From NCBI RefSeq assembly GCF_036365525.1, contig NC_090378.1, forward strand, positions 45,941,505 through 46,005,504: 64,000 nt of DNA, given 5' to 3'. The stretch comes from Heterodontus francisci. Taxonomy: Eukaryota. The notes under the pieces are model-generated. The model saw only the letters and a list, made by a program, of their open reading frames with translations. It had not been told where the DNA came from and made no database searches. The position numbers were made by a program, and so were the translations under genes. How positions within the stretch are numbered: position 1 is the stretch's first letter; every line of letters starts with the position of its first letter. Of the stretch, positions 1 to 64,000 are shown piece by piece.

Positions 1-1917
1 CGGCTATGACAGGTTCCAGCTCTTCAAAGTGAGATTGAAACCAGTCTGCATTCTGCTTCATATGTTTGCCATAGGTGGTCATTGCTGAGTCATAGATGAC
101 ATCTCTGATGTGGGCCCACTTGGTCTCCTCATCCCCTGTAGGAGTGTTTTGAAGGGCTTTTTCAAGTGAATTTAGAAACTTATGTTACAGCTGTCGATAA
201 GAAATTCTGCTAGTGTTGATGTGCGGGCGGCCCTTCTGCTTGGAGTGATGCAGCTTCTTTGGTTTGAGTCTTACCTTGCTGCACACCAGGGAGTGGTCGG
301 TGTCGCAGTCCGCACTGTGGAAGCTGCATGTGATTTGAATGCTGTTTAAAGAGGCTCGCCTTGTGACGATGAGGTCCAGCTGGTGCCAACAACGTGATCT
401 TGGGTGCCTCCAAGAAACCTGGTGATAGGGTTTATTATGAAAGAACGAGTTGGTGATGCAGAGGTTATGATAGGTACACAACTCATCCTTCCAGTGCCAT
501 AGCGCCCAAGGCAGGAGGACCATGAGTCATGGTCGGCCCCAACCCTGTCATTAAAGTCCCCCAGCAGGAACAGATGTTCGGTATTGGGGATGCTACTAAT
601 GATATTATGGAGTTCCTCGTAGAACTGGTCTTTAGCTTCAGGTGGGGAGCAGAGTGTTGGAGCATAGATGCTGAGTAGGTGTACTGGACCAGAGGCTGTA
701 AGCAGTCGGATGGACAGTATGCGTTCCAAGCCATTTGAGGGTAGCTCTATCATGCTGAGCAAAGAGTTTCTGATGGCGAAGCCCACTCCATGTTGTCTTG
801 GTTCTTCAGGATCCCTACCCTGCCAGAAGAAGGTGTAGTCTTGCTCTCTTAGAGATCAGCGCGCAGGGAGGCGTGTCTCCTGAAGTGCTGCAATGTCCAC
901 ATTGAGTCTACTGAGCTTGTTGTTAATGATGGCGGTCTTCCGAGAATCGTTGATTTGTGTCAGGTCATCCGACAGGCCAGGACACATAGTTCTGACGTTC
1001 CAGCTTGCAAAATGAAGGGCTGGTACCTTCTTTCCTTTTTTTGTTGTGCTGTTTGATGCGCTGTTGCAGTCCACTTTTCGGGCAATGACTCTGAGCTCCA
1101 AGCACCCATTGAAGCAGGTGGACCGTGGCGGGACAGAACCTTACTGACGGCTGCCCGGTTTAAGGCAGGCAGTAGCTGTCCAGTGAGATGCGATGACCTC
1201 TCCCACCGACAGAGGCAACCCATGGCGCCCAATCTCTACGCCAATTGAGCTGGACATAACCCGTAACTGCTGCCTTCCATGTTGTTTTGGTCGCTGTGAG
1301 GCGACTATGGAGTGACCTCTCCATGGCACATGCCTGGGCAGATGTATGGAGATTGTGAGTTGCCCAAGGGTCAAAACCCCCCTCTCGGCCTTCCTGGTGG
1401 GGTCCAAATGAGTGCAGAGCACGACATTTGGCACCGGTATGGCTGCAGGAACTGCCGGAAACGTGCCAAAGGTGACACATGACCGCCTTCGGGGTTCCGC
1501 TCCGGATTTTCTGTTCGGGTTTACTCCCTTAGCCTTGGTCTCTCCCGATATACCCACAAGGCAGTGGGGTTGTTAGGGCCCCTGCTCAGGGATAGGTGGA
1601 TGACGGTGGGAGGAGGTGGGGGGAAGGGGGTGCGGGAGGTGGGGGGAGGGGAGGGGATGCGAGGGGGAGGGGTGCGGAGGGAAGGGGGTGCGAGGGGGAA
1701 CTGGGAAGGGGGCTGCAGGGGGGTGGGGAGGGGGGTGCGAGGGGGGAGCTGGGAAGGGGGTGCGAGGGGGTGGGGGGAAGGGGGTGCGAGGGAGGTGAGC
1801 TGGGAGGGGGGCGCGAGGGGGGAGCTGGGAAGGGGGAGCGGGGGAGAGTGGGTGGAGGGAGGGGGTGCAGGTAATGAAACATTTCATCAGCTCCCACCAT
1901 TGTCTTCTAGATAGCAT
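1..1917 (-). mobile_element. RTE-clade LINE, 5' leader plus APE endonuclease part, frameshifted; continues off the left edge
   Basis: ORF fragments ASWNVRT..IAALQETRL, GFAIRNSLL..LLGDFN, DTDHSLV. Collinear and roughly 90% similar by eye to 32750-34350 in the opposite orientation. Confidence 0.93.
1605..1868. repeat. G-rich low-complexity tract with G-quadruplex potential (C-rich on the RTE sense strand)
   Basis: Degenerate units such as GGGAAGGGGGTGCGAGGGGG; the equivalent tract sits at about 32530-32730 in the other RTE copy. Confidence 0.9.
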
Positions 1918-2894
1918 CTAGGCTCAGAGGAAAAGAATGGCCTCATGGACAAGGTACAGCAGGGGTCAGTAGATAGTGATCGTGAGTAGGAATCCTAGCT
2001 ATTTTCTTTATCATCCTCACCACTCGTTGCATAAAAACAAAGGCCATTTGTAGTGTCATAACTGTTGGCTCTTAGTTAACGCAGCACAGACTAGAAATTG
2101 TAGCTGGGCCTTCGGGATGTGCGTGACTTGGAGCTCGGCTGTGTTTTACTTACTGGGCCACTAAGAAAGCTAAATATGTTAATTTTCACAAAAGCCTTAT
2201 CTAACTTTATGATATCAATTGTAGTGTCTGGAGGTTTTGAGGACAATAACGATTTAATCCTTGGATTCAGGAGGCAACTTTTAAAATTCACGTTTGCTAT
2301 CAAACATTTGCAGCAAAAATGATTAAGTCACATTTTAAGTATTAACCATGGGAAAGAAAATGATAATCCTAATTGGGTTTTAATGTTGTGGAATTTATTT
2401 CAGATTGTCTGTAATCTCATTTGGTACCTTTCAGTAGTCGTATTTTACAAATCATTTATGCTTGGCCAATGTTTGATCAGTTTGTTGCCTGGAAGTGCAG
2501 ATCACATATCTCATATAGACCTATCAGTGTGATTATTTCTGGGTTTACTAATTGGATACCAGCTTATTTAGGTCATATCTAGTTGTGTTTTGTATATCTT
2601 GTATAGCTGGAGACTGCATTAAATTATCTGATGTGGAACTAAATACCCCTATTCTTTTAAAGATGAAAACCAAAAAAACCTGCTTTTTTTTGTACTCTTA
2701 GTTGCTAAGCAGGCAGGCTGACAAATGGAGCTTGGTCAGATAAAACAACAAATAGATTGGATGGTAAGAAGTTTCGCACTAAATCAGATGTAATTTTGAG
2801 TCTCGGCATCAGCAAGCCTAAGGACCCTTCAGAATCCAGATCCCGGACAAATGAAACCACCTTACACTATTTAAAACTACTCGGTCTGAGATAC

Positions 2895-3540
2895 ATACGA
2901 ACATAGAATTAGGAGCAGGAGTAGGCCACTCGGCCCTTCGAGCCTATTCCACCATTCAATAAGTTCATGGCTGAACTGATTACTCCACATTACCACCTAC
3001 CCCCGATAACCCTCCACCCCCTTGCTTATCAAGAATCTATCTACCTCTGCCTTAAAAATATTCAAAGACTCTGCTTCCACCACCTTTTGATGAAGAGAAT
3101 TACAAAGACTCATGACCCTCAGAGAAAAGATTTCTCCTCATCTCTGTCTTAAATGGGCGACCCCTTATTTTTAAACAGATATCCCCAGTTCTAGATTCTC
3201 CCACAAGGGGAAACATCCTTTCCACATCCACCCTGTCAAGACCCCTCAGGATCTTATATGTTTCAATCAAGTCGCCTCTTTCTGTTCTAAATTCCAGCAG
3301 ATACAAGCCTAGCCTGTCCAATCTTTCCCCGTAAGACAGCCCACCCATTCCAGGTATTAGTCTAGTAAACCTTCTCTGTACTGCCTCCAATGCATTTACA
3401 TCCTTCCTTAAATAAGGAGACCAGTACTGTACACAGTACTCCAGATGTGGTCTCACCAATGCCCTGTATAGCTGAAGCATAACCTCCCTACTTTTGTATT
3501 CAATTCCCCTCGCGATAAACGATAACATTCTATTAGCTTT
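2895..3540 (-). mobile_element. CR1 LINE 3' fragment
   Basis: ORF 3100-3528 LYRALVRPHLEYCVQYWSP..RGDLIETYKIL is the CR1 ORF2 C-terminus, followed by a CR1-type tail. Confidence 0.92.
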
Positions 3541-5344
3541 AGATGATATTGAGAGGCTAAATTTAAAATTATATGAATGAAATCAAATCGTATGAATAAA
3601 TGGAGCTTATAGATATCTGTCTAAACCCATTTGCTGTGTTTTATGATAAATATATTTGGACATCTTCCTTTTGAATATTTAATTTGTATTAATGTAACAA
3701 TGAAATGAGCCTGCTGGCTGCAAGGTGACAAACAGATGAGTCATTTGCATTTTCTATGTTGTGAAATGTACATTGCTTTACTTATCATATGGCTAACCTT
3801 GACCTGTTAACTGAAAAGAGACTGACTTTAATTAAAGGTATATTTTGCCGTGTCTAGGCGCCCAACAAACACCTACACTGTTATTTCAGCAACTACGTAA
3901 ATGTGTCAAAACATCCAAGCGTTGCTATACAGCCTCAAAATCTGCTTCAAGCAAATCTTGTGTTTTGCATACAAAATTATATTTATTTGCATTCAGTTGG
4001 CCAAATTCACATTTTTGGGATGTGTGTACAGCAATCAATATATAAAAAAGTGAAATAATTGCTTTGCTAAGGTGTTGCTGCTGCTAATAATTTTAATTCC
4101 TCTCCTCTCCACTTGGAAAATAATAAAGGACAGCATATGTGGAAAAGAGGGTGGGCTCTCCCTTCTGATACCTGCTACTCTTGAGCTGCAGTAGTTCAGA
4201 ATTTAGAGCCGTGAGTTCCAAACTGCTGTTTGACCCAGTTTCCCTGTTAGCATATTGTAGAAGGACAGGTGCAATAAGAGTCACTACAACTAGAACAGTA
4301 ACTTGTATTCATATAGGATTTAGAACACAATGAAATGTCCCAAGGTGATTGCTACTAGCATCATCTAGGCTGTGATCAAACTCTTAAAATCTAGTCCTCT
4401 TAAAGACTAATGTAATTGTGTTGTAAGAACCATCACTGATAGGTATTAATGGATAACTTGGAGTCCCTCCTAATATGTAATTTTTTTTGATTTAACCCAT
4501 TTGAAGAGCTTCTCTGGTCTCTGAGATGAACAGAGGAGCACCTCCATTGTTCTATGTAGAAACAAGTGAAATGGATCCCTATGGTTGATATTAGCCCAGC
4601 ATACCCTATCATTTAAATACTTATTTACAGAGCTCTATAAATGAAGATAAGTTATAAATGGAGGTAAGCAGCAACTCCATGAACAGATGACATTTGAATT
4701 CCAAACAGCTATTATGTTTTTTGTCTCCATAAATGCTCGATATGCAGCAAAAATGTCAGGGTCTGCTCCTTAAGTATTAAAGTAAGTGTGATACACCATG
4801 AAAAAGATAATAGTGATTTGGTTATTCTTTTAATTGGATTTTACAATTGTGCACTTTGTTCTAGAGTATCTGTATTTGCATTTGGAACTCTGGCAATGAG
4901 CTATTTAACTACGGTGTAGTACTACAGCAAGGCAAAGCCTTGTAGTCTGCTTTTCCTTGGATGAGCTGATATTACTATGATAGTAGTGCAGAAGTGCAAG
5001 TTCAAAGCAGGTTTTGATACGGAATCTTAAAGAGAGCAACTGAATTCTTAGCTCCATGAAATTTAACTCTTAAAGCACTAATCCAAGTGAGGTTATTGTT
5101 TAAATTGCAGAATTAAGAAGTACTATGTCCTGTAGTTACCAAAGTGTTCTCTTAGTCATGAACCAATTTATAGATTTTGGGGTTGAACTTTTGTGCTTAT
5201 TCAGCTGAAGGATGTCAGTGCTGGAAAACAGAATATTTTCATATTCGTTATACCCAGCCCAGTAGGTCTCGTGTTCGAGGTATAGCATGGATTAGTAGAA
5301 TGAAGTGCTTGTTGTATAGCTTCAACAAAACTTAAGCTGGAGTA

Positions 5345-6100
5345 TTGCTGAAGAAAGAGACTTGCTGTTGAAGCTTTTCGTTTTGCTCATCAGGATAGAA
5401 GCAAGAATGCCAAATTTTAAAGGGAGCAACAATTTATACTGCATGAGAAAAGGGTGCTGATTGGTTGACAGTCGACTCTGGTCAAGGCATTGCCATGGAG
5501 AATGCATCAGGGAACTACTGTCCCCATGCTTTGTTTAATTAAAAAAAGGAGCAATGCCTGGACATGTTCCTTTTGCTTGCAGAGGACATGTCCCTGCTTA
5601 TTAATAAATGTAGCTTCTAGCAAGCGTTGCGAGCCTGACTGATGATCTTAAATTGATAGTGTAATTCTTAGCTCACTTGGAATTGTTCAGTAAGCACTGT
5701 CCAATTGCGAAATCACATCTAATGTTAGACATTGTGTTCTGAGTTTTGCAAGTACGTTCTGGTTGAATACAGTCAGTCCTCTGCCTTTTGTGAACAGCCG
5801 AAGGGGTGTACTGTTTGATGCGATCCGCCAGTCGTTGGGTTGTACGGCCTATGTATCTGGCATTACACTGGCACTGGAATTCACATGCCACATTACTCAT
5901 TTGTGTAGTAGAAAGAATGTCTTTTTGGCTTGATGACAGCATGCTATTGATGGAAAATACCACTTGCATTGCTACTGCATATTAGCAGTGTGAAACGGCT
6001 AGCTTCACCTGTTGCTCAGTTTTTTGAGATCCTTTACCCTTCCAGGGTAATTTGAGCTAGACTGGGCACTTTTCAGGTCTGAAAGTGGTGGCCTTAAAGC
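5345..6100 (-). mobile_element. Penelope-like element 3' fragment (GIY-YIG endonuclease plus pseudo-LTR)
   Basis: ORF 5673-5969 SNVACEFQCQCNARYIGRTTQRLADRIKQ..AIGQCL is a degenerate GIY-YIG domain; a hammerhead motif lies downstream. Confidence 0.8.
5361..5405 (-). ncRNA. Minimal type I hammerhead ribozyme motif, partly decayed
   Basis: Minus strand reads CTTGCTTCTATC CTGATGA G CAAAA C GAAA AGCTTC AACAGCAAG: intact core, palindromic stem III AAGCTT, and CTTGCT/AGCAAG distal stem I. Confidence 0.65.
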
Positions 6101-8169
6101 CCACTCGTGACTTAATCTCATAAACTAAGAACATTTTGTACTTGACTATTCCTTCCACTAGCCATGCTCATCCTTAAATATTCTAACACCATTCATCAAG
6201 TACCTTTCTCACATATTTTTTCTTCCTATCTGCAGTACTCAGATTGCTGTCTCAAAGGGGTGCTACAGCTTTCATTTCCTGCGCCATGTCTTGAGTAATT
6301 TACTTTATATTGCATTGATTGAAGTCTGTCATTAAAATAACTTTCCGCTTTGCGCATATACTTGTCAGCTCTTTATAGAGTAAACTGTTCTTTTCACATT
6401 AAAGGTGCCTAACCAGAGTCGATTACCACTCCCATAGGAAGAACTCCATTTATCTTCAAATTGACTACAACATTTATGGCTACACTTCTGCCTTTTCTAT
6501 AAAATAAGACAGAAACTAAATATTTTATTTCTTAAAGGATGAATTATAGTAATATGCGTCCCTGTACTTAAATGTAGACAAGTTTGTTGGATGGACCTTG
6601 GAATCTTGAATTAAAGACACCAGAGTTAAATTTAAGGTACCCACTGACTACCAGGATGCACCAACTTTCATGTTTTTACGAAAGCACACCTACTTTTGCT
6701 CACAGGATATGATTTAACCTCAGCACTATGTGCTATTCCTTTTGTCTGAAAATGACTAAAAGTAGTTTTGTCAAGTTCTGCAGCATAGACATTAGTCCTA
6801 TTTCTTCAAGGCTTCTCTGTCCAGTGCTTTTCCATTAGGCAAAAGCTGCAGGCTGTCTTTCTAGGGCAGCACTTCAATTGTCTGATTTTAACCCTTTACT
6901 ACAAATTGTCACAGTTGCCTGGGTTTCTGCTGTCCGTGTTATCTCCCCTTTTCTACTTGACCTACTCAAAGGCATGTGTCTTATCTCTGCATGACCAACA
7001 TCTGTCTGGTAGGATATGTGACTGTCTGGATATGCTAGCTCAAACTAATTTTACTTAGAATAAATAATGTCCATTATAATACCTGTGTTAGCTATTTTTA
7101 AAATTATTCCTAATAACCTATATAAGGCAATTCAATTTACATGTTGTAATTTTGATTTTTTAAGTTTACTGATCAATACTGAGGTTCTTCATCTCGAAGC
7201 TCTTCTATTGTAACTGGCTGTCGAGTTTCCATAACAAACATATTTCAACATCTCCATCTTAATATATCTTCATTTTCTTTTTTTTTTAAGTTTTGCTTTA
7301 TGATTTCAGGTGCGCCATTTTAAAAGTTATACTTTCTGGTATCCCCTTTTAATTTTGCTTTTTGCGTGTTTTTTTAAAGTTTACTTTCTTTGGTTATCAT
7401 TGTGAATATTGGCTTCCCCCTTTATACACAGGTGCTCTTTTATAGCTTCGCTCCTCTATACACTCCCCTTTTAACATCAATTCTTCTCAGCTGTTGTTTC
7501 TTATAAAGTGCTGTCCTTATAGTAAAAAAACTAGATTGCACTCCCTTGGCAAGATGAAATCATCTTCAGGTGAATTTACATAAAAATGTAGAGTTAGACT
7601 TTCAGGTACTGGGAAGGACAAGGCTGGAATCTACTCAGGATAGCGTCCTGTTGCACCCTTGCCATCTCTGTCCATTGCCGTTCCCCACCCTTGGTCTGTC
7701 AGAGGGCAGGCCCAGTGGCATCCAGCATATTTCTTGCTATCTGCCCACCACACCAGTCAGTTCAGGTGAGCTGATGAGATTTACGTTCCCAGTTTAGCAT
7801 TGGTAAGAAGTGGTTTTGCCTTCTGATTGAATATTGTACATTCTGGACTCATAATAAGATCAAACTGGGGTACACTGTTGTGAGTTAATGTTCAGCACTG
7901 GATATGCAGTAGAAATGACTTGATTCTTAAACATAGGATTTTTAAAAATCTCTATTAAAAATGATGATTCATTAAATTTCTGTAGGGAGGGAATTCCAGA
8001 GCTTGGGCCAAGGCAGCTGAAAACACTGCCACCATGGTGGAGGCATTAAAATTGGGGATCTGCAGGAGGCCAGAATTGGAGGAGCACAGAGATCGTGAAC
8101 TGAGGAAGAAAAGTCATACATTTTCTTAATGGTGTGAGAGTCTAGGAGGTGTGGGAAGCATTGAGATTT

Positions 8170-9085
8170 AGATGTCCATGTACGCAATTACTAAAAGCCA
8201 GGAACAAAAAGTAATTAAAAATAGTAATGGCTGTCGGCCTTCATCTCAAGGGGATTGGAATTCAAAATTGAAGAAGAGATGTTTCACTTATACAGAGCTT
8301 TGGGCAGACCTGATCTGGAATACTGGAATACTTTTGGGCGCCAAACCTCAGGAAAGACATATAGGTTTTGGGAAAGATACAGTGCAAATTTGTCAGGATG
8401 CCACCATGGTGTTTTGAATAAACCAATTGATGTTTCAAGGGTTAAATTATGAGGAAATGTTGCATTACTTGGCTTGAATTCCTTTGAATTTAGAAGATTG
8501 AGGGGGCATCTAACTGAGATATTTAAAATGATTAGGATTTGATAGTGGATACAGAGCAACTATTTCCTCTGGTGGAGACAGGTGAAGTATTTCACGTTTT
8601 TAAGGTCCTAGAAAAACTGTGTTGGAATTAGAGACTATATAGTGAGTCTTGGGGATGTAGGGAAGTGTAAAATGGCATGCTTAATTGCAGGACAACTGGG
8701 AGAGCATGGAGCAATGGGATTAGCTTTGCATTACTCTAGCAAAGGTCTGGCACAGACATAATGAGTAAAATGGCCTTCTCCTGTACTGTAAACCTTGGTT
8801 CCAAACTTCTATAGAATTATAGGAATCCAGAACACAAGGGCATAATCTTAAAATTAGGGCTAAGGCATTTAGGAGTGAAATCAAGAAGCACTTTTTCAAC
8901 ACAAAGGGTAGTGGATCTTGCTCCCTCAAAAGGTTGTGGATGCTGAGTCAGTTGAAGTTTTCAAGATGGTAAGCTGGACTTTTGTTACATAAGGATATCG
9001 AGGGATATAGAACAAAGGCAGGCAATTGGAGTTGAGGTACAGATCTGCCATAATCTAATTAAATGGTGGAACAGAATTGAGATAT
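8170..9085 (+). mobile_element. Old CR1 3' fragments
   Basis: Degenerate LYRALGRPDLEYW peptide and CR1 3' UTR-like sequence. Confidence 0.7.
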
Positions 9086-12037
9086 CTATTGGTTACTACA
9101 AATTCTATTAAAAATGGTGATGCTGCTAGTCGTTTGAAGGAAAAAAGGCAATTCGCTCACTGACCAACAGGATCATTGTACAACAACATTAACTAAATGC
9201 AAAGCTGTCATTGTTTCCTGCATTAACAATACGTATCATAAAATGTATATGAATATACACTTGTATGTATAATTTTTGAGAAACCAATTTTAAAAAGTTT
9301 AAAAATAACTGGAAAGGAAGACGAGAAAGAAAAATTAAAGTCATAGAAGCAAGAGGTAATATAGAAATTACTCATTTCAAAGACAGAAAATAAATCAATT
9401 GAAATGAAAAAGAGAGACACAGAACTAAAGAAAAATATGCTTGGCTGCTCATCAGTACAAGAAGAAAATTCAATCAGTTTAAATTAAGTCAAATACTAAA
9501 CAATTTCTCTGATTTAAACATTGGCCTGTGTGAAATGACAATTCATAGAGATATTGCTTTGCAACGTTCAGTATTTTCAAATTGGAACAAGGTCATGGAT
9601 TTGAAATGTGAAGTCCTTTAACATTTCATTGGGTGGTATATCCCACTAAGGCTGTGCATGTACTGGAATCTTATTTTTGTAATGAGACTGTACGTGAAGA
9701 AGGAAAAATTATGGTTAAACAGCAGGCTTGCATTTTGCTGAAATGCTGTCAGCTTTTATTAGAAGGTCATTGTGCCAAAGCAAAATTGGCATTAAAGCCA
9801 ATGAAATAGTATTGTTTTTCTTCACAGGCAGATTACTTTGAAATAACGTGATTAAGTACATTTTCCCTGGGTTACATTAAGCACAGGTGCAGGTACAGCC
9901 AGCATCTGTTTATCACTCTTAATAATTGGATGTTGCCTCGTATCAGAAGATTATAATTTCATTTGACATAAACTGCTGAGAGACTGCCGATCATGAATTA
10001 TTAATAACCCACAGGCTCCTAGAGGATTATTTATAATAGATATAACCCAAGCTCAAAATGAAAATTAATAAGGTAGGGTAATTGCATGGAGAATTGGTAT
10101 TAGTAATGTTTGTGGGGATTGCTGCTTAATGTGGTAAGGGATGATTTCCCAGCTTCTACTTCCATGGTTATTGAAGTTTTGGAATAAAGACCAGTTTTGA
10201 GCATTAACCAAGCAAAATATTTCTTTCTTATTTTAACTCTTTTGTGCACTTCCTGGAGCTTGTAACACAGACGAGGGTAAACCAGCCCATTTTGTCTGTG
10301 CTGTGTGCTTCTCTTCAAACTGCAGCTGTTTATTTAAGTCTATTTCTCTGCCCTTCTCTCATTATTTTATATTCTTGTTTGTAAATTCTTATCCAATTCT
10401 ATTTAAATTATGTTATGGTCTGTGTCTCAGTAGCCATTTGTGGTAAAGGATCTCATGTTCTAGTAACCCACTGTGTGGAAAATAAATCTTTTAACTCCCT
10501 CCCCCCCCATCCCACTCCTGTATTATATAATAATCCTGAGTCTGCGCTGCTTGTTACTATTTATCAACCAATAGAAACACTTTTACCCTTTGAATATTTT
10601 TTTTCATAATTTTGAAAACCTGTACTGGTTTGTAAAGCTAAAGTAAGTTCTCAAGTAAAACTAAGCATTTTGAGATAGCAAAAGATTTTCTTTCTACCTT
10701 CCTGTTAAGTGTAGGTATGCTATAGTCCTTGATGAAGTGACTTGATAAGCTCCTGATGAATGAGAACATTGAAAGTATTGGAGTAATGTGGGCTGGTTAA
10801 TTTTGTTTAGTGGCATGTGATAGATAACTATGGTCTCGGAGGGCGCTCAATTGCCTTTTATCAGAGTTTGGCTGTATGTTTTTGTTCTGTACCTCCCCCA
10901 AGGGAAAAATAGCATAAAGTTGGACTGTCAGGTAGAAATACTGAGTATTAATGGGTCTGATTGGTTCTTTTCTCCTATCCTTTCTGTATGTTTGTATACA
11001 TTGTTTACCAACTTTTTCTCCCTACCCACATCCTCTGCCCCCGCAAAAGACATGATTCATTGTGAATTACAGTTCCACTGGCATACTTCCCATAGTGTGG
11101 CTTCGTGGCTATTCTCAAAATTCCAGCCTGGAGAGTAGTTTATATCATGCCGTTTACCTCTTGAATTGTTCCTCTTCTCTTATTTTACTTCTCACCACTG
11201 CTGCTTTTCTATTCTGACTGTTGTCTTTCTGTTTTCTCTGGCTTGTTTGTTCTCTTATTTTTCTTTGCTGTTCACTTTCTACTTCCCAGGCCTATGTGAT
11301 TTGCCTGCCTGTGTCTCCTGCAAAATCTGGCTGTAATATTATTTGCCTGTTTCAGATCTGGTAGTGAGAATCAAGCAGCGATACTTAGCCTGTCATGCTA
11401 TGTGGAAACTGTTCCATTTCCTATAGTGAGAGAAAGCAAATTTCACATTGGCTGGAAGTGTGCCCACTCCGCAAAAAAAACTGCCATAACTTAGTTGAAA
11501 GTAAATGGAGTTACGGCCCCACTTCTGGTGAGGTTTACGGCAGTGGAGTTTGAACAGGTTGTGGGGGAATTCCTGAACATTGTTTGTAGACTGGGTAATA
11601 TTACTTGTGTTACTTGGAATGTTTTACTACATTAAAAGCACTATTAATGCTTTGGAGCCTGGAGACAAATTGCATCTGAAAGCAAAAAGAGGCAGATTGG
11701 GCGATGGGAGATGCAGAAAGATTTGAATGTGATAGGTTCTGTTTATTTTCTCATCTCCTTCATTATCAAAATCCCAGGATATCCAATAATATACACACTC
11801 AAATCCAGTGTAGCCAATCACTCAAAAATAATAATGTCCTTAATTATCACTGGGTACATTCACCTAATAAGTTCTATCAATTAGTGGGATAGAGCTCTGT
11901 TCTGCTAATAGAAGACTTTTCAGCTGTGAGCATAAAGTTTTTTTCCTAAAGCTACAAAATCTGTTATTTATTTGTAGAATTCTGAATTAAATGCTCTGTG
12001 GTTCTGACAGTCTTCTGTACAGAAAATGAACTTGTAT

Positions 12038-12470
12038 CTCTTTTCTCTTTTGGGCCTCCTTATCTCGAGAGACAATGGATACGCGCCTGGAGGTGGTCAG
12101 TGGTTTGTGAAGCAGCGCCTGGAGTGGCTATAAAGGCCAATTCTGGAGTGACAGGCTCTTCCACAGGTGCTGCAGAGAAATTTGTTTGTTGGGGCTGTTG
12201 CACAGTTGGCTCTCCCCTTGCGCCTCTGTCTTTTTTCCTGCCAACTACTAAGTCTCTTCGACTCGCCACAATTTAGCCCTGTCTTTATGGCTGCCCGCCA
12301 GCTCTGGCGAATGCTGGCAACTGACTCCCACGACTTGTGATCAATGTCACACGATTTCATGTCGCGTTTGCAGACGTCTTTATAACGGAGACATGGACGG
12401 CCGGTGGGTCTGATACCAGTGGCGAGCTCGCTGTACAATGTGTCTTTGGGGATCCTGCCATCTTCCATGC
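12038..12470 (-). mobile_element. 5'-truncated RTE LINE, very young copy
   Basis: Nearly identical to 36109-36530 (I found one CpG-type difference outside the tail); probable TSD CTTGTAT at 12031-12037 and 12470-12476. Confidence 0.95.
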
Positions 12471-12984
12471 TTGTATACATGATCCATTATAGTATCTACA
12501 TAATTTGAAAATTGTAAAAACTGCTCCTCGACACTCCACATAAGGGGAAGTAAAGTGAACTTTCCCAACCATTTCTTCAATGGCATCCAGCAGTCTCTTT
12601 CAGGACATCTGTAGAACTGGAAAAAACTAGCCTGAGCTTGCACAATGCATGCTCCACCTAGTTTTTCTTGAAATTTAGAAATAGGTGCAGGAACCTTCTT
12701 TAGTCATTTAAATTGATCCAAAGTCGATTTCAGGCAGCCACTAGGTCCACCTCAACCAGTGAAGACTGGTATGCAGCGGCCATGGTGCAGGCGTAAATTA
12801 GGGCAGGACCTCGAATTTCAGAAATTAGTATACACTGCACCTGTTTTACGCCCAAAAAGCAGACGAAGTGCATACGAGTTTCTATCCCCGGTGTGTCCAA
12901 ATAACGTTTGTTGAATATGATTCAATCTAAGTGCCATGATTTTGGATCAAGCCCATTATATAAATTGAGTTTGACACCCCTGTT

Positions 12985-13190
12985 TTATTTATTATTTATC
13001 TATTTATTTAGAGATACAGCACTGAAACAGGCCCTTCGGCCCACCGAGTCTGTGCCGACCATCAACCACCCATTTATACTAATCCTACATTAATCCCATA
13101 TTCCGACCACATCCCCACCTTCCCTCAATTCCCCTACCACCTACCTATACTTGGGGCAATTTATAATGGCCAATTTACCTATCAACCAAT
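12985..13190 (-). mobile_element. HE1-like V-SINE, 3' part
   Basis: Reverse complement matches 19420-19590 (ggcacagactcggtgggccgaagggcctgtttcagtgctgtatctct), with a (TAAA)n tail. Confidence 0.8.
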
Positions 13191-15909
13191 GCAGATATTT
13201 TATTTTATTTAAATTGTGGTCCCATCGCCGAGCGGCGAGGGAGCTACCACGAGGCCTTGCCCCTTTCGCAGCTGGCAATATCAGGCCAGGCCCTACCGGC
13301 ATCCAGGTCCGTGGCGGGCCTCATCCAAGGCCATCTTCTGGTACCCCACGACTATGGATCCCGACATCGAGGGCTCTATAGAATCCAGCCCGATGATTTA
13401 GAGTAAAACACTCACACAAGATATAAAATGTGTTACCATTTCTATTGTAATCCAGGGGCAATGTCTTGATATTTTTGCTATCGTATCCAAATGTTTGGAA
13501 TAAAAAGCGTGTTGTTTAGATATGGTTGGGCTGTGTGGCAAGCTTTATTGGTGTTTTTATGCGTTTTTTGTGTAGCAGCAGTGGCTGGTTCATTGTGAGA
13601 GGACAAATGTGAGTTTTGCTGTAGCTGAATACTAATGCTAATAAGATGTAATGTTGGTAGCTGATAATATATACGTGTCGTTTAGAAAAAAAAACTTGCA
13701 TGATAGTGCTTGTGGTTGAACAAATTCAATTCATGTCCATGGTTTTGCCATCAATACCTTTGCAAACCCACACATTGATGATAACAGCCAGTCTAAGAAT
13801 TCAGTTGCCTTTATTGTCTTTGACTGAGATTGTCAGCCCTTAATAATTAACATATAAACTTTGACCAATATCAGTTGCGATGCAATTTGCAGTGTTAGAT
13901 AACGCCTGTAGAAAGGGAAAAGAGTTTCTCCATCTTCATATTTTCCAGACTGCCATCCAAGCAGTTTATTGACTCCATTCATTTCTGAAATTTGCTGTTT
14001 GGCACTCATCTTGATTGAAGCATCCAATTTCATGCCAATTTAGTCAGCTTGCTTTCTGACACATTTATTCAAGTTACTTCTCTGTCCTGCCTGATGACGT
14101 TCATGATGAATTAATAAGCTAGTCAGATATCAATGCTTTGATTATCCCATTTGTTTTCTTTAGAATTTTGTTCGATTATTATGAAATCTCTTATACAAAT
14201 TCTCACAAGTACAAATCCAGGTGAAAATGCAGATGGGTGCAAAAATGGCACTGAATTCACCAGCTCAAAAGTGATCACATTCATGCCTGACTGAGGATCT
14301 TAAATCTAAATTGCAGGATCCCACATGCTTTGTTTCATTATTCGAGTGAATGATACTCAACTGGACTATGTAAAAAAAAATCATGTTGTACTCTTTTGTG
14401 ATCTCCATTTAAAATGGAATCATTTTCTTAGTTTTGGCACTCCTTCACTATGCCACTTGGTGGATAGAATGGCATGTAAGCTTCTCAAAGTCCACATGGT
14501 GGCCCTGAGTAAAAAGTTGTTACGTTCCTTCTGCTCAGTACCTCCTCCATTTATGTAGCCAAGACCAAAAATGTGGAATATTAGAAATCACAAGCATAAA
14601 TTGCATCTAAGCACTCTGTGCACACAGCAAACATTCTGCATATATTCTTGATTTGTACATTTTGGAAGCCCAGAACATCACAGGTTATCCACAATTAAAG
14701 TTATTCTATTACATTTAAGCAGTCTTTCTCTGTTTCAACTATTCATTCAATTTTCTCTTAAAAGATGTAAGTTGCCCCGCCTCAACCTCTAACAAAACAT
14801 TCCATGCTGCAACAACATTCTGTATGAAAAAAGTTCTCCTAACCCTCTCCTCACTCTCAAGTTATAATCTTATATTGATAAACCCCACCATTGACTACGC
14901 AGAGGGAATAATCTCTCTCTATTGACTCTATTAAAACCCTTCATAATTTTAAAAGTCTTTATTTTTAGACTAATCATGGTAACATTTTTTATTGCTTAGT
15001 TAACTCAGAGCAAAAGTTATATATTTGCTCATTCAGTAACTACATTTTATGCAGCAGGGTGACTGGGAAGTATTCAGTTATGATAATTTATAGTATACAT
15101 TATTCACACTGAAAAATGTGCATGTAACTCAGGTGTATATTATATATCATATGTGTAAACAGCCATGTGCCATTTTAAGTTGTACAATAGTCATCAATAC
15201 CCAGCATTATAAATTAATAATTTGATCGCAATTGAATAAAGTTTAATATATGTGACAAAATAGAGACCTAAGGGTATTTTATGTTACTCAATTTTGAAAT
15301 AGCTCAAATTGAAATGGAAATGATCTCTTTTCTCATGACAAACTGAGATAAGTATAGATGAGGTTGATTTATCTGAAAATTAAGATATAGGGGCTTTTTT
15401 CCAGGTACTAACTGATTTTGCACATAGACAAGCATCAGTAGGTAATTATGATCTCTGAGATCTGCTCCATCAGTATTCTTATGCAGTAGTTTTTACTATT
15501 GTGTCTAATTGTGGATGATTGACAATTCTGACCTCCGAATCCTTTGGAGTTTATCAATACTGGAGACATTTTCCATCATCTTTAGTTTATCCAAGCGATC
15601 TGAACTCTGTGCGACCCATTTGTCCTCTAAGTAACAGATTTTAAAAAAAACTATGAAGGAGCTAAGAAATTTATAAGAATGTAGGATTTTATTATAAAGT
15701 CAATGAGTGTTGTGCAAAATAAGTAATAGTTCCCTCAGATAACCCATTTATAACGTCATAAACATTTAAAATATTAAAGACAATTTCCAAAATTCTTAGC
15801 TTCACATTTCTCAAAGTCCTCCAGCTATTTTTCCCTGACAAGCTTACTCCTTTTTCAAGTGTCATGACTTTTTATACTCAACCATTTTGTTTTGGAACAC
15901 CAATGGACA

Positions 15910-16670
15910 TGAAGAAGGCTAATGGAATGTTAGCCGTTATCGCAAGATGATTTGAGTACAGGAGTAGTGAAGTCTTGCTTCAGTTGTATAGAACCTTGGT
16001 TAGACTGCACCTGGAAGTACTGTGTGCAGTTTTGGTCCCCTTACCTTAGGAAGGGTATTATTGCCATAGAGGGAGTTCAACCAAGGTTCACCAGACTTGT
16101 TCCAGGGATGGTGGGACTGTCCTATAAGAGAGATTGGGGAAACTGGGCCTGTACTCCCTAGAGTTTCGAAGAATGAGAGGTGATCTCATTGAAACCTACA
16201 AAATACTTAAAGGGATAGACAGGGTAGCTGCAGCTAAGATGAAGGGAGTCTACAACTAGGGGACACAATTTCAAAATAAGGGGGAAGTCACTTAGGACAG
16301 CATTGAGGAGAAATTTCTTTACTCGGGGTGGAGAATTTTTGGAATTCTCTACCCCAGAGGGCTGTGAAAGCTCAGTCATTGAGTATGTTTAAAGTAGAGA
16401 TTGGCAGATTTCTAAATACCAATGACATAAAGGGAAATGGGGATAGTGTGGGAAAAAGGCATTGAAGTGGATGAAGTGAAGTGAATGGCGGAGCAGACTC
16501 GATGGGCTGAATGGCCTACTCCTGCTCCTATGTTCCTAAGGAAATCGGGGCTATGGGGATAGGACAGGAAAGTGAAGCTGAGGTGAAGATCAGGCATGTT
16601 CTTATTGAATGGAGGAGCAGGCTCAAGGAGCCGTGTGGCCTAATTCTGCTCCTATTTCTTGTACTCTTAT
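15910..16670 (+). mobile_element. CR1 3' fragment(s)
   Basis: KYCVQFWSPYLRK..FTRLVPGM peptide and CR1 tail ggcctactcctgctcctatgttcc. Confidence 0.88.
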
Positions 16671-17308
16671 GAACTGACGGTTGCATTTCTCATGGACCAT
16701 CATTGCATCTGAAAAGTTGACAGAGCCATTGCTTTTGCAACTTCAGTGAAGTCTTACTTTCCACTTTTTAAAATACTATTATGCTTTTAAGATGGCTTTG
16801 TTTTAGAACCAGACCTCACTTCTGAAAGTAAGAAAAATTGTGTTTTTCTTTAAAAAAAAACGTATCCATTTGAACTAGTATTGTTTATGTCCCATGTGTG
16901 TTCTTGGGACTGTGGGGACAGCTTTCATGTGTCATATATGTTTCATATATAAACAAGAGTTGAAACAAAAGAGATAAATATGTTATTGCAGTTGGTAACA
17001 AACAATGAAGATCTGATAACTTTGACCTTGATTTACAGTGTCCAGTTATTCAGTTAGCCTGTTTTGTAACAGGTTCTCACTGCTGAACATTACCTGACCT
17101 CACTATAGTCCAGTGAGTCTGGTATTATAGCATTTTCAGGCAGAGTATCATGATGTGGCACCCTAAGTCTGACTCAGATGTCCTGCTGATATCCCCTGCA
17201 CAGTAAGATCGTGCGTGGCTGAGTGGTTTGGGGCAGCACCAAGTAGAGGCAAGGGGGTGGGCTGCAAGAGTGATTAAATCTGAATATAGTGATCCACCTG
17301 CACTGCTA

Positions 17309-17324
17309 CAGCACCACCTAGTGA
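17309..17324 (-). promoter_or_regulatory. CTCF-like motif (imperfect)
   Basis: Reverse complement TCACTAGGTGGTGCTG versus consensus CCASYAGRKGGCRS. Confidence 0.35.
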
Positions 17325-17916
17325 CTCAATCTGAAACTGTACCATGTGTTTGGTCGACAGATTGACCAATCGTTACATCCAGGGAAGATTTTCAGCATTG
17401 TTAAGACAAAGTGATTCCTGACAACGTAGTCGGCCAATGATGTCATCAGGCTGCACCGAGGTGCGCACATGTGCAGACGGGCTCCTGCTCTCTGCACGTG
17501 CGCTGCGTTCTGACTTGCCAGGACTGGTTAGCGCATGTGCTGATGATGTCATCGAAATGCAACGCCAACAGAAATTCACGCATGTGTCAAGCACCGCTCC
17601 TCCTCCGCTGCCCTCTCCGGCCACTCCGCTACCCCACACCCCCCCCCATTCCCTCGATGCTCTCTCCGGCCGCTCCGCTCCCCCCCCACCCTCGCTGCTC
17701 TCTCCGGCCTGCTTGCCTCCCCCCCACCCGGCCCACTCGCCTCCCCCCCACCCGGCCCACTCGCTCTCCCTCCCACCATTGTGTGCTGCCATGTGTTTAG
17801 GTTAGGTTGCCTTCGTGTGATTATTTGAGCAGCGCCATCTTTAGTCCTGGCGGCTGCCTGCAGTCGCAGACTGAGACGTTTTAGTGGCACATACTGCATT
17901 TGAGCATGTGCCACTG

Positions 17917-17932
17917 CAGCGCCACCTAGTGG
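17917..17932 (-). promoter_or_regulatory. CTCF consensus motif
   Basis: Reverse complement CCACTAGGTGGCGCTG is a full match to the CTCF core. Confidence 0.55.
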
Positions 17933-19262
17933 TAGTGCTGTCAGCAAACTCAGCCTTATTAAGAACAGGGGGGGAAAAAAGGCCTGTCTGACTCAACTGT
18001 GCCAGACAAATGATGTGATGTGGAGATGTGTAATATAATTTATGTCAAAGAGTCATTATGGCACAGAAGGAGGACATTCGGCAGATCGAGTCCATGCCGG
18101 CTCTCTGTAGAGCAATCCAGTCAGTCCCATTCCCCCACTATAGAGTATAATTTATGTATATAGATATAAGTTACAAGCAAATGATCAGGTCAGCTCACTC
18201 ATGGAATATAAAGTATTCTTCATAGCTCCTCCTCATGTACCCTATATGTTTCAACAAAAGGGATTAACCAGAAATTTGTAAATGGCAAAACTCTAAGTGA
18301 GTTATGATCCTGCTTATTGAATAAATCATGAATTTATTTTGCCTCACTGCAGATCAGTATATATTTGAATTATGCTACATATTTCTAAACATGTGTGTGC
18401 TTTTTCCTTGCCAATTTTCTGTCCACCTTCCTCCCTTGAAGGCATTGATTCCCTGCTGGGTTATGATTCTTAACCTCTGTTTTTTTTCCAAAATGATCGT
18501 TGTTCAAGTATGAATGTTGCAGTAATGGCAACCCTACCATCTCTTAAATCAAAAGACAAACTCTTAACATTCAAGGGATTTGGTATAAGTTTCTATTTTT
18601 CAAACATAAACCAATATCGATTGACTGTTGGTTTATAAACCTCATTAGTGGCTTATTTAATCTTAGAGCGCTTTACAAAAAACTGTATTACTGTATCTGA
18701 AAATGCTTTGTCAAAAGACTTTAAAAATCCTAACTGCTATATCCACACGTATTAAAGAAGGATCTGCCCTCTCTCCACAGTCACTATTGGCTGAACAGTT
18801 GCCTCCTTAAAGGATAAAACCTAACCCACGTGTTCCAGCTTAATGTATTAAAAATATATTTATCTACAATGGAGTATTATCACCTTTAGATTTGAGTTAT
18901 TAAAAATATGGTAGTGGCAGTTAAATTAATACAAATGTATGAATAATAACTGACAGGCAACGGCACTCTGGTCCCACGCAATTTATATATATATGCCCCT
19001 CACGTATCATGTAAAGATTTCAATTATTGGTTTCAATGATCAGTTTTAATCACTATTTTCATTTGCAATATCTTGAAATAAATTAATATAACAAATAGAC
19101 ATGGTCATGTAGAATAACACTTAGTGAACAGTACACTTGTGCTACTGTTTTACTACCAATAGGCAACAACTTGCAGAGACTTGCCTCAAAAGTGCTTTAC
19201 ACTGAAGAATGCAAAACAATGGAGGGGAAATTTTAAAATAAAGAGTAGGCTGGGAAGTGAAA

Positions 19263-19597
19263 GGCACAGTGGCGTAGTGGTTAGCACCGCAGCCTCACAG
19301 CTCTAGAGTTCAGTTCTGGGTACTGCCTGTGCGGAGTTTGCAAGTTCTCCCTGTGACCGTGTGGGTTTCTGCTGGGTACTCCGGTTTCCTCCCACAGCCA
19401 AAGACTTGCAGGTTGATAGGTAAATTGGCTATTGTAAATTGCCCCAAGTGTAGATAGATGGTAGGAGAATTGAGGGAAGGTGGGTATGTCGTAGGGGATA
19501 TGGGATTAAATGTAGGATTAGTATAAATGGGTGGTTGTTGGTCGGCACAGACTCGGTGGGCCGAAGGGCCTGTTTCAGTGCTGTATCTCTCTATGAC
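19263..19597 (+). mobile_element. HE1-like V-SINE, near full length
   Basis: tRNA-like A box TGGCGTAGTGG, V-domain-like gtgggtttctgctgggtactccggtttcctcccaca, and CR1-derived 3' tail. Confidence 0.85.
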
Positions 19598-20243
19598 AAT
19601 AGAAGAGAAGTGTTTTAGGGAGCTTTTTTGAATCAGAAAGGGTGGAGAAAACTAAATAGAGAGGACAGGACTGTAGTGCCTGCATGATGGGCCATCAATG
19701 GTGAAGAAGCTTGGTGTTAGAGGAGTGGAAGGGGCGTGAAGGAACTGTAGTACCCGAGCCGAAAAAGATTGAGAAAGAGATCAACAGAGAGTCAGCAACC
19801 CAATCTGGACCTGGCTCCCTAAGAAAAAGTCAGTAGCAGAAAAATTGTCAGATTTCATAGCCTCTTGCGAGACTGCAAGTGAGAATGGATTTGGCTGAGA
19901 AATCGCATCTCGAGTGACCAAATTGCTGGAGTTGGCATGTCTGGTGTCAGCAACTATTCAGTTGTCACCTGATATCCACACACGAGCACTTCCAATAGGG
20001 CCCTTGTAGGATTTTTCTCTTCCTAACCCAACGGGCAAGAAGGTTTGTTTTAGGTCCTTTCTGCTGATTTAGCCGAGGCTAGCTAAATCTGCCTCAGCTG
20101 AGAATCGGGCCTGGAACCTCTGTAATGTGGTTCAGCTAATCAGTGGATAACTTCACTTGGGAATCCATAAATATTAATGTTAAAATGCACTTCCTAAAAC
20201 TGGGTCAAGTTTCACAGTTTTTGTATTCTCAATTTGCCAACAG

Positions 20244-20319
20244 GTAGCAGTCCTCTTGACAGTCCAAGGAATTTTTCTCCTAATGCAGCAGCTCACTTTT
20301 CATTCATACCAGCGCGAAG
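20244..20319 (+). CDS. MAST2: MAST2 internal coding exon (76 nt, phase 1 to 2): (G)[24 protein letters not shown](R)
   Basis: cag|GT..AG|gtaaga splice sites. The peptide matches the MAST-family N-terminal [11 protein letters not shown] motif, and FSFIPARR is closest to MAST2 (FSFVPARR). Confidence 0.9.
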
Positions 20320-20380
20320 GTAAGATTAATTATTTCAGTGTTCTTTTTTTTTTAAAAAGCATGCAAGGTGGTTTGGGTTT

Positions 20381-20406
20381 TGCATGGAATATGCTCAGGC
20401 TGCATG
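20381..20406 (+). promoter_or_regulatory. Two RBFOX TGCATG motifs in the intron downstream of the exon
   Basis: TGCATG at 20381 and 20401, plus GCATG at 20359. Confidence 0.45.
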
Positions 20407-20629
20407 TGGAATTAGCGAGAAATTTGATCTATAAAGAGATGTTATCTTAGTTTTCATGTGTCTGTCACAAAGCAGTTCAAAATCAGCTATGAGCAGCTGA
20501 CGTGTTTCACATGTTTGCAAAATGGTGCAAATTATATTCTAAAGAAAGAAGAACTGAAATTACGTTCAACATCTTAAAACGTAGTGTAACCTTATCATCT
20601 TTGTTAGATGGCATTGATGTTAAAATAAT

Positions 20630-20780
20630 CAAGACAGAAAATACTGGAAATACTCAGCAAGTCTGCTAACATCAGTGGAGAGAGAAACAGTTAACCTTTC
20701 AACTCAGTGACCTTTCATTAGAACTGATGATGCTACCAGACCTACTGAGTACTTCCAGAATTTTCTGTTTTTATTTCCGT
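20630..20780. mobile_element. Diverged palindromic Penelope-derived short element, same family as 57007-57187
   Basis: cagaaaatactggaaatactcagc...cagttaacctttc...ctgagtacttccagaattttctg with inverted arms. Confidence 0.6.
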
Positions 20781-22423
20781 CCCTCTGAGGCTGGAAGTTC
20801 CATCTCCAAGAGCTGCCGGCCAATCAGAGGGCTGGCAGCACTTCAGTCCCAGCAGCGCCACTGGGAGCAGTGGCCACTGCTGGGACTGTACCCAACCAAG
20901 ACCAGCAAGATGGAGCAGGCCCTGGAATGGAGGTATCTGTGTGGTGTCTCGCTGGGGACAATCGGCTGGGCCCCGAGTAAAATGGCAGTGGGGGCAGGTA
21001 GGTGACGAGAACGGTGCCCCCTGCCTCCCACTCGATTTTAACCTTCCCCACCTCCCTGGAGGTGTAACATTCTGGCTCTTAAGTCTTCCTTTCTTTCTAT
21101 AATCATCTCTCTTACTATTTAAAGCTTTGATGGTTTGCTGTGCCATGGGTCTCAACCTGTCATCTAAATTTCTCAATTTTGAGAAGCTTGAGAATGATTT
21201 AGGCATAATCATATGGGCCTGTGCTGCTGCTGATTGCCGCCTTTACCGAAAATGTAGAAAACATCAAGTACACTGTTAAATGCCACTAACTAAAGCACAC
21301 TAGATTGTTGATTGTATCTATGGACATAAATTCAGCTCCTTTCTGGTTTAGAGTCCATAACTCTTCCCAGCCAGTTCTCCTGACAATATCATAGACATTT
21401 AAGCTTATATTTTCCAGTGTCAGCTCAGTTTAGACTGTGGACTGGTTCTTAGTGGGTCTTGACAGACTCAAATGGCAGTGTGCTATTTACAGTCTATTTT
21501 CCAAGCTTAGCTCCTTTTCCGTAGCTTCAGGTGCTGGTTTGGATAGATGCAGGGAACATACTAATGGTGAGTGGAAAATTACATGCAAGTGAAATTAAAA
21601 GGGTCTGTCAGTACAGCAGACTTTATCAAGACTGAAGAAGGAGGGGACAAAGAATTGATGAGCAAAAATGAAGTATGGTAGCTGCAGGTGTTCTTTCAAT
21701 ATATGGCATTGCTCTAGGAACATTAGGAACAGGAGTAGTTTATTCAGCCCCTTGGGCTTCCTCCGCCAGCAATTGCATCGTGGCTGTTTGGACTCCTTTT
21801 TTCCGCCTTTGCTCCATATCCATTGGTAACCCTAGTGAATAAAAGTCTATCTATTTCAGTCTTGAAAGCTCCAGTTGTCCTAACATTCACAGCCTTTGGG
21901 AGAGAGTGTTTCTTGGTTCCTCCACTTTTCATGATCCATTCTTTCTATTTGTTTTCAATCTCTTCTGCTTGTCTCTGCATCTGTGGACAGGGAGAAACAC
22001 TAACATTGGGACTTGGGTTTGCAGGTGGGTTAGAGACAGGAGCAATAGTGGCCACTTGATTCGGACACATTACCATATTCTTTGAGGCAGATTAGTTTGT
22101 GAGTCTTCTGATTGCTGACGTTCTATAAGGGGTTCTGACATTGTCAAAATCTTTTTTAGAGGGTCATTTTGGCTTACTGGATATTGGTCCAGGTAAGCTG
22201 TGATAGCAAACTTGATCTCAGCACAGAACGCTGCCTGAGTGAGAGCGCGATGAATGGAAAACACCTACCTCAGAAAATCTGCCAACAGAAACAGCTGATC
22301 CTTCTGATAGGCAACAGGAATAAGAATCAGACAGATAGTGCTGCTAGCTTTCCCACTAGGTGAACAGTGGGTTAGCTTCCACCTTCTGCTCCTACAAGCA
22401 CTCCTCTCCCTTCTAGTCAGGAC

Positions 22424-22596
22424 CAATGTTCCCTCTAATTTTTTGGAATGTGTGGGCGATTTATTTAAGTGCATGGCCCCTTTAATTTTTTTTGAGCGGT
22501 TGCGCATGCACAGTAACTTAAAGGGGCTAACTTGTGTGTGGCCTGTGTGCGGACTTTCAGGTTGTTACGCAGCCACACAGCTTACAGGGAATGTTA
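22424..22596. mobile_element. hAT-type MITE
   Basis: TIR-like ends CAATGTTCCCTCTAA and TTACAGGGAATGTTA; related inverted copy at 29331-29461. Confidence 0.6.
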
Positions 22597-22914
22597 GTCG
22601 CACCTGTGATTACAGATTTTTAAGGCAGGACCCAACTGGAGGAGGGAATAGCAGTGCTGTTGGAAGCAGGATGTGTGTGTCAGCCAACTGTGCCCCCGTG
22701 GTGAAAGCTAGCAGGGACGTCTGTTGTTTTTATTCCCCACTAGAATATCAGCTGCTTCTGTCCGCAGGTTTGTTTAATCGGCAGCTGCTCAACAGGCATT
22801 TGAAGGTGGGGCAGAGGTTTGGAAACTGTCTACATCAGACAGCGTCTAGATAACAGAAGAAAAATTCATGTTAATCACATTTCTTTTGTAAAGATCAAAT
22901 AGTTGCATTAAAGA

Positions 22915-25900
22915 GTACTAATGAGAAACGCTAAGGGGCAAAAAACGTTAGTAGGGGTTGTATATAGACCCCAAAACTGTAGTGGTGATGTTGGGAATGG
23001 CATTAAACAGGAAATTAGAGACGCATGCGATAAAGGAACATCTGTAATTATGGGTGACTTTCATCTGCATATAGATTGGGCAAATCAAATTAGTCACAAT
23101 ACCGTAGAGGAGGAATTCTTGGAGTGTATACGAGATGGTTTTCTGGACCAATATGTTGAGGAACCAAATAGAGAACAGGCCAATCCAGACTGGGTATTGT
23201 GTAATGAGAGAGGAATAATTGACAATCTAGTGGTGCGAGACCCCTTGGGGATGCGCGACCATAATATGATAGAATTCTTCATCAAGATGGAGAGTGATGT
23301 AGTTGATTCTGAGACTAGGGTCCTGAATCTTAGTAAAGGAAACTACGAAGGTATGAGGTGCGAGTTGGCTGTGATGGATTGGGAAATGTTACTTAAAGGG
23401 ATGACGGTGGATAGGCAATGGCAAACATTTAAAGAGTGCATGGATGAACTGCAATAATTATTTATCCCTGTCTGGCTCAAAAGTAAAACGGGAAAGGTAG
23501 CCAAACCATGGCTTACAAGGGAAATTAGAGATAGCATTAGATCCCAGGAAGAGGCATATAAATTTGCCAGAAAAAACAACAGACCTGAGGATTGGGAGCA
23601 GTTTAGCATTCAGCAAAGGAGGACCAAGGGATTGATTAAGAAGGGGAAAATAGAGTACGAGAGCAAGCTTGCAGGGAACATAAAAACTGACTGTAAAAGT
23701 TTCTATAGGTATGTGAAGAGAAAAAGATTGGTGAAGACAAATGTAGGTCCCTTACAGTCAGAAACGGGAATTTATTATGGTGAACAAAGAAATCGCTGAC
23801 CAACTAAATGCATACTTTGGTTCTGTCTTCCCAAAGGAGGACACAACTATCATACCAGAAATGTTGGTGAACACAGGGCTTAGTGAGAGAGAGGAACTGA
23901 AGGAAATCAGTATTAGTAGAGAAATGGTGTTGGGGAAATTGATGGGATTGAAAGCCGATAAATCCCCAGGGCCTGATGGTATGCATCCCAGAGTACTTAA
24001 GGAAGTGGCCCTAGAAATAGTGGATGCATTGGTGCTCATCTTCCAAGACTATTTAAGAAAGGTTGTAGAGCTAAGCCAGGGAACTACAGACCAGTGAGTC
24101 TCACGTCAGTGGTAGGGAAACTATTGGAGAAAATTCTGAAGGAGAGAATCTATCTCCACTTGGAGAGGCAAAATTTGATTAGGAATAGTCAGCATGGCTT
24201 TGTCAGAGGGAGGTCATGCCTAACAAATTTGACTGAATTTTTTAAGCATGTGACCAGGTGTGTAGATGAGGGTAGTGCAGTTGATGTAGTTTACATGGAT
24301 TTCAGCAAAGCCTTTGACAAGGTCCCACATGGAAGACTTATCAAGAAAGCAAATGCACATGGGATACAAGGTAACTTGATGATAAGGTGGATTCAAAATT
24401 GGCTTAGCTGTAGGAGACAGAGAGTGATGACAGACGGCTGTTTTAGTGACTGGAAGCCAGTGTTCAGTGGCGTACCACAGGGATCTGTGCTGGGTCCCCT
24501 ATTGTTTGTCATTTATATAAACAACATAGATGACTATGTGGGGGGTAGGATCAGTAAGTTCGCGGATGACACAAAGATTGGCCGAGTGGTTAACAGTGAG
24601 GTGGAGTGTCTTCGGTTACAGGAAGATATAGACGGGGTGGTCAAATGGGCAGAAAAGTGGCAGATGGAATTTAACGCTGAAAAGTGTGAGGTGATACACT
24701 TTGGAAGGAGTAATGTGACATGGAAGTATTCAATGATTGGCCTGACACTGGGAAGTTCTGAGGAACAAAGGGACCTTGGCATGTTTGTCCATAGATCTCT
24801 GAAGGCAGGAGGGCAGGTTAATAGGGTGGTGAAAAAGGCATACGGGACACTTGCCTTTTTCAATCGAGGCATAGATTACAAAACAGGGAGGTCATATTGG
24901 AGTTGTACAGAACTTTGGTAAGGCCACAGCTGGAGTACTGTGTGCAATTCTGGTCGCCACATTATAGGAAGGATGTGATTGCATTGGAGGGGGTGCAGAG
25001 GCGATTCACCAGGATGTTGCCTGGGATGGAACATTTAAGCTATGAAGAGAGGTTGGATAGTCTTGGGTTGTTTTCGCTGGAGCAGAGAAGACTGAGGGGT
25101 GACCTGATCGAGGTGTACAAGATTATGAGGGGCATGGACAGGGTGGATAGGGAGCAGCTGTTCCCCTTAGTTGAAGGGTCAGTTATGAGGGGTCACAAGT
25201 TTAAGGTGAGGGATGGGATGTTTAAGGGGGTCTTGAGGAAGAACTTTTTTACCCAGAGGGTATTCACAATATAAATGATTTAGAGGGAACTAAATGTAAT
25301 ATCTCCAAATTTGCAGATGACACAAAACTGGGTGGGAAGGGTGAGTTGTGAGGAGGATGCAGAGAGGCTTCAGGGTGATTTGGACAAGTTGAGTGAGTGG
25401 GCAAATGCATGGCAGATGCAGTATAATGTGGATAAATGTGAGGTTATCCACTTCGGTAGCAAAAACAAGAAGGCAGATTATTATCTGAACGGCTATAAAC
25501 TGAGAGAGGGGAATATGCAGCGAAACCTGGGTGGTCTTGTACACCAGTCGCATGCAGATGCAACAGGCGGTAAAAAAGGCAAATGGTATGTTGGCCTTCA
25601 TAGCGAGAAGATTCGATTACAGGAGCAGGGATGTCTTGTTGCAATTATACAGGGCCTTGGTGAGGCCACACCTGGAATATTGTGTGCAGTTTTGTTATCC
25701 TTATCTGAGGAAGGATGTTCTTGCTATAGAGGGAGTGCAGCAAAGGTTTACCAGACTGATTCCTGGGATGGCTGGACTGACGTACGAGGAGAGATCAAGT
25801 CGGTTAGGATTATATTTGCTGGAGTTCAGAAGAGTGAGAGGGGATCTCATAGAAACCTATAAAATTCTAACAGGACTTGATAGGGTAGATGCAGGAAGGA

Positions 25901-26122
25901 TGTTCCCGATGGTGGTGGTGTCCAGAACCAGGGGTCATAGTCTAAGGATACGGGGTAAACCTTTCCGGACTGAGATGAGGAGAAATTTTTCATCCAGAGT
26001 GTGGTGAGCCTGTGGAATTCGCTACCACAGAAAGCAGTTGAGGCCAAAACATTGCATGTCTTCAAGAAGGAGCTAGATATAGCTCTTGGGTCTAAAGGGA
26101 TGAAAGGGTATGGGGCGAAAGC
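22915..26122 (+). mobile_element. Mosaic of CR1 ORF2 pieces from two subfamilies
   Basis: APE motifs VYRP and MGDFH (22921-23457), KSPGPDG (23777), RT motifs QHGF/DFSKAFD/GVPQGSVLGP/FADD (24094-24921), and two separate C-termini (24897-25274, 25531-26007). Confidence 0.92.
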
Positions 26123-26849
26123 ACTCATTATACATTCAGGGAGACCGCAGGGGACCGTCTCCTGCAACTGCCCTGTCTGTCTGACCTCCTGCGGTCTTTC
26201 TTTCACTACTGAGGGGGGGGGGGCTACCACCTCCACCCCCACCAGATCATTACCTCGGAGCAGGTCAACCCTGTCCACAGGCAAACTAGGGACAATCCCT
26301 ATGGTCACCAGTCCCGAAACTAGGTCGCACTGCAGGTGCACCCTGTGTACAGGTACAGACTTACACTGCCCTCAAGTACCATTCACCACGATTCTGGTGT
26401 TCACTGCACTCTCTGGGGGAAAGGTCAGGCCTTTTCCCAGTAAAAGGGCTCTAGTGGCCCCTGTGTCCCTGAGAATTACTATGGGCTTGCTTGCCCCACT
26501 CGAGGGGTATGGGATTACTTTCCCTTCAAACACAAAACACTGATAGCCATCAGGAATCCTGTTAACTTTTCCTGCACTTGCAGTAGTCAACTTCTGGGTT
26601 GCATTCTTACGGCAGTTAAAGCTGCAGCTTGCTCTGTTGTGCTGTCCTCCAGGATTCCTCCTTCACTGAGCAGATGTGCCCTGATTAACCCTACAGGTTT
26701 TCCCTTTAGTTTCCAGCAGTCAGCTTTTATATGACCTGCCTTGTTACAATGGAAGCACACAGGTCTCCGGGTCTTACGCCTGCTCACAGCACCTTCATTT
26801 TTGGCTAGAAGAGGGCCCCCCTGTCTCCTGTTTTTCCTTCTCTCCCAGG

Positions 26850-27220
26850 ACTGATTGAGGTATACAAAATTATGAGGAGCATTGATGGGATAGATAGGAA
26901 GTAACTTTTTCCCTTAGCGGAGGGATCAATAACCAGGGGGCATAGATTTAAGAAAAGGGGCAGAAGGTTTAGAGGGGATTTGAGGAAAAGTTTTTTCACC
27001 CAGTGGGTGGTTGGAATCTGGAACACACTGCCTGAAGGGGTGGTAGAGGCAGGAACACTCACAACATTTAAGAAGCATTTAGATGAGCACTTGAAATGCC
27101 ATAGCATACAAGGTTATGGGGCAAGTGCTGGAAAATGGGATTAGAATAGATAAGTGCTTGATGGCCGGCACAGACTTGATGAGCCAAAGGGCCTATTTCT
27201 GTGCTGTATGACTCGATGAC
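26850..27220 (+). mobile_element. CR1 3' end inserted into the Gypsy gag region
   Basis: gactgattgaggtatacaaaattatg..ctgtgctgtatgactcgatgact tail. Confidence 0.85.
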
Positions 27221-28394
27221 TGGGCTTCTATCACCTTCCCACCCTTTGTCCTTTTTGGATTGTCGGGGTGATTAGGAAAGGTTTTCCCCTGGGAAACCAA
27301 CTTAAAAATTAAAGCGAACTTATCAGCTAGAACAGCCGCTTGCTGGGCTCTCTGAACCCGCTGCTCCTCTACATGGGTCTTTATGGAGAGTGGGAGAGAG
27401 TGTTTAAATTCCTCTAACAGAATTACTTCTCTGAGATTTTCATAGCTGAGCTATACTTTAAGAGCCCTCAGCCACTGGTCAAAAGCCAGCTGCATACTTC
27501 TTTCAAACTCCTGACAAGTTTGACTAGCTTGCTTCTTGAGGGTTCTAAACTTTTAGCGATAGGCTCCGGGTGCTAATTCATATGCCCCAGGGATAGCACT
27601 GTTTGTCAGTTCATAATTCGAGGAACTCTCATCTAGCAACAGGGAATAAACCTCATGGGCTTTTCCGGTTAGCTTGCTTAGTAATAAAAGAGGCCAGGTC
27701 TTAGTTGGCCATTTTAGCTGCCTTGCCAGTTTATCAAAAGACACAAAAACGCTTCCACACCTTCCTCATTGAATTTTGGGATATGTTGATATAGTTTTAA
27801 CAGTTCTGTACCCAGCCCTGAATTACGCTCCTCCATATTGGCCATGCTTTCACTACTCTGTCGCCCCCTAGTTAACTCAAGCCTCCTTAGCTCTCTTTTT
27901 CTTCGCATTCTTTCTGGAAGGTTCTTTCTCTCTCTCTCCTCACTCTCTTTGTCTTCATGTTCCTTCTGGAAGGCTCTTTCTCTGTCTCCTCAAATTCATG
28001 TTTCCTTTGTTCCAGTTGTATCTTTGCTAGCAATATCCTGTTTGGGTCTACTTCTAACCCTGTTTCTGCTTCAGATTCAAGGGAAAAATGGTTGGCCACT
28101 AGCCTTAGGAGTTCAGATTTCCTAGCCTTGCCACGTACAGTGATCCCACACTGCTCAGCCATTTTTTTTCAGCTCCTCCATAGACAGTGCTTTTAATTTA
28201 GCCCAAGTTACTTCACCCTGGCTTGGGGAGCTACTAGCTTCAGTTGCAGACATGTTGTTATTCAAGTACACACAACCACAAGAAAATCTATATTGAAATC
28301 TTGCTCTTTTTTGATTGGGAACAATTTGGCTTCCCACTTCCAATATCTCTCATTTGTCTGTGGGTAAAATCCAGGACGGTAGCCCCCAAATTTA

Positions 28395-29245
28395 TGTTAT
28401 GACCAGGTGAGAAAGGGGTCTAGGGTTCCCTCTACCATAACAGGGTTTAATTTTAAACACACCAGGTTTTTTTGAGCCCCCACTGAGTGAATCCTTGTTC
28501 TAGCCAACAGGTTTTCTTAGGTTTAAAGAAAAAAGGTTGAAATTTATTAAACTTAAACTCTAATTTGGTAAACACCTGTGGATACGCAATGCTAGCATGC
28601 ATACGCAATACACACATGCAGATAGAGACAGAAAAGAGCAGAAGAAATAAAGTGGAAAAGATTGAGGCAATATCTGAAGATGGTTTTGGTTACTGTTCTT
28701 CGAGCTCGCTTTAAAGTCCTTGATTGTAGGTAGGTCTTGCTTTTCGTTGGGGCACAGTATTATTCTTAAACCTTGTTCGATGTAGGAGACTTTTCTCTCT
28801 TGATGTTTGTGTCCTCATTGGGTCCAGAGGCTTGTGAGAAAGAGATGGGAGCAGACAGGAGAGGTCTTCTCACTCCAGGAGCAAACAGTCTTTGAGTTCA
28901 AAACTCTGTGGCTAGTTTAAAAAAGCACTGGACCAGCCAGTTAGTCATGTGACCAGCTGGTTTAACCAATCCTGGCTTTTGTGGATTGTATCACCTTAGC
29001 AGTCTCTGGAATGCTTTTCCTTACACCTTCAATGTCTGGTGATCAAAATCCCTTGTCAGTTTAACGTGTCAGGGAATGGTCCTTTTGTCTCCACAAGCAG
29101 TGTCTGTTAGTAGACAAATGTTTTTCAGCTAAGTGTCTGGCAGCCCTTGTGACTGGCCTTCTCCTCTTCCCAGTAAGTTCTAAATCAATGTTCATATGAT
29201 AAAATTAATATGCCTCGCTATTGGCAGGTGGGGGCTTGCATGACA
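28395..29245 (-). repeat. LTR, about 850 bp
   Basis: TGTTATGA...TGACA termini, adjacent PBS, and AATAAA on the minus strand. Confidence 0.8.
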
Positions 29246-29330
29246 GCCACACAGACCAAACGTTCCCAGGTTCAATGCCTAATCTGTGCTGAAATAACTG
29301 ATTTCGGCTGGGCAGCAAGTTGCCCTCATT

Positions 29331-29461
29331 CAACGTTCCCTCTAAACTCTGTGGCTGCACAACCCGAAAGCTCACGCAGGTCCCGCACAAATCAGCCCCT
29401 TTTAAGTTCCCATGCAAAAAATTTTAAGGGCCCACGCACCATAAAAAAAGAGGGTACATTG
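29331..29461. mobile_element. hAT-type MITE
   Basis: CAACGTTCCCTCT..AGAGGGTACATTG TIRs; decayed 8-bp TSD ccctcatt/cccccaat. Confidence 0.6.
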
Positions 29462-29524
29462 CCCCCAATGCTTCTGGACTAAATGAGGGAATTCAACCAG
29501 GATTCCTGCTCCTGATCAGTATCC

Positions 29525-29812
29525 AATAAAGAAGGACATGAATTTATATAGCATATTTCACAACCTAAATGCTTTACAACTGATTAAATATTTTTGGAGT
29601 AGGAAACACAGCAGCCAATTTATGCACAGCAAGCTCCTATGAGCAGCAAAGTGATAATGACCAGATAATCTGCTTTAGTGATGTTGTTTCAGGGATAAAT
29701 CAGGACACGGGTGGAGCTCCCGGCTCCTCCTCTTCAAAATAGTGCCGTGGAATCTTACGTCCAACTGAGGGGGCAGACAGGACCTCTGTTTAATGTCTCA
29801 ATCGAAAGACTC
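29525..29812 (-). mobile_element. SacSINE1-like Deu-domain SINE fragment
   Basis: Reverse complement resembles 41420-41625 (taggaaacacagcagccaatttatgcacagc..gataatgaccagataatctg). Confidence 0.7.
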
Positions 29813-30473
29813 ATTGTGGCAAGTGTGCTTGGTGGGTGTTGCTTGAGTATTTTCTTGGGCTTGGCTGTGCTGTCCTTCACAGTTTAATAATGTGCAGATG
29901 GCTTGCACTTGGGGTTGAATTGTAATAACCAGAAATGGGTGGGTTGGGGTCAAGGCAGATATTAAAATTTTACAAATCTGAACCCCGACCCCACTTAATG
30001 GAGGTGGGACAAGGAGCAGGCGGCCAATGCCGCTACCAGGAGGTGAGTTGGCAATTTAAATATCCTAATGAGGCTAGCAGCCTCTGATTTTAGCCTGCTT
30101 TGTCGATCTTAATGTGAGTGGCTGCATTTCCCAGGCCTGGGGAAACTGGCAGCTGACAGGAGGCAAGACATCTTCGGGGAGAAGATAATTGCTTTTACAG
30201 CACTGTTTGTAGGCCAGGAGAAGCAGGAGTACGTCCCCTCTATCAGACCTCTCCCCCAGACAAAGGCATTTGAAAGGCAGATTTTTAATTTGAAAATGCT
30301 GGTTTATTTTGGTTTTCAGGTATAGTTTATATATGCTTGACGTTGCACATTACATGGTTATCTGTCCCTCATACAACCAACAAGGAGAGTCAAGATTCTT
30401 ATACCTTTTGGAGTTCACATAGGTTTAGCACCAAGAGTAAAACTCTGCAACTTGCCCTTAATTCCACTCTTGG

Positions 30474-31800
30474 TGTTACGATCAAGGAGCAATGCACCGT
30501 CAATTCAGTCCCGTCACTCCACAGGTCGCATGATATAATTAAAGTTTCCCCACCCAGCTGGAAAAACAGGCAAGTTAAACACTCTAGTAACCCCTAGAAT
30601 AAAACAGACCAAACCAGGTATCTTTAGACAACCACAAATTAACTATTTATTAAAAAAAAACTAAATCTTAAACACTGTTAAGATAAACCTATATCTAAAG
30701 ACCTTATAACTTCTTATTTTAACCTAACTCCCCCATACAGACACATACATTCAAAAACTAACAGTTAACTGGTTTTAAAAGTGCTGTTTTTAAAAATTAG
30801 CTGTTTCTTAATAAATAAATAAGTAAGTCTTTGTGGGTTACGTTCCTGATGTGTGAGGTATTCTAATGTGAAAATAATCAAATGCCACGCAAAGTCTTCA
30901 CACGGATTTAATGAAATAGTCTCTTAGTAGATAGGCAATCAAAACACTTCAGCTGCAGCAGGCATCAAACAGTTCTATAGACAAGGAGTATAGTAATGTG
31001 TCCACTCAGATTTTAAAACCGACACTCTGTCAGTCGAAACTTTACTGTGAATTCCAGAAAATACAATCAGTCAAGAGAGAGTCAATTTTGAAGCAAAGAC
31101 TCTTAGATTGGAAGTAAAGAAAAAGGAATTTTGCTATCCCCAGCAATACAAATGGTCTCTTCAAAAAAAAAGGGCTTTTTTTCCTCCTTGGGCAATTAAC
31201 ATGGCCTGTAGCTCATTGTAGAATTTCTGCAGAGAAATAGACAGCTCTTTTCTTCAGCAGAACACTTCGCTGGTGTCTGGTTCAGACTGGTTTTTGCCAG
31301 TTTTACACACAGTCAAATTGAAACATTATACCATGTAACCTCTCTCTCCTGTGGTGGCCTAGGGACAAGTGCAGCTGGCACCCTGTGCTCAGTCTTAAAG
31401 ACACACTGTTTTCAAACAGAGTCTTAGAGGCACAGGCTATTTTTAAATCCAAGGAGAGAAAAAAACAGTTCCATGATATTGGCTGCATGCTCGGACTGAA
31501 CCAGTGGTGCACAGATTTGGTGTTCTGTTTATTCTGGCATTTAGCTTCAAACCCCATATCCTATCCCTCACAGAGACTGGCGATTTTTGCCTATACAGCA
31601 TCTTAACTATTATCTCACCTGAAGCTGCTGAAGTCACTGGATACAATTTATCCAATGCTCTCATTCCTGGCCTTCAAGTTCCATCTTAAATAAACTTCAG
31701 TTTGACCAAAGCTCTGGTGTTCTTCCCAAGTTCTGCTCTCTTACTTTCTTGTCCCTGTTTCCCAGCTCATGAATTTAAAGACTTATCATTCCCCATAAAA
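30474..31800 (-). mobile_element. Probable solo LTR; right end uncertain
   Basis: Starts TGTTACG and has the same layout as the other LTRs here (tttattaaa, acacatac tract). No clear TSD found. Confidence 0.45.
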
Positions 31801-31809
31801 TGCCATGAT

Positions 31810-31980
31810 GTCAGCCATAGCTTGATTGGTAGCACTCTTGCCTCTGAATCACGAGGTTCTGCGTTGAAGTCCCACTCCAGGGCTTGAGCACAAAATCCAA
31901 AGCTGAAACTCCAGTACAGTACTGAGGGAGACCTGGATTGTTGGAGGTTCTGTCTTTTGGATGAGACATGGGTAGTTATC
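31810..31980 (+). mobile_element. 5' half of a SacSINE1-like Deu-SINE, split by the Gypsy insertion
   Basis: tRNA-like head (ggtagcactcttgcctctgaatcacgaggtt..aagtcccactccag); the SINE continues at 41412. Confidence 0.75.
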
Positions 31981-32441
31981 TGTGGAATGTGTAATAGCTG
32001 AGCATTTTGTATATGGCCCTGTGTGCTGCCCTCTCTGTTTGGGAGGTGTAAATAAAGTTTGTTGGATAACGGCTGCTTGCACTGTGAGACCTTATGCTAG
32101 ACTAATTCAGTGAATACACATCAGAAAGATGGTGAGGAGATTGGATTGAATTCTTTTTTACATTTCATTTGAGAGATTACGGTCTAAAGAACATTGTGTC
32201 ACACATTTTCGAACGCTTGAGGAGGTTTGGGCAGTTTGAAATATTGCTCCGGGTGTGTCTGCAATTTGTGTTCAGGTACAACTCAGTCCACGAACGGCCC
32301 CCCCGGCCGCAACTTCAAAGCGCCCGCGGGAGATGGCTCGGAGAGCATCTGCAGCGCACTGTCGGCAATGCTGCATGCCTTTATTTAAACCACTGCAAAA
32401 AAAAAACCCTTAGCAAATGTAATCACCTCTAAGTCTGCCAA

Positions 32442-32756
32442 ATGATGCTTCACCTCCCGAAGGACGTGGATGAGCTTTCCGGACGTCGATGGTGGGCACT
32501 GAGGAAATGGCTTATTACCTGCACCAGATTCCACCCCCCCTCCCCCCCCCTTTACCCCCCTTCCACCCCCCCCACCCCCGTCCCCTTCCCTGCTCCACCC
32601 TCTCAGCTCACCCCCTCACAACCCCGTCCCAGCCCGCCCCCCCCTCGCACCATCTTCACCCCGCACCCCCTTCCCCTGCACCCCCCCCCACCCCCTCCCT
32701 CTACCCCTCCCCCTTGCATCCCCTCCTCCCACCGGCACCATCCTACACCTGTGTAG
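32442..32756 (+). CDS. Putative short Trp/Arg plus Pro-rich ORF in the RTE leader
   Basis: LSGRRWWALRKWLITCT-(Pro-rich)-SSHRH is in one frame here and in the copy at 1573-1917 (LSRRQWWELMKCFITCT..SSHRH). Confidence 0.4.
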   Translation: MMLHLPKDVDELSGRRWWALRKWLITCTRFHPPSPPLYPPSTPPTPVPFPAPPSQLTPSQPRPSPPPPRTIFTPHPLPLHPPPPPPSTPPPCIPSSHRHHPTPV

Positions 32757-33296
32757 GGGCCCCAACAACCCCACTGCCTTGTGGGCGTCTCGGGAGAGAC
32801 CAAGGCTAAGGGAGTAAACCCTAACAGAAAATCCGGAGCGGAACCCCGTAGGCGGTCATGTGTCACCTTTGGCATGTTTCCGGCAGTTCCTGCAGCCATA
32901 CTGGTGCCAAACGTCGTGTCCTGCACTCCTTTGGACCCCACCAGAAAGGCCGAGAGGGGGGTTTTGACGACTGGGCAACTCTCAACCTCCATAAATTTGC
33001 CCAGGCATGCGCCATGGAGAGGTCACTCCATAGTTGCCTCACAGCGACTAAAACAACACGGAAGGCAGCAGTTACGGGTTATAAGTCCAGATAAATTGGC
33101 GTAGAAACTGGGCGCCACAGGTTGCCTTTGTCGGTGGGAGAGGTCATTGCACCTCACTGGACAGCTACCGCCCGCCTCAAACCGGGCAGCCCCCGGTCAA
33201 TAAGGTTCTGTCCCGCCACAGTCTGCCTGCTTCAATGGGTGCTTGGAGCTCAGGGTCATTGCCCGAAAGGTGGACTGATACACCGCACCAAACAAC

Positions 33297-36200
33297 ATGA
33301 AAAAAGGAAAGAAGGTACCAGCCCTTCGCTTTGCAAGCTGGAACGTCAGAACTATGTGTCCTGGCCTGTCGGAAGACCTTACACAAATCAACGATTCTCG
33401 GAAGACCGCCATCATTAACAACGAGCTCAGTAGATTCAATGTGGACATTGCAGCACTTCAGGAGACTCGCCTCCCCGCGAGTGGCTCTCTAGCAGAGCAA
33501 GACTACACCTTCTTCTGGCAGGGCAGGGATCCTGAAGAACCAAGACAGCATGGAGTGGGCTTCGCCATCAGAAACTCCTTGCTCAGCATGATAGAGCCTC
33601 CCTCAAATGGCTCGGAACGCATACTGTCCATCCGACTGCTCACCACCTCTGGTCCAGTACACCTACTCAGCATCTATGCTCCAACACTCTGCTCCGCACC
33701 TGAAGCTAAAGACCAGTTCTATGAACAACTCCATAACATCATTAGCAGCATCCCCAACACCGAACACCTATTCCTGCTGGGGGACTTTAATGCCAGGGTT
33801 GGGGCCGACCATGACTCATGGCCCTCCTGCCTTGGGCGCTATGGCGTTGGAAGGATGAATGAGAACGGGCAGAGACTGCTTGAGTTGTGTACCTATCATA
33901 ACCTCTGCATCACCAACTCGTTCTTTCACACTAAACCCTGTCACCAGGTTTCATGGAGGCACCCAAGATCACGTCGTTGGCACCAGCTAGACCTCATTGT
34001 CACAAGGCGAGCCGCCTTAAACAGTGTTCAAATCACACGCAGCTTCCACAGTGCGGACTGCGACACCGACCACTCCCTGGTGTGCAGCAAGGTTAGACTC
34101 AGACCAAAGAAGTTGCATCATTCCAAGCAGAAGGGCCACCCGCGCATCAACACGAGCAGAATTTCTCACCCACAGCTGTTACAAAAATTTCTAAATTCAC
34201 TTGTAACAGCCCTTCAAAACACTCCCACAGGGGATGCTGAGACCAAGTGGGCCCACATCAGAGACGCCATCTATGAGTCAGCTTTGACCACCTACGGCAA
34301 AAGTGCGAAGAGAAATGCAGACTGGTTTCAATCTCATAATGAAGAGCTGGAACCTGTCATAGCCGCTAAGCGCATTGCACTTTTGAACTACAAGAAAGCC
34401 CCCAGCGATTTAACATCCGCAGCACTTAAAGCAGCCAGAAGTACTGCACAAAGAACAGCTAGGCGTTGCGCAAACGACTACTGGCAACACCTATGCAGTC
34501 ATATTCAGCTGGCCTCAGACACCGGAAACATCAGAGGAATGTATGATGGCATGAAGAGAGCTCTTGGGCCAACCATCAAGAAGATCACCCCCCTCAAATC
34601 TAAATCGGGGGACATAATCAACGCAAACAGATGGACCGCTGGGTTGAGCACTACCTAGAACTGTACTCCAGGGAGAATGCTGTCACTGAGACTGCCCTCA
34701 ATGCAGCCCAGCCTCTACCAGTCATGGATGAGCTGGACATACAGCCAACCAAATCGGAACTCAGTGATGCCATTGATTCCCTAGCCAGCGGAAAAGCCCC
34801 TGGGAAGGACAGCATTACCCCTGAAATAATCAAGAGTGCCAAGCCTGCTATACTCTCAGCACTACATGAACTGCTATGCCTGTGCTGGGACGAGGGAGCA
34901 GTACCCCAGGACATGCGCGATGCCAACATCATCACCCTCTATAAAAACAAAGGTGACCGCGGTGACTGCAACAACTACCGTGGAATCTCCCTGCTCAGCA
35001 TAGTGGGGAAAGTCTTTGCTCGAGTCGCTCTGAACAGGCTCCAGAAGCTGGCCGAGCGCGTCTACCCTGAGGCACAGTGTGGCTTTCGTGCAGAGAGATC
35101 GACTATTGACATGCTGTTCTCCCTTCGTCAGATACAGGAGAAATGCCGTGAACAGCAGATGCCCCTCTACATTGCTTTCATTGATCTCACCAAAGCCTTT
35201 GACCTCGTCAGCAGACGTGGTCTCTTCAGACTACTAGAAAAGATCGGATGTCCACCAAAGCTACTAAGTATCATCACCTCATTCCATGACAATATGAAAG
35301 GCACAATTCAACATGGTGGCTCCTCATCAGAGCCCTTTCCTATCCTGAGTGGTGTGAAACAGGGCTGTGTTCTCGCACCCACACTTTTTGGGATTTTCTT
35401 CTCCCTGCTGCTTTCACATGCGTTCAAATCCTCTGAAGAAGGAATTTTCCTCCACACAAGACCAGGGGGCAGGTTGTTCAACCTTGCCCGTCTAAGAGCG
35501 AAGTCCAAAGTACGGAAAGTCCTCATCAGAGAACTCCTCTTTGCTGACGATGCTGCTTTAACATCTCACACTGAAGAATGCCTGCAGAGTCTCATCGACA
35601 GGTTTGCGTCTGCCTGCAATGAATTTGGCCTAACCATCAGCCTCAAGAAAACGAACATCATGGGGCAGGATGTCAGAAATGCTCCATCCATCAATATTGG
35701 CGACCACGCTCTGGAAGTGGTTCAAGAGTTCACCTACCTAGGCTCAACTATCACCAGTAACCTGTCTCTAGATGCAGAAATCAACAAGCGCATGGGTAAG
35801 GCTTCCACTGCTATGTCCAGACTGGCCAAGAGAGTGTGGGAAAATGGCGCACTGACACGGAACACAAAAGTCCGAGTGTATCAGGCCTGTGTCCTCAGTA
35901 CCTTGCTCTACGGCAGCGAGGCCTGGACAACGTATGCCAGCCAAGAGCGACGTCTCAATTCATTCCATCTTCGCTGCCTTCGGAGAATACTTGGCATCAG
36001 GTGGCAGGACTATATCTCCAACACAGAAGTCCTTGAAGCGGCCAACACCCCCAGCTTATACACACTACTGAGTCAGCGGCGCTTGAGATGGCTTGGCCAT
36101 GTGAGCCGCATGGAAGATGGCAGGATCCCCAAAGACACATTGTACAGCGAGCTCGCCACTGGTATCAGACCCACCGGCCGTCCATGTCTCCGTTATAAAG

Positions 36201-36481
36201 ACGTCTGCAAACGTGACATGAAATCGTGTGACATTGATCACAAGTCGTGGGAGTCAGTTGCCAGCATTCGCCAGAGCTGGCGGGCAGCCATAAAGACAGG
36301 GCTAAATTGTGGCGAGTCGAAGAGACTTAGTAGTTGGCAGGAAAAAAGACAGAGGCGCAAGGGGAGAGCCAACTGTGCAACAGCCCCAACAAACAAATTT
36401 CTCTGCAGCACCTGTGGAAGAGCCTGTCACTCCAGAATTGGCCTTTATAGCCACTCCAGGCGCTGCTTCACAAACCACTGA
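33297..36481 (+). pseudogene. RTE APE endonuclease-reverse transcriptase with C-terminal C2H2-like finger; one frameshift near 34620
   Basis: SWNVRT, LQET, GDFNA, DTDH, NYRGISLL, QCGFR, DLTKAFD, GVKQGCVLAP, FADD, YLGS, CSTCGRAC..HSRRC. Confidence 0.95.
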
Positions 36482-37794
36482 CCACCTCCAGGCGCGTATC
36501 CATTGTCTCTCGAGATAAGGAGGCCCAAAAGAAAGAAAAAACAACTCAGTGAGTCATACGGTATGTAATTGAAAAAAATGTCACTGAAGACATATTTTGG
36601 GACAATGGGGGAATTCAACCCAAACAAAGAGGACTGATGTAATTACAAATGAAGATTACACATTTGGCTAAAAGCTAATAAAATAGGAGATGAGGATAAA
36701 GTAAATATTTTCCTCACCATGATAGTTTTGAGGTGGTGTGTAAACAATATTGCCTGTGAGACTCCAGTACTTTGACTATTCTGAAATTAATGAGATCCTG
36801 GACTCCTATTATTGCACGACTAAGAATGAAATTGCACTGCGAGTTGCATTCCTTAAAAAGAAGCAGTTGCCAAGTGAAACTATTGCAGAATATATTCTCG
36901 AGTTAGAGAAACACACTCGTCACTGTGGTTATGGCACAAACTTAGAAGTCAACCTTAGAAACGCATTCGTTGGAGGTCTATAGAACAGTAAATTCCAGGT
37001 CAAGCTTTAGAGTAAAGGCAACAAGCTGACATGGTAGGAGGCCACAGTTATGGAAATGGCAGGAAGAGATAGTTGCAGATTGCAATGAAGCTCTTTTCCT
37101 GAGCCCGCAGGGGAGGTCCACCGGATTTCAGCAGGAACCAGGCCATGGTAGCCAAGTTCACACTCTAAAAAAGAGTACAAGAAGTCCCTAAGTCACATTC
37201 CCTTATACAAAACTGGCGTGAAACTGACTAGTTATTCCAACAACAGCATTCCAGGTGTTCGGGTGGAATACAATGATGCATCCTATTACTTGCCATTGGT
37301 GGTGGTAGGAGGGAACAAAGTCTCCCTGATGGGACAAAATTGGCTTAAGAAAATACAGTTTAACTGGTCCGAGTTATTTACAGTAGGGATCAGTAAGAGT
37401 ACGTCTGACAGTGAGGAAGTACTAAGGGAGCACAAAGTAGTCTTTGAGCAAGGAGGACCAAATGATCCAACCAATCTTTCTTTCATGGTCAAACACAAGA
37501 AAACCATGGGAACGAGTACATGTCGATTTCTTTGAAGTGGAAGGGAAAGAGTACTTTATTTTAGTCAATAGCTATAGCAAGTGGATAAATGTTGATTTTA
37601 TGCCCAATACCACAAGTGCCAAAACTATTGCGGTTTTGAGAATTTGGTACAAAATTTATGGGTTGCCAGAAATGTTGGTGTCAGAGGAGTTTGAAATATT
37701 TCTGAGTAAGAATGGAGTCAAACACACTCTAATACCACCATATCACCCAGCATCGAATGGTGTTGCAGAAAGAAGTGTACAAATTGTGAAGACT

Positions 37795-39612
37795 TGTTAC
37801 AGTGCAGAAGAAGGCCCATGGTATCTGCACTGGCTCTCTGAATTAGCAGTTCACCTGGTGCCACTTCCCTGCCTCCCCCTTGTAATCCTGCGCATTCTTC
37901 CTTTTCATATAACTGTCTAATTCCCTTTTAATGCTTCAATTGAACCTGCCTCCACTACACTCGTTCACAATCTGCCACCTGTCCGCCCATTCCACCAACT
38001 TGTCTCTGTCCTTTTGAAGTTATACGCTATCGTCCTGCAGTTCACAATGCTTTCAAGTTTCGTATCATCCGCAAACTTTGAAATTGTGCCCTGTACACCA
38101 AGGTTTAGGTCATTAATATATATCAGGAACAGAAGGGGTCCCAGCACTGACCCCTGGGGAACTCCACTACAAACCTTCCTCCATCCTGAAAAATGTCCAT
38201 TACCCACTACTCTTTGTTTTCTGTCACTCAGCCAATTCGGTATCCATGTTGCTACTGTCCCATTTATTCCATGAGCTGTAACTTTGCTCATACGTCTGTT
38301 GTGTGGCACTGTATCAAACACCTTTTGGAATTACATGTACACCAAATCAACTGCATTACCCTCATCAGCCGTCTCTGTTACCTCTTCAAAAAGAAACTCC
38401 AGCAAGTAAGTTAAACATGATTGTCCCTTAAGAAATCCATGCTGGCTTTCTTTAATTAACCCGCATTTGTCCATGTGATAATTAATTTTGTCCTGAATTA
38501 ATCTTTCTAGAAGTTTCCCCACCATCGAAGTTAAACCACCTGGCCTATAGCTGCTGGACTTATCTTTACACCCTTTTTTGAACAAGGGTGTAATGTTTGC
38601 AATTGTCCAGTCCTCTGGCACCACTCCGAGTCTAAGGAAGACTGAAAAATTATGGCCAGTGCCTCTGCAATTTCCGCTCTCACTTTCCTTAGTATCCTTG
38701 CATGCATCTCATCTGGTCCTGGTGCCTTATTCACTTTGAAGTACAGACAACCTATCCAACACCTCCTTATCAATTTTAAACCCTTCTAGTGTTTGAATGA
38801 TCTCCTCTTTCACCATTGCCTGGTTTGCATTTCTTCCTTGGTAAAGACGATGAAAAGTATTTATTTGATACCTTAGCTCTGCTCTCTGCCTCCATATGCA
38901 AATCCCTTAGTTGGTCCCTAATCAGCCCCACTGCTCCTCTTACCACCGTTTTACTATATATATGTCAAGAGAAAACTTTGGGATTCCTTTTTATGTTAGC
39001 TTCAAGCCACTGTCCATTCTCTCTCTTTGCTTTTCTTATTTGCTTTTTCACTTACTCTCTGAACCTTTTATATTCAGCCAAGCTCTCAATAGTATTCTCT
39101 ACCTGGCATCTGTCATAAGCACACTTTTTCTTCTTTATCTTAATCTCTATTTTGTCATCCAGGGAGCTCTGGATTTGTTTGCCATACCTTTCCCCTTTGA
39201 GGGAACATATCTTGACTGTGCCTTAACTATCTCTTCCTAACCATTTTTCCTGCCAACCTTTGACTCCAATTTGTTTGTCCCAGATCCTTTCTTAGCCCCT
39301 TGAAGCTGGCTTTCCCCCAATTGATTATTCTTACTCTGGATGGTTCTTTGTCCTTTTCCATAGTCAGCCTAAACCTTATGATACAATGATCACTGTCCCC
39401 TAAATGTTCTCCCACTGATACTTGATCCACTTGGCCCACCTCATTCCCAAGAACCAGGTCTAGCAGTGCCTCCTTTCTTGTTGGACTGGAATCATACTGC
39501 TGTAGAAGATTTTTCTGAACACACTCTAGGAACTCTTGCCCCTCACTGCCCTTTACACTACTACTATCCCAGTCTATGTTTGGATAATTAGAGTCCCCCA
39601 TTATAACTACCT
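37795..39612 (-). mobile_element. Internally deleted CR1 inserted into the Gypsy integrase
   Basis: GDSNYPNIDW, KAPGPD, QHGF, GVPQGSVLGP, FADD. The integrase resumes at about 39665 (LDNFLFSYRVTPQSTTG). Confidence 0.9.
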
Positions 39613-40699
39613 GATTTGCTAGGTGACAAGCTAGGTACTAATGTCCATGTTTTTCTTCGACACAGGCTAGACAATTTTCTGTTCTCTTACAGAGTAACTC
39701 CACAGTCTACAACAGGTTGCTCACTTTACCAGTTAATGTTAAAACACAAAGTTCAGTTTGTTTAAGCCTGACGTGAATAGGAAAGTAAGAGAAAAGCAAG
39801 ACAGAGTGAAAATGAGTCATGATACACAAGGCATGAAACTTAGAGAGTTCAGTAGTGGTTAGTAGGTCATGGCGATAAACCACAGAGGTGATAGGTTGTT
39901 GGGAGTGGTTGTAAAAAGTCTAGGTGCATTCACATATGCAGTGAGGATTGGAGAGAGACTCTGGTCAATGTCATGCAGATCATTTGCTTGATACAGGAAA
40001 TCTGACAGGAGGAGAGTATGTGAAACCTCCTATAGTCCAAGTTCCTACAGTCCCAAATGAAAGTCAGAATGAAAGTGAAAGTCACAAAGAAACTGAAAGT
40101 TTACCAGTATCTCAGGATCCAGCAGTAGAGCAAAGTGAGTCAGGGTCTTTGATTAAGACTAATCAATCAATTTCACAGTCGCAACCATTAAATGGAGTTG
40201 GTAGTCAAAGTCAAAGTTCAGAGTCGACAGTCTGAGATGTTGGGAGAGCAGAGTCAAGCTAATGGAAATGGAAGAGGAGACCCAGACAGAAAGAGAAAGA
40301 AGCCAGATAGGTTAATTGAAAATATGTAGGAAGGAAGAAATAAGTTGTTCCTTTCATTATTTTTTTGTCAAATTATGATATTTTTGTTAAAGACATACTG
40401 GTGTAAAGGAAAAACTTTTCTTAACATGTAAATTACTCTGGAAATATTGGTTATATATGTTTTAGTTGTGATTACAGTCACAAGCATGCAACCCAACCTG
40501 TTAAATATCAGGTATTTATGGGAAATAATGCACCTGTTCCATTTTATATTTTAATGTATAATTTTTTTTAAAGTAGGGTGCGAGTGTGGTTTATTTAATC
40601 GCTGAGCATTTTGTATACTGCCCTCTCTGCTGCCCTTTCTGTTGGGGAGGTGTAAATAAAGTTTGTTGGACAAAAGCTACTTACACTGAGAGACTTCAT

Positions 40700-41380
40700 G
40701 GGTTGGATTTTACATCGGACAGAAGGGAGCTGGCCACCGACGTAAAAATTGGTGGCGAACCCGCTTCCGCCTAGCCTGGGGATCCATCCTGTATTTTACG
40801 GGTCCCCAGGCTTTAATCGTTCCGAGTTGGGACTTCCACCCGCTTGAGGGAGGAAGTCCCTTCTCATTGAGCTGCTGGCCAATCATCGGGCCGGTAGTTC
40901 TTAGTCCCAGCAGCGCCATCTGGAGCGGTGGCCACTGACGGGACTGCAGCCCAGCCGAGGACATGGAGCTAGGATGGCAGGTAAGTTTGGGTTGCCTCGC
41001 CAGGGATAATCAGTCGTGCCCTAGTGAGGCACGGGTGCCCGATTGTCAGGGCCCCACCCCTCGGGGGCGCGGAGAGGCCGATGGCTTTCACCGGGCGGCC
41101 TTTCCCGGCTCCAGGATGTCCGCTTGCTAGGGCAAAAATCTCTGTGAAGGCGAGCGACGGCCCTTAAGTGGCCGTTAATCGGTGACGTAAGGACCTTCAT
41201 TAGCCTGAGGCGGGTGGCCCATTTTCTGCCCCCCCCCCCCCACTCTATGTAAAGTAGGGCGGAAGCGGAAGAGGGCCAGGAAAGCCTCCCAGAGCCTCCC
41301 ACTCCATTTTACGTCACCACACCTCCCCCCCCAACCACCCCCAGCCATCCAGCTCGCTGGGGTGGCGTAAAATTCAGGTC
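40700..41380. mobile_element. PIF/Harbinger-type MITE inside the Gypsy 3' LTR
   Basis: Imperfect TIRs GGGTTGGATTTTAC / GTAAAATTCAGGTC and 3-bp TSD CAT. Removing it restores collinearity with the 5' LTR. Confidence 0.8.
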
Positions 41381-41411
41381 CATGTTAGACTAACTCAGTG
41401 AATACACAACA

Positions 41412-41630
41412 TTATCTATGGTGTCCTGGCCAATATTTATTCCTCAATCAACATCACAAAAACAGATGATCTGGTCATTATCACATTGCTGTTTGTGGGA
41501 GTTTGCTGTGTGCAAATTGGCAGCCGGGATTCCTACATTCAACAGTGACTACACGTCATTGGCTGTAAAGCACTTTGAGACTTTTGGTGGTCATGAAAAC
41601 CGCTATATCAATGCAAGTCTTTCTTTTCTC
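41412..41630 (+). mobile_element. 3' half of the SacSINE1-like Deu-SINE
   Basis: ggtgtcctggccaatatttattcctcaa..gtgcaaattggcagcc..gctgtaaagcactttg..cgctatatcaatgcaagtctttc. Confidence 0.8.
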
Positions 41631-42958
41631 TTCTCCAAATTTTGTCCGACTGTATTTCTATGCCTTCAGCCCTACGTGCCAGTGCACATCTTCTGCTCTT
41701 CTGACTGTGGCTTCCTAAGCATCCCACCTTTTTTCGCTTTAGTAGCAGAGCTTTCAACTGTCTTAATCTTATATTCTGGCATTCTCTCCCCAAGTCACTC
41801 TGTCTTTCCATCCCTCTCTGCACATTCAAAAGCCTTCTCAAAATCTATCTCTTTAAACCATATCCTTACTACTCCTATTACCACTCACCACCTGTTTTGA
41901 CCTATGCACTTAGAAAAGTTTATGTTAAAGACGCTATATAACTAAACCATGCTGCAGTTTGGTCCTAAACACTAATTATTGGAACCTGACTTTCATACGC
42001 CTTGTTGTTTTTCTGCAAAAGAAAACTGCTGAAGTATTGTTTACTTTGTACTGCCACCATAATGTCCATGTTCTATTCATAACAGTCTACAAATTTACTG
42101 TTCCTTGTGTTGGCAAAGTATTATTATCCTGTTTATTGATATTGCTTTATTTGTTAAAAATTGTTTAAAAAGATTGAAAATGCTCACCTCTGTTGTGGTA
42201 ACAAGGCTCTCCAATCGTTTTTAATTTACTTCTCTAGCTTACACTGGCCCTTCTCTGTTCCATTTTGGATACAATGTGAAAGCATTAAGCACTGTTTAGT
42301 TACATCAGTCAAATACACTTCAGAGCTTCATTACCCAGTGGCTGGATGTAGAGCAGCATTTGACAGCCCTGATGACCTCGTCAGTTAGGGAGCAGTAAAG
42401 GGCACAAGACTAAATATAAAAGGAGAGAAAACTATAAAGGCAATTGGCCGTAAATTGGATTCAGCCTTTCAGTGTAGATCTGCAAACCATCATTTAACTA
42501 GTTATCAATTAATGCCATCAGCTTCTTCATTTCTGCTGTGTGATTTGAAAATATACTTTGAAGAACTTTTATGTTTTTAACTATCACAAAGTATTTGCAC
42601 TTTAAAAACAGGCCATCCATGTGAAGAGATCCAGGCGCAGTTGTTACTTTTTCAATGTAGCCAATAATTTACTTTAGCTGTTCAGAAATGGAAGAAATTG
42701 TGCTTCATTGAAAACAAAAGACAGAAATACCATTTGTACATTGAAGAAATAATTGACAATTGTGAACTGCTAACCCAAAACCAAAAATCATGTTTTATTC
42801 CACACTGTTGCATACTGTATGTTAGAGTTAAATGCAAACCCTAAATGGTCTGTTTTGCATATGTCACAAAGATTGACTCGTCAAGTGATTTGAATATATA
42901 TTATTTTGTACTGAATTGTTTTGTTCGTCATTAATGTATTTATATTTCTTTGATGCAG

Positions 42959-42979
42959 CCATGGTCACAGAGCTGACAG
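42959..42979 (+). CDS. MAST2: MAST2 21-nt microexon, giving AR-SHGHRAD-RTDGRRW
   Basis: tgcag|CCATGGTCACAGAGCTGACAG|gtaaca; phase 2-2 fits both flanking exons; resembles the SHGHRTDR/SHSHRADR insert I recall from mammalian MAST2 isoforms. Confidence 0.82.
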
Positions 42980-43013
42980 GTAACACTCAAATAGGTGTTG
43001 CTGTCATATTTAT

Positions 43014-43066
43014 TGCATGTTCTGGAGCTGGACTTTGGATGTTTGTGCACGCGCTTTGCTTGCATG
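43014..43066 (+). promoter_or_regulatory. Two RBFOX TGCATG motifs downstream of the microexon
   Basis: TGCATG at 43014-43019 and 43061-43066, within 90 nt of the donor. Confidence 0.65.
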
Positions 43067-44449
43067 AAAATGCAATAAAGTGCTGGAGCAAAATGTTTCA
43101 CTTTTATGTTACATGTGTATAGAATGGTGCACATACTATAATTTATTTGACACACGGGGGAAAATGCTGACAGAAGCAGGAGTGACTAAAGCTGCAACTG
43201 ATAGAAAGTGTGGTTTCTTGAAGAATCCACTCTATTGAAGCCACTGGATCTGCAGCTACATTTGTATTAATGAATGCCAAGCTCCTTTTGCGCTTCCTAT
43301 GCTGACCTGTGTAGATTTAATGCCGCTTTAATAGTGCTTGCTCAGCATTCTGATACTTTTTGTCACAAAAGCATCAACTCCCAATGGCTAACTTCCCTGT
43401 GTCTGTTTTATTTAATAAAGTTCTGTCATTTATTCTTCTCATAATGCTTTTGTAAAATTTTGTCTGACAAATTTTATCATTGAAGTGTTTTGTGACTTGC
43501 CCTTGGCTTTTAAGTAATTTACAATTGAAACAAAAAACGTCATAGAAGCAAGATGTACCATTAAATGAACAGGTTCCCATCCAAATGGCAAAACCCTTGA
43601 GACCAGTATTTTTCATGTTCTTGTGACATTCCTGCATCCATCCCTGTTCTATAAGGATCACATTAAGGAAGTTCTCTGTTCCTCTTGTCAGAAACATTCT
43701 TCTCTATGACACTAGGAAAAATTATTAGTCATTATTTTTAGCAATCCAGTCCTTTTATGTTATTTTGTTGTATTTAGTATGTTCTGTCTTTTTTTACAAA
43801 AAGTTGTATATAATTAGAGGTCAGTAGATGCTAAACTTTACAAGGTTGTTCAAATTTAGTCCTGAATGTATTTTTTATTTTTGTTTTCAAATCTGGTGAA
43901 GTCTTGTATTGATTCAGTTTGCTGCCTTCCTCTGTTTATTTTTGTTCCCAGTTGATGTTGGCACTCAGCATTAAGATCAGTGCTACTTGTCATGGACTCT
44001 TCCCAGTAGCTGAAACTTTCAAACGCGGATCGTCACACCCACCACTTTATTGTCACCAACATAAGTTTAAAAAATCTGTTTTTATTATATAGGGTTCTAG
44101 AAATTTTACCAGATTTTAGGGAATCACATTCGGGGCACTGCTTTTTATTGGTCATCCCTTAATTCCCAGTGCAGAGATTTTGTGTCACAAAGAGAACAAA
44201 GCATCATTTGCTACAGTTCAAAAATGGTTCAGAACCACATCATTACATTCTACATTGGTTCAGAACTCCTCAGAGTCCTTGGGAGTTTCCTCTTGTCTTG
44301 GCCTGATAAGTGATGAAGTTTCTTCAAAATATCATCTCTTTATATCTCTCCAGCACAAATTCCACTGTTATAGTTCACACACAGACTAAATCTAGGATAT
44401 TGCTCAGTCAGAAAAATCTCTTCCCCCAGAAGAAGAATCCAGTAATCAT

Positions 44450-45705
44450 AGAATATTACAGTACAGAAAGAGGCATTCTGCCCATCGTGTTCGTGCCAGC
44501 TCTCTGCAAGAACAAGTCAGCTAGTCCCACTTCCCAGCTGTTACCCGTAGCCCTGCACAATTTTTTCTTCAGGTGTTTATCCAATTCTCTTTTGAAAGCC
44601 ACTGTTGAATATGCCTCAGGCAGTGCATTCCAGATCCTAACCACTCGCTGCGTAAAAATGTTTTTCCTCATGTCGCAGTTGGTTCTTTGCCATTCACCTT
44701 ATACCAGTGTCCTTTGGTTCTCGACCCCTCTGCCAATGGGAACAATTTCTCTCTAGCTGCTCTGTCCAGACACATCATGATTTTGAACACCTCTATCAAA
44801 TCTCCTCTCAAGCTTCTCTCCTTTAAGGAGAACAGACCCAGCTTCTCCAACCTATCCACGTTACTGAAGTCCCTCATCCCTGGAACCATTCTCGTAAATC
44901 TTTTCTAAAGCCTTCACATCCTTCCTAGAGTGTGGTGCTTAGAACTGGACATAGTGCTCCAGTTGAGGCCAAACCAGTGTTTTATTAAGGTTCATCATAA
45001 CTTCCCATAAAATCCAGGATCCCATATACCTTTTTAACCATTTTCTCAACCTGCTCTGCCATCTTCAACAATTTGCGCACATATACCCCTAGGTCTCTCT
45101 GTTCCTGCACCTCATTGAGAATTGTATCCCTTATTTTATATTGCATCTCCTTGTTCTTCCTATCAAAATATATCACCTCATACTTCTCTGCATTAAATTT
45201 CATCTGCCATGTGTCCGTCCATTCAACGAGCCTTTATATGTCCTCTTGGAGTCTATCACTATTCTCCTCACAGGTCACAGTACTTCCAAATTTTGTGTCA
45301 TTTGCAAATGTTGAGTTGTGCCCTGTGCACCCAAATCTAGGTCATTAATATATATTGAAAAATGCAGTGATTCTAACACTAACCCCTGGGGAACCCCATT
45401 GTTTACCTTTCTCTAGTCTGAAAAACAACTTCACCATGACTGTCTTTTTCCTGTCACTTAGCTAACTTTGATTCCATGCTTCCACTGCCCGTTTTATCCT
45501 ATGAGCTTCAATTTTGCTGGCAAACCTGTTATGTGGCACTTTATCAAACGCCTTCTGGATGTCCATGTATGACACATCAACTGCATTACTATCATCAACC
45601 CTTTCTGTTATCTCATCAAAAAACTCAGTCATGTTAGTTAAACATGATTTTCCTTTAACAAAACCATGCTGGCTTTCCTTAATTAATCCACAATTGTCCA
45701 AGTGA
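44450..45705 (-). mobile_element. CR1 3' portion
   Basis: SQHGFVKGKSCLTN, KAFDKVPH, RGDLIEVFKIM, FTQRVVRIWNALP. Confidence 0.9.
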
Positions 45706-46049
45706 CAAGTTAGATAATTGGGGCACATATGCACACTGCTGGGGCACCAGGGTGCTGGTCTAGTGACCCACTTATAAGTCAATGGATTTATATAAATCTG
45801 ATGTAACTAAATACAAAATTTTGGAAAGAGAAGTTCTTAGAGGAAAGGAATATAATAAAATAAATGTCTGATTATACACCACAATGACTTTGATACAGAA
45901 ATGGACTCGACTGAATGCAATTTACAAACCTACAAATAAAGAACAGCAAATGACCAACAGCTCTGTCAAGCCTGTTGCGCCCCAATATAGTGTGGGCTAC
46001 ACTGACACACCCCCACCCTCTTCTCCCGCCGACCCCACCCCTTGCTCTC

Positions 46050-48540
46050 CCCTCCAGTCTCATTATCTCCTGGGAAAAGCAAAAAAAATCATTTGATCAA
46101 CTTATGGAAAAATTTTGGGGGACTTCTTTCTCGAGAGAGAGAGTTGGAATTTAAAAGCCAGAACAGTTGTACAGAGACTTGGTCACACCCCACCTGGAAT
46201 ATCACGTTCAGTTTTGGACACCGAACCTCAGGAAAGATCTATTGGCCTTTTGACGGGCTTACAGTGCAGATTCACGAGAATGATGTTAGGGCTTAAAGGG
46301 TTAAATTAAGAGGACCGTTGCCTAAACTTGGCTTGCGTTTCCATGAGTTGAGAAGATTGAGGGGCGATATCCCAGAGGCATTTAAAATGACTAGGATATT
46401 CGATAGGGCAGATGCAAGGAAACTATTTCATTCAGTAGGGGTATCCAGAATAAGAGGAAATTAGAGCTAAGCCATTTAGGAGTGAAATCGGGAAGCATTT
46501 TTCTACACAAGGGGTGGTGGAAATCTGGAACTCACTTGCCCATAAAGCTGTTCATGCTGGATAAATTAGAATTTTCAAGAGGAGATTGATAGATTTTTGT
46601 TGGGTAAGGGTATCAAGGGATGTCGATCAAGCACGGGTGAATGGAGTTGACATACAGGTCAGTCACGATTAACTGAGTGGTGCAACAGGCTTGAGAAGCT
46701 GAGCGGCCTAATCCTATTCCCATTCCCATATTTTACCATGTGCTCTTTTGACCTGGGAGACATATACATAAGCATGGTTTTTCAATGACCCCATTTTTCA
46801 TCCATGCTGCAATTATCTTCATCCAGTTGTATTGCCAAGTCAACCTTACTCCAGCCGTCTGTCATTTTGTAACCTAGCATTACATTGTCAATTAGTCCTA
46901 GCATTACATTGTCAGACATATTAGCTTGGTTGATCAGGTTAAATCCAATGATGTTAAGGGCACTGTGGCCTAGCTACTCTCTCAAATGGTGGTCTCCTTA
47001 CCTATGGGGGGGATATACTTGCCTTAGAGGGCATGCAACAAAAGGTCAGCAGACTGATTCCTGGGATGAGGATATTCTCCTATGAAGAGAGATTGAGTAG
47101 ACTATACCTATATTCCCTCGAGTTTAGAAGAATGAGAGATGATTTCACAAGAACATAAGAAATAGGAGCAGGAGTAGGCCATTTGGCCCCTCGAGCCTGC
47201 TCCGCCGTTCAATACGATCATGGCTGGTCTGATAGTGGCCTCAACTCCACTTTCCTACCTGCTGCCCATAACCCTTGATTCCCTGGTAGATCAACAATCT
47301 GTCTAACTCAGCGGTGAATATATTCAATGATCCATGCTCCACTGCTCTCTGGGTAGAGAATTTCAAAGATTAGTGACCCTTTGAGAGAAGAAATTCTGTC
47401 TTAAATGGGAGACCTCTAATTTGAAACTGTGCCCCTGGTTCTAGATTCCCCCACAAGGGAAAACATCCTTTCAGCATCTACCCTGTCAAGGCCCCTCAGA
47501 ATCTTACATGTTTCAATAATATCACCTCTCATTCTTCTAAACTCCAATGTGTATAGGTCCAGCCTGCTTAACCTTTCCTCATAGGACAACCCCTTCATCC
47601 CAGGAATCAACCTGGTGAACCTTCTATGAAACTGCTTTCAATGCAAGTATATCCCTCCTTAAATAAGGAGACCAAGACTGTATGCAGACTCTAGGTGTGA
47701 TCTCACCAAAGCTCTGTACAGTTGTAGCAAGACTTCCCTACTTTTATACTCCATCCTCCTTGCAATACATGCCAACATTCCATTTGCCGCCTTAATTTCT
47801 TGCTGTACCTGTATGCTAACTTTTTGTGATTCATGTACAAGGACACCCAGATCCCTCTGTACCGTGGCATTCCACAGTCTCTGTCCATGTAAATAATATC
47901 CTGCTTTTCTATTCTTCCTACGATGGTAGATAACTTCACATTTTCTCACATTATACTCCATCTGCCAAATTTTTGCCCACTCACTTAGCCATGAGAAATT
48001 TCTTCACTTAAAGGGTTGTGAACCTCTGGAATTCTCTGCTTCAGAGAGCTGTGGATGCTCAGTTGAGTATATTCGAGGTCAGAGATCGACGGATTTTTGG
48101 ATACTAAGGGAATCAAGGGATATGGGGTTAGTGCAGGGAGGTGCAGCTGAGGTAGAAGATGAACCACAATCCTCTTGAATAGCAGAGCAATCTCCTATTT
48201 TTTATGTTCTTGCGAATACAATCTTGGAAAGATAGATATACATATCGACATGATTTGCAGCTGTTTTTTTCCCCTTACAATTAAAAGAACTCTTAAATCT
48301 AACTCGCATCTTTTTTACGCAATGAATGGTTACAATCTGGAATGTACTTCCTGAAAGTGTGGTAGAGACAGATTCAATTTTGGCTTTCAAAAGGGAATTG
48401 GATAAGCACCTGAAGGGAAAGAATTTCCAGGTCTATGGGGAGAGTGAGTAGCTAAATTGCTCTTGCAGAGAACCAACATGGATTTGATGGGCCAAATGAC
48501 CTCCTTCTGTGCTCTTAGCATTCTCGGATTCTATTATTCT
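46050..48540. mobile_element. Cluster of CR1 3' fragments in both orientations (47150-47985 is on the minus strand)
   Basis: QRDLGVLVHES..LYRALVRSHLE and RGDIIETCKIL peptides, several CR1 tails. Confidence 0.8.
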
Positions 48541-49746
48541 GTTGCCCTTTTAATTTGTGCCCCCTGCTTTGTTCTGATGGGCCTTTGGAGGTATATTACA
48601 GCTAACAGTGATCAATTTTGGGCCAATAGCTTGATTCAGATTGTCTCAGCAGACCTATATAATCTCTCATTAAGTCACCACTAACAAACAGAGTCACATC
48701 CCCTCCTTTTTGTCCTATTCTGCCCTTTAGTAATCCCTTTAACTGGAATTCTACTCCATCCTTTGCATCTAATTATATCTCTGAAAACTGCCATCGATTG
48801 CTGCAAGATGTGGAGGATTGTGGGGGAGGAGTTACCCCAACTATTTGTTCTGAGCCCTAGCACATGCCCAGGTGACCTCGAAGCAAAATCACTGTTTCGC
48901 TTGAAACCTTCTGTAACTGATGGGCACTGCAGGACATTATCTGTCTCATCAATTGCAAGCATAAATCTACGCATACATTTTTGATTTGACTGGGCAGCTT
49001 TTGTATTCGTGGTGCCCTTCTCTTGGCTGGTTGTGATGGGGGCTACTTCGAGTGGTATTTGTTCTTCTGGCATTGGGCTCATGTCCAGTGCTACTCTGGC
49101 CCAGCTGCAAATTAGGACCATATTACAGAGATATCTATAAGATCTAATTTTTCCAGAGGTGCCCTATGACTGTAATTCTAACGTTTTATTTCTAATGCTT
49201 CTAGCATTTACAGTAAGCATTTTGAGGTCCCTAGTAACTCGCTACTTATGAACCCTCTTCTCTTTGTTCCATTCCTTATCGTGAAATATATTTGAGACTT
49301 TAGTACTGGCAACAGCATGTGCAGCTCTGCTGTTCTTCAAAGAGCAGGTCTTTTATAAATGAGTGACTTTGAACAGATGGCAACACAGTATTAAGGAACA
49401 TAAACAAACCAGGCGGAACCCATACCCACCTCTTATGCTGTGATGGCATGCAAATCTAGGAAACCTCATAATTCTCTCCGCTCAGCACTTTGTGTGCAGC
49501 CATCTGTAGGAGAAGATCAAATAAAGCAAATCTATGCACAAAATAATATTGCGTTAATACCACTGGCCTCCCTTTGAGGTAGTTAGTTGATTTGCAGCTG
49601 TTTTTTCCCCTTACAATTAAAAGAACTCTTAAATCTAACTCACATCTTTAATAGTCGTGATTCATAATCCAGTAAAACTCACTTGGAAATCATAGGAACC
49701 AGTCCATTTTACTTGGTATGGATTGTAAATAACAATGGGAAGGCGG

Positions 49747-49821
49747 TGGCTTAGTGGTATTATCACTGGACTAGTAACCCAGAGACCCAGGGTATTTCTC
49801 TGGGGACATGGGTTCGAATCC
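49747..49821 (+). promoter_or_regulatory. Type 2 RNA polymerase III internal promoter
   Basis: A box TGGCTTAGTGG at 49747-49757; consensus B box GGTTCGAATCC at 49811-49821. Confidence 0.8.
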
Positions 49822-50088
49822 CACCACAGCAGAAGGTGGAATTTGAATTTAATTAATAAATCTGGAATTAAAAGCTAGTCTATGATGGCCATGAAACCAT
49901 TGTCGATTGTTGTAAAAACCCATCTGGTTCACTAATGTCCTTTAGGGAAGGAAATCTGCTGTCCTTACCTGGTCTGGCCAACATGTGACTCCAGACCCAC
50001 AGCAATGTGGTTAACTCTTACATGCTCTCTGAAATGTCCTCGCAAGCCACTCAGTTGTACCTAACCGCTACGAAGTTAATAAAAAGTA

Positions 50089-52959
50089 ATGAAACCGGAC
50101 GGACCAGCCAACATCGACCTAGGCACCGGAAACGACAACGGCAAACCCAGCCCTGTCAGCCCTGCAAAGGTCCTCCTTACTAACGTCTGGGGGCTTGTGC
50201 CAAAGTTGGGAGAGCTGTCCCACAGACAAGTTTAAGCAACAGCCTGACATAGTCATACTCACGGAATCATACCTTACAGACAATGTCCCAGACACTGCAT
50301 TCACCATCCCTAGGTATGTCCTGCCCCACCGGCAGGACAGACCCACCAGAGGTGGTGGCACAGTGGTACATAGGGAGGGAGTTGCCCTGGGAGTCCTCAA
50401 CATCGACTCCGGACCCCATGAAGTCTCATGGCATCAGGTCAAACATGGGCAAGGTAACCTCCTACTGATTACCACCTACCGCCCTCCCTCAGCTGATGAC
50501 TCAGTACTCCATCATGTTGAACACCACTTGGAGGAAGCACTGAGGGTGGCAAGGGCACAGAATGTACTCTGGGTGGGGGACTTCAATGTCCATCACCAAG
50601 AGTGGCTCGGTAGCACCACTACTGACCGAGCTGGCCGAGTCCTAAAGGACATAGCTGCTAGACTGGGTCTGCGGCAGGTGGTGGGGAAACCAACACAAGG
50701 GAAAAACATACTTGACCTCGTCCTCACCATTCTGCCTGCTGCAGATGCTTCTGTCCATGACTGTATTGGTAGGAGTGACCACCGCACAATCCTTGTGGAG
50801 ACGAAGTCCCGCCTTCACATTGAGGATACCGTCCATCGTGTTGTGTGGCACTATCACCGTGCTAAATGGGATAGATTTCGAACAGATCTAGCAATGCAAA
50901 ACTGGGCATCCATGAGGCGCTGTGGGCCATCAGCAGCAGCAGAATTGTACTCAACCACAATCTGTAACCTCATGGCCCGGCATATCCCCCACTCTACCAT
51001 TACCATCAAGCCAGGAGACCAACCCTGGTTCAATGAAGAATGCAGGAGGGCTTGCCAGGAGCAGCACCAGGCATACCTCAAAATGAGGTGTCAATCTGGT
51101 GAAGCTACAACACAGGACTATCTGCATGCCAAACTGCGTAAGCAGCATGCGATAGACAGAGCTAAGCGATCCCATAACCAACGGATCAGATCTAAGCTCT
51201 GCAGTCCTGCTACATCCAGCCGTGAATGGTGGTGGACAATTAAACAACGAATTGGAGGAGGTGGCTCCACAAATATCCCCATCCTCAATGATGGGGGAGC
51301 CCAGCACATCAGTGCGAAAGATAAGGCTGGAGCATTTGCAACAATCTTCAGCCAGAAGTGCCGAGGTGATGATCCATCTCGGCCTCCTCCTGAAGTCCCC
51401 AGCATCACAGATGCCAGACTTCAGCCAATTCTATTCACTCCGCGTGATATCAAGAAACAACTGAAGGCACTGGATACTGCAAAGGCTTTGGGCCCTGACA
51501 ATATTCTGGCATTAGTACTGAAGACCTGTGCTCCAGAACTTGCGGCGCCCCTAGCCAAGCTGTTCCAGTCCAGCTACAACACTGGCATCTGCCCTGCAAT
51601 GTGGAAAATTTCCCAGGTATGTCCTGTACACAAAAAGCAGGACAAATCCAACCCGGCCAATTACCGCCCCATCAGCCTACTCTCTATCATCAGTAAAGTG
51701 ATGGAAGCTGTCATCAACAGTGCCATCAAGCAGCACTTGCTTAGCAATAACCTGCTCAGTGACGCTCAGTTTGGGTTCCGCCAGGGCCACTCAGCTCCTG
51801 ACCTCATCACAGCCTTGGTTCAAACATGGACAAAAGAGCTGAACTCAAGAGGTGAGGTGAGAGTGACTGCCCTTGACATCAAGGCAGCATTTGACCGAGA
51901 TTGGCATCAAGGAGCCCAAGCAAAACTGAGGTCAATGGGAATCAGAATGAAAACCCTCGGCTGGCTGGAGTCATACCTAGCGCAAAGGAAGATGGTTGTG
52001 GTTGTTGGAGGTCAATCATCTGAGCTCCAGGACATCACTGCAGGAGTTCCTCAGGGTAGTGTCCTAGGCCCAACCATCTTCAGCTGCTTCATCAATGACC
52101 TTCCTTCAATCATAAGGTCAGAAGTGGGGATGTTCGCTGGTGATTGCACAATGTTCACCATTCGTGACTCCTCAGGTACTGAAGCAGTCCGTGTAGAAAT
52201 GCAGCAAGACTTGGACAATATCCAAGCTTGGGCTGATAAGTGGCAAGTAACATTCGTGCCACACAAGTGCCAGGCAATGACCATCTCCAACAAGAGAGAA
52301 TCTAACCATCTCCCCTTGACATTCAACAGCATTACGATCGCTGAATCCTCCACTATCAACATCCTAGGGGTTACCATTGACCAGAAACTGAACTGGAGTA
52401 GCCATATAAATACCGTGGCTACAAGGACAGGTTAGAGGCTAGGTATCATGAGGCGAGTAACTCACCTCCTGACTCCCCAAAGCCTGTCCACCATCTGCAA
52501 GTTAGGAGTGTGATGGAATACTCTCCACTTGCCTGGATGGGTGCAGCTCCAACAACACTCAAGAAGCTCGACACCATCCAGGACAAAGCAGCCCGCTTGA
52601 TTGGCACCCCATCTACAAACATTCACTCCCTCCACCACCGACGCACAGTGGCAGCAGTGTGTACCATCTCCAAGATGTACTGCAGCAATGCACCAAGGCT
52701 CCTTAGACAGCACCTTCCAAACCCGCGACCTCTACCAACTAGAAGGACAAGGGCAGCAAATACATGGGTACACCACCACCTGCAAGTTCCCCTCCATGTC
52801 ACACACCATCCTGACTTGGAACTATATCGCCGTTCCTTCACTGTCGCTGGGTTAAAATCCTGGAACTCCCTTCCTAACAGCACTGTGGGTGTACCTACCC
52901 CAAATGGACTGCAGCAGTTCAAGAAGGCAGCTCACCACCACCTTATCAAGGGCAATTAG
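50089..52959 (+). pseudogene. APE-RT ORF of the tRNA-headed LINE, disabled in this copy
   Basis: Frameshift near 50230, stop at 52433-52435, frameshift near 52500, and catalytic FADD reads FAGD. Confidence 0.88.
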
Positions 52960-54052
52960 GGATGGGCAATAAATGCTGGCCTGGCCAGCGTCGACCACAT
53001 CCCATGAATGAATTAAAAAAAATAACCTGACAATGTTCAATAATGAATATTATTGTCAACAAAAGCGATTCATAATCCTGAGTCTGCTTTCATATAAGAA
53101 TCTATTGATAATGACTGATAGAAAACCTGGAAGTCATTTATTCCTACTATTCTGATATTTTGTCTTAAGTCATCCATATATCTTTTTAAGCTAGATCTTT
53201 AATGACAGAAATATACTGGCTGAAAGTCTGCATCTGTCTTTTACAAGCAGCATCCACAATCTGAAGAACCACTCCTTGGTGCCCTGCCAGTGTAGTTCAA
53301 AACGCCTTTCATCACTTCTCTGCAAGTAGTGTCACAAAATATTTAGCATCGTATGTTTGAAAACCCCGACCAGAAGTAATGCTGCAGAGAAGATTTATGT
53401 TTAAGATCAAAACCGATAGAAAAGGACTAACTTTCTATTACCTGATTCCTGAGATTAGCCTTCACTGTCACCTATAAAACTTCAAATTCCTTTACAGCAA
53501 TCAATATTGCGTAACTTTCTGGACATCCAATTGCTACTTTTCCCTCTTCAGAAATTGAAACATTTTAGGTGACCTGCATCAAAAATGAAACACCCTTGAC
53601 ATATAGTTTGAAGGATGTAAGTGCACCAAAGTGAAACCTAATATTTCAGTCTTGTTATTGTAGTCAGAAATGTTAGAAGTGTACATTTTTTTGGTGAGGT
53701 GGGAGGTGGTGAGGTATGTTGGCATTGATCCTCTGTAACACTTTTTAAAACTGAAGCTATCTCCAGATTAAAGAATAAGATTTTTATTTTGTTCCCACTT
53801 TTCTTTCAATTCCTCTATTTTTAGTTTCCTGAATCTTGGGTATTAAAATGAAAGAATAGACAACATCCTGATGCTGTTAATCTCATTGGTATGAGGGATG
53901 ACTCTTGCTTTTCATATTTAACCCCTGGAATTATACCTCTGTTTCATAAGTCTTACTGTTGGGATGGCTATAATTGGGAATTCACTGGATGGGACAGTGC
54001 ACATGTTGAATATCTTTCACCTTTTTAAAGATTGTATGCAGCTTGAAAATAG

Positions 54053-54226
<174 letters not shown>

Positions 54227-54244
54227 TAATTAATGATTGATCAC

Positions 54245-55157
54245 TGTTACGCCAATGTGTTATTTGAATGATAATTTTCTTTAATTAACTGACTAGAGAT
54301 CAGCATTTATTTTTTAAAAGGCAAGCTTCCAGCAAAGTCATCCTTTCAGCTTAAGATGATCACCTAATTTACAACACTGTATCCTGCACTGCAAGGACTT
54401 TGAGGAGAGAGACAAAATGTCTGCTAAGTCCCCAGTAAGAACCAAGACCCAGGAAGTTTAAAGGAACTACCTGTTCTCTCAGCAAGCAGAGAAATATTGC
54501 TAACTGCTGTGTCTGAATCATTGAGTGACTGTCATGTGACAAGCCCCTCCCCATCTGTGGTTTTAAGCTGGTCTTTTTCTCTGCGGCAAAGGAGAAGCAA
54601 TTGGACATGAGCAGACCCTAAGTGGGGGTCCCTCTTTCTCTCTCTCTCTGTTCCAACTTGAAAGCTTTCAAATCCTCCTTGTTGACTGACCACCTTTGCA
54701 TACTCCGGCTACAATCAGAAATCCTGTTGGAGGAAATCATCTGCATCGCTATCTCCAAAGAGACCAACCAAACCAGTCATCTACCTCTTCAAACTAAAAG
54801 CCTCAGGACCACCAAATTCAGTTAGAAGCCAGCCGAAGCACCAAAGCCAACAGACTGTACACCTATTTTTATGGACTCTAACTCAACCAATCTACCTTTC
54901 CCCACTCTGTAACCTATTTGTGTGTGTGTGTGTACACCTCTAGTGTGTGTGTGAGAGTGAAAGTTGGTGCATTGTTTATTATTTTATTAGTTTGGTTTAG
55001 GTACAATAAAGTTAATCTCTTTATTAACTCAAGAAAACCTGTTCGATTGATTCTTCTTATGATCATAGCAAGTAAGTAATCCAACACCTACTAAATCGGC
55101 CAGTGCATCCACTTTAGGAAAGAATTGGACCTGTGTGGTCAAACAAGGACCATAGCA
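54245..55157 (+). mobile_element. Solo LTR, same family as 59539-60675 but inverted
   Basis: TGTTACGCCAATGTG start equals the reverse complement of the 60675 end; AATAAA near 55005; ends ..gaccatagCA. Confidence 0.82.
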
Positions 55158-55224
55158 TCATACATACCAAAACTGTATCTTGTGTTCTGCTAATACTGTG
55201 GACCTGTTATCTAGTACATTGAAT

Positions 55225-58200
55225 CATAACATCATAGAACAATACTGCATGGCAGGAGGTCATTATGGCCAACATGCCTCTGCTGGGTCTTTGAAAGAGC
55301 TTTCCAATTAGTCTCCCTCCCCTGTTCTTTTCCCATAGCCCTGAAAATTTCTCCACTTAAAGTATTGATCAAAATTCCTTTTTGTAGTTATCATTGAATC
55401 TGTTTCCACCACCCTTTTAAACAGCATATTCCAGATCATCATAACTCGCTGCGCAAAAGCTTTTTTCCTCATATTGCATCTGGTTCTTTGGCCATTTACC
55501 TTAAGTCTGAGTCCTCTTGTTGCTGACCCTTCTGCCACTGGAAGCAGTTTCTCCTCATTTTCCCTATCCAAACCCTTCATGATTTTGAATATCTCTATCA
55601 AATTTCCCCTTAACCTACCTTGCCATAAGGAGAACAACCTCAGTTTCTCCAGTATCTCCATATAATTGAAATCTTTCATCCCTGGCACCATTCTTGTAAA
55701 TCTTCTCTGCACCTTCTCTAAGGCCTTGTTCTCCTCCTTAAAGTGTGGTGCCCAGAATAGGCCACAATACTCCAGCTGGGCCCTAACCAGTATTTTATAA
55801 AGGTTAAGAATAATGTCATTGCTTTTTTTACTCTGCACTTCTAGTTATAAAGCCAAGGAGCCCATATGCCTTTCTGACAAATTTCTCAACTTTTCCTGCT
55901 ACCTTCAAAGACTTGTGCACCCAAACCTCCAGGTTTTCGCTGTTCCTGCATCCCCTTTAAAATTTTACTGTCTAGTTTATGTTGCCTCTCTTCAATCTTC
56001 CTACCAAATTAATCATTTCACACTGCATTTAATTTCATTTGCCATTTGTCTGCACATTTCACAGTCTATCGATATCCTCCTGAGGTACTATCCTCCTCCC
56101 TGTTTACTATATTTCCAGGTTTCGTGTCATCTGCAAAGTTTGAAATTATGCTCTGTATAGCCAAGTCTAGGTCATAGAGTTATACAGCACAGAAACAGGC
56201 CCTTTGGCCCATTGTGTCTGTGCTGGCCATCAAGCACATATCTATTCTAATCCCATCTTCCAGCACTTGGCCCGTAGCCTTGTATGCTATTGGGTTTCAA
56301 GTGCTCATCTAAATACTTCTTAAATGTTGTGAGGGTTCCTGCCTCTACCACCCCTTCAGGCAGTGTGTTCCAGATTCCAACCACCCTCTGGGTGAAAGTT
56401 TTTTTCCTCAAATCCCCTCTAAACCTCCTGCCCCTTACCTTAAATCTATGCCCCCTGGTTATTGACCCCTCCACTAAGGGAAAAAGCTTCTTCCTATCTA
56501 TCTTATCAGTGCCCCTCATAATTTTGTATACCTCAATCAGGTCCCCCCCTCAGCCTTCTCTGCTCTAAGGAAAACAACCCTAACCTATCCAGTCTCTCTT
56601 CATAGCTGAAAGCCCAGGCAACATCCTGGTGAATCTCCTCTGCACCCTCTTCAGTGCAATCACATCCTTCCTATAGTGTAGTGATCAGAACTGTACACAG
56701 TATTCCAGCTGTGGCCTAACTAGCGTTTTATACAGCTCCAGCATAACCTCCCCGCTCTTATATTCTATGCCTTGGCTAATAAAGATAAGTATCCCATATG
56801 CCTTCCTAACCACCTTATCTACCTGTTCCCCTTCAGTGATCTATGGACAAGTATACCAAGGTCCCTCTGACCCTCTGTACTTCCTATGGTCCTACCATCC
56901 ATTGTATATTCCCTTGCCTTGTTAGTCCTCCCAAAATGCATCACCTCACACTTCTCAGGATTAAATTCCATTTGCCACTGCTGTGCCCATCTTACTAGCC
57001 CATCTACTGTGGAAAGAGAAGCAGAGTTAACGTTTCGGGTCAGTGACCCTTCTTCGGAAGAAGGGTCACTGACCCGAAACGTTAACTCTGCTTCTCTTTC
57101 CACAGATGCTGCCAGACCTGCTGAGTGAATCCAGCATTTCTTGTTTTTGTTTCAGATTTCCAGCATCCGCAGTATTTTGCTTTTATATTACTAGCCCATC
57201 TATATTGTCCTGTAATCTAAGGCTTTCCTCCTCACTATTTACGACCACCAATTTTCGTGTCATCTGCGAACTTACAGATCATACCTCCTATATTCATGTC
57301 TAAATCATTAATGTACACTACAAACAGCAAGGGTTCCAGCTCCGATCCCTGTGGTACACCACTGGTCACAGGCTTCCACTCGCAAAAACAACCCTTGATC
57401 ATCACCCTCTGTCTCCTGCCACTATGCCAATTTTTGATCCAAATTGCCCTGGATCCCATGAGCTTTTAACTTCTTAACCAATCTCCCATGTGGGAACTTA
57501 TCAAAAGCCTTACTGAAGTCCATGTAGACTACAACTGCTTTACCCTCATCTACACATCTCGGCACCTCCTCGAAAAATTCAATCAAGTTTTTTAGACACA
57601 ATCTCACCCTGACAAAGCCATGCTGACTATCCCTGATTAACCCCTGCCTCTCCAAGTGGAGATTAATCCTGTCCCTCAGAATTTTTTCCAATATTTTCCC
57701 TACCACTGATGTTAGACACACTGGCCTGTAATTACCTGGTTTATCTCTGCTACCCTTCTTGAATAATGGTGCCACATCGGCTGTCCTCCAATCCTCTGGT
57801 ACCTCTCCTGCGGCCAGAGTGGATTAGAAAATTTGTGAGAGCCTCTGTTCTCTCCTCCCTTGCCTCACATAACAGCCTGGGATACATATTACCTGGCCCT
57901 GAGGATTTATCCACTTTTAAGCCCACTAAAACAGCTAATAGTTCCTCCCTTTCGATGCTAATTTGTTCAAGTATACCCCAATCTCCCCCCCCCCCCCTGA
58001 TCTCTACACCTACATCGTCCTTCTCCATAGTGAACACAGATGAAAAGTAATAATTTAAAACCTCACCTATGTCCTCTGGCTCCACACACAGATTTCCACT
58101 TGGGGCCCTCCTCTTTCCCTGGTTATCCTCTTGCCCTTAATATACTTATAAAATGCCTTGGGATTTTCCTTTATCTTGCCCGCCAGTATTTTTTCATGTA

Positions 58201-59538
58201 TCCTCTTCGCTCTCCTAATTACTTTTTTAAGTACCCCCCTACACATTCTATACTCCTCTAGGGCCTCCGCTGTTTTCAGCATTCTGGTCGTTAATACATA
58301 TCATAAAGAGCAGTGGTCCCAACACTGTCCTCTGGGGGAACACCATTGCACAGTTCCCTCCAGTTTGGAAAAACAACTGTTCACCATTGCTCTGCTTTCT
58401 ATCTCTTAGTCGATTTTATATCCACACAGCCACTGCCCCTTTAATCCAATGGGCTTCAATTTTGCTGACAAGTTAATTATGTGCAACTTTACCTTTATCT
58501 CTGAAAACACCTCTGAATGTCCATATATACATCAACTGCACTGCCCTCATCAATCCTCTCTGTTACTTCATCAAAGACGTCACTCAAATTAGTCAAACAT
58601 GACTTGCCTTTAACAAATCCATGCTGGCTTTTATTTATTAACCCATATTTTTCCAAGTCTCGATTAATGTCTCCAAAGGTTTCCCCACCAATGCCATCAG
58701 GCTGACTGGCCTGTAGTTGCTGGGCTTATCCTTCTCCCCTTTTTGAACAGAGGTGTAACATTTGCAGTCCTCTGGCACCACTTCCGTATCTGAGGATGAT
58801 TGGAAGATTGTGACCAGAGCCTCCACAATTTGCACCCTTCCTTTAGCAACTGGGAATTCGTTCCGACTGGACTGAGTATCTATTCTTCTTTGAGTCTTGC
58901 CAACGTTTTAAGTACCTCTTTATCTATTTTTATCCTATCCACTTTCTGTACTACCTCCTCATTTATTGTGACATCGACAGTATTCTCTTTAGTGAACACA
59001 GATGCAAAGTAGTCATTTAGCACCTCAGTCATGTCCTTTCCTCCACAGGATCTCCTTTTTAGTCTCTAATCAACCATAATTTTCCTTTGACTACCCTTTT
59101 ACTATTTATATGTTTATAAAATACTTTGGGTTTCCTTTTTTGTTAGCTGCTAATCTATTGTCATACTCTGTCTGCACCTGATTTCTTTTTTAGATCTCCT
59201 TTGTACTTACTGTATTCAGCTTGGTTATCTATTGTATTACGAACCTTACATTTGTCATGAGCTTCCTTTTTCTGTCTCAAGCTCTATATCTTTAATCATC
59301 CAGGGAGCTCTAGCTTCGATGCCCTTCCTTTCCCCCTTGTGAGAATGTGTCTGGTCTGTAACTGAACTATCCCTTATCTGAAGGCCTTCTGGTGCTCATT
59401 TACTGTCTTACCTGTCAATGTTAGATTCCGATCCATCTGGGCCAGAACCCTTTTCAACTCACTGAGTTCACCTCCAGTTGAGTATTTTCACATTTGTTTT
59501 TTCCCTATCCTTTTCCATAACTGCTCAAAACCTAATAT
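55225..59538 (-). mobile_element. Nested CR1s: an old copy (55225-56172, resuming at about 58285) interrupted by a younger copy (about 56175-58280)
   Basis: Two sets of ORF2 motifs (NYRPV, QHGF, GVPQGS, FADD, two C-termini and two tails). Confidence 0.88.
57007..57187. mobile_element. Short palindromic element resembling a Penelope pseudo-LTR, 15-bp TSD
   Basis: Perfect 49-bp inverted arms (57007-57055 / 57057-57105); TSD TTACTAGCCCATCTA at 56992-57006 and 57188-57202. Confidence 0.88.
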
Positions 59539-60675
59539 TGTTACGGTCAAGTGAGGAGGGGTTGAAGGGCTTCCCTCTTTGCCCTCTCCTTGTTTGACCA
59601 TAACAGATTTAATTCTTCCTTAAAGTGGATGTACTGGCCAATTCAGTAGGTGTTTGATTACTTACTTGGTATGGACAGGTTTTCTTGCGTTAGCAAAGAA
59701 AGAGGTTAACTATTGTACCTAATAAAAATAATAAACAACACAGCAACTTTCACTCTCACACACACAGTAGAGGTTTACACATAGGTTATAGAGTAGGGAA
59801 GGATAGATTGGTTGGGTTAGAGTACATCTAAAAGGTCTACTGGTCTGTGAAGTTTGGTGATTCAGCTGGCTTCTAGCTGAATTCATTGGTCCTGAGGCTT
59901 TTAGTTTAAAGAGTTTGATGACTGGTTCAGTGAGTTTTGTGGAAATAGCGATGCAAATGATTTCCTCCAATGAGGTTTCTGATTGTAGCCGGAGTATGCA
60001 AAGGTCAACAAACAGGTTTTGAAAGCTTTCAAGCTGGAATGGAGAGACCTCCACTTAGTGTCTGCTCATGTCAGAGTCCAGTTGCTTCCCCTCTGCTGCA
60101 GAGAAAACATCAGCTTAAGACCTCAGATGGGGAGGGGCTTGTCACATGACAGTCACTCAGTCATGCAAACGTAGCAGTTGTGACATTGAACACGGATACA
60201 AAGTAGTCATTTAGCACCTCAGTTACGTCCTTTCCTCCACAAGATCTCCTTTATAGTCTCTAATCGACCCTAATTTTCCTTTGACTACCCTTTTACTATT
60301 TATATGTTTATAAAATACTTTGGGTTTCCTTTTTTTGTTAGCTGCTAATCTATTGTCATACTCTGTCTGCCCCTCATTTCATTTTTAGATCGCCTCTGCT
60401 TGCTGAGAGAACAGGTAGTTCCTTTAAACTTCCTGGGTCTTGGTTCTTGCTAGGAAATTAGCAGACATTTCATCTCTCTCCTCACAATCCTTTACAATGT
60501 AGGATAGTGTGTTGCAAACTAGGTGATCATCTTAAGCTGAAAGGATGACTTTGCTGGCAGCTTGTCTTTTTAAAATGTCTTTTAAAAATGCCTTTTTAAA
60601 AAAAAAAGACCAATTCAGATCTCCAGTCAGTGGACCAAAGAAAATTATCATTGAACAAAACACATTGGTGTAACA
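59539..60675 (-). mobile_element. Solo LTR with 4-bp TSD ATAT, inserted in the old CR1
   Basis: TGTTAC...GTAACA termini; ATAT at 59535-59538 and 60676-60679. Confidence 0.88.
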
Positions 60676-61400
60676 ATATTGTGATCACCATTTCCCAAAT
60701 GCTTCCCCACTGAAACATTCTCTATTGCACCATTTCATTATCCAGAAATAGATTCAAGCACTGCTTTCTTTCTTGTTGGGCTGGAAACGTATTGATCAAG
60801 AACATTCCCTTGTCCACTTTTCAGGAATTCCTCCCCTTCTTTGCCCTTTATACTGTTTTTTCCTAGTCTATATTAGGATAATTGAAGCTTCCCATTATCC
60901 TTACTATAAAGTTCTTGCATCTTTCTGTAATTTGCCTGCAAATTTACTCTTTCTCCTTCTCACTATTTGGTGGCCTTTACTTATACACCCAGCAGTGTAC
61001 TTGCTTCTGTGTTGTTGCTGAGTTGTAATGAATAGATCCTATCTTTGAACCCTCAAGTACATCATCCCTTTCTGGTGTTGTAACAGTATTGTTGATCAAT
61101 ATTGCTTCGCCTCCTTTTTTTTTCTTCCGTATCGTTCCTGAATACATTGTAACCAGGAATATTAAATGCCCATTCCACCCCTTATTTTGTCAGGTCTCTG
61201 TTATTATCACTATATCATAATCCCATCTGGCAGTTTGTGTCTGTGGTTTACCAACCTTATTTACGATGCTTTGAGCATTTATGCACATGTACTCTAAATC
61301 CAGCTATGTCTGCATCACATTTTCCCCATATAATTCCTCCTATTTCTGAACTACTCTTAATTTTAATGCTGTTTGTCTCTCTCATTCCTCTGTGTACCTT
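60676..61400 (-). mobile_element. Continuation of the old CR1 (APE region), highly decayed
   Basis: Collinear with the CR1 left of the LTR; similar to 39360-39610. Confidence 0.6.
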
Positions 61401-62029
61401 GTATCGCTTCTCTGTGCAATTTGTGTTTCCATCCTTTTAGTAAAATCAGAGCATAGAAAATATTTACTAATTTTTTTTACATTTCCATTCTGTTTGTATA
61501 TTAAGTGATTAAAATGCTGGCAACAGAAATGGTAAATTAACCAAACCATGTTATTTTTGGATGCTGCTTATTTAATCAGATTGTTGCTGTAATTAGTGGG
61601 AGCAATTTCTTCTTGTAAGCATGTCCCTCATTTTTGTGGGAGGATCTTTGATCACTCAATATCAACAGTTTTTGGTGTGAATTTTGGAAATAACTGTTCA
61701 GCAAATCAAGCAGCTGTTTCAGTTTCTAGTTGTACTGCAGGTGTCATTCATGCATTAATAGTGAATACCAGGAAATGATTAGTTTTCACAATTATTATCA
61801 ATGCTGGTGCCCAACGCTGAAGAATTTTTAAAAAATGCAAGCCATTATTGTCGATGCTTGCATTACCTTAAACTACAATTATCTTTACATTATCTATATT
61901 GAATGTTGTAGATCATTGTGTAGGTCATCTTGACTGAGATTTGCCCTGTATTTAAAGCATTTGACCATGCTGCCACTGTTATCGGAGCAAATCCCATATT
62001 TTTCTTTACTACTGCTCCTTTAGATCATT

Positions 62030-62950
62030 TCAATCAAATAAAAATGAAAATCTGCAAATGCTGAAAATCTAGAATAAAAACAGGAAATACTGGAAATTCA
62101 TTTCAGTCAGCATCTAAAAAGATAGTTTCTGATATTTCTGATGTGTATACTTCATCAAGTTGAAGGCTAAGACTTAAGTGGGCATTTTAGTAAGGATGGG
62201 GAAATATAAAAAAGGAAGAAAAAATGGAGAGATGACCAACAAACACACCATTCACATAAAAGGAGTTTGTGTATTAAATAACTTGCAAACTTCTAAATAG
62301 TTAGGTAAATTAATGCTGGCATATAAAAAGAACAAAAATGTACTAATAGTTGGCGGGGGGGGGGGCGGTGGGAAGACACAGGAGAGAGATCCATGCACAA
62401 CAAAAGCATGAGAAATAAAAATAAATTTTAAGAAGACCGGGTGAAATAGAAAAAGAAAGCGAAGCACAATGGTTCTGCCAATTGTGCAAACAGTAAAAGA
62501 ATGGATCCACATCACAGGCCCAAACTCCCACCAATATTTTGAAAATTTTTGACCCAAATGCCAACTTGCCTACCCTCTTCTCAAGCAGTGACAGTGTGTC
62601 CAGCAGAAAGATGAGGTACTGTTCTTGGGTAGAGTTGTTAAGTGGTGAGTAAAGGTCACAATTCTGCACAGAGCAGAAATGCTTATCAAAGAATTCAATT
62701 GATCTGCATTTGGTTTCCGCAGTGTAGAGAAAACTGCAGGATGAGTTTTGAATGCATTATGCCAGTTTGGAGGCTGCAGACCATCCTGGTGAGGGATGGA
62801 ACTGTGAAGAGACTGTATGTTATTTGAAATTGTTAGAGCTGTAGAGGACATTAGAGAAAATGCCAATATAGGTGGGTAGAAAGTAGGCATCGGAGAGAAG
62901 GATTAAGTCAAGATAAGAAGAAATTAGTTTGGTGGGGAAGGAGTAGGCTG
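62030..62950 (-). mobile_element. Decayed Penelope-like RT fragment plus palindromic terminal repeat remnant
   Basis: IQSLHSSIPHQDGL resembles the PLE RT motif SLYTSIPHxxGL; 62040-62160 resembles the 57007 family. Confidence 0.55.
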
Positions 62951-63479
62951 GAACAATTAAGATAAATTTAACCTAACCACCCATTGGGAAACTGACGAGG
63001 TGCGGTTCAATACTGGTTTTGCACCCTGCTTGACATTACTCCCTATTGAAGCTAATGGAGGGCAATATTGAGCAGGGCGTAAAACTGGCATTCCACCCGA
63101 TTCTGTGGGTATCCTGCTCGATAGGCTGAATTTTCGCCATGGAGGTGGGAAACAGGAGCCGGGTTTGTTTTTGCCTCTAGTGGAAAACTGATTAAAGTTA
63201 AGATTGTCACATGGGGAAGCCCTTAATTGGCATGGGCACTGGTTTCCTGTCCAGTTGGAGCTAGTGGCAGCAGGAACAGATCAAGTCCGTTCAGATCTAG
63301 TGTGAGACTCACTTAGACTCCCACAGCAGCCATCGCTGAAGCTGCTGGTTATCCTGAGGGAGAGATCTGCGGTTTGTGCTAAAGCCTTCCACTGCACCAG
63401 AGGGAGGCCATGAGGGAGAGGAGGGTGGCAGGAGGAGGCCAACTTCTCATTCATCAGGGGCACCGGTCTGTTTAGTGTC

Positions 63480-64000
63480 ATCTCTCTCTGCCTCCTCTTC
63501 CTCCTCCTGTCTCAGCTCCTCCTCCTGATCCTCCACCAATGAGCTGTTTTATTCCAGGGCCTCATCGTCCTGAAGGTCTGCACTTCTCTGGAGGGCCATA
63601 TAATGGAGATCACAGCAGACCACCACATGGCCAAGACCCTTGCATGAGGGTAATGGAGGGCACCACCCAACCAGTCCAGGCATCGGAATTGCATCTTCAG
63701 AAGCCCGATGGTCTGCTCAGTGGCTGTCCGACTGAGCAGGTGCTGTTGGTTGTATTGCCTCTGTCTGGGGCACCTGGAGAGGGGTCAATAGCCATCTCTT
63801 CAAGGGATATCCCTTGTCCCCTAGGATCTAACCACGCACTTTGGGGGGTTGGAGTGAAGATCTGAGGCAACCTGGACTGGCAGAGGATAAAGGAGTCATG
63901 GCAGCTGCAGGAAAATGAGCGTACACATGGAGGAAGCTCTTGTGGTCGCAGACCAGTTGGACATTGTGGGCGTGGAAGCCCTTCCTGTCAATGGATCTCA
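63480..64000 (-). mobile_element. PIF/Harbinger (HARBI1-like) DDE transposase relic
   Basis: Minus-strand peptides RKGFHAHNVQLVCDH and EQTIGLLKMQFRCLDWLGGALHY-like, frameshifted. Confidence 0.75.

Follow-up and report, generated by a model that had tools for sequence, protein, structure and literature searches.

[quoted passage not shown] Zenon is an abundant, already catalogued shark and ray retrotransposon, and what is new is the proposed reading of its promoter. The layout originally predicted (A box, B box, SINE-like body, a single frame for apurinic-type endonuclease (APE) and reverse transcriptase (RT), and no ORF1) is present in the window sequence, and neither an A-run nor a repeat separates the head from the ORF (Table 1). 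The copy is 97.5% identical to the family majority, whose ORF runs from a basic leader through APE and RT to a C-terminal region. It is indeed dead, as had been claimed: relative to the family it carries frameshifts of +1 at 50169, +1 near 50231 and -7 at 52496, a stop codon inside the ORF at 52433-52435, and FAGD at 52133-52144 in place of the family's FADD RT motif. Its short 3' UTR closes with T2A8 at 53013-53022.

Table 1. Features of the Zenon copy, in window positions.
Feature	Position	Strand	Basis or remark
Decayed full-length elasmobranch Zenon non-LTR retrotransposon with tRNA-derived SINE head	49737..53022	+	Collinear genomic copies
Doubtful left target-site duplication	49727..49733	+	Mate 53020-53026 overlaps the A-tail
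tRNA-like head, variable arm enlarged	49743..49831	+	Rfam RF00005, 19.2 bits, below gathering score 29
A box, type-2 Pol III internal promoter (predicted)	49747..49757	+	10 nt inside the element 5' end
Consensus B box (predicted)	49811..49821	+	
SINE body, common to the genome's short non-coding SINE	49832..50056	+	SINE-copy alignment
Family ORF of 975 codons, from stop to stop; broken in the window copy	50043..52959	+	
Conserved ATG 3' of an A-rich stretch	50089..50091	+	Out of the APE-RT frame in the family
Apurinic-type endonuclease domain	50237..50791	+	Pfam PF14529 and PF03372
Reverse transcriptase domain	51635..52378	+	Pfam PF00078, E 1.5e-33
3' tail common to the short SINE	52946..53022	+	Last ORF codons, AATAAA 52968-52973, hairpin, ATGA repeat, T2A8
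First T4 downstream, beyond the element	53158..53161	+	

By sequence comparison, we identify the element as the elasmobranch Zenon of Stuart et al. 2026 (PMC13343379), whose consensus rows include CarCar, HypSab, RhiTyp, ScyCan and SquAca; a 'CR1-Zenon like LINE' has also been reported from the whale shark genome (bioRxiv 10.1101/443036). The element shares with these a single APE-RT ORF without ORF1, an A-tail and a length of about 3.3 kb, and the match was found by motif search and by eye, the first 400 nt being nearly identical and the row lengths similar. One ORF with APE and RT and no ORF1 is part of the Zenon definition in PMC13343379, where all Zenons lack ORF1, so its absence here is inherited and not caused by the head. 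The element ends in poly-A and not in a microsatellite, the short A-tails following an ATGA repeat and some carrying T-runs. A quick RT tree, in which no row bears the Zenon name, separates the family from the CR1 of this genome and puts it in a clade with 98% support. The original prediction had guessed that the family might be catalogued without its promoter property being noted, and this was right: the main text of PMC13343379 has no occurrence of tRNA, pol III or polymerase III, and its passages available to us do not mention the head, the T-run depletion, the absent in-frame AUG or the matching short SINE. The endonuclease motif has 10,995 matches, and 24 of the 39 fetched head-bearing copies are collinear across the full 3.3 kb at 92-95% identity. 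A predicted protein of Heptranchias perlo also contains an exonised Zenon fragment (85% over 213 aa).

The head and the ORF are one unit, and the head is the shared 5' end of the family. Forty scored matches of a query spanning the head and the ORF start, one of them the window itself, showed near-whole coverage at 94-95%. The head was reached (within 30 nt of the 5' end) in 29 of 68 largely unranked copies, the others breaking off at scattered points, and it was carried by 22 of 30 copies chosen with a distant protein, that is, blind to the head. By eye, over the first 400 nt visible, all seven shark and ray Zenon rows start with the head, and the three hagfish and coelacanth rows lack it and contain T4. 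That a SINE merely landed before a 5'-truncated LINE at this locus, with the missing TTTT a matter of composition, is practically inconceivable: although the short SINE, with 3,057 exact matches to its junction, is abundant, the identical head-ORF junction recurs in the fetched copies and in the consensus rows of five other species, which already refutes chance adjacency, and a composition-matched RTE control has T-runs.

Within the head, the A box is well kept across copies, with most change falling on its CpG, and by eye it is found in all seven elasmobranch Zenon consensus rows; the B box is intact in six of the seven, the stingray row being one base short. A tRNA-like 5' head with A and B boxes is what characterises SINE2 elements, although here the tRNA resemblance is weak by Rfam, the score lying below the gathering threshold, and ARAGORN called no tRNA in the focal head. 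ARAGORN likewise called nothing in 52 of the 78 metagenome relatives, a result that is uninformative because the program also misses the focal head. An A-plus-B box pair was found upstream in none of these 78 loci, many of which are short, and neither the head nor the tail had a real BLASTN match in the 78 relatives. The invertebrate relatives (P0001-P0012, L070) belong to the same well-supported clade in the quick RT tree, share 36-41% protein identity with the family and in several cases have a basic N-terminal leader, but they differ in that most have T4 at or above expectation and several have a normal Met start. One of them, P0006, is matched by two genomic copies that are free of internal stops.

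T-runs stop Pol III. As originally read, TTTT is absent over the 3,284 nt of the window element, the first T4 lying outside it; the + strand is T4-free from 49707 to 53158 (3,451 nt), the longest such interval in the window (the next is 1,419). The earlier rough expectation of 4-6 TTTT agrees with mononucleotide shuffles, which give 5.2 (P0 = 0.003). The signal is weaker under synonymous-codon shuffling of the window ORF (2.4 expected, P0 = 0.057), and for the family ORF the absence of T4 against its own codon usage is by itself not significant (P = 0.10). The T3 runs are the stronger signal: where 13.1 would be expected in the family ORF, 4 occur (P = 0.001), and T3 loss exceeds what termination at T4 strictly requires. 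In the family majority as a whole, T4 was counted 0 times against 4.7 expected, and T3 runs numbered 8, compared with 46 runs of A3, 49 of C3 and 42 of G3.

The loss of sense-strand T-runs is specific to the Zenon family. The observed/expected ratio for TTT is 0.17 in the family ORF, 1.14 in the RTE ORF and 1.01 in the CR1 ORF, and the RTE control, with near-identical composition, contains four T4 and the CR1 ORF five. Per copy, T4 observed/expected is 0.35 for Zenon versus 0.84-1.75 in four other LINE families of the genome. All seven shark and ray consensus rows lack T4 over the 400 nt visible by eye, and each of the 78 metagenome relatives holds at least one T4 within its matched span. The family majority is T4-free where headless relatives and the other four LINE families have T4, the outcome on which the original prediction depended; the argument draws its weight from the T3 depletion and from five families of one genome, whose copies are not independent. 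Antisense T4 is normal (15 versus 15.1 expected), and for this reason we rejected the idea that the T-runs were lost because the element avoids the target of its own endonuclease.

Among the ORF variants shared between copies, 56 are synonymous, 40 non-synonymous and 1 a stop; among the private variants, 427 are synonymous, 1516 non-synonymous and 88 stops. Since the shared variants are mostly synonymous, the family ORF was under purifying selection, which supports the autonomy of the element. The start of translation is unusual: the first in-frame ATG of the family ORF is at about codon 285, and none lies 5' of the endonuclease. The ATG at 50089, originally taken as the start, turned out to lie off the family's reading frame by one base, and it reads into the endonuclease here only because of the private insertion of the window copy at 50169. 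In the family, this conserved ATG, found in six of seven published consensus rows, opens a 46-codon frame that overlaps the endonuclease start, and inspection of this frame by eye found no canonical -1 slippery heptamer. Plain, pseudoknot-free folding found no unusual stability around the start (z 0.36) or at positions 350-440 (z -0.43), lending no support to an IRES-like or tRNA-mimic fold there. The codon at family position 305 is TAG in 79, CAG in 12, GAG in 12 and another codon in 7 of the copies covering the site. Starting at an in-frame ATG at family position 299 and reading through this TAG was rejected as a general route, because the TAG-to-ATG354 spacings in six published rows are 46, 46, 46, 42, 45 and 38 nt (46 here; by eye) and the variants of the codon do not track subfamilies. 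The absent in-frame AUG would fit a division of labour in which Pol III makes the template RNA and host transcripts that include a copy, whether by Pol II read-through or by splicing, supply the protein, so that no uncapped RNA need be translated; the exonised Heptranchias perlo fragment (85%, 213 aa) points the same way. We consider this quite improbable, since purifying selection along the copying lineages would be hard to keep if the templates did not encode their own protein.

The short SINE copies align with the family over positions 1-321 and resume at 3222-3296, and the long and short forms share the same first base. The 3.3-kb element, with its selected 975-codon frame, is not a short non-coding SINE; its short derivative is. 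The SINE body may resemble that of SacSINE1, including its Deu domain, and the short SINE may be SacSINE1 itself. At the 3' end, an AATAAA lies ~45 nt before the element end, which is the only place where a terminator-length T-run is common. Even there, tails closing in T5 or longer are a minority (4,317 versus 15,747 with one T and then A4), and the majority of copies lack an internal terminator at their end. The proposed target-site duplication AAATAAC is doubtful, lying 3 nt off the 5' end and overlapping the A-tail; a duplication-like repeat of at least 6 nt occurred in 2 of 29 full-length copies tested (null 1.3%), and such duplications were rejected as a family mark because they are rare.

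Taken with these observations, the original claim that this lineage captured a tRNA promoter and purged Pol III terminators is supported in part. Of the outcomes named as refuting it, neither a head confined to this locus nor T4 runs in the consensus or equally T4-free headless relatives were seen, and the selected ORF favours autonomy, but its start codon did not stand and its duplication is in doubt. We regard Pol III transcription of Zenon as rather likely. TFIIIC would bind the two boxes, with Pol III starting ~10 nt upstream of the A box, reading across all 3.3 kb owing to the purge of T4 and most T3, and stopping at a T-run at the very end of the element or at the first flanking T4, which for the window copy would be that at 53158-53161. 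The nearby AATAAA may permit polyadenylation in the manner of T+ SINEs. Translation of the uncapped RNA would have to begin in an unconventional way close to the A-rich stretch at 50077-50091, either at a non-AUG codon in frame with the ORF or at the conserved ATG with a subsequent -1 shift. The resulting APE-RT protein would copy its own RNA through target-primed reverse transcription and may additionally mobilise the short SINE with the same tail. Contigs assembled from four of 24 expression runs cover the element over its entire length, strongly biased to the 3' end; they show no start, end or strand and so do not bear on the polymerase.

In mouse B2, a Pol II promoter lies within a tRNA-SINE. 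Pol II might likewise transcribe Zenon from a promoter inside the captured head, with the same start base, the boxes being retained through TFIIIC insulation, RNA structure or exchange with the abundant SINE, and T-runs being avoided as an escape from U-rich processing or splicing signals. This we consider unlikely. Capped RNA translates more easily, the AATAAA near the end would suit it, and autonomous LINEs are regarded as Pol II units (PMC5786205); however, the genome's four presumably Pol II LINE families show no T-run loss, the head region carries two AATAAA (positions 119 and 343) and nine ATGs 5' of the conserved one, and even a capped RNA would have no usable in-frame AUG. In favour of Pol III, RNAs made by this polymerase retrotranspose without ORF1p (PMC2666806).

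LINEs with SINE or tRNA pieces at the 5' end include BovB and some Ingi; our literature search on such LINEs found nothing relevant. Bov-tA and SINE2-1_ACar also fuse a tRNA head to LINE-derived sequence but have lost the ORF (PMC4494074; PMC5786205), whereas Zenon keeps a whole ORF under selection. The DeuSINEs SacSINE1 and LmeSINE1 of sharks, skate, chimaera and coelacanth (PMC5499810; PMC3747384) resemble the short form in having a tRNA head with A and B boxes, a conserved body and a LINE-type tail, and differ from Zenon in being non-coding and about 400-460 nt long. Their partner LINE has been given as L2-2_CM (78.6% tail similarity) or 'CR1-4_DR-like' (PMC5499810; PMC3747384), whereas the short SINE tail here is the Zenon 3' end itself. 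[quoted passage not shown]

By the accepted split, LINEs are protein-coding and transcribed by Pol II, while SINEs depend on Pol III and, in the words of PMC5786205, 'cannot encode a protein'. We lean towards the view, drawn from sequence comparison, that the Zenon of elasmobranchs mobilises itself through a protein-coding Pol III transcript, 3.3 kb long, uncapped, purged of terminators and translated without an in-frame AUG, and that its enzyme also serves a SacSINE1-type SINE with the same ends. If true, a high-copy vertebrate element with a selected ORF that loses Pol III stops would break the LINE/SINE split, and Zenon would be a concrete partner LINE for the SacSINE1-type SINEs of sharks. 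It would also make testable the translation of a long Pol III RNA in vertebrate cells, initiation without a cap or an in-frame AUG, and whether a LINE profits from swapping in a SINE promoter. Zenon, retained in sharks as well as in rays, would then amount to an autonomous SINE.

All the elements claimed for the focal copy (the A and B boxes, listed in the table below with other features of the window, the APE and RT domains and the A-tailed end) were found where the original prediction had placed them, and so was the absence of TTTT (T4): none occurs between 49707 and 53158, the longest T4-free gap in the window. For the 3,284 nt of the copy, shuffling gave 5.2 expected T4 runs (P0 0.003), and synonymous-codon shuffles of the window ORF gave 2.4 (P0 0.057). 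The tRNA match of the head, the tRNA-like 5' region, at 49743-49831 fell below the Rfam threshold. The copy is indeed dead: its frame is shifted by three indels and cut by a premature stop, and it reads FAGD.

Promoter boxes of the focal copy and other LINEs in the window
Feature	Position	Strand
A box	49747-49757	+
B box	49811-49821	+
RTE-like LINE	about 33500-36200	+
CR1-like element	22912-25091	+
Old LINE fragments	38001-39625, 45006-45785, 55407-59038	-

The head appears to resemble SacSINE1, a SINE treated in PMC5499810 and PMC3747384. In a quick RT tree the focal element grouped with relatives lacking family names, away from CR1. The guess that the family was already catalogued proved right, as it is Zenon (PMC13343379), which that paper places in elasmobranchs, hagfish and coelacanth, always without ORF1 and with poly-A tails. 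Within the first 400 characters of each row in its supplement, all seven shark and ray Zenon rows (five species) start with the focal head, with the A box in 7/7, an intact B box in 6/7 and no T4, and the three hagfish and coelacanth rows lack the focal head and contain T4. Separately, a predicted aldo-keto reductase model of Heptranchias perlo (P0014) includes 213 aa of the focal element at 85% identity, an exonised or mis-predicted insertion.

A query joining the head to the ORF start gave 9,014 candidates in the 6.0 Gb host genome, and the 40 that were scored, which include the window's own copy, match it over almost all of its length. Head and ORF co-occur elsewhere, in one family with a common 5' end: of the 39 fetched non-window copies, 24 are full-length, collinear copies that begin sharply at the 5' end, the others having deletions, insertions or missing 3' parts. 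A degenerate endonuclease motif matched 10,995 places, of which 68 were sampled (67 taken from contig 1 in the order listed, and one chosen for its divergent motif, leaving out two L195 duplicates and one copy fetched before). Twenty-nine of these lack no more than 30 nt at the 5' end, and the rest have breakpoints scattered between positions 35 and 791, with no shared second leader apparent by eye upstream of the broken-off copies among the first 30. The head was also present in 22 of 30 copies chosen via P0006, a distant invertebrate relative protein. Target site duplications of at least 6 nt flanked 2 of the 29 full-length copies tested. Because L195-L197 (contig 1, 7.08-7.12 Mb) are near-identical with identical flanks, and L280 and L281 have alleles in common, these copies are local duplications, not separate insertions.

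The family majority sequence contains no T4 and only 8 T3 runs, versus 46 of A, 49 of C and 42 of G, and its antisense strand has 15 T4 versus 15.1 expected. TTT observed/expected is 0.17 in the family ORF, compared with 1.14 (4 T4, 23 T3 runs) in a host RTE ORF of almost equal composition and 1.01 (5 T4, 30 T3 runs) in a host CR1 ORF. Against its own codon usage, the depletion in the focal ORF held for T3 runs (4 versus 13.1 expected, P 0.001) but not for T4 alone (zero, P 0.10), and the same test found no T3 depletion in the RTE and CR1 controls (P 0.60 and 0.16). Decayed copies gave a T4 observed/expected of 0.35 in the focal family (30 copies); for four other LINE families, each represented by 19 copies, the values were 0.84, 1.12, 1.75 and 1.56. 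Because copies are not independent, such comparisons effectively sample no more than a handful of families. Neither the four other families nor headless relatives are T4-free: 78/78 metagenome relatives (27-45% identity) have T4 within the matched span, the closest, L070, with 6 versus 5.2 expected, and none of the 78, many on short contigs, has an A-box and B-box pair upstream. The T-run loss is specific to the focal family. Two of the old minus-strand LINE fragments, used as controls, are T4-rich on the coding strand. The RTE-like LINE is very young, with many genomic copies 99-100% identical across 2 kb; its majority has an open frame of at least 883 codons, and it is possibly still active. 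The CR1-like element appears chimeric; of the 2.2 kb query, family copies match just the opening 1,149 nt (at 94-95%), the remainder coming from something more distant.

The family has a short non-coding SINE partner, whose joint between body end and tail has 3,057 exact matches in the host genome. Most of 20 fetched short copies correspond to positions 1-321 and 3222-3296 of the family, with heads 76-94% alike, so that the long and short forms have the first base and the tail in common. For LINE and SINE together, tails with one T followed by at least A4 occur at 15,747 places and tails ending in at least T5 at 4,317. With AATAAA ~45 nt upstream of the tail end and a T-run before the A-tail, the focal layout resembles that of T+ SINEs, in which, according to PMC8466645, terminators elongate after A-tails drop below 10. 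The T/A boundary (window 53013-53022) is labile: among 29 full-length copies, 8 have between two and ten Ts ahead of the A-run. The tail T-runs would provide a terminator and may be post-insertion mutations, and are therefore in themselves no evidence for Pol III.

The proposed APE-RT start, ATG 50089, did not hold. It is kept in 103 of the 114 copies covering the position, but in the family it lies one base out of frame and opens 46 codons; the call arose from an insertion at 50169 in the focal copy. Translation in the ORF frame seems favoured over this stretch because that frame encodes an Arg-rich leader, like those of P0006 and two further distant invertebrate proteins (P0002, P0007), and seven of its eight CpGs fall in Arg codons. 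Within the ORF, an in-frame ATG first appears at about codon 285, and therefore a non-standard start is needed, whichever polymerase is used; RNA folding gave no structural support for a translation start. Two codons past an in-frame ATG in good context lies a TAG (window 50040-50042, family position 305), which is CAG or GAG in 24/110 copies, far above background, and may sit in a hairpin loop.

We favour the reading that Pol III transcribes an autonomous element here, and consider it reasonably probable. Its main rival, a Pol II promoter within the head, we consider rather unlikely. LINEs with a SINE or tRNA piece at the 5' end have precedents in BovB and some Ingi elements. In the mostly open-access literature searched, we found no description of a shark LINE that is both autonomous and Pol III-headed. 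The feature itself is real and the family known, and the promoter architecture of the family appears undescribed. The majority sequence of 25 copies has a single 975-codon frame with FADD, and among 137 copies the non-CpG variants present in at least 8% comprise 56 synonymous, 40 non-synonymous and 1 stop, versus 427, 1516 and 88 among private ones. The family ORF was under selection, and therefore the head-bearing lineage would have used its own protein.
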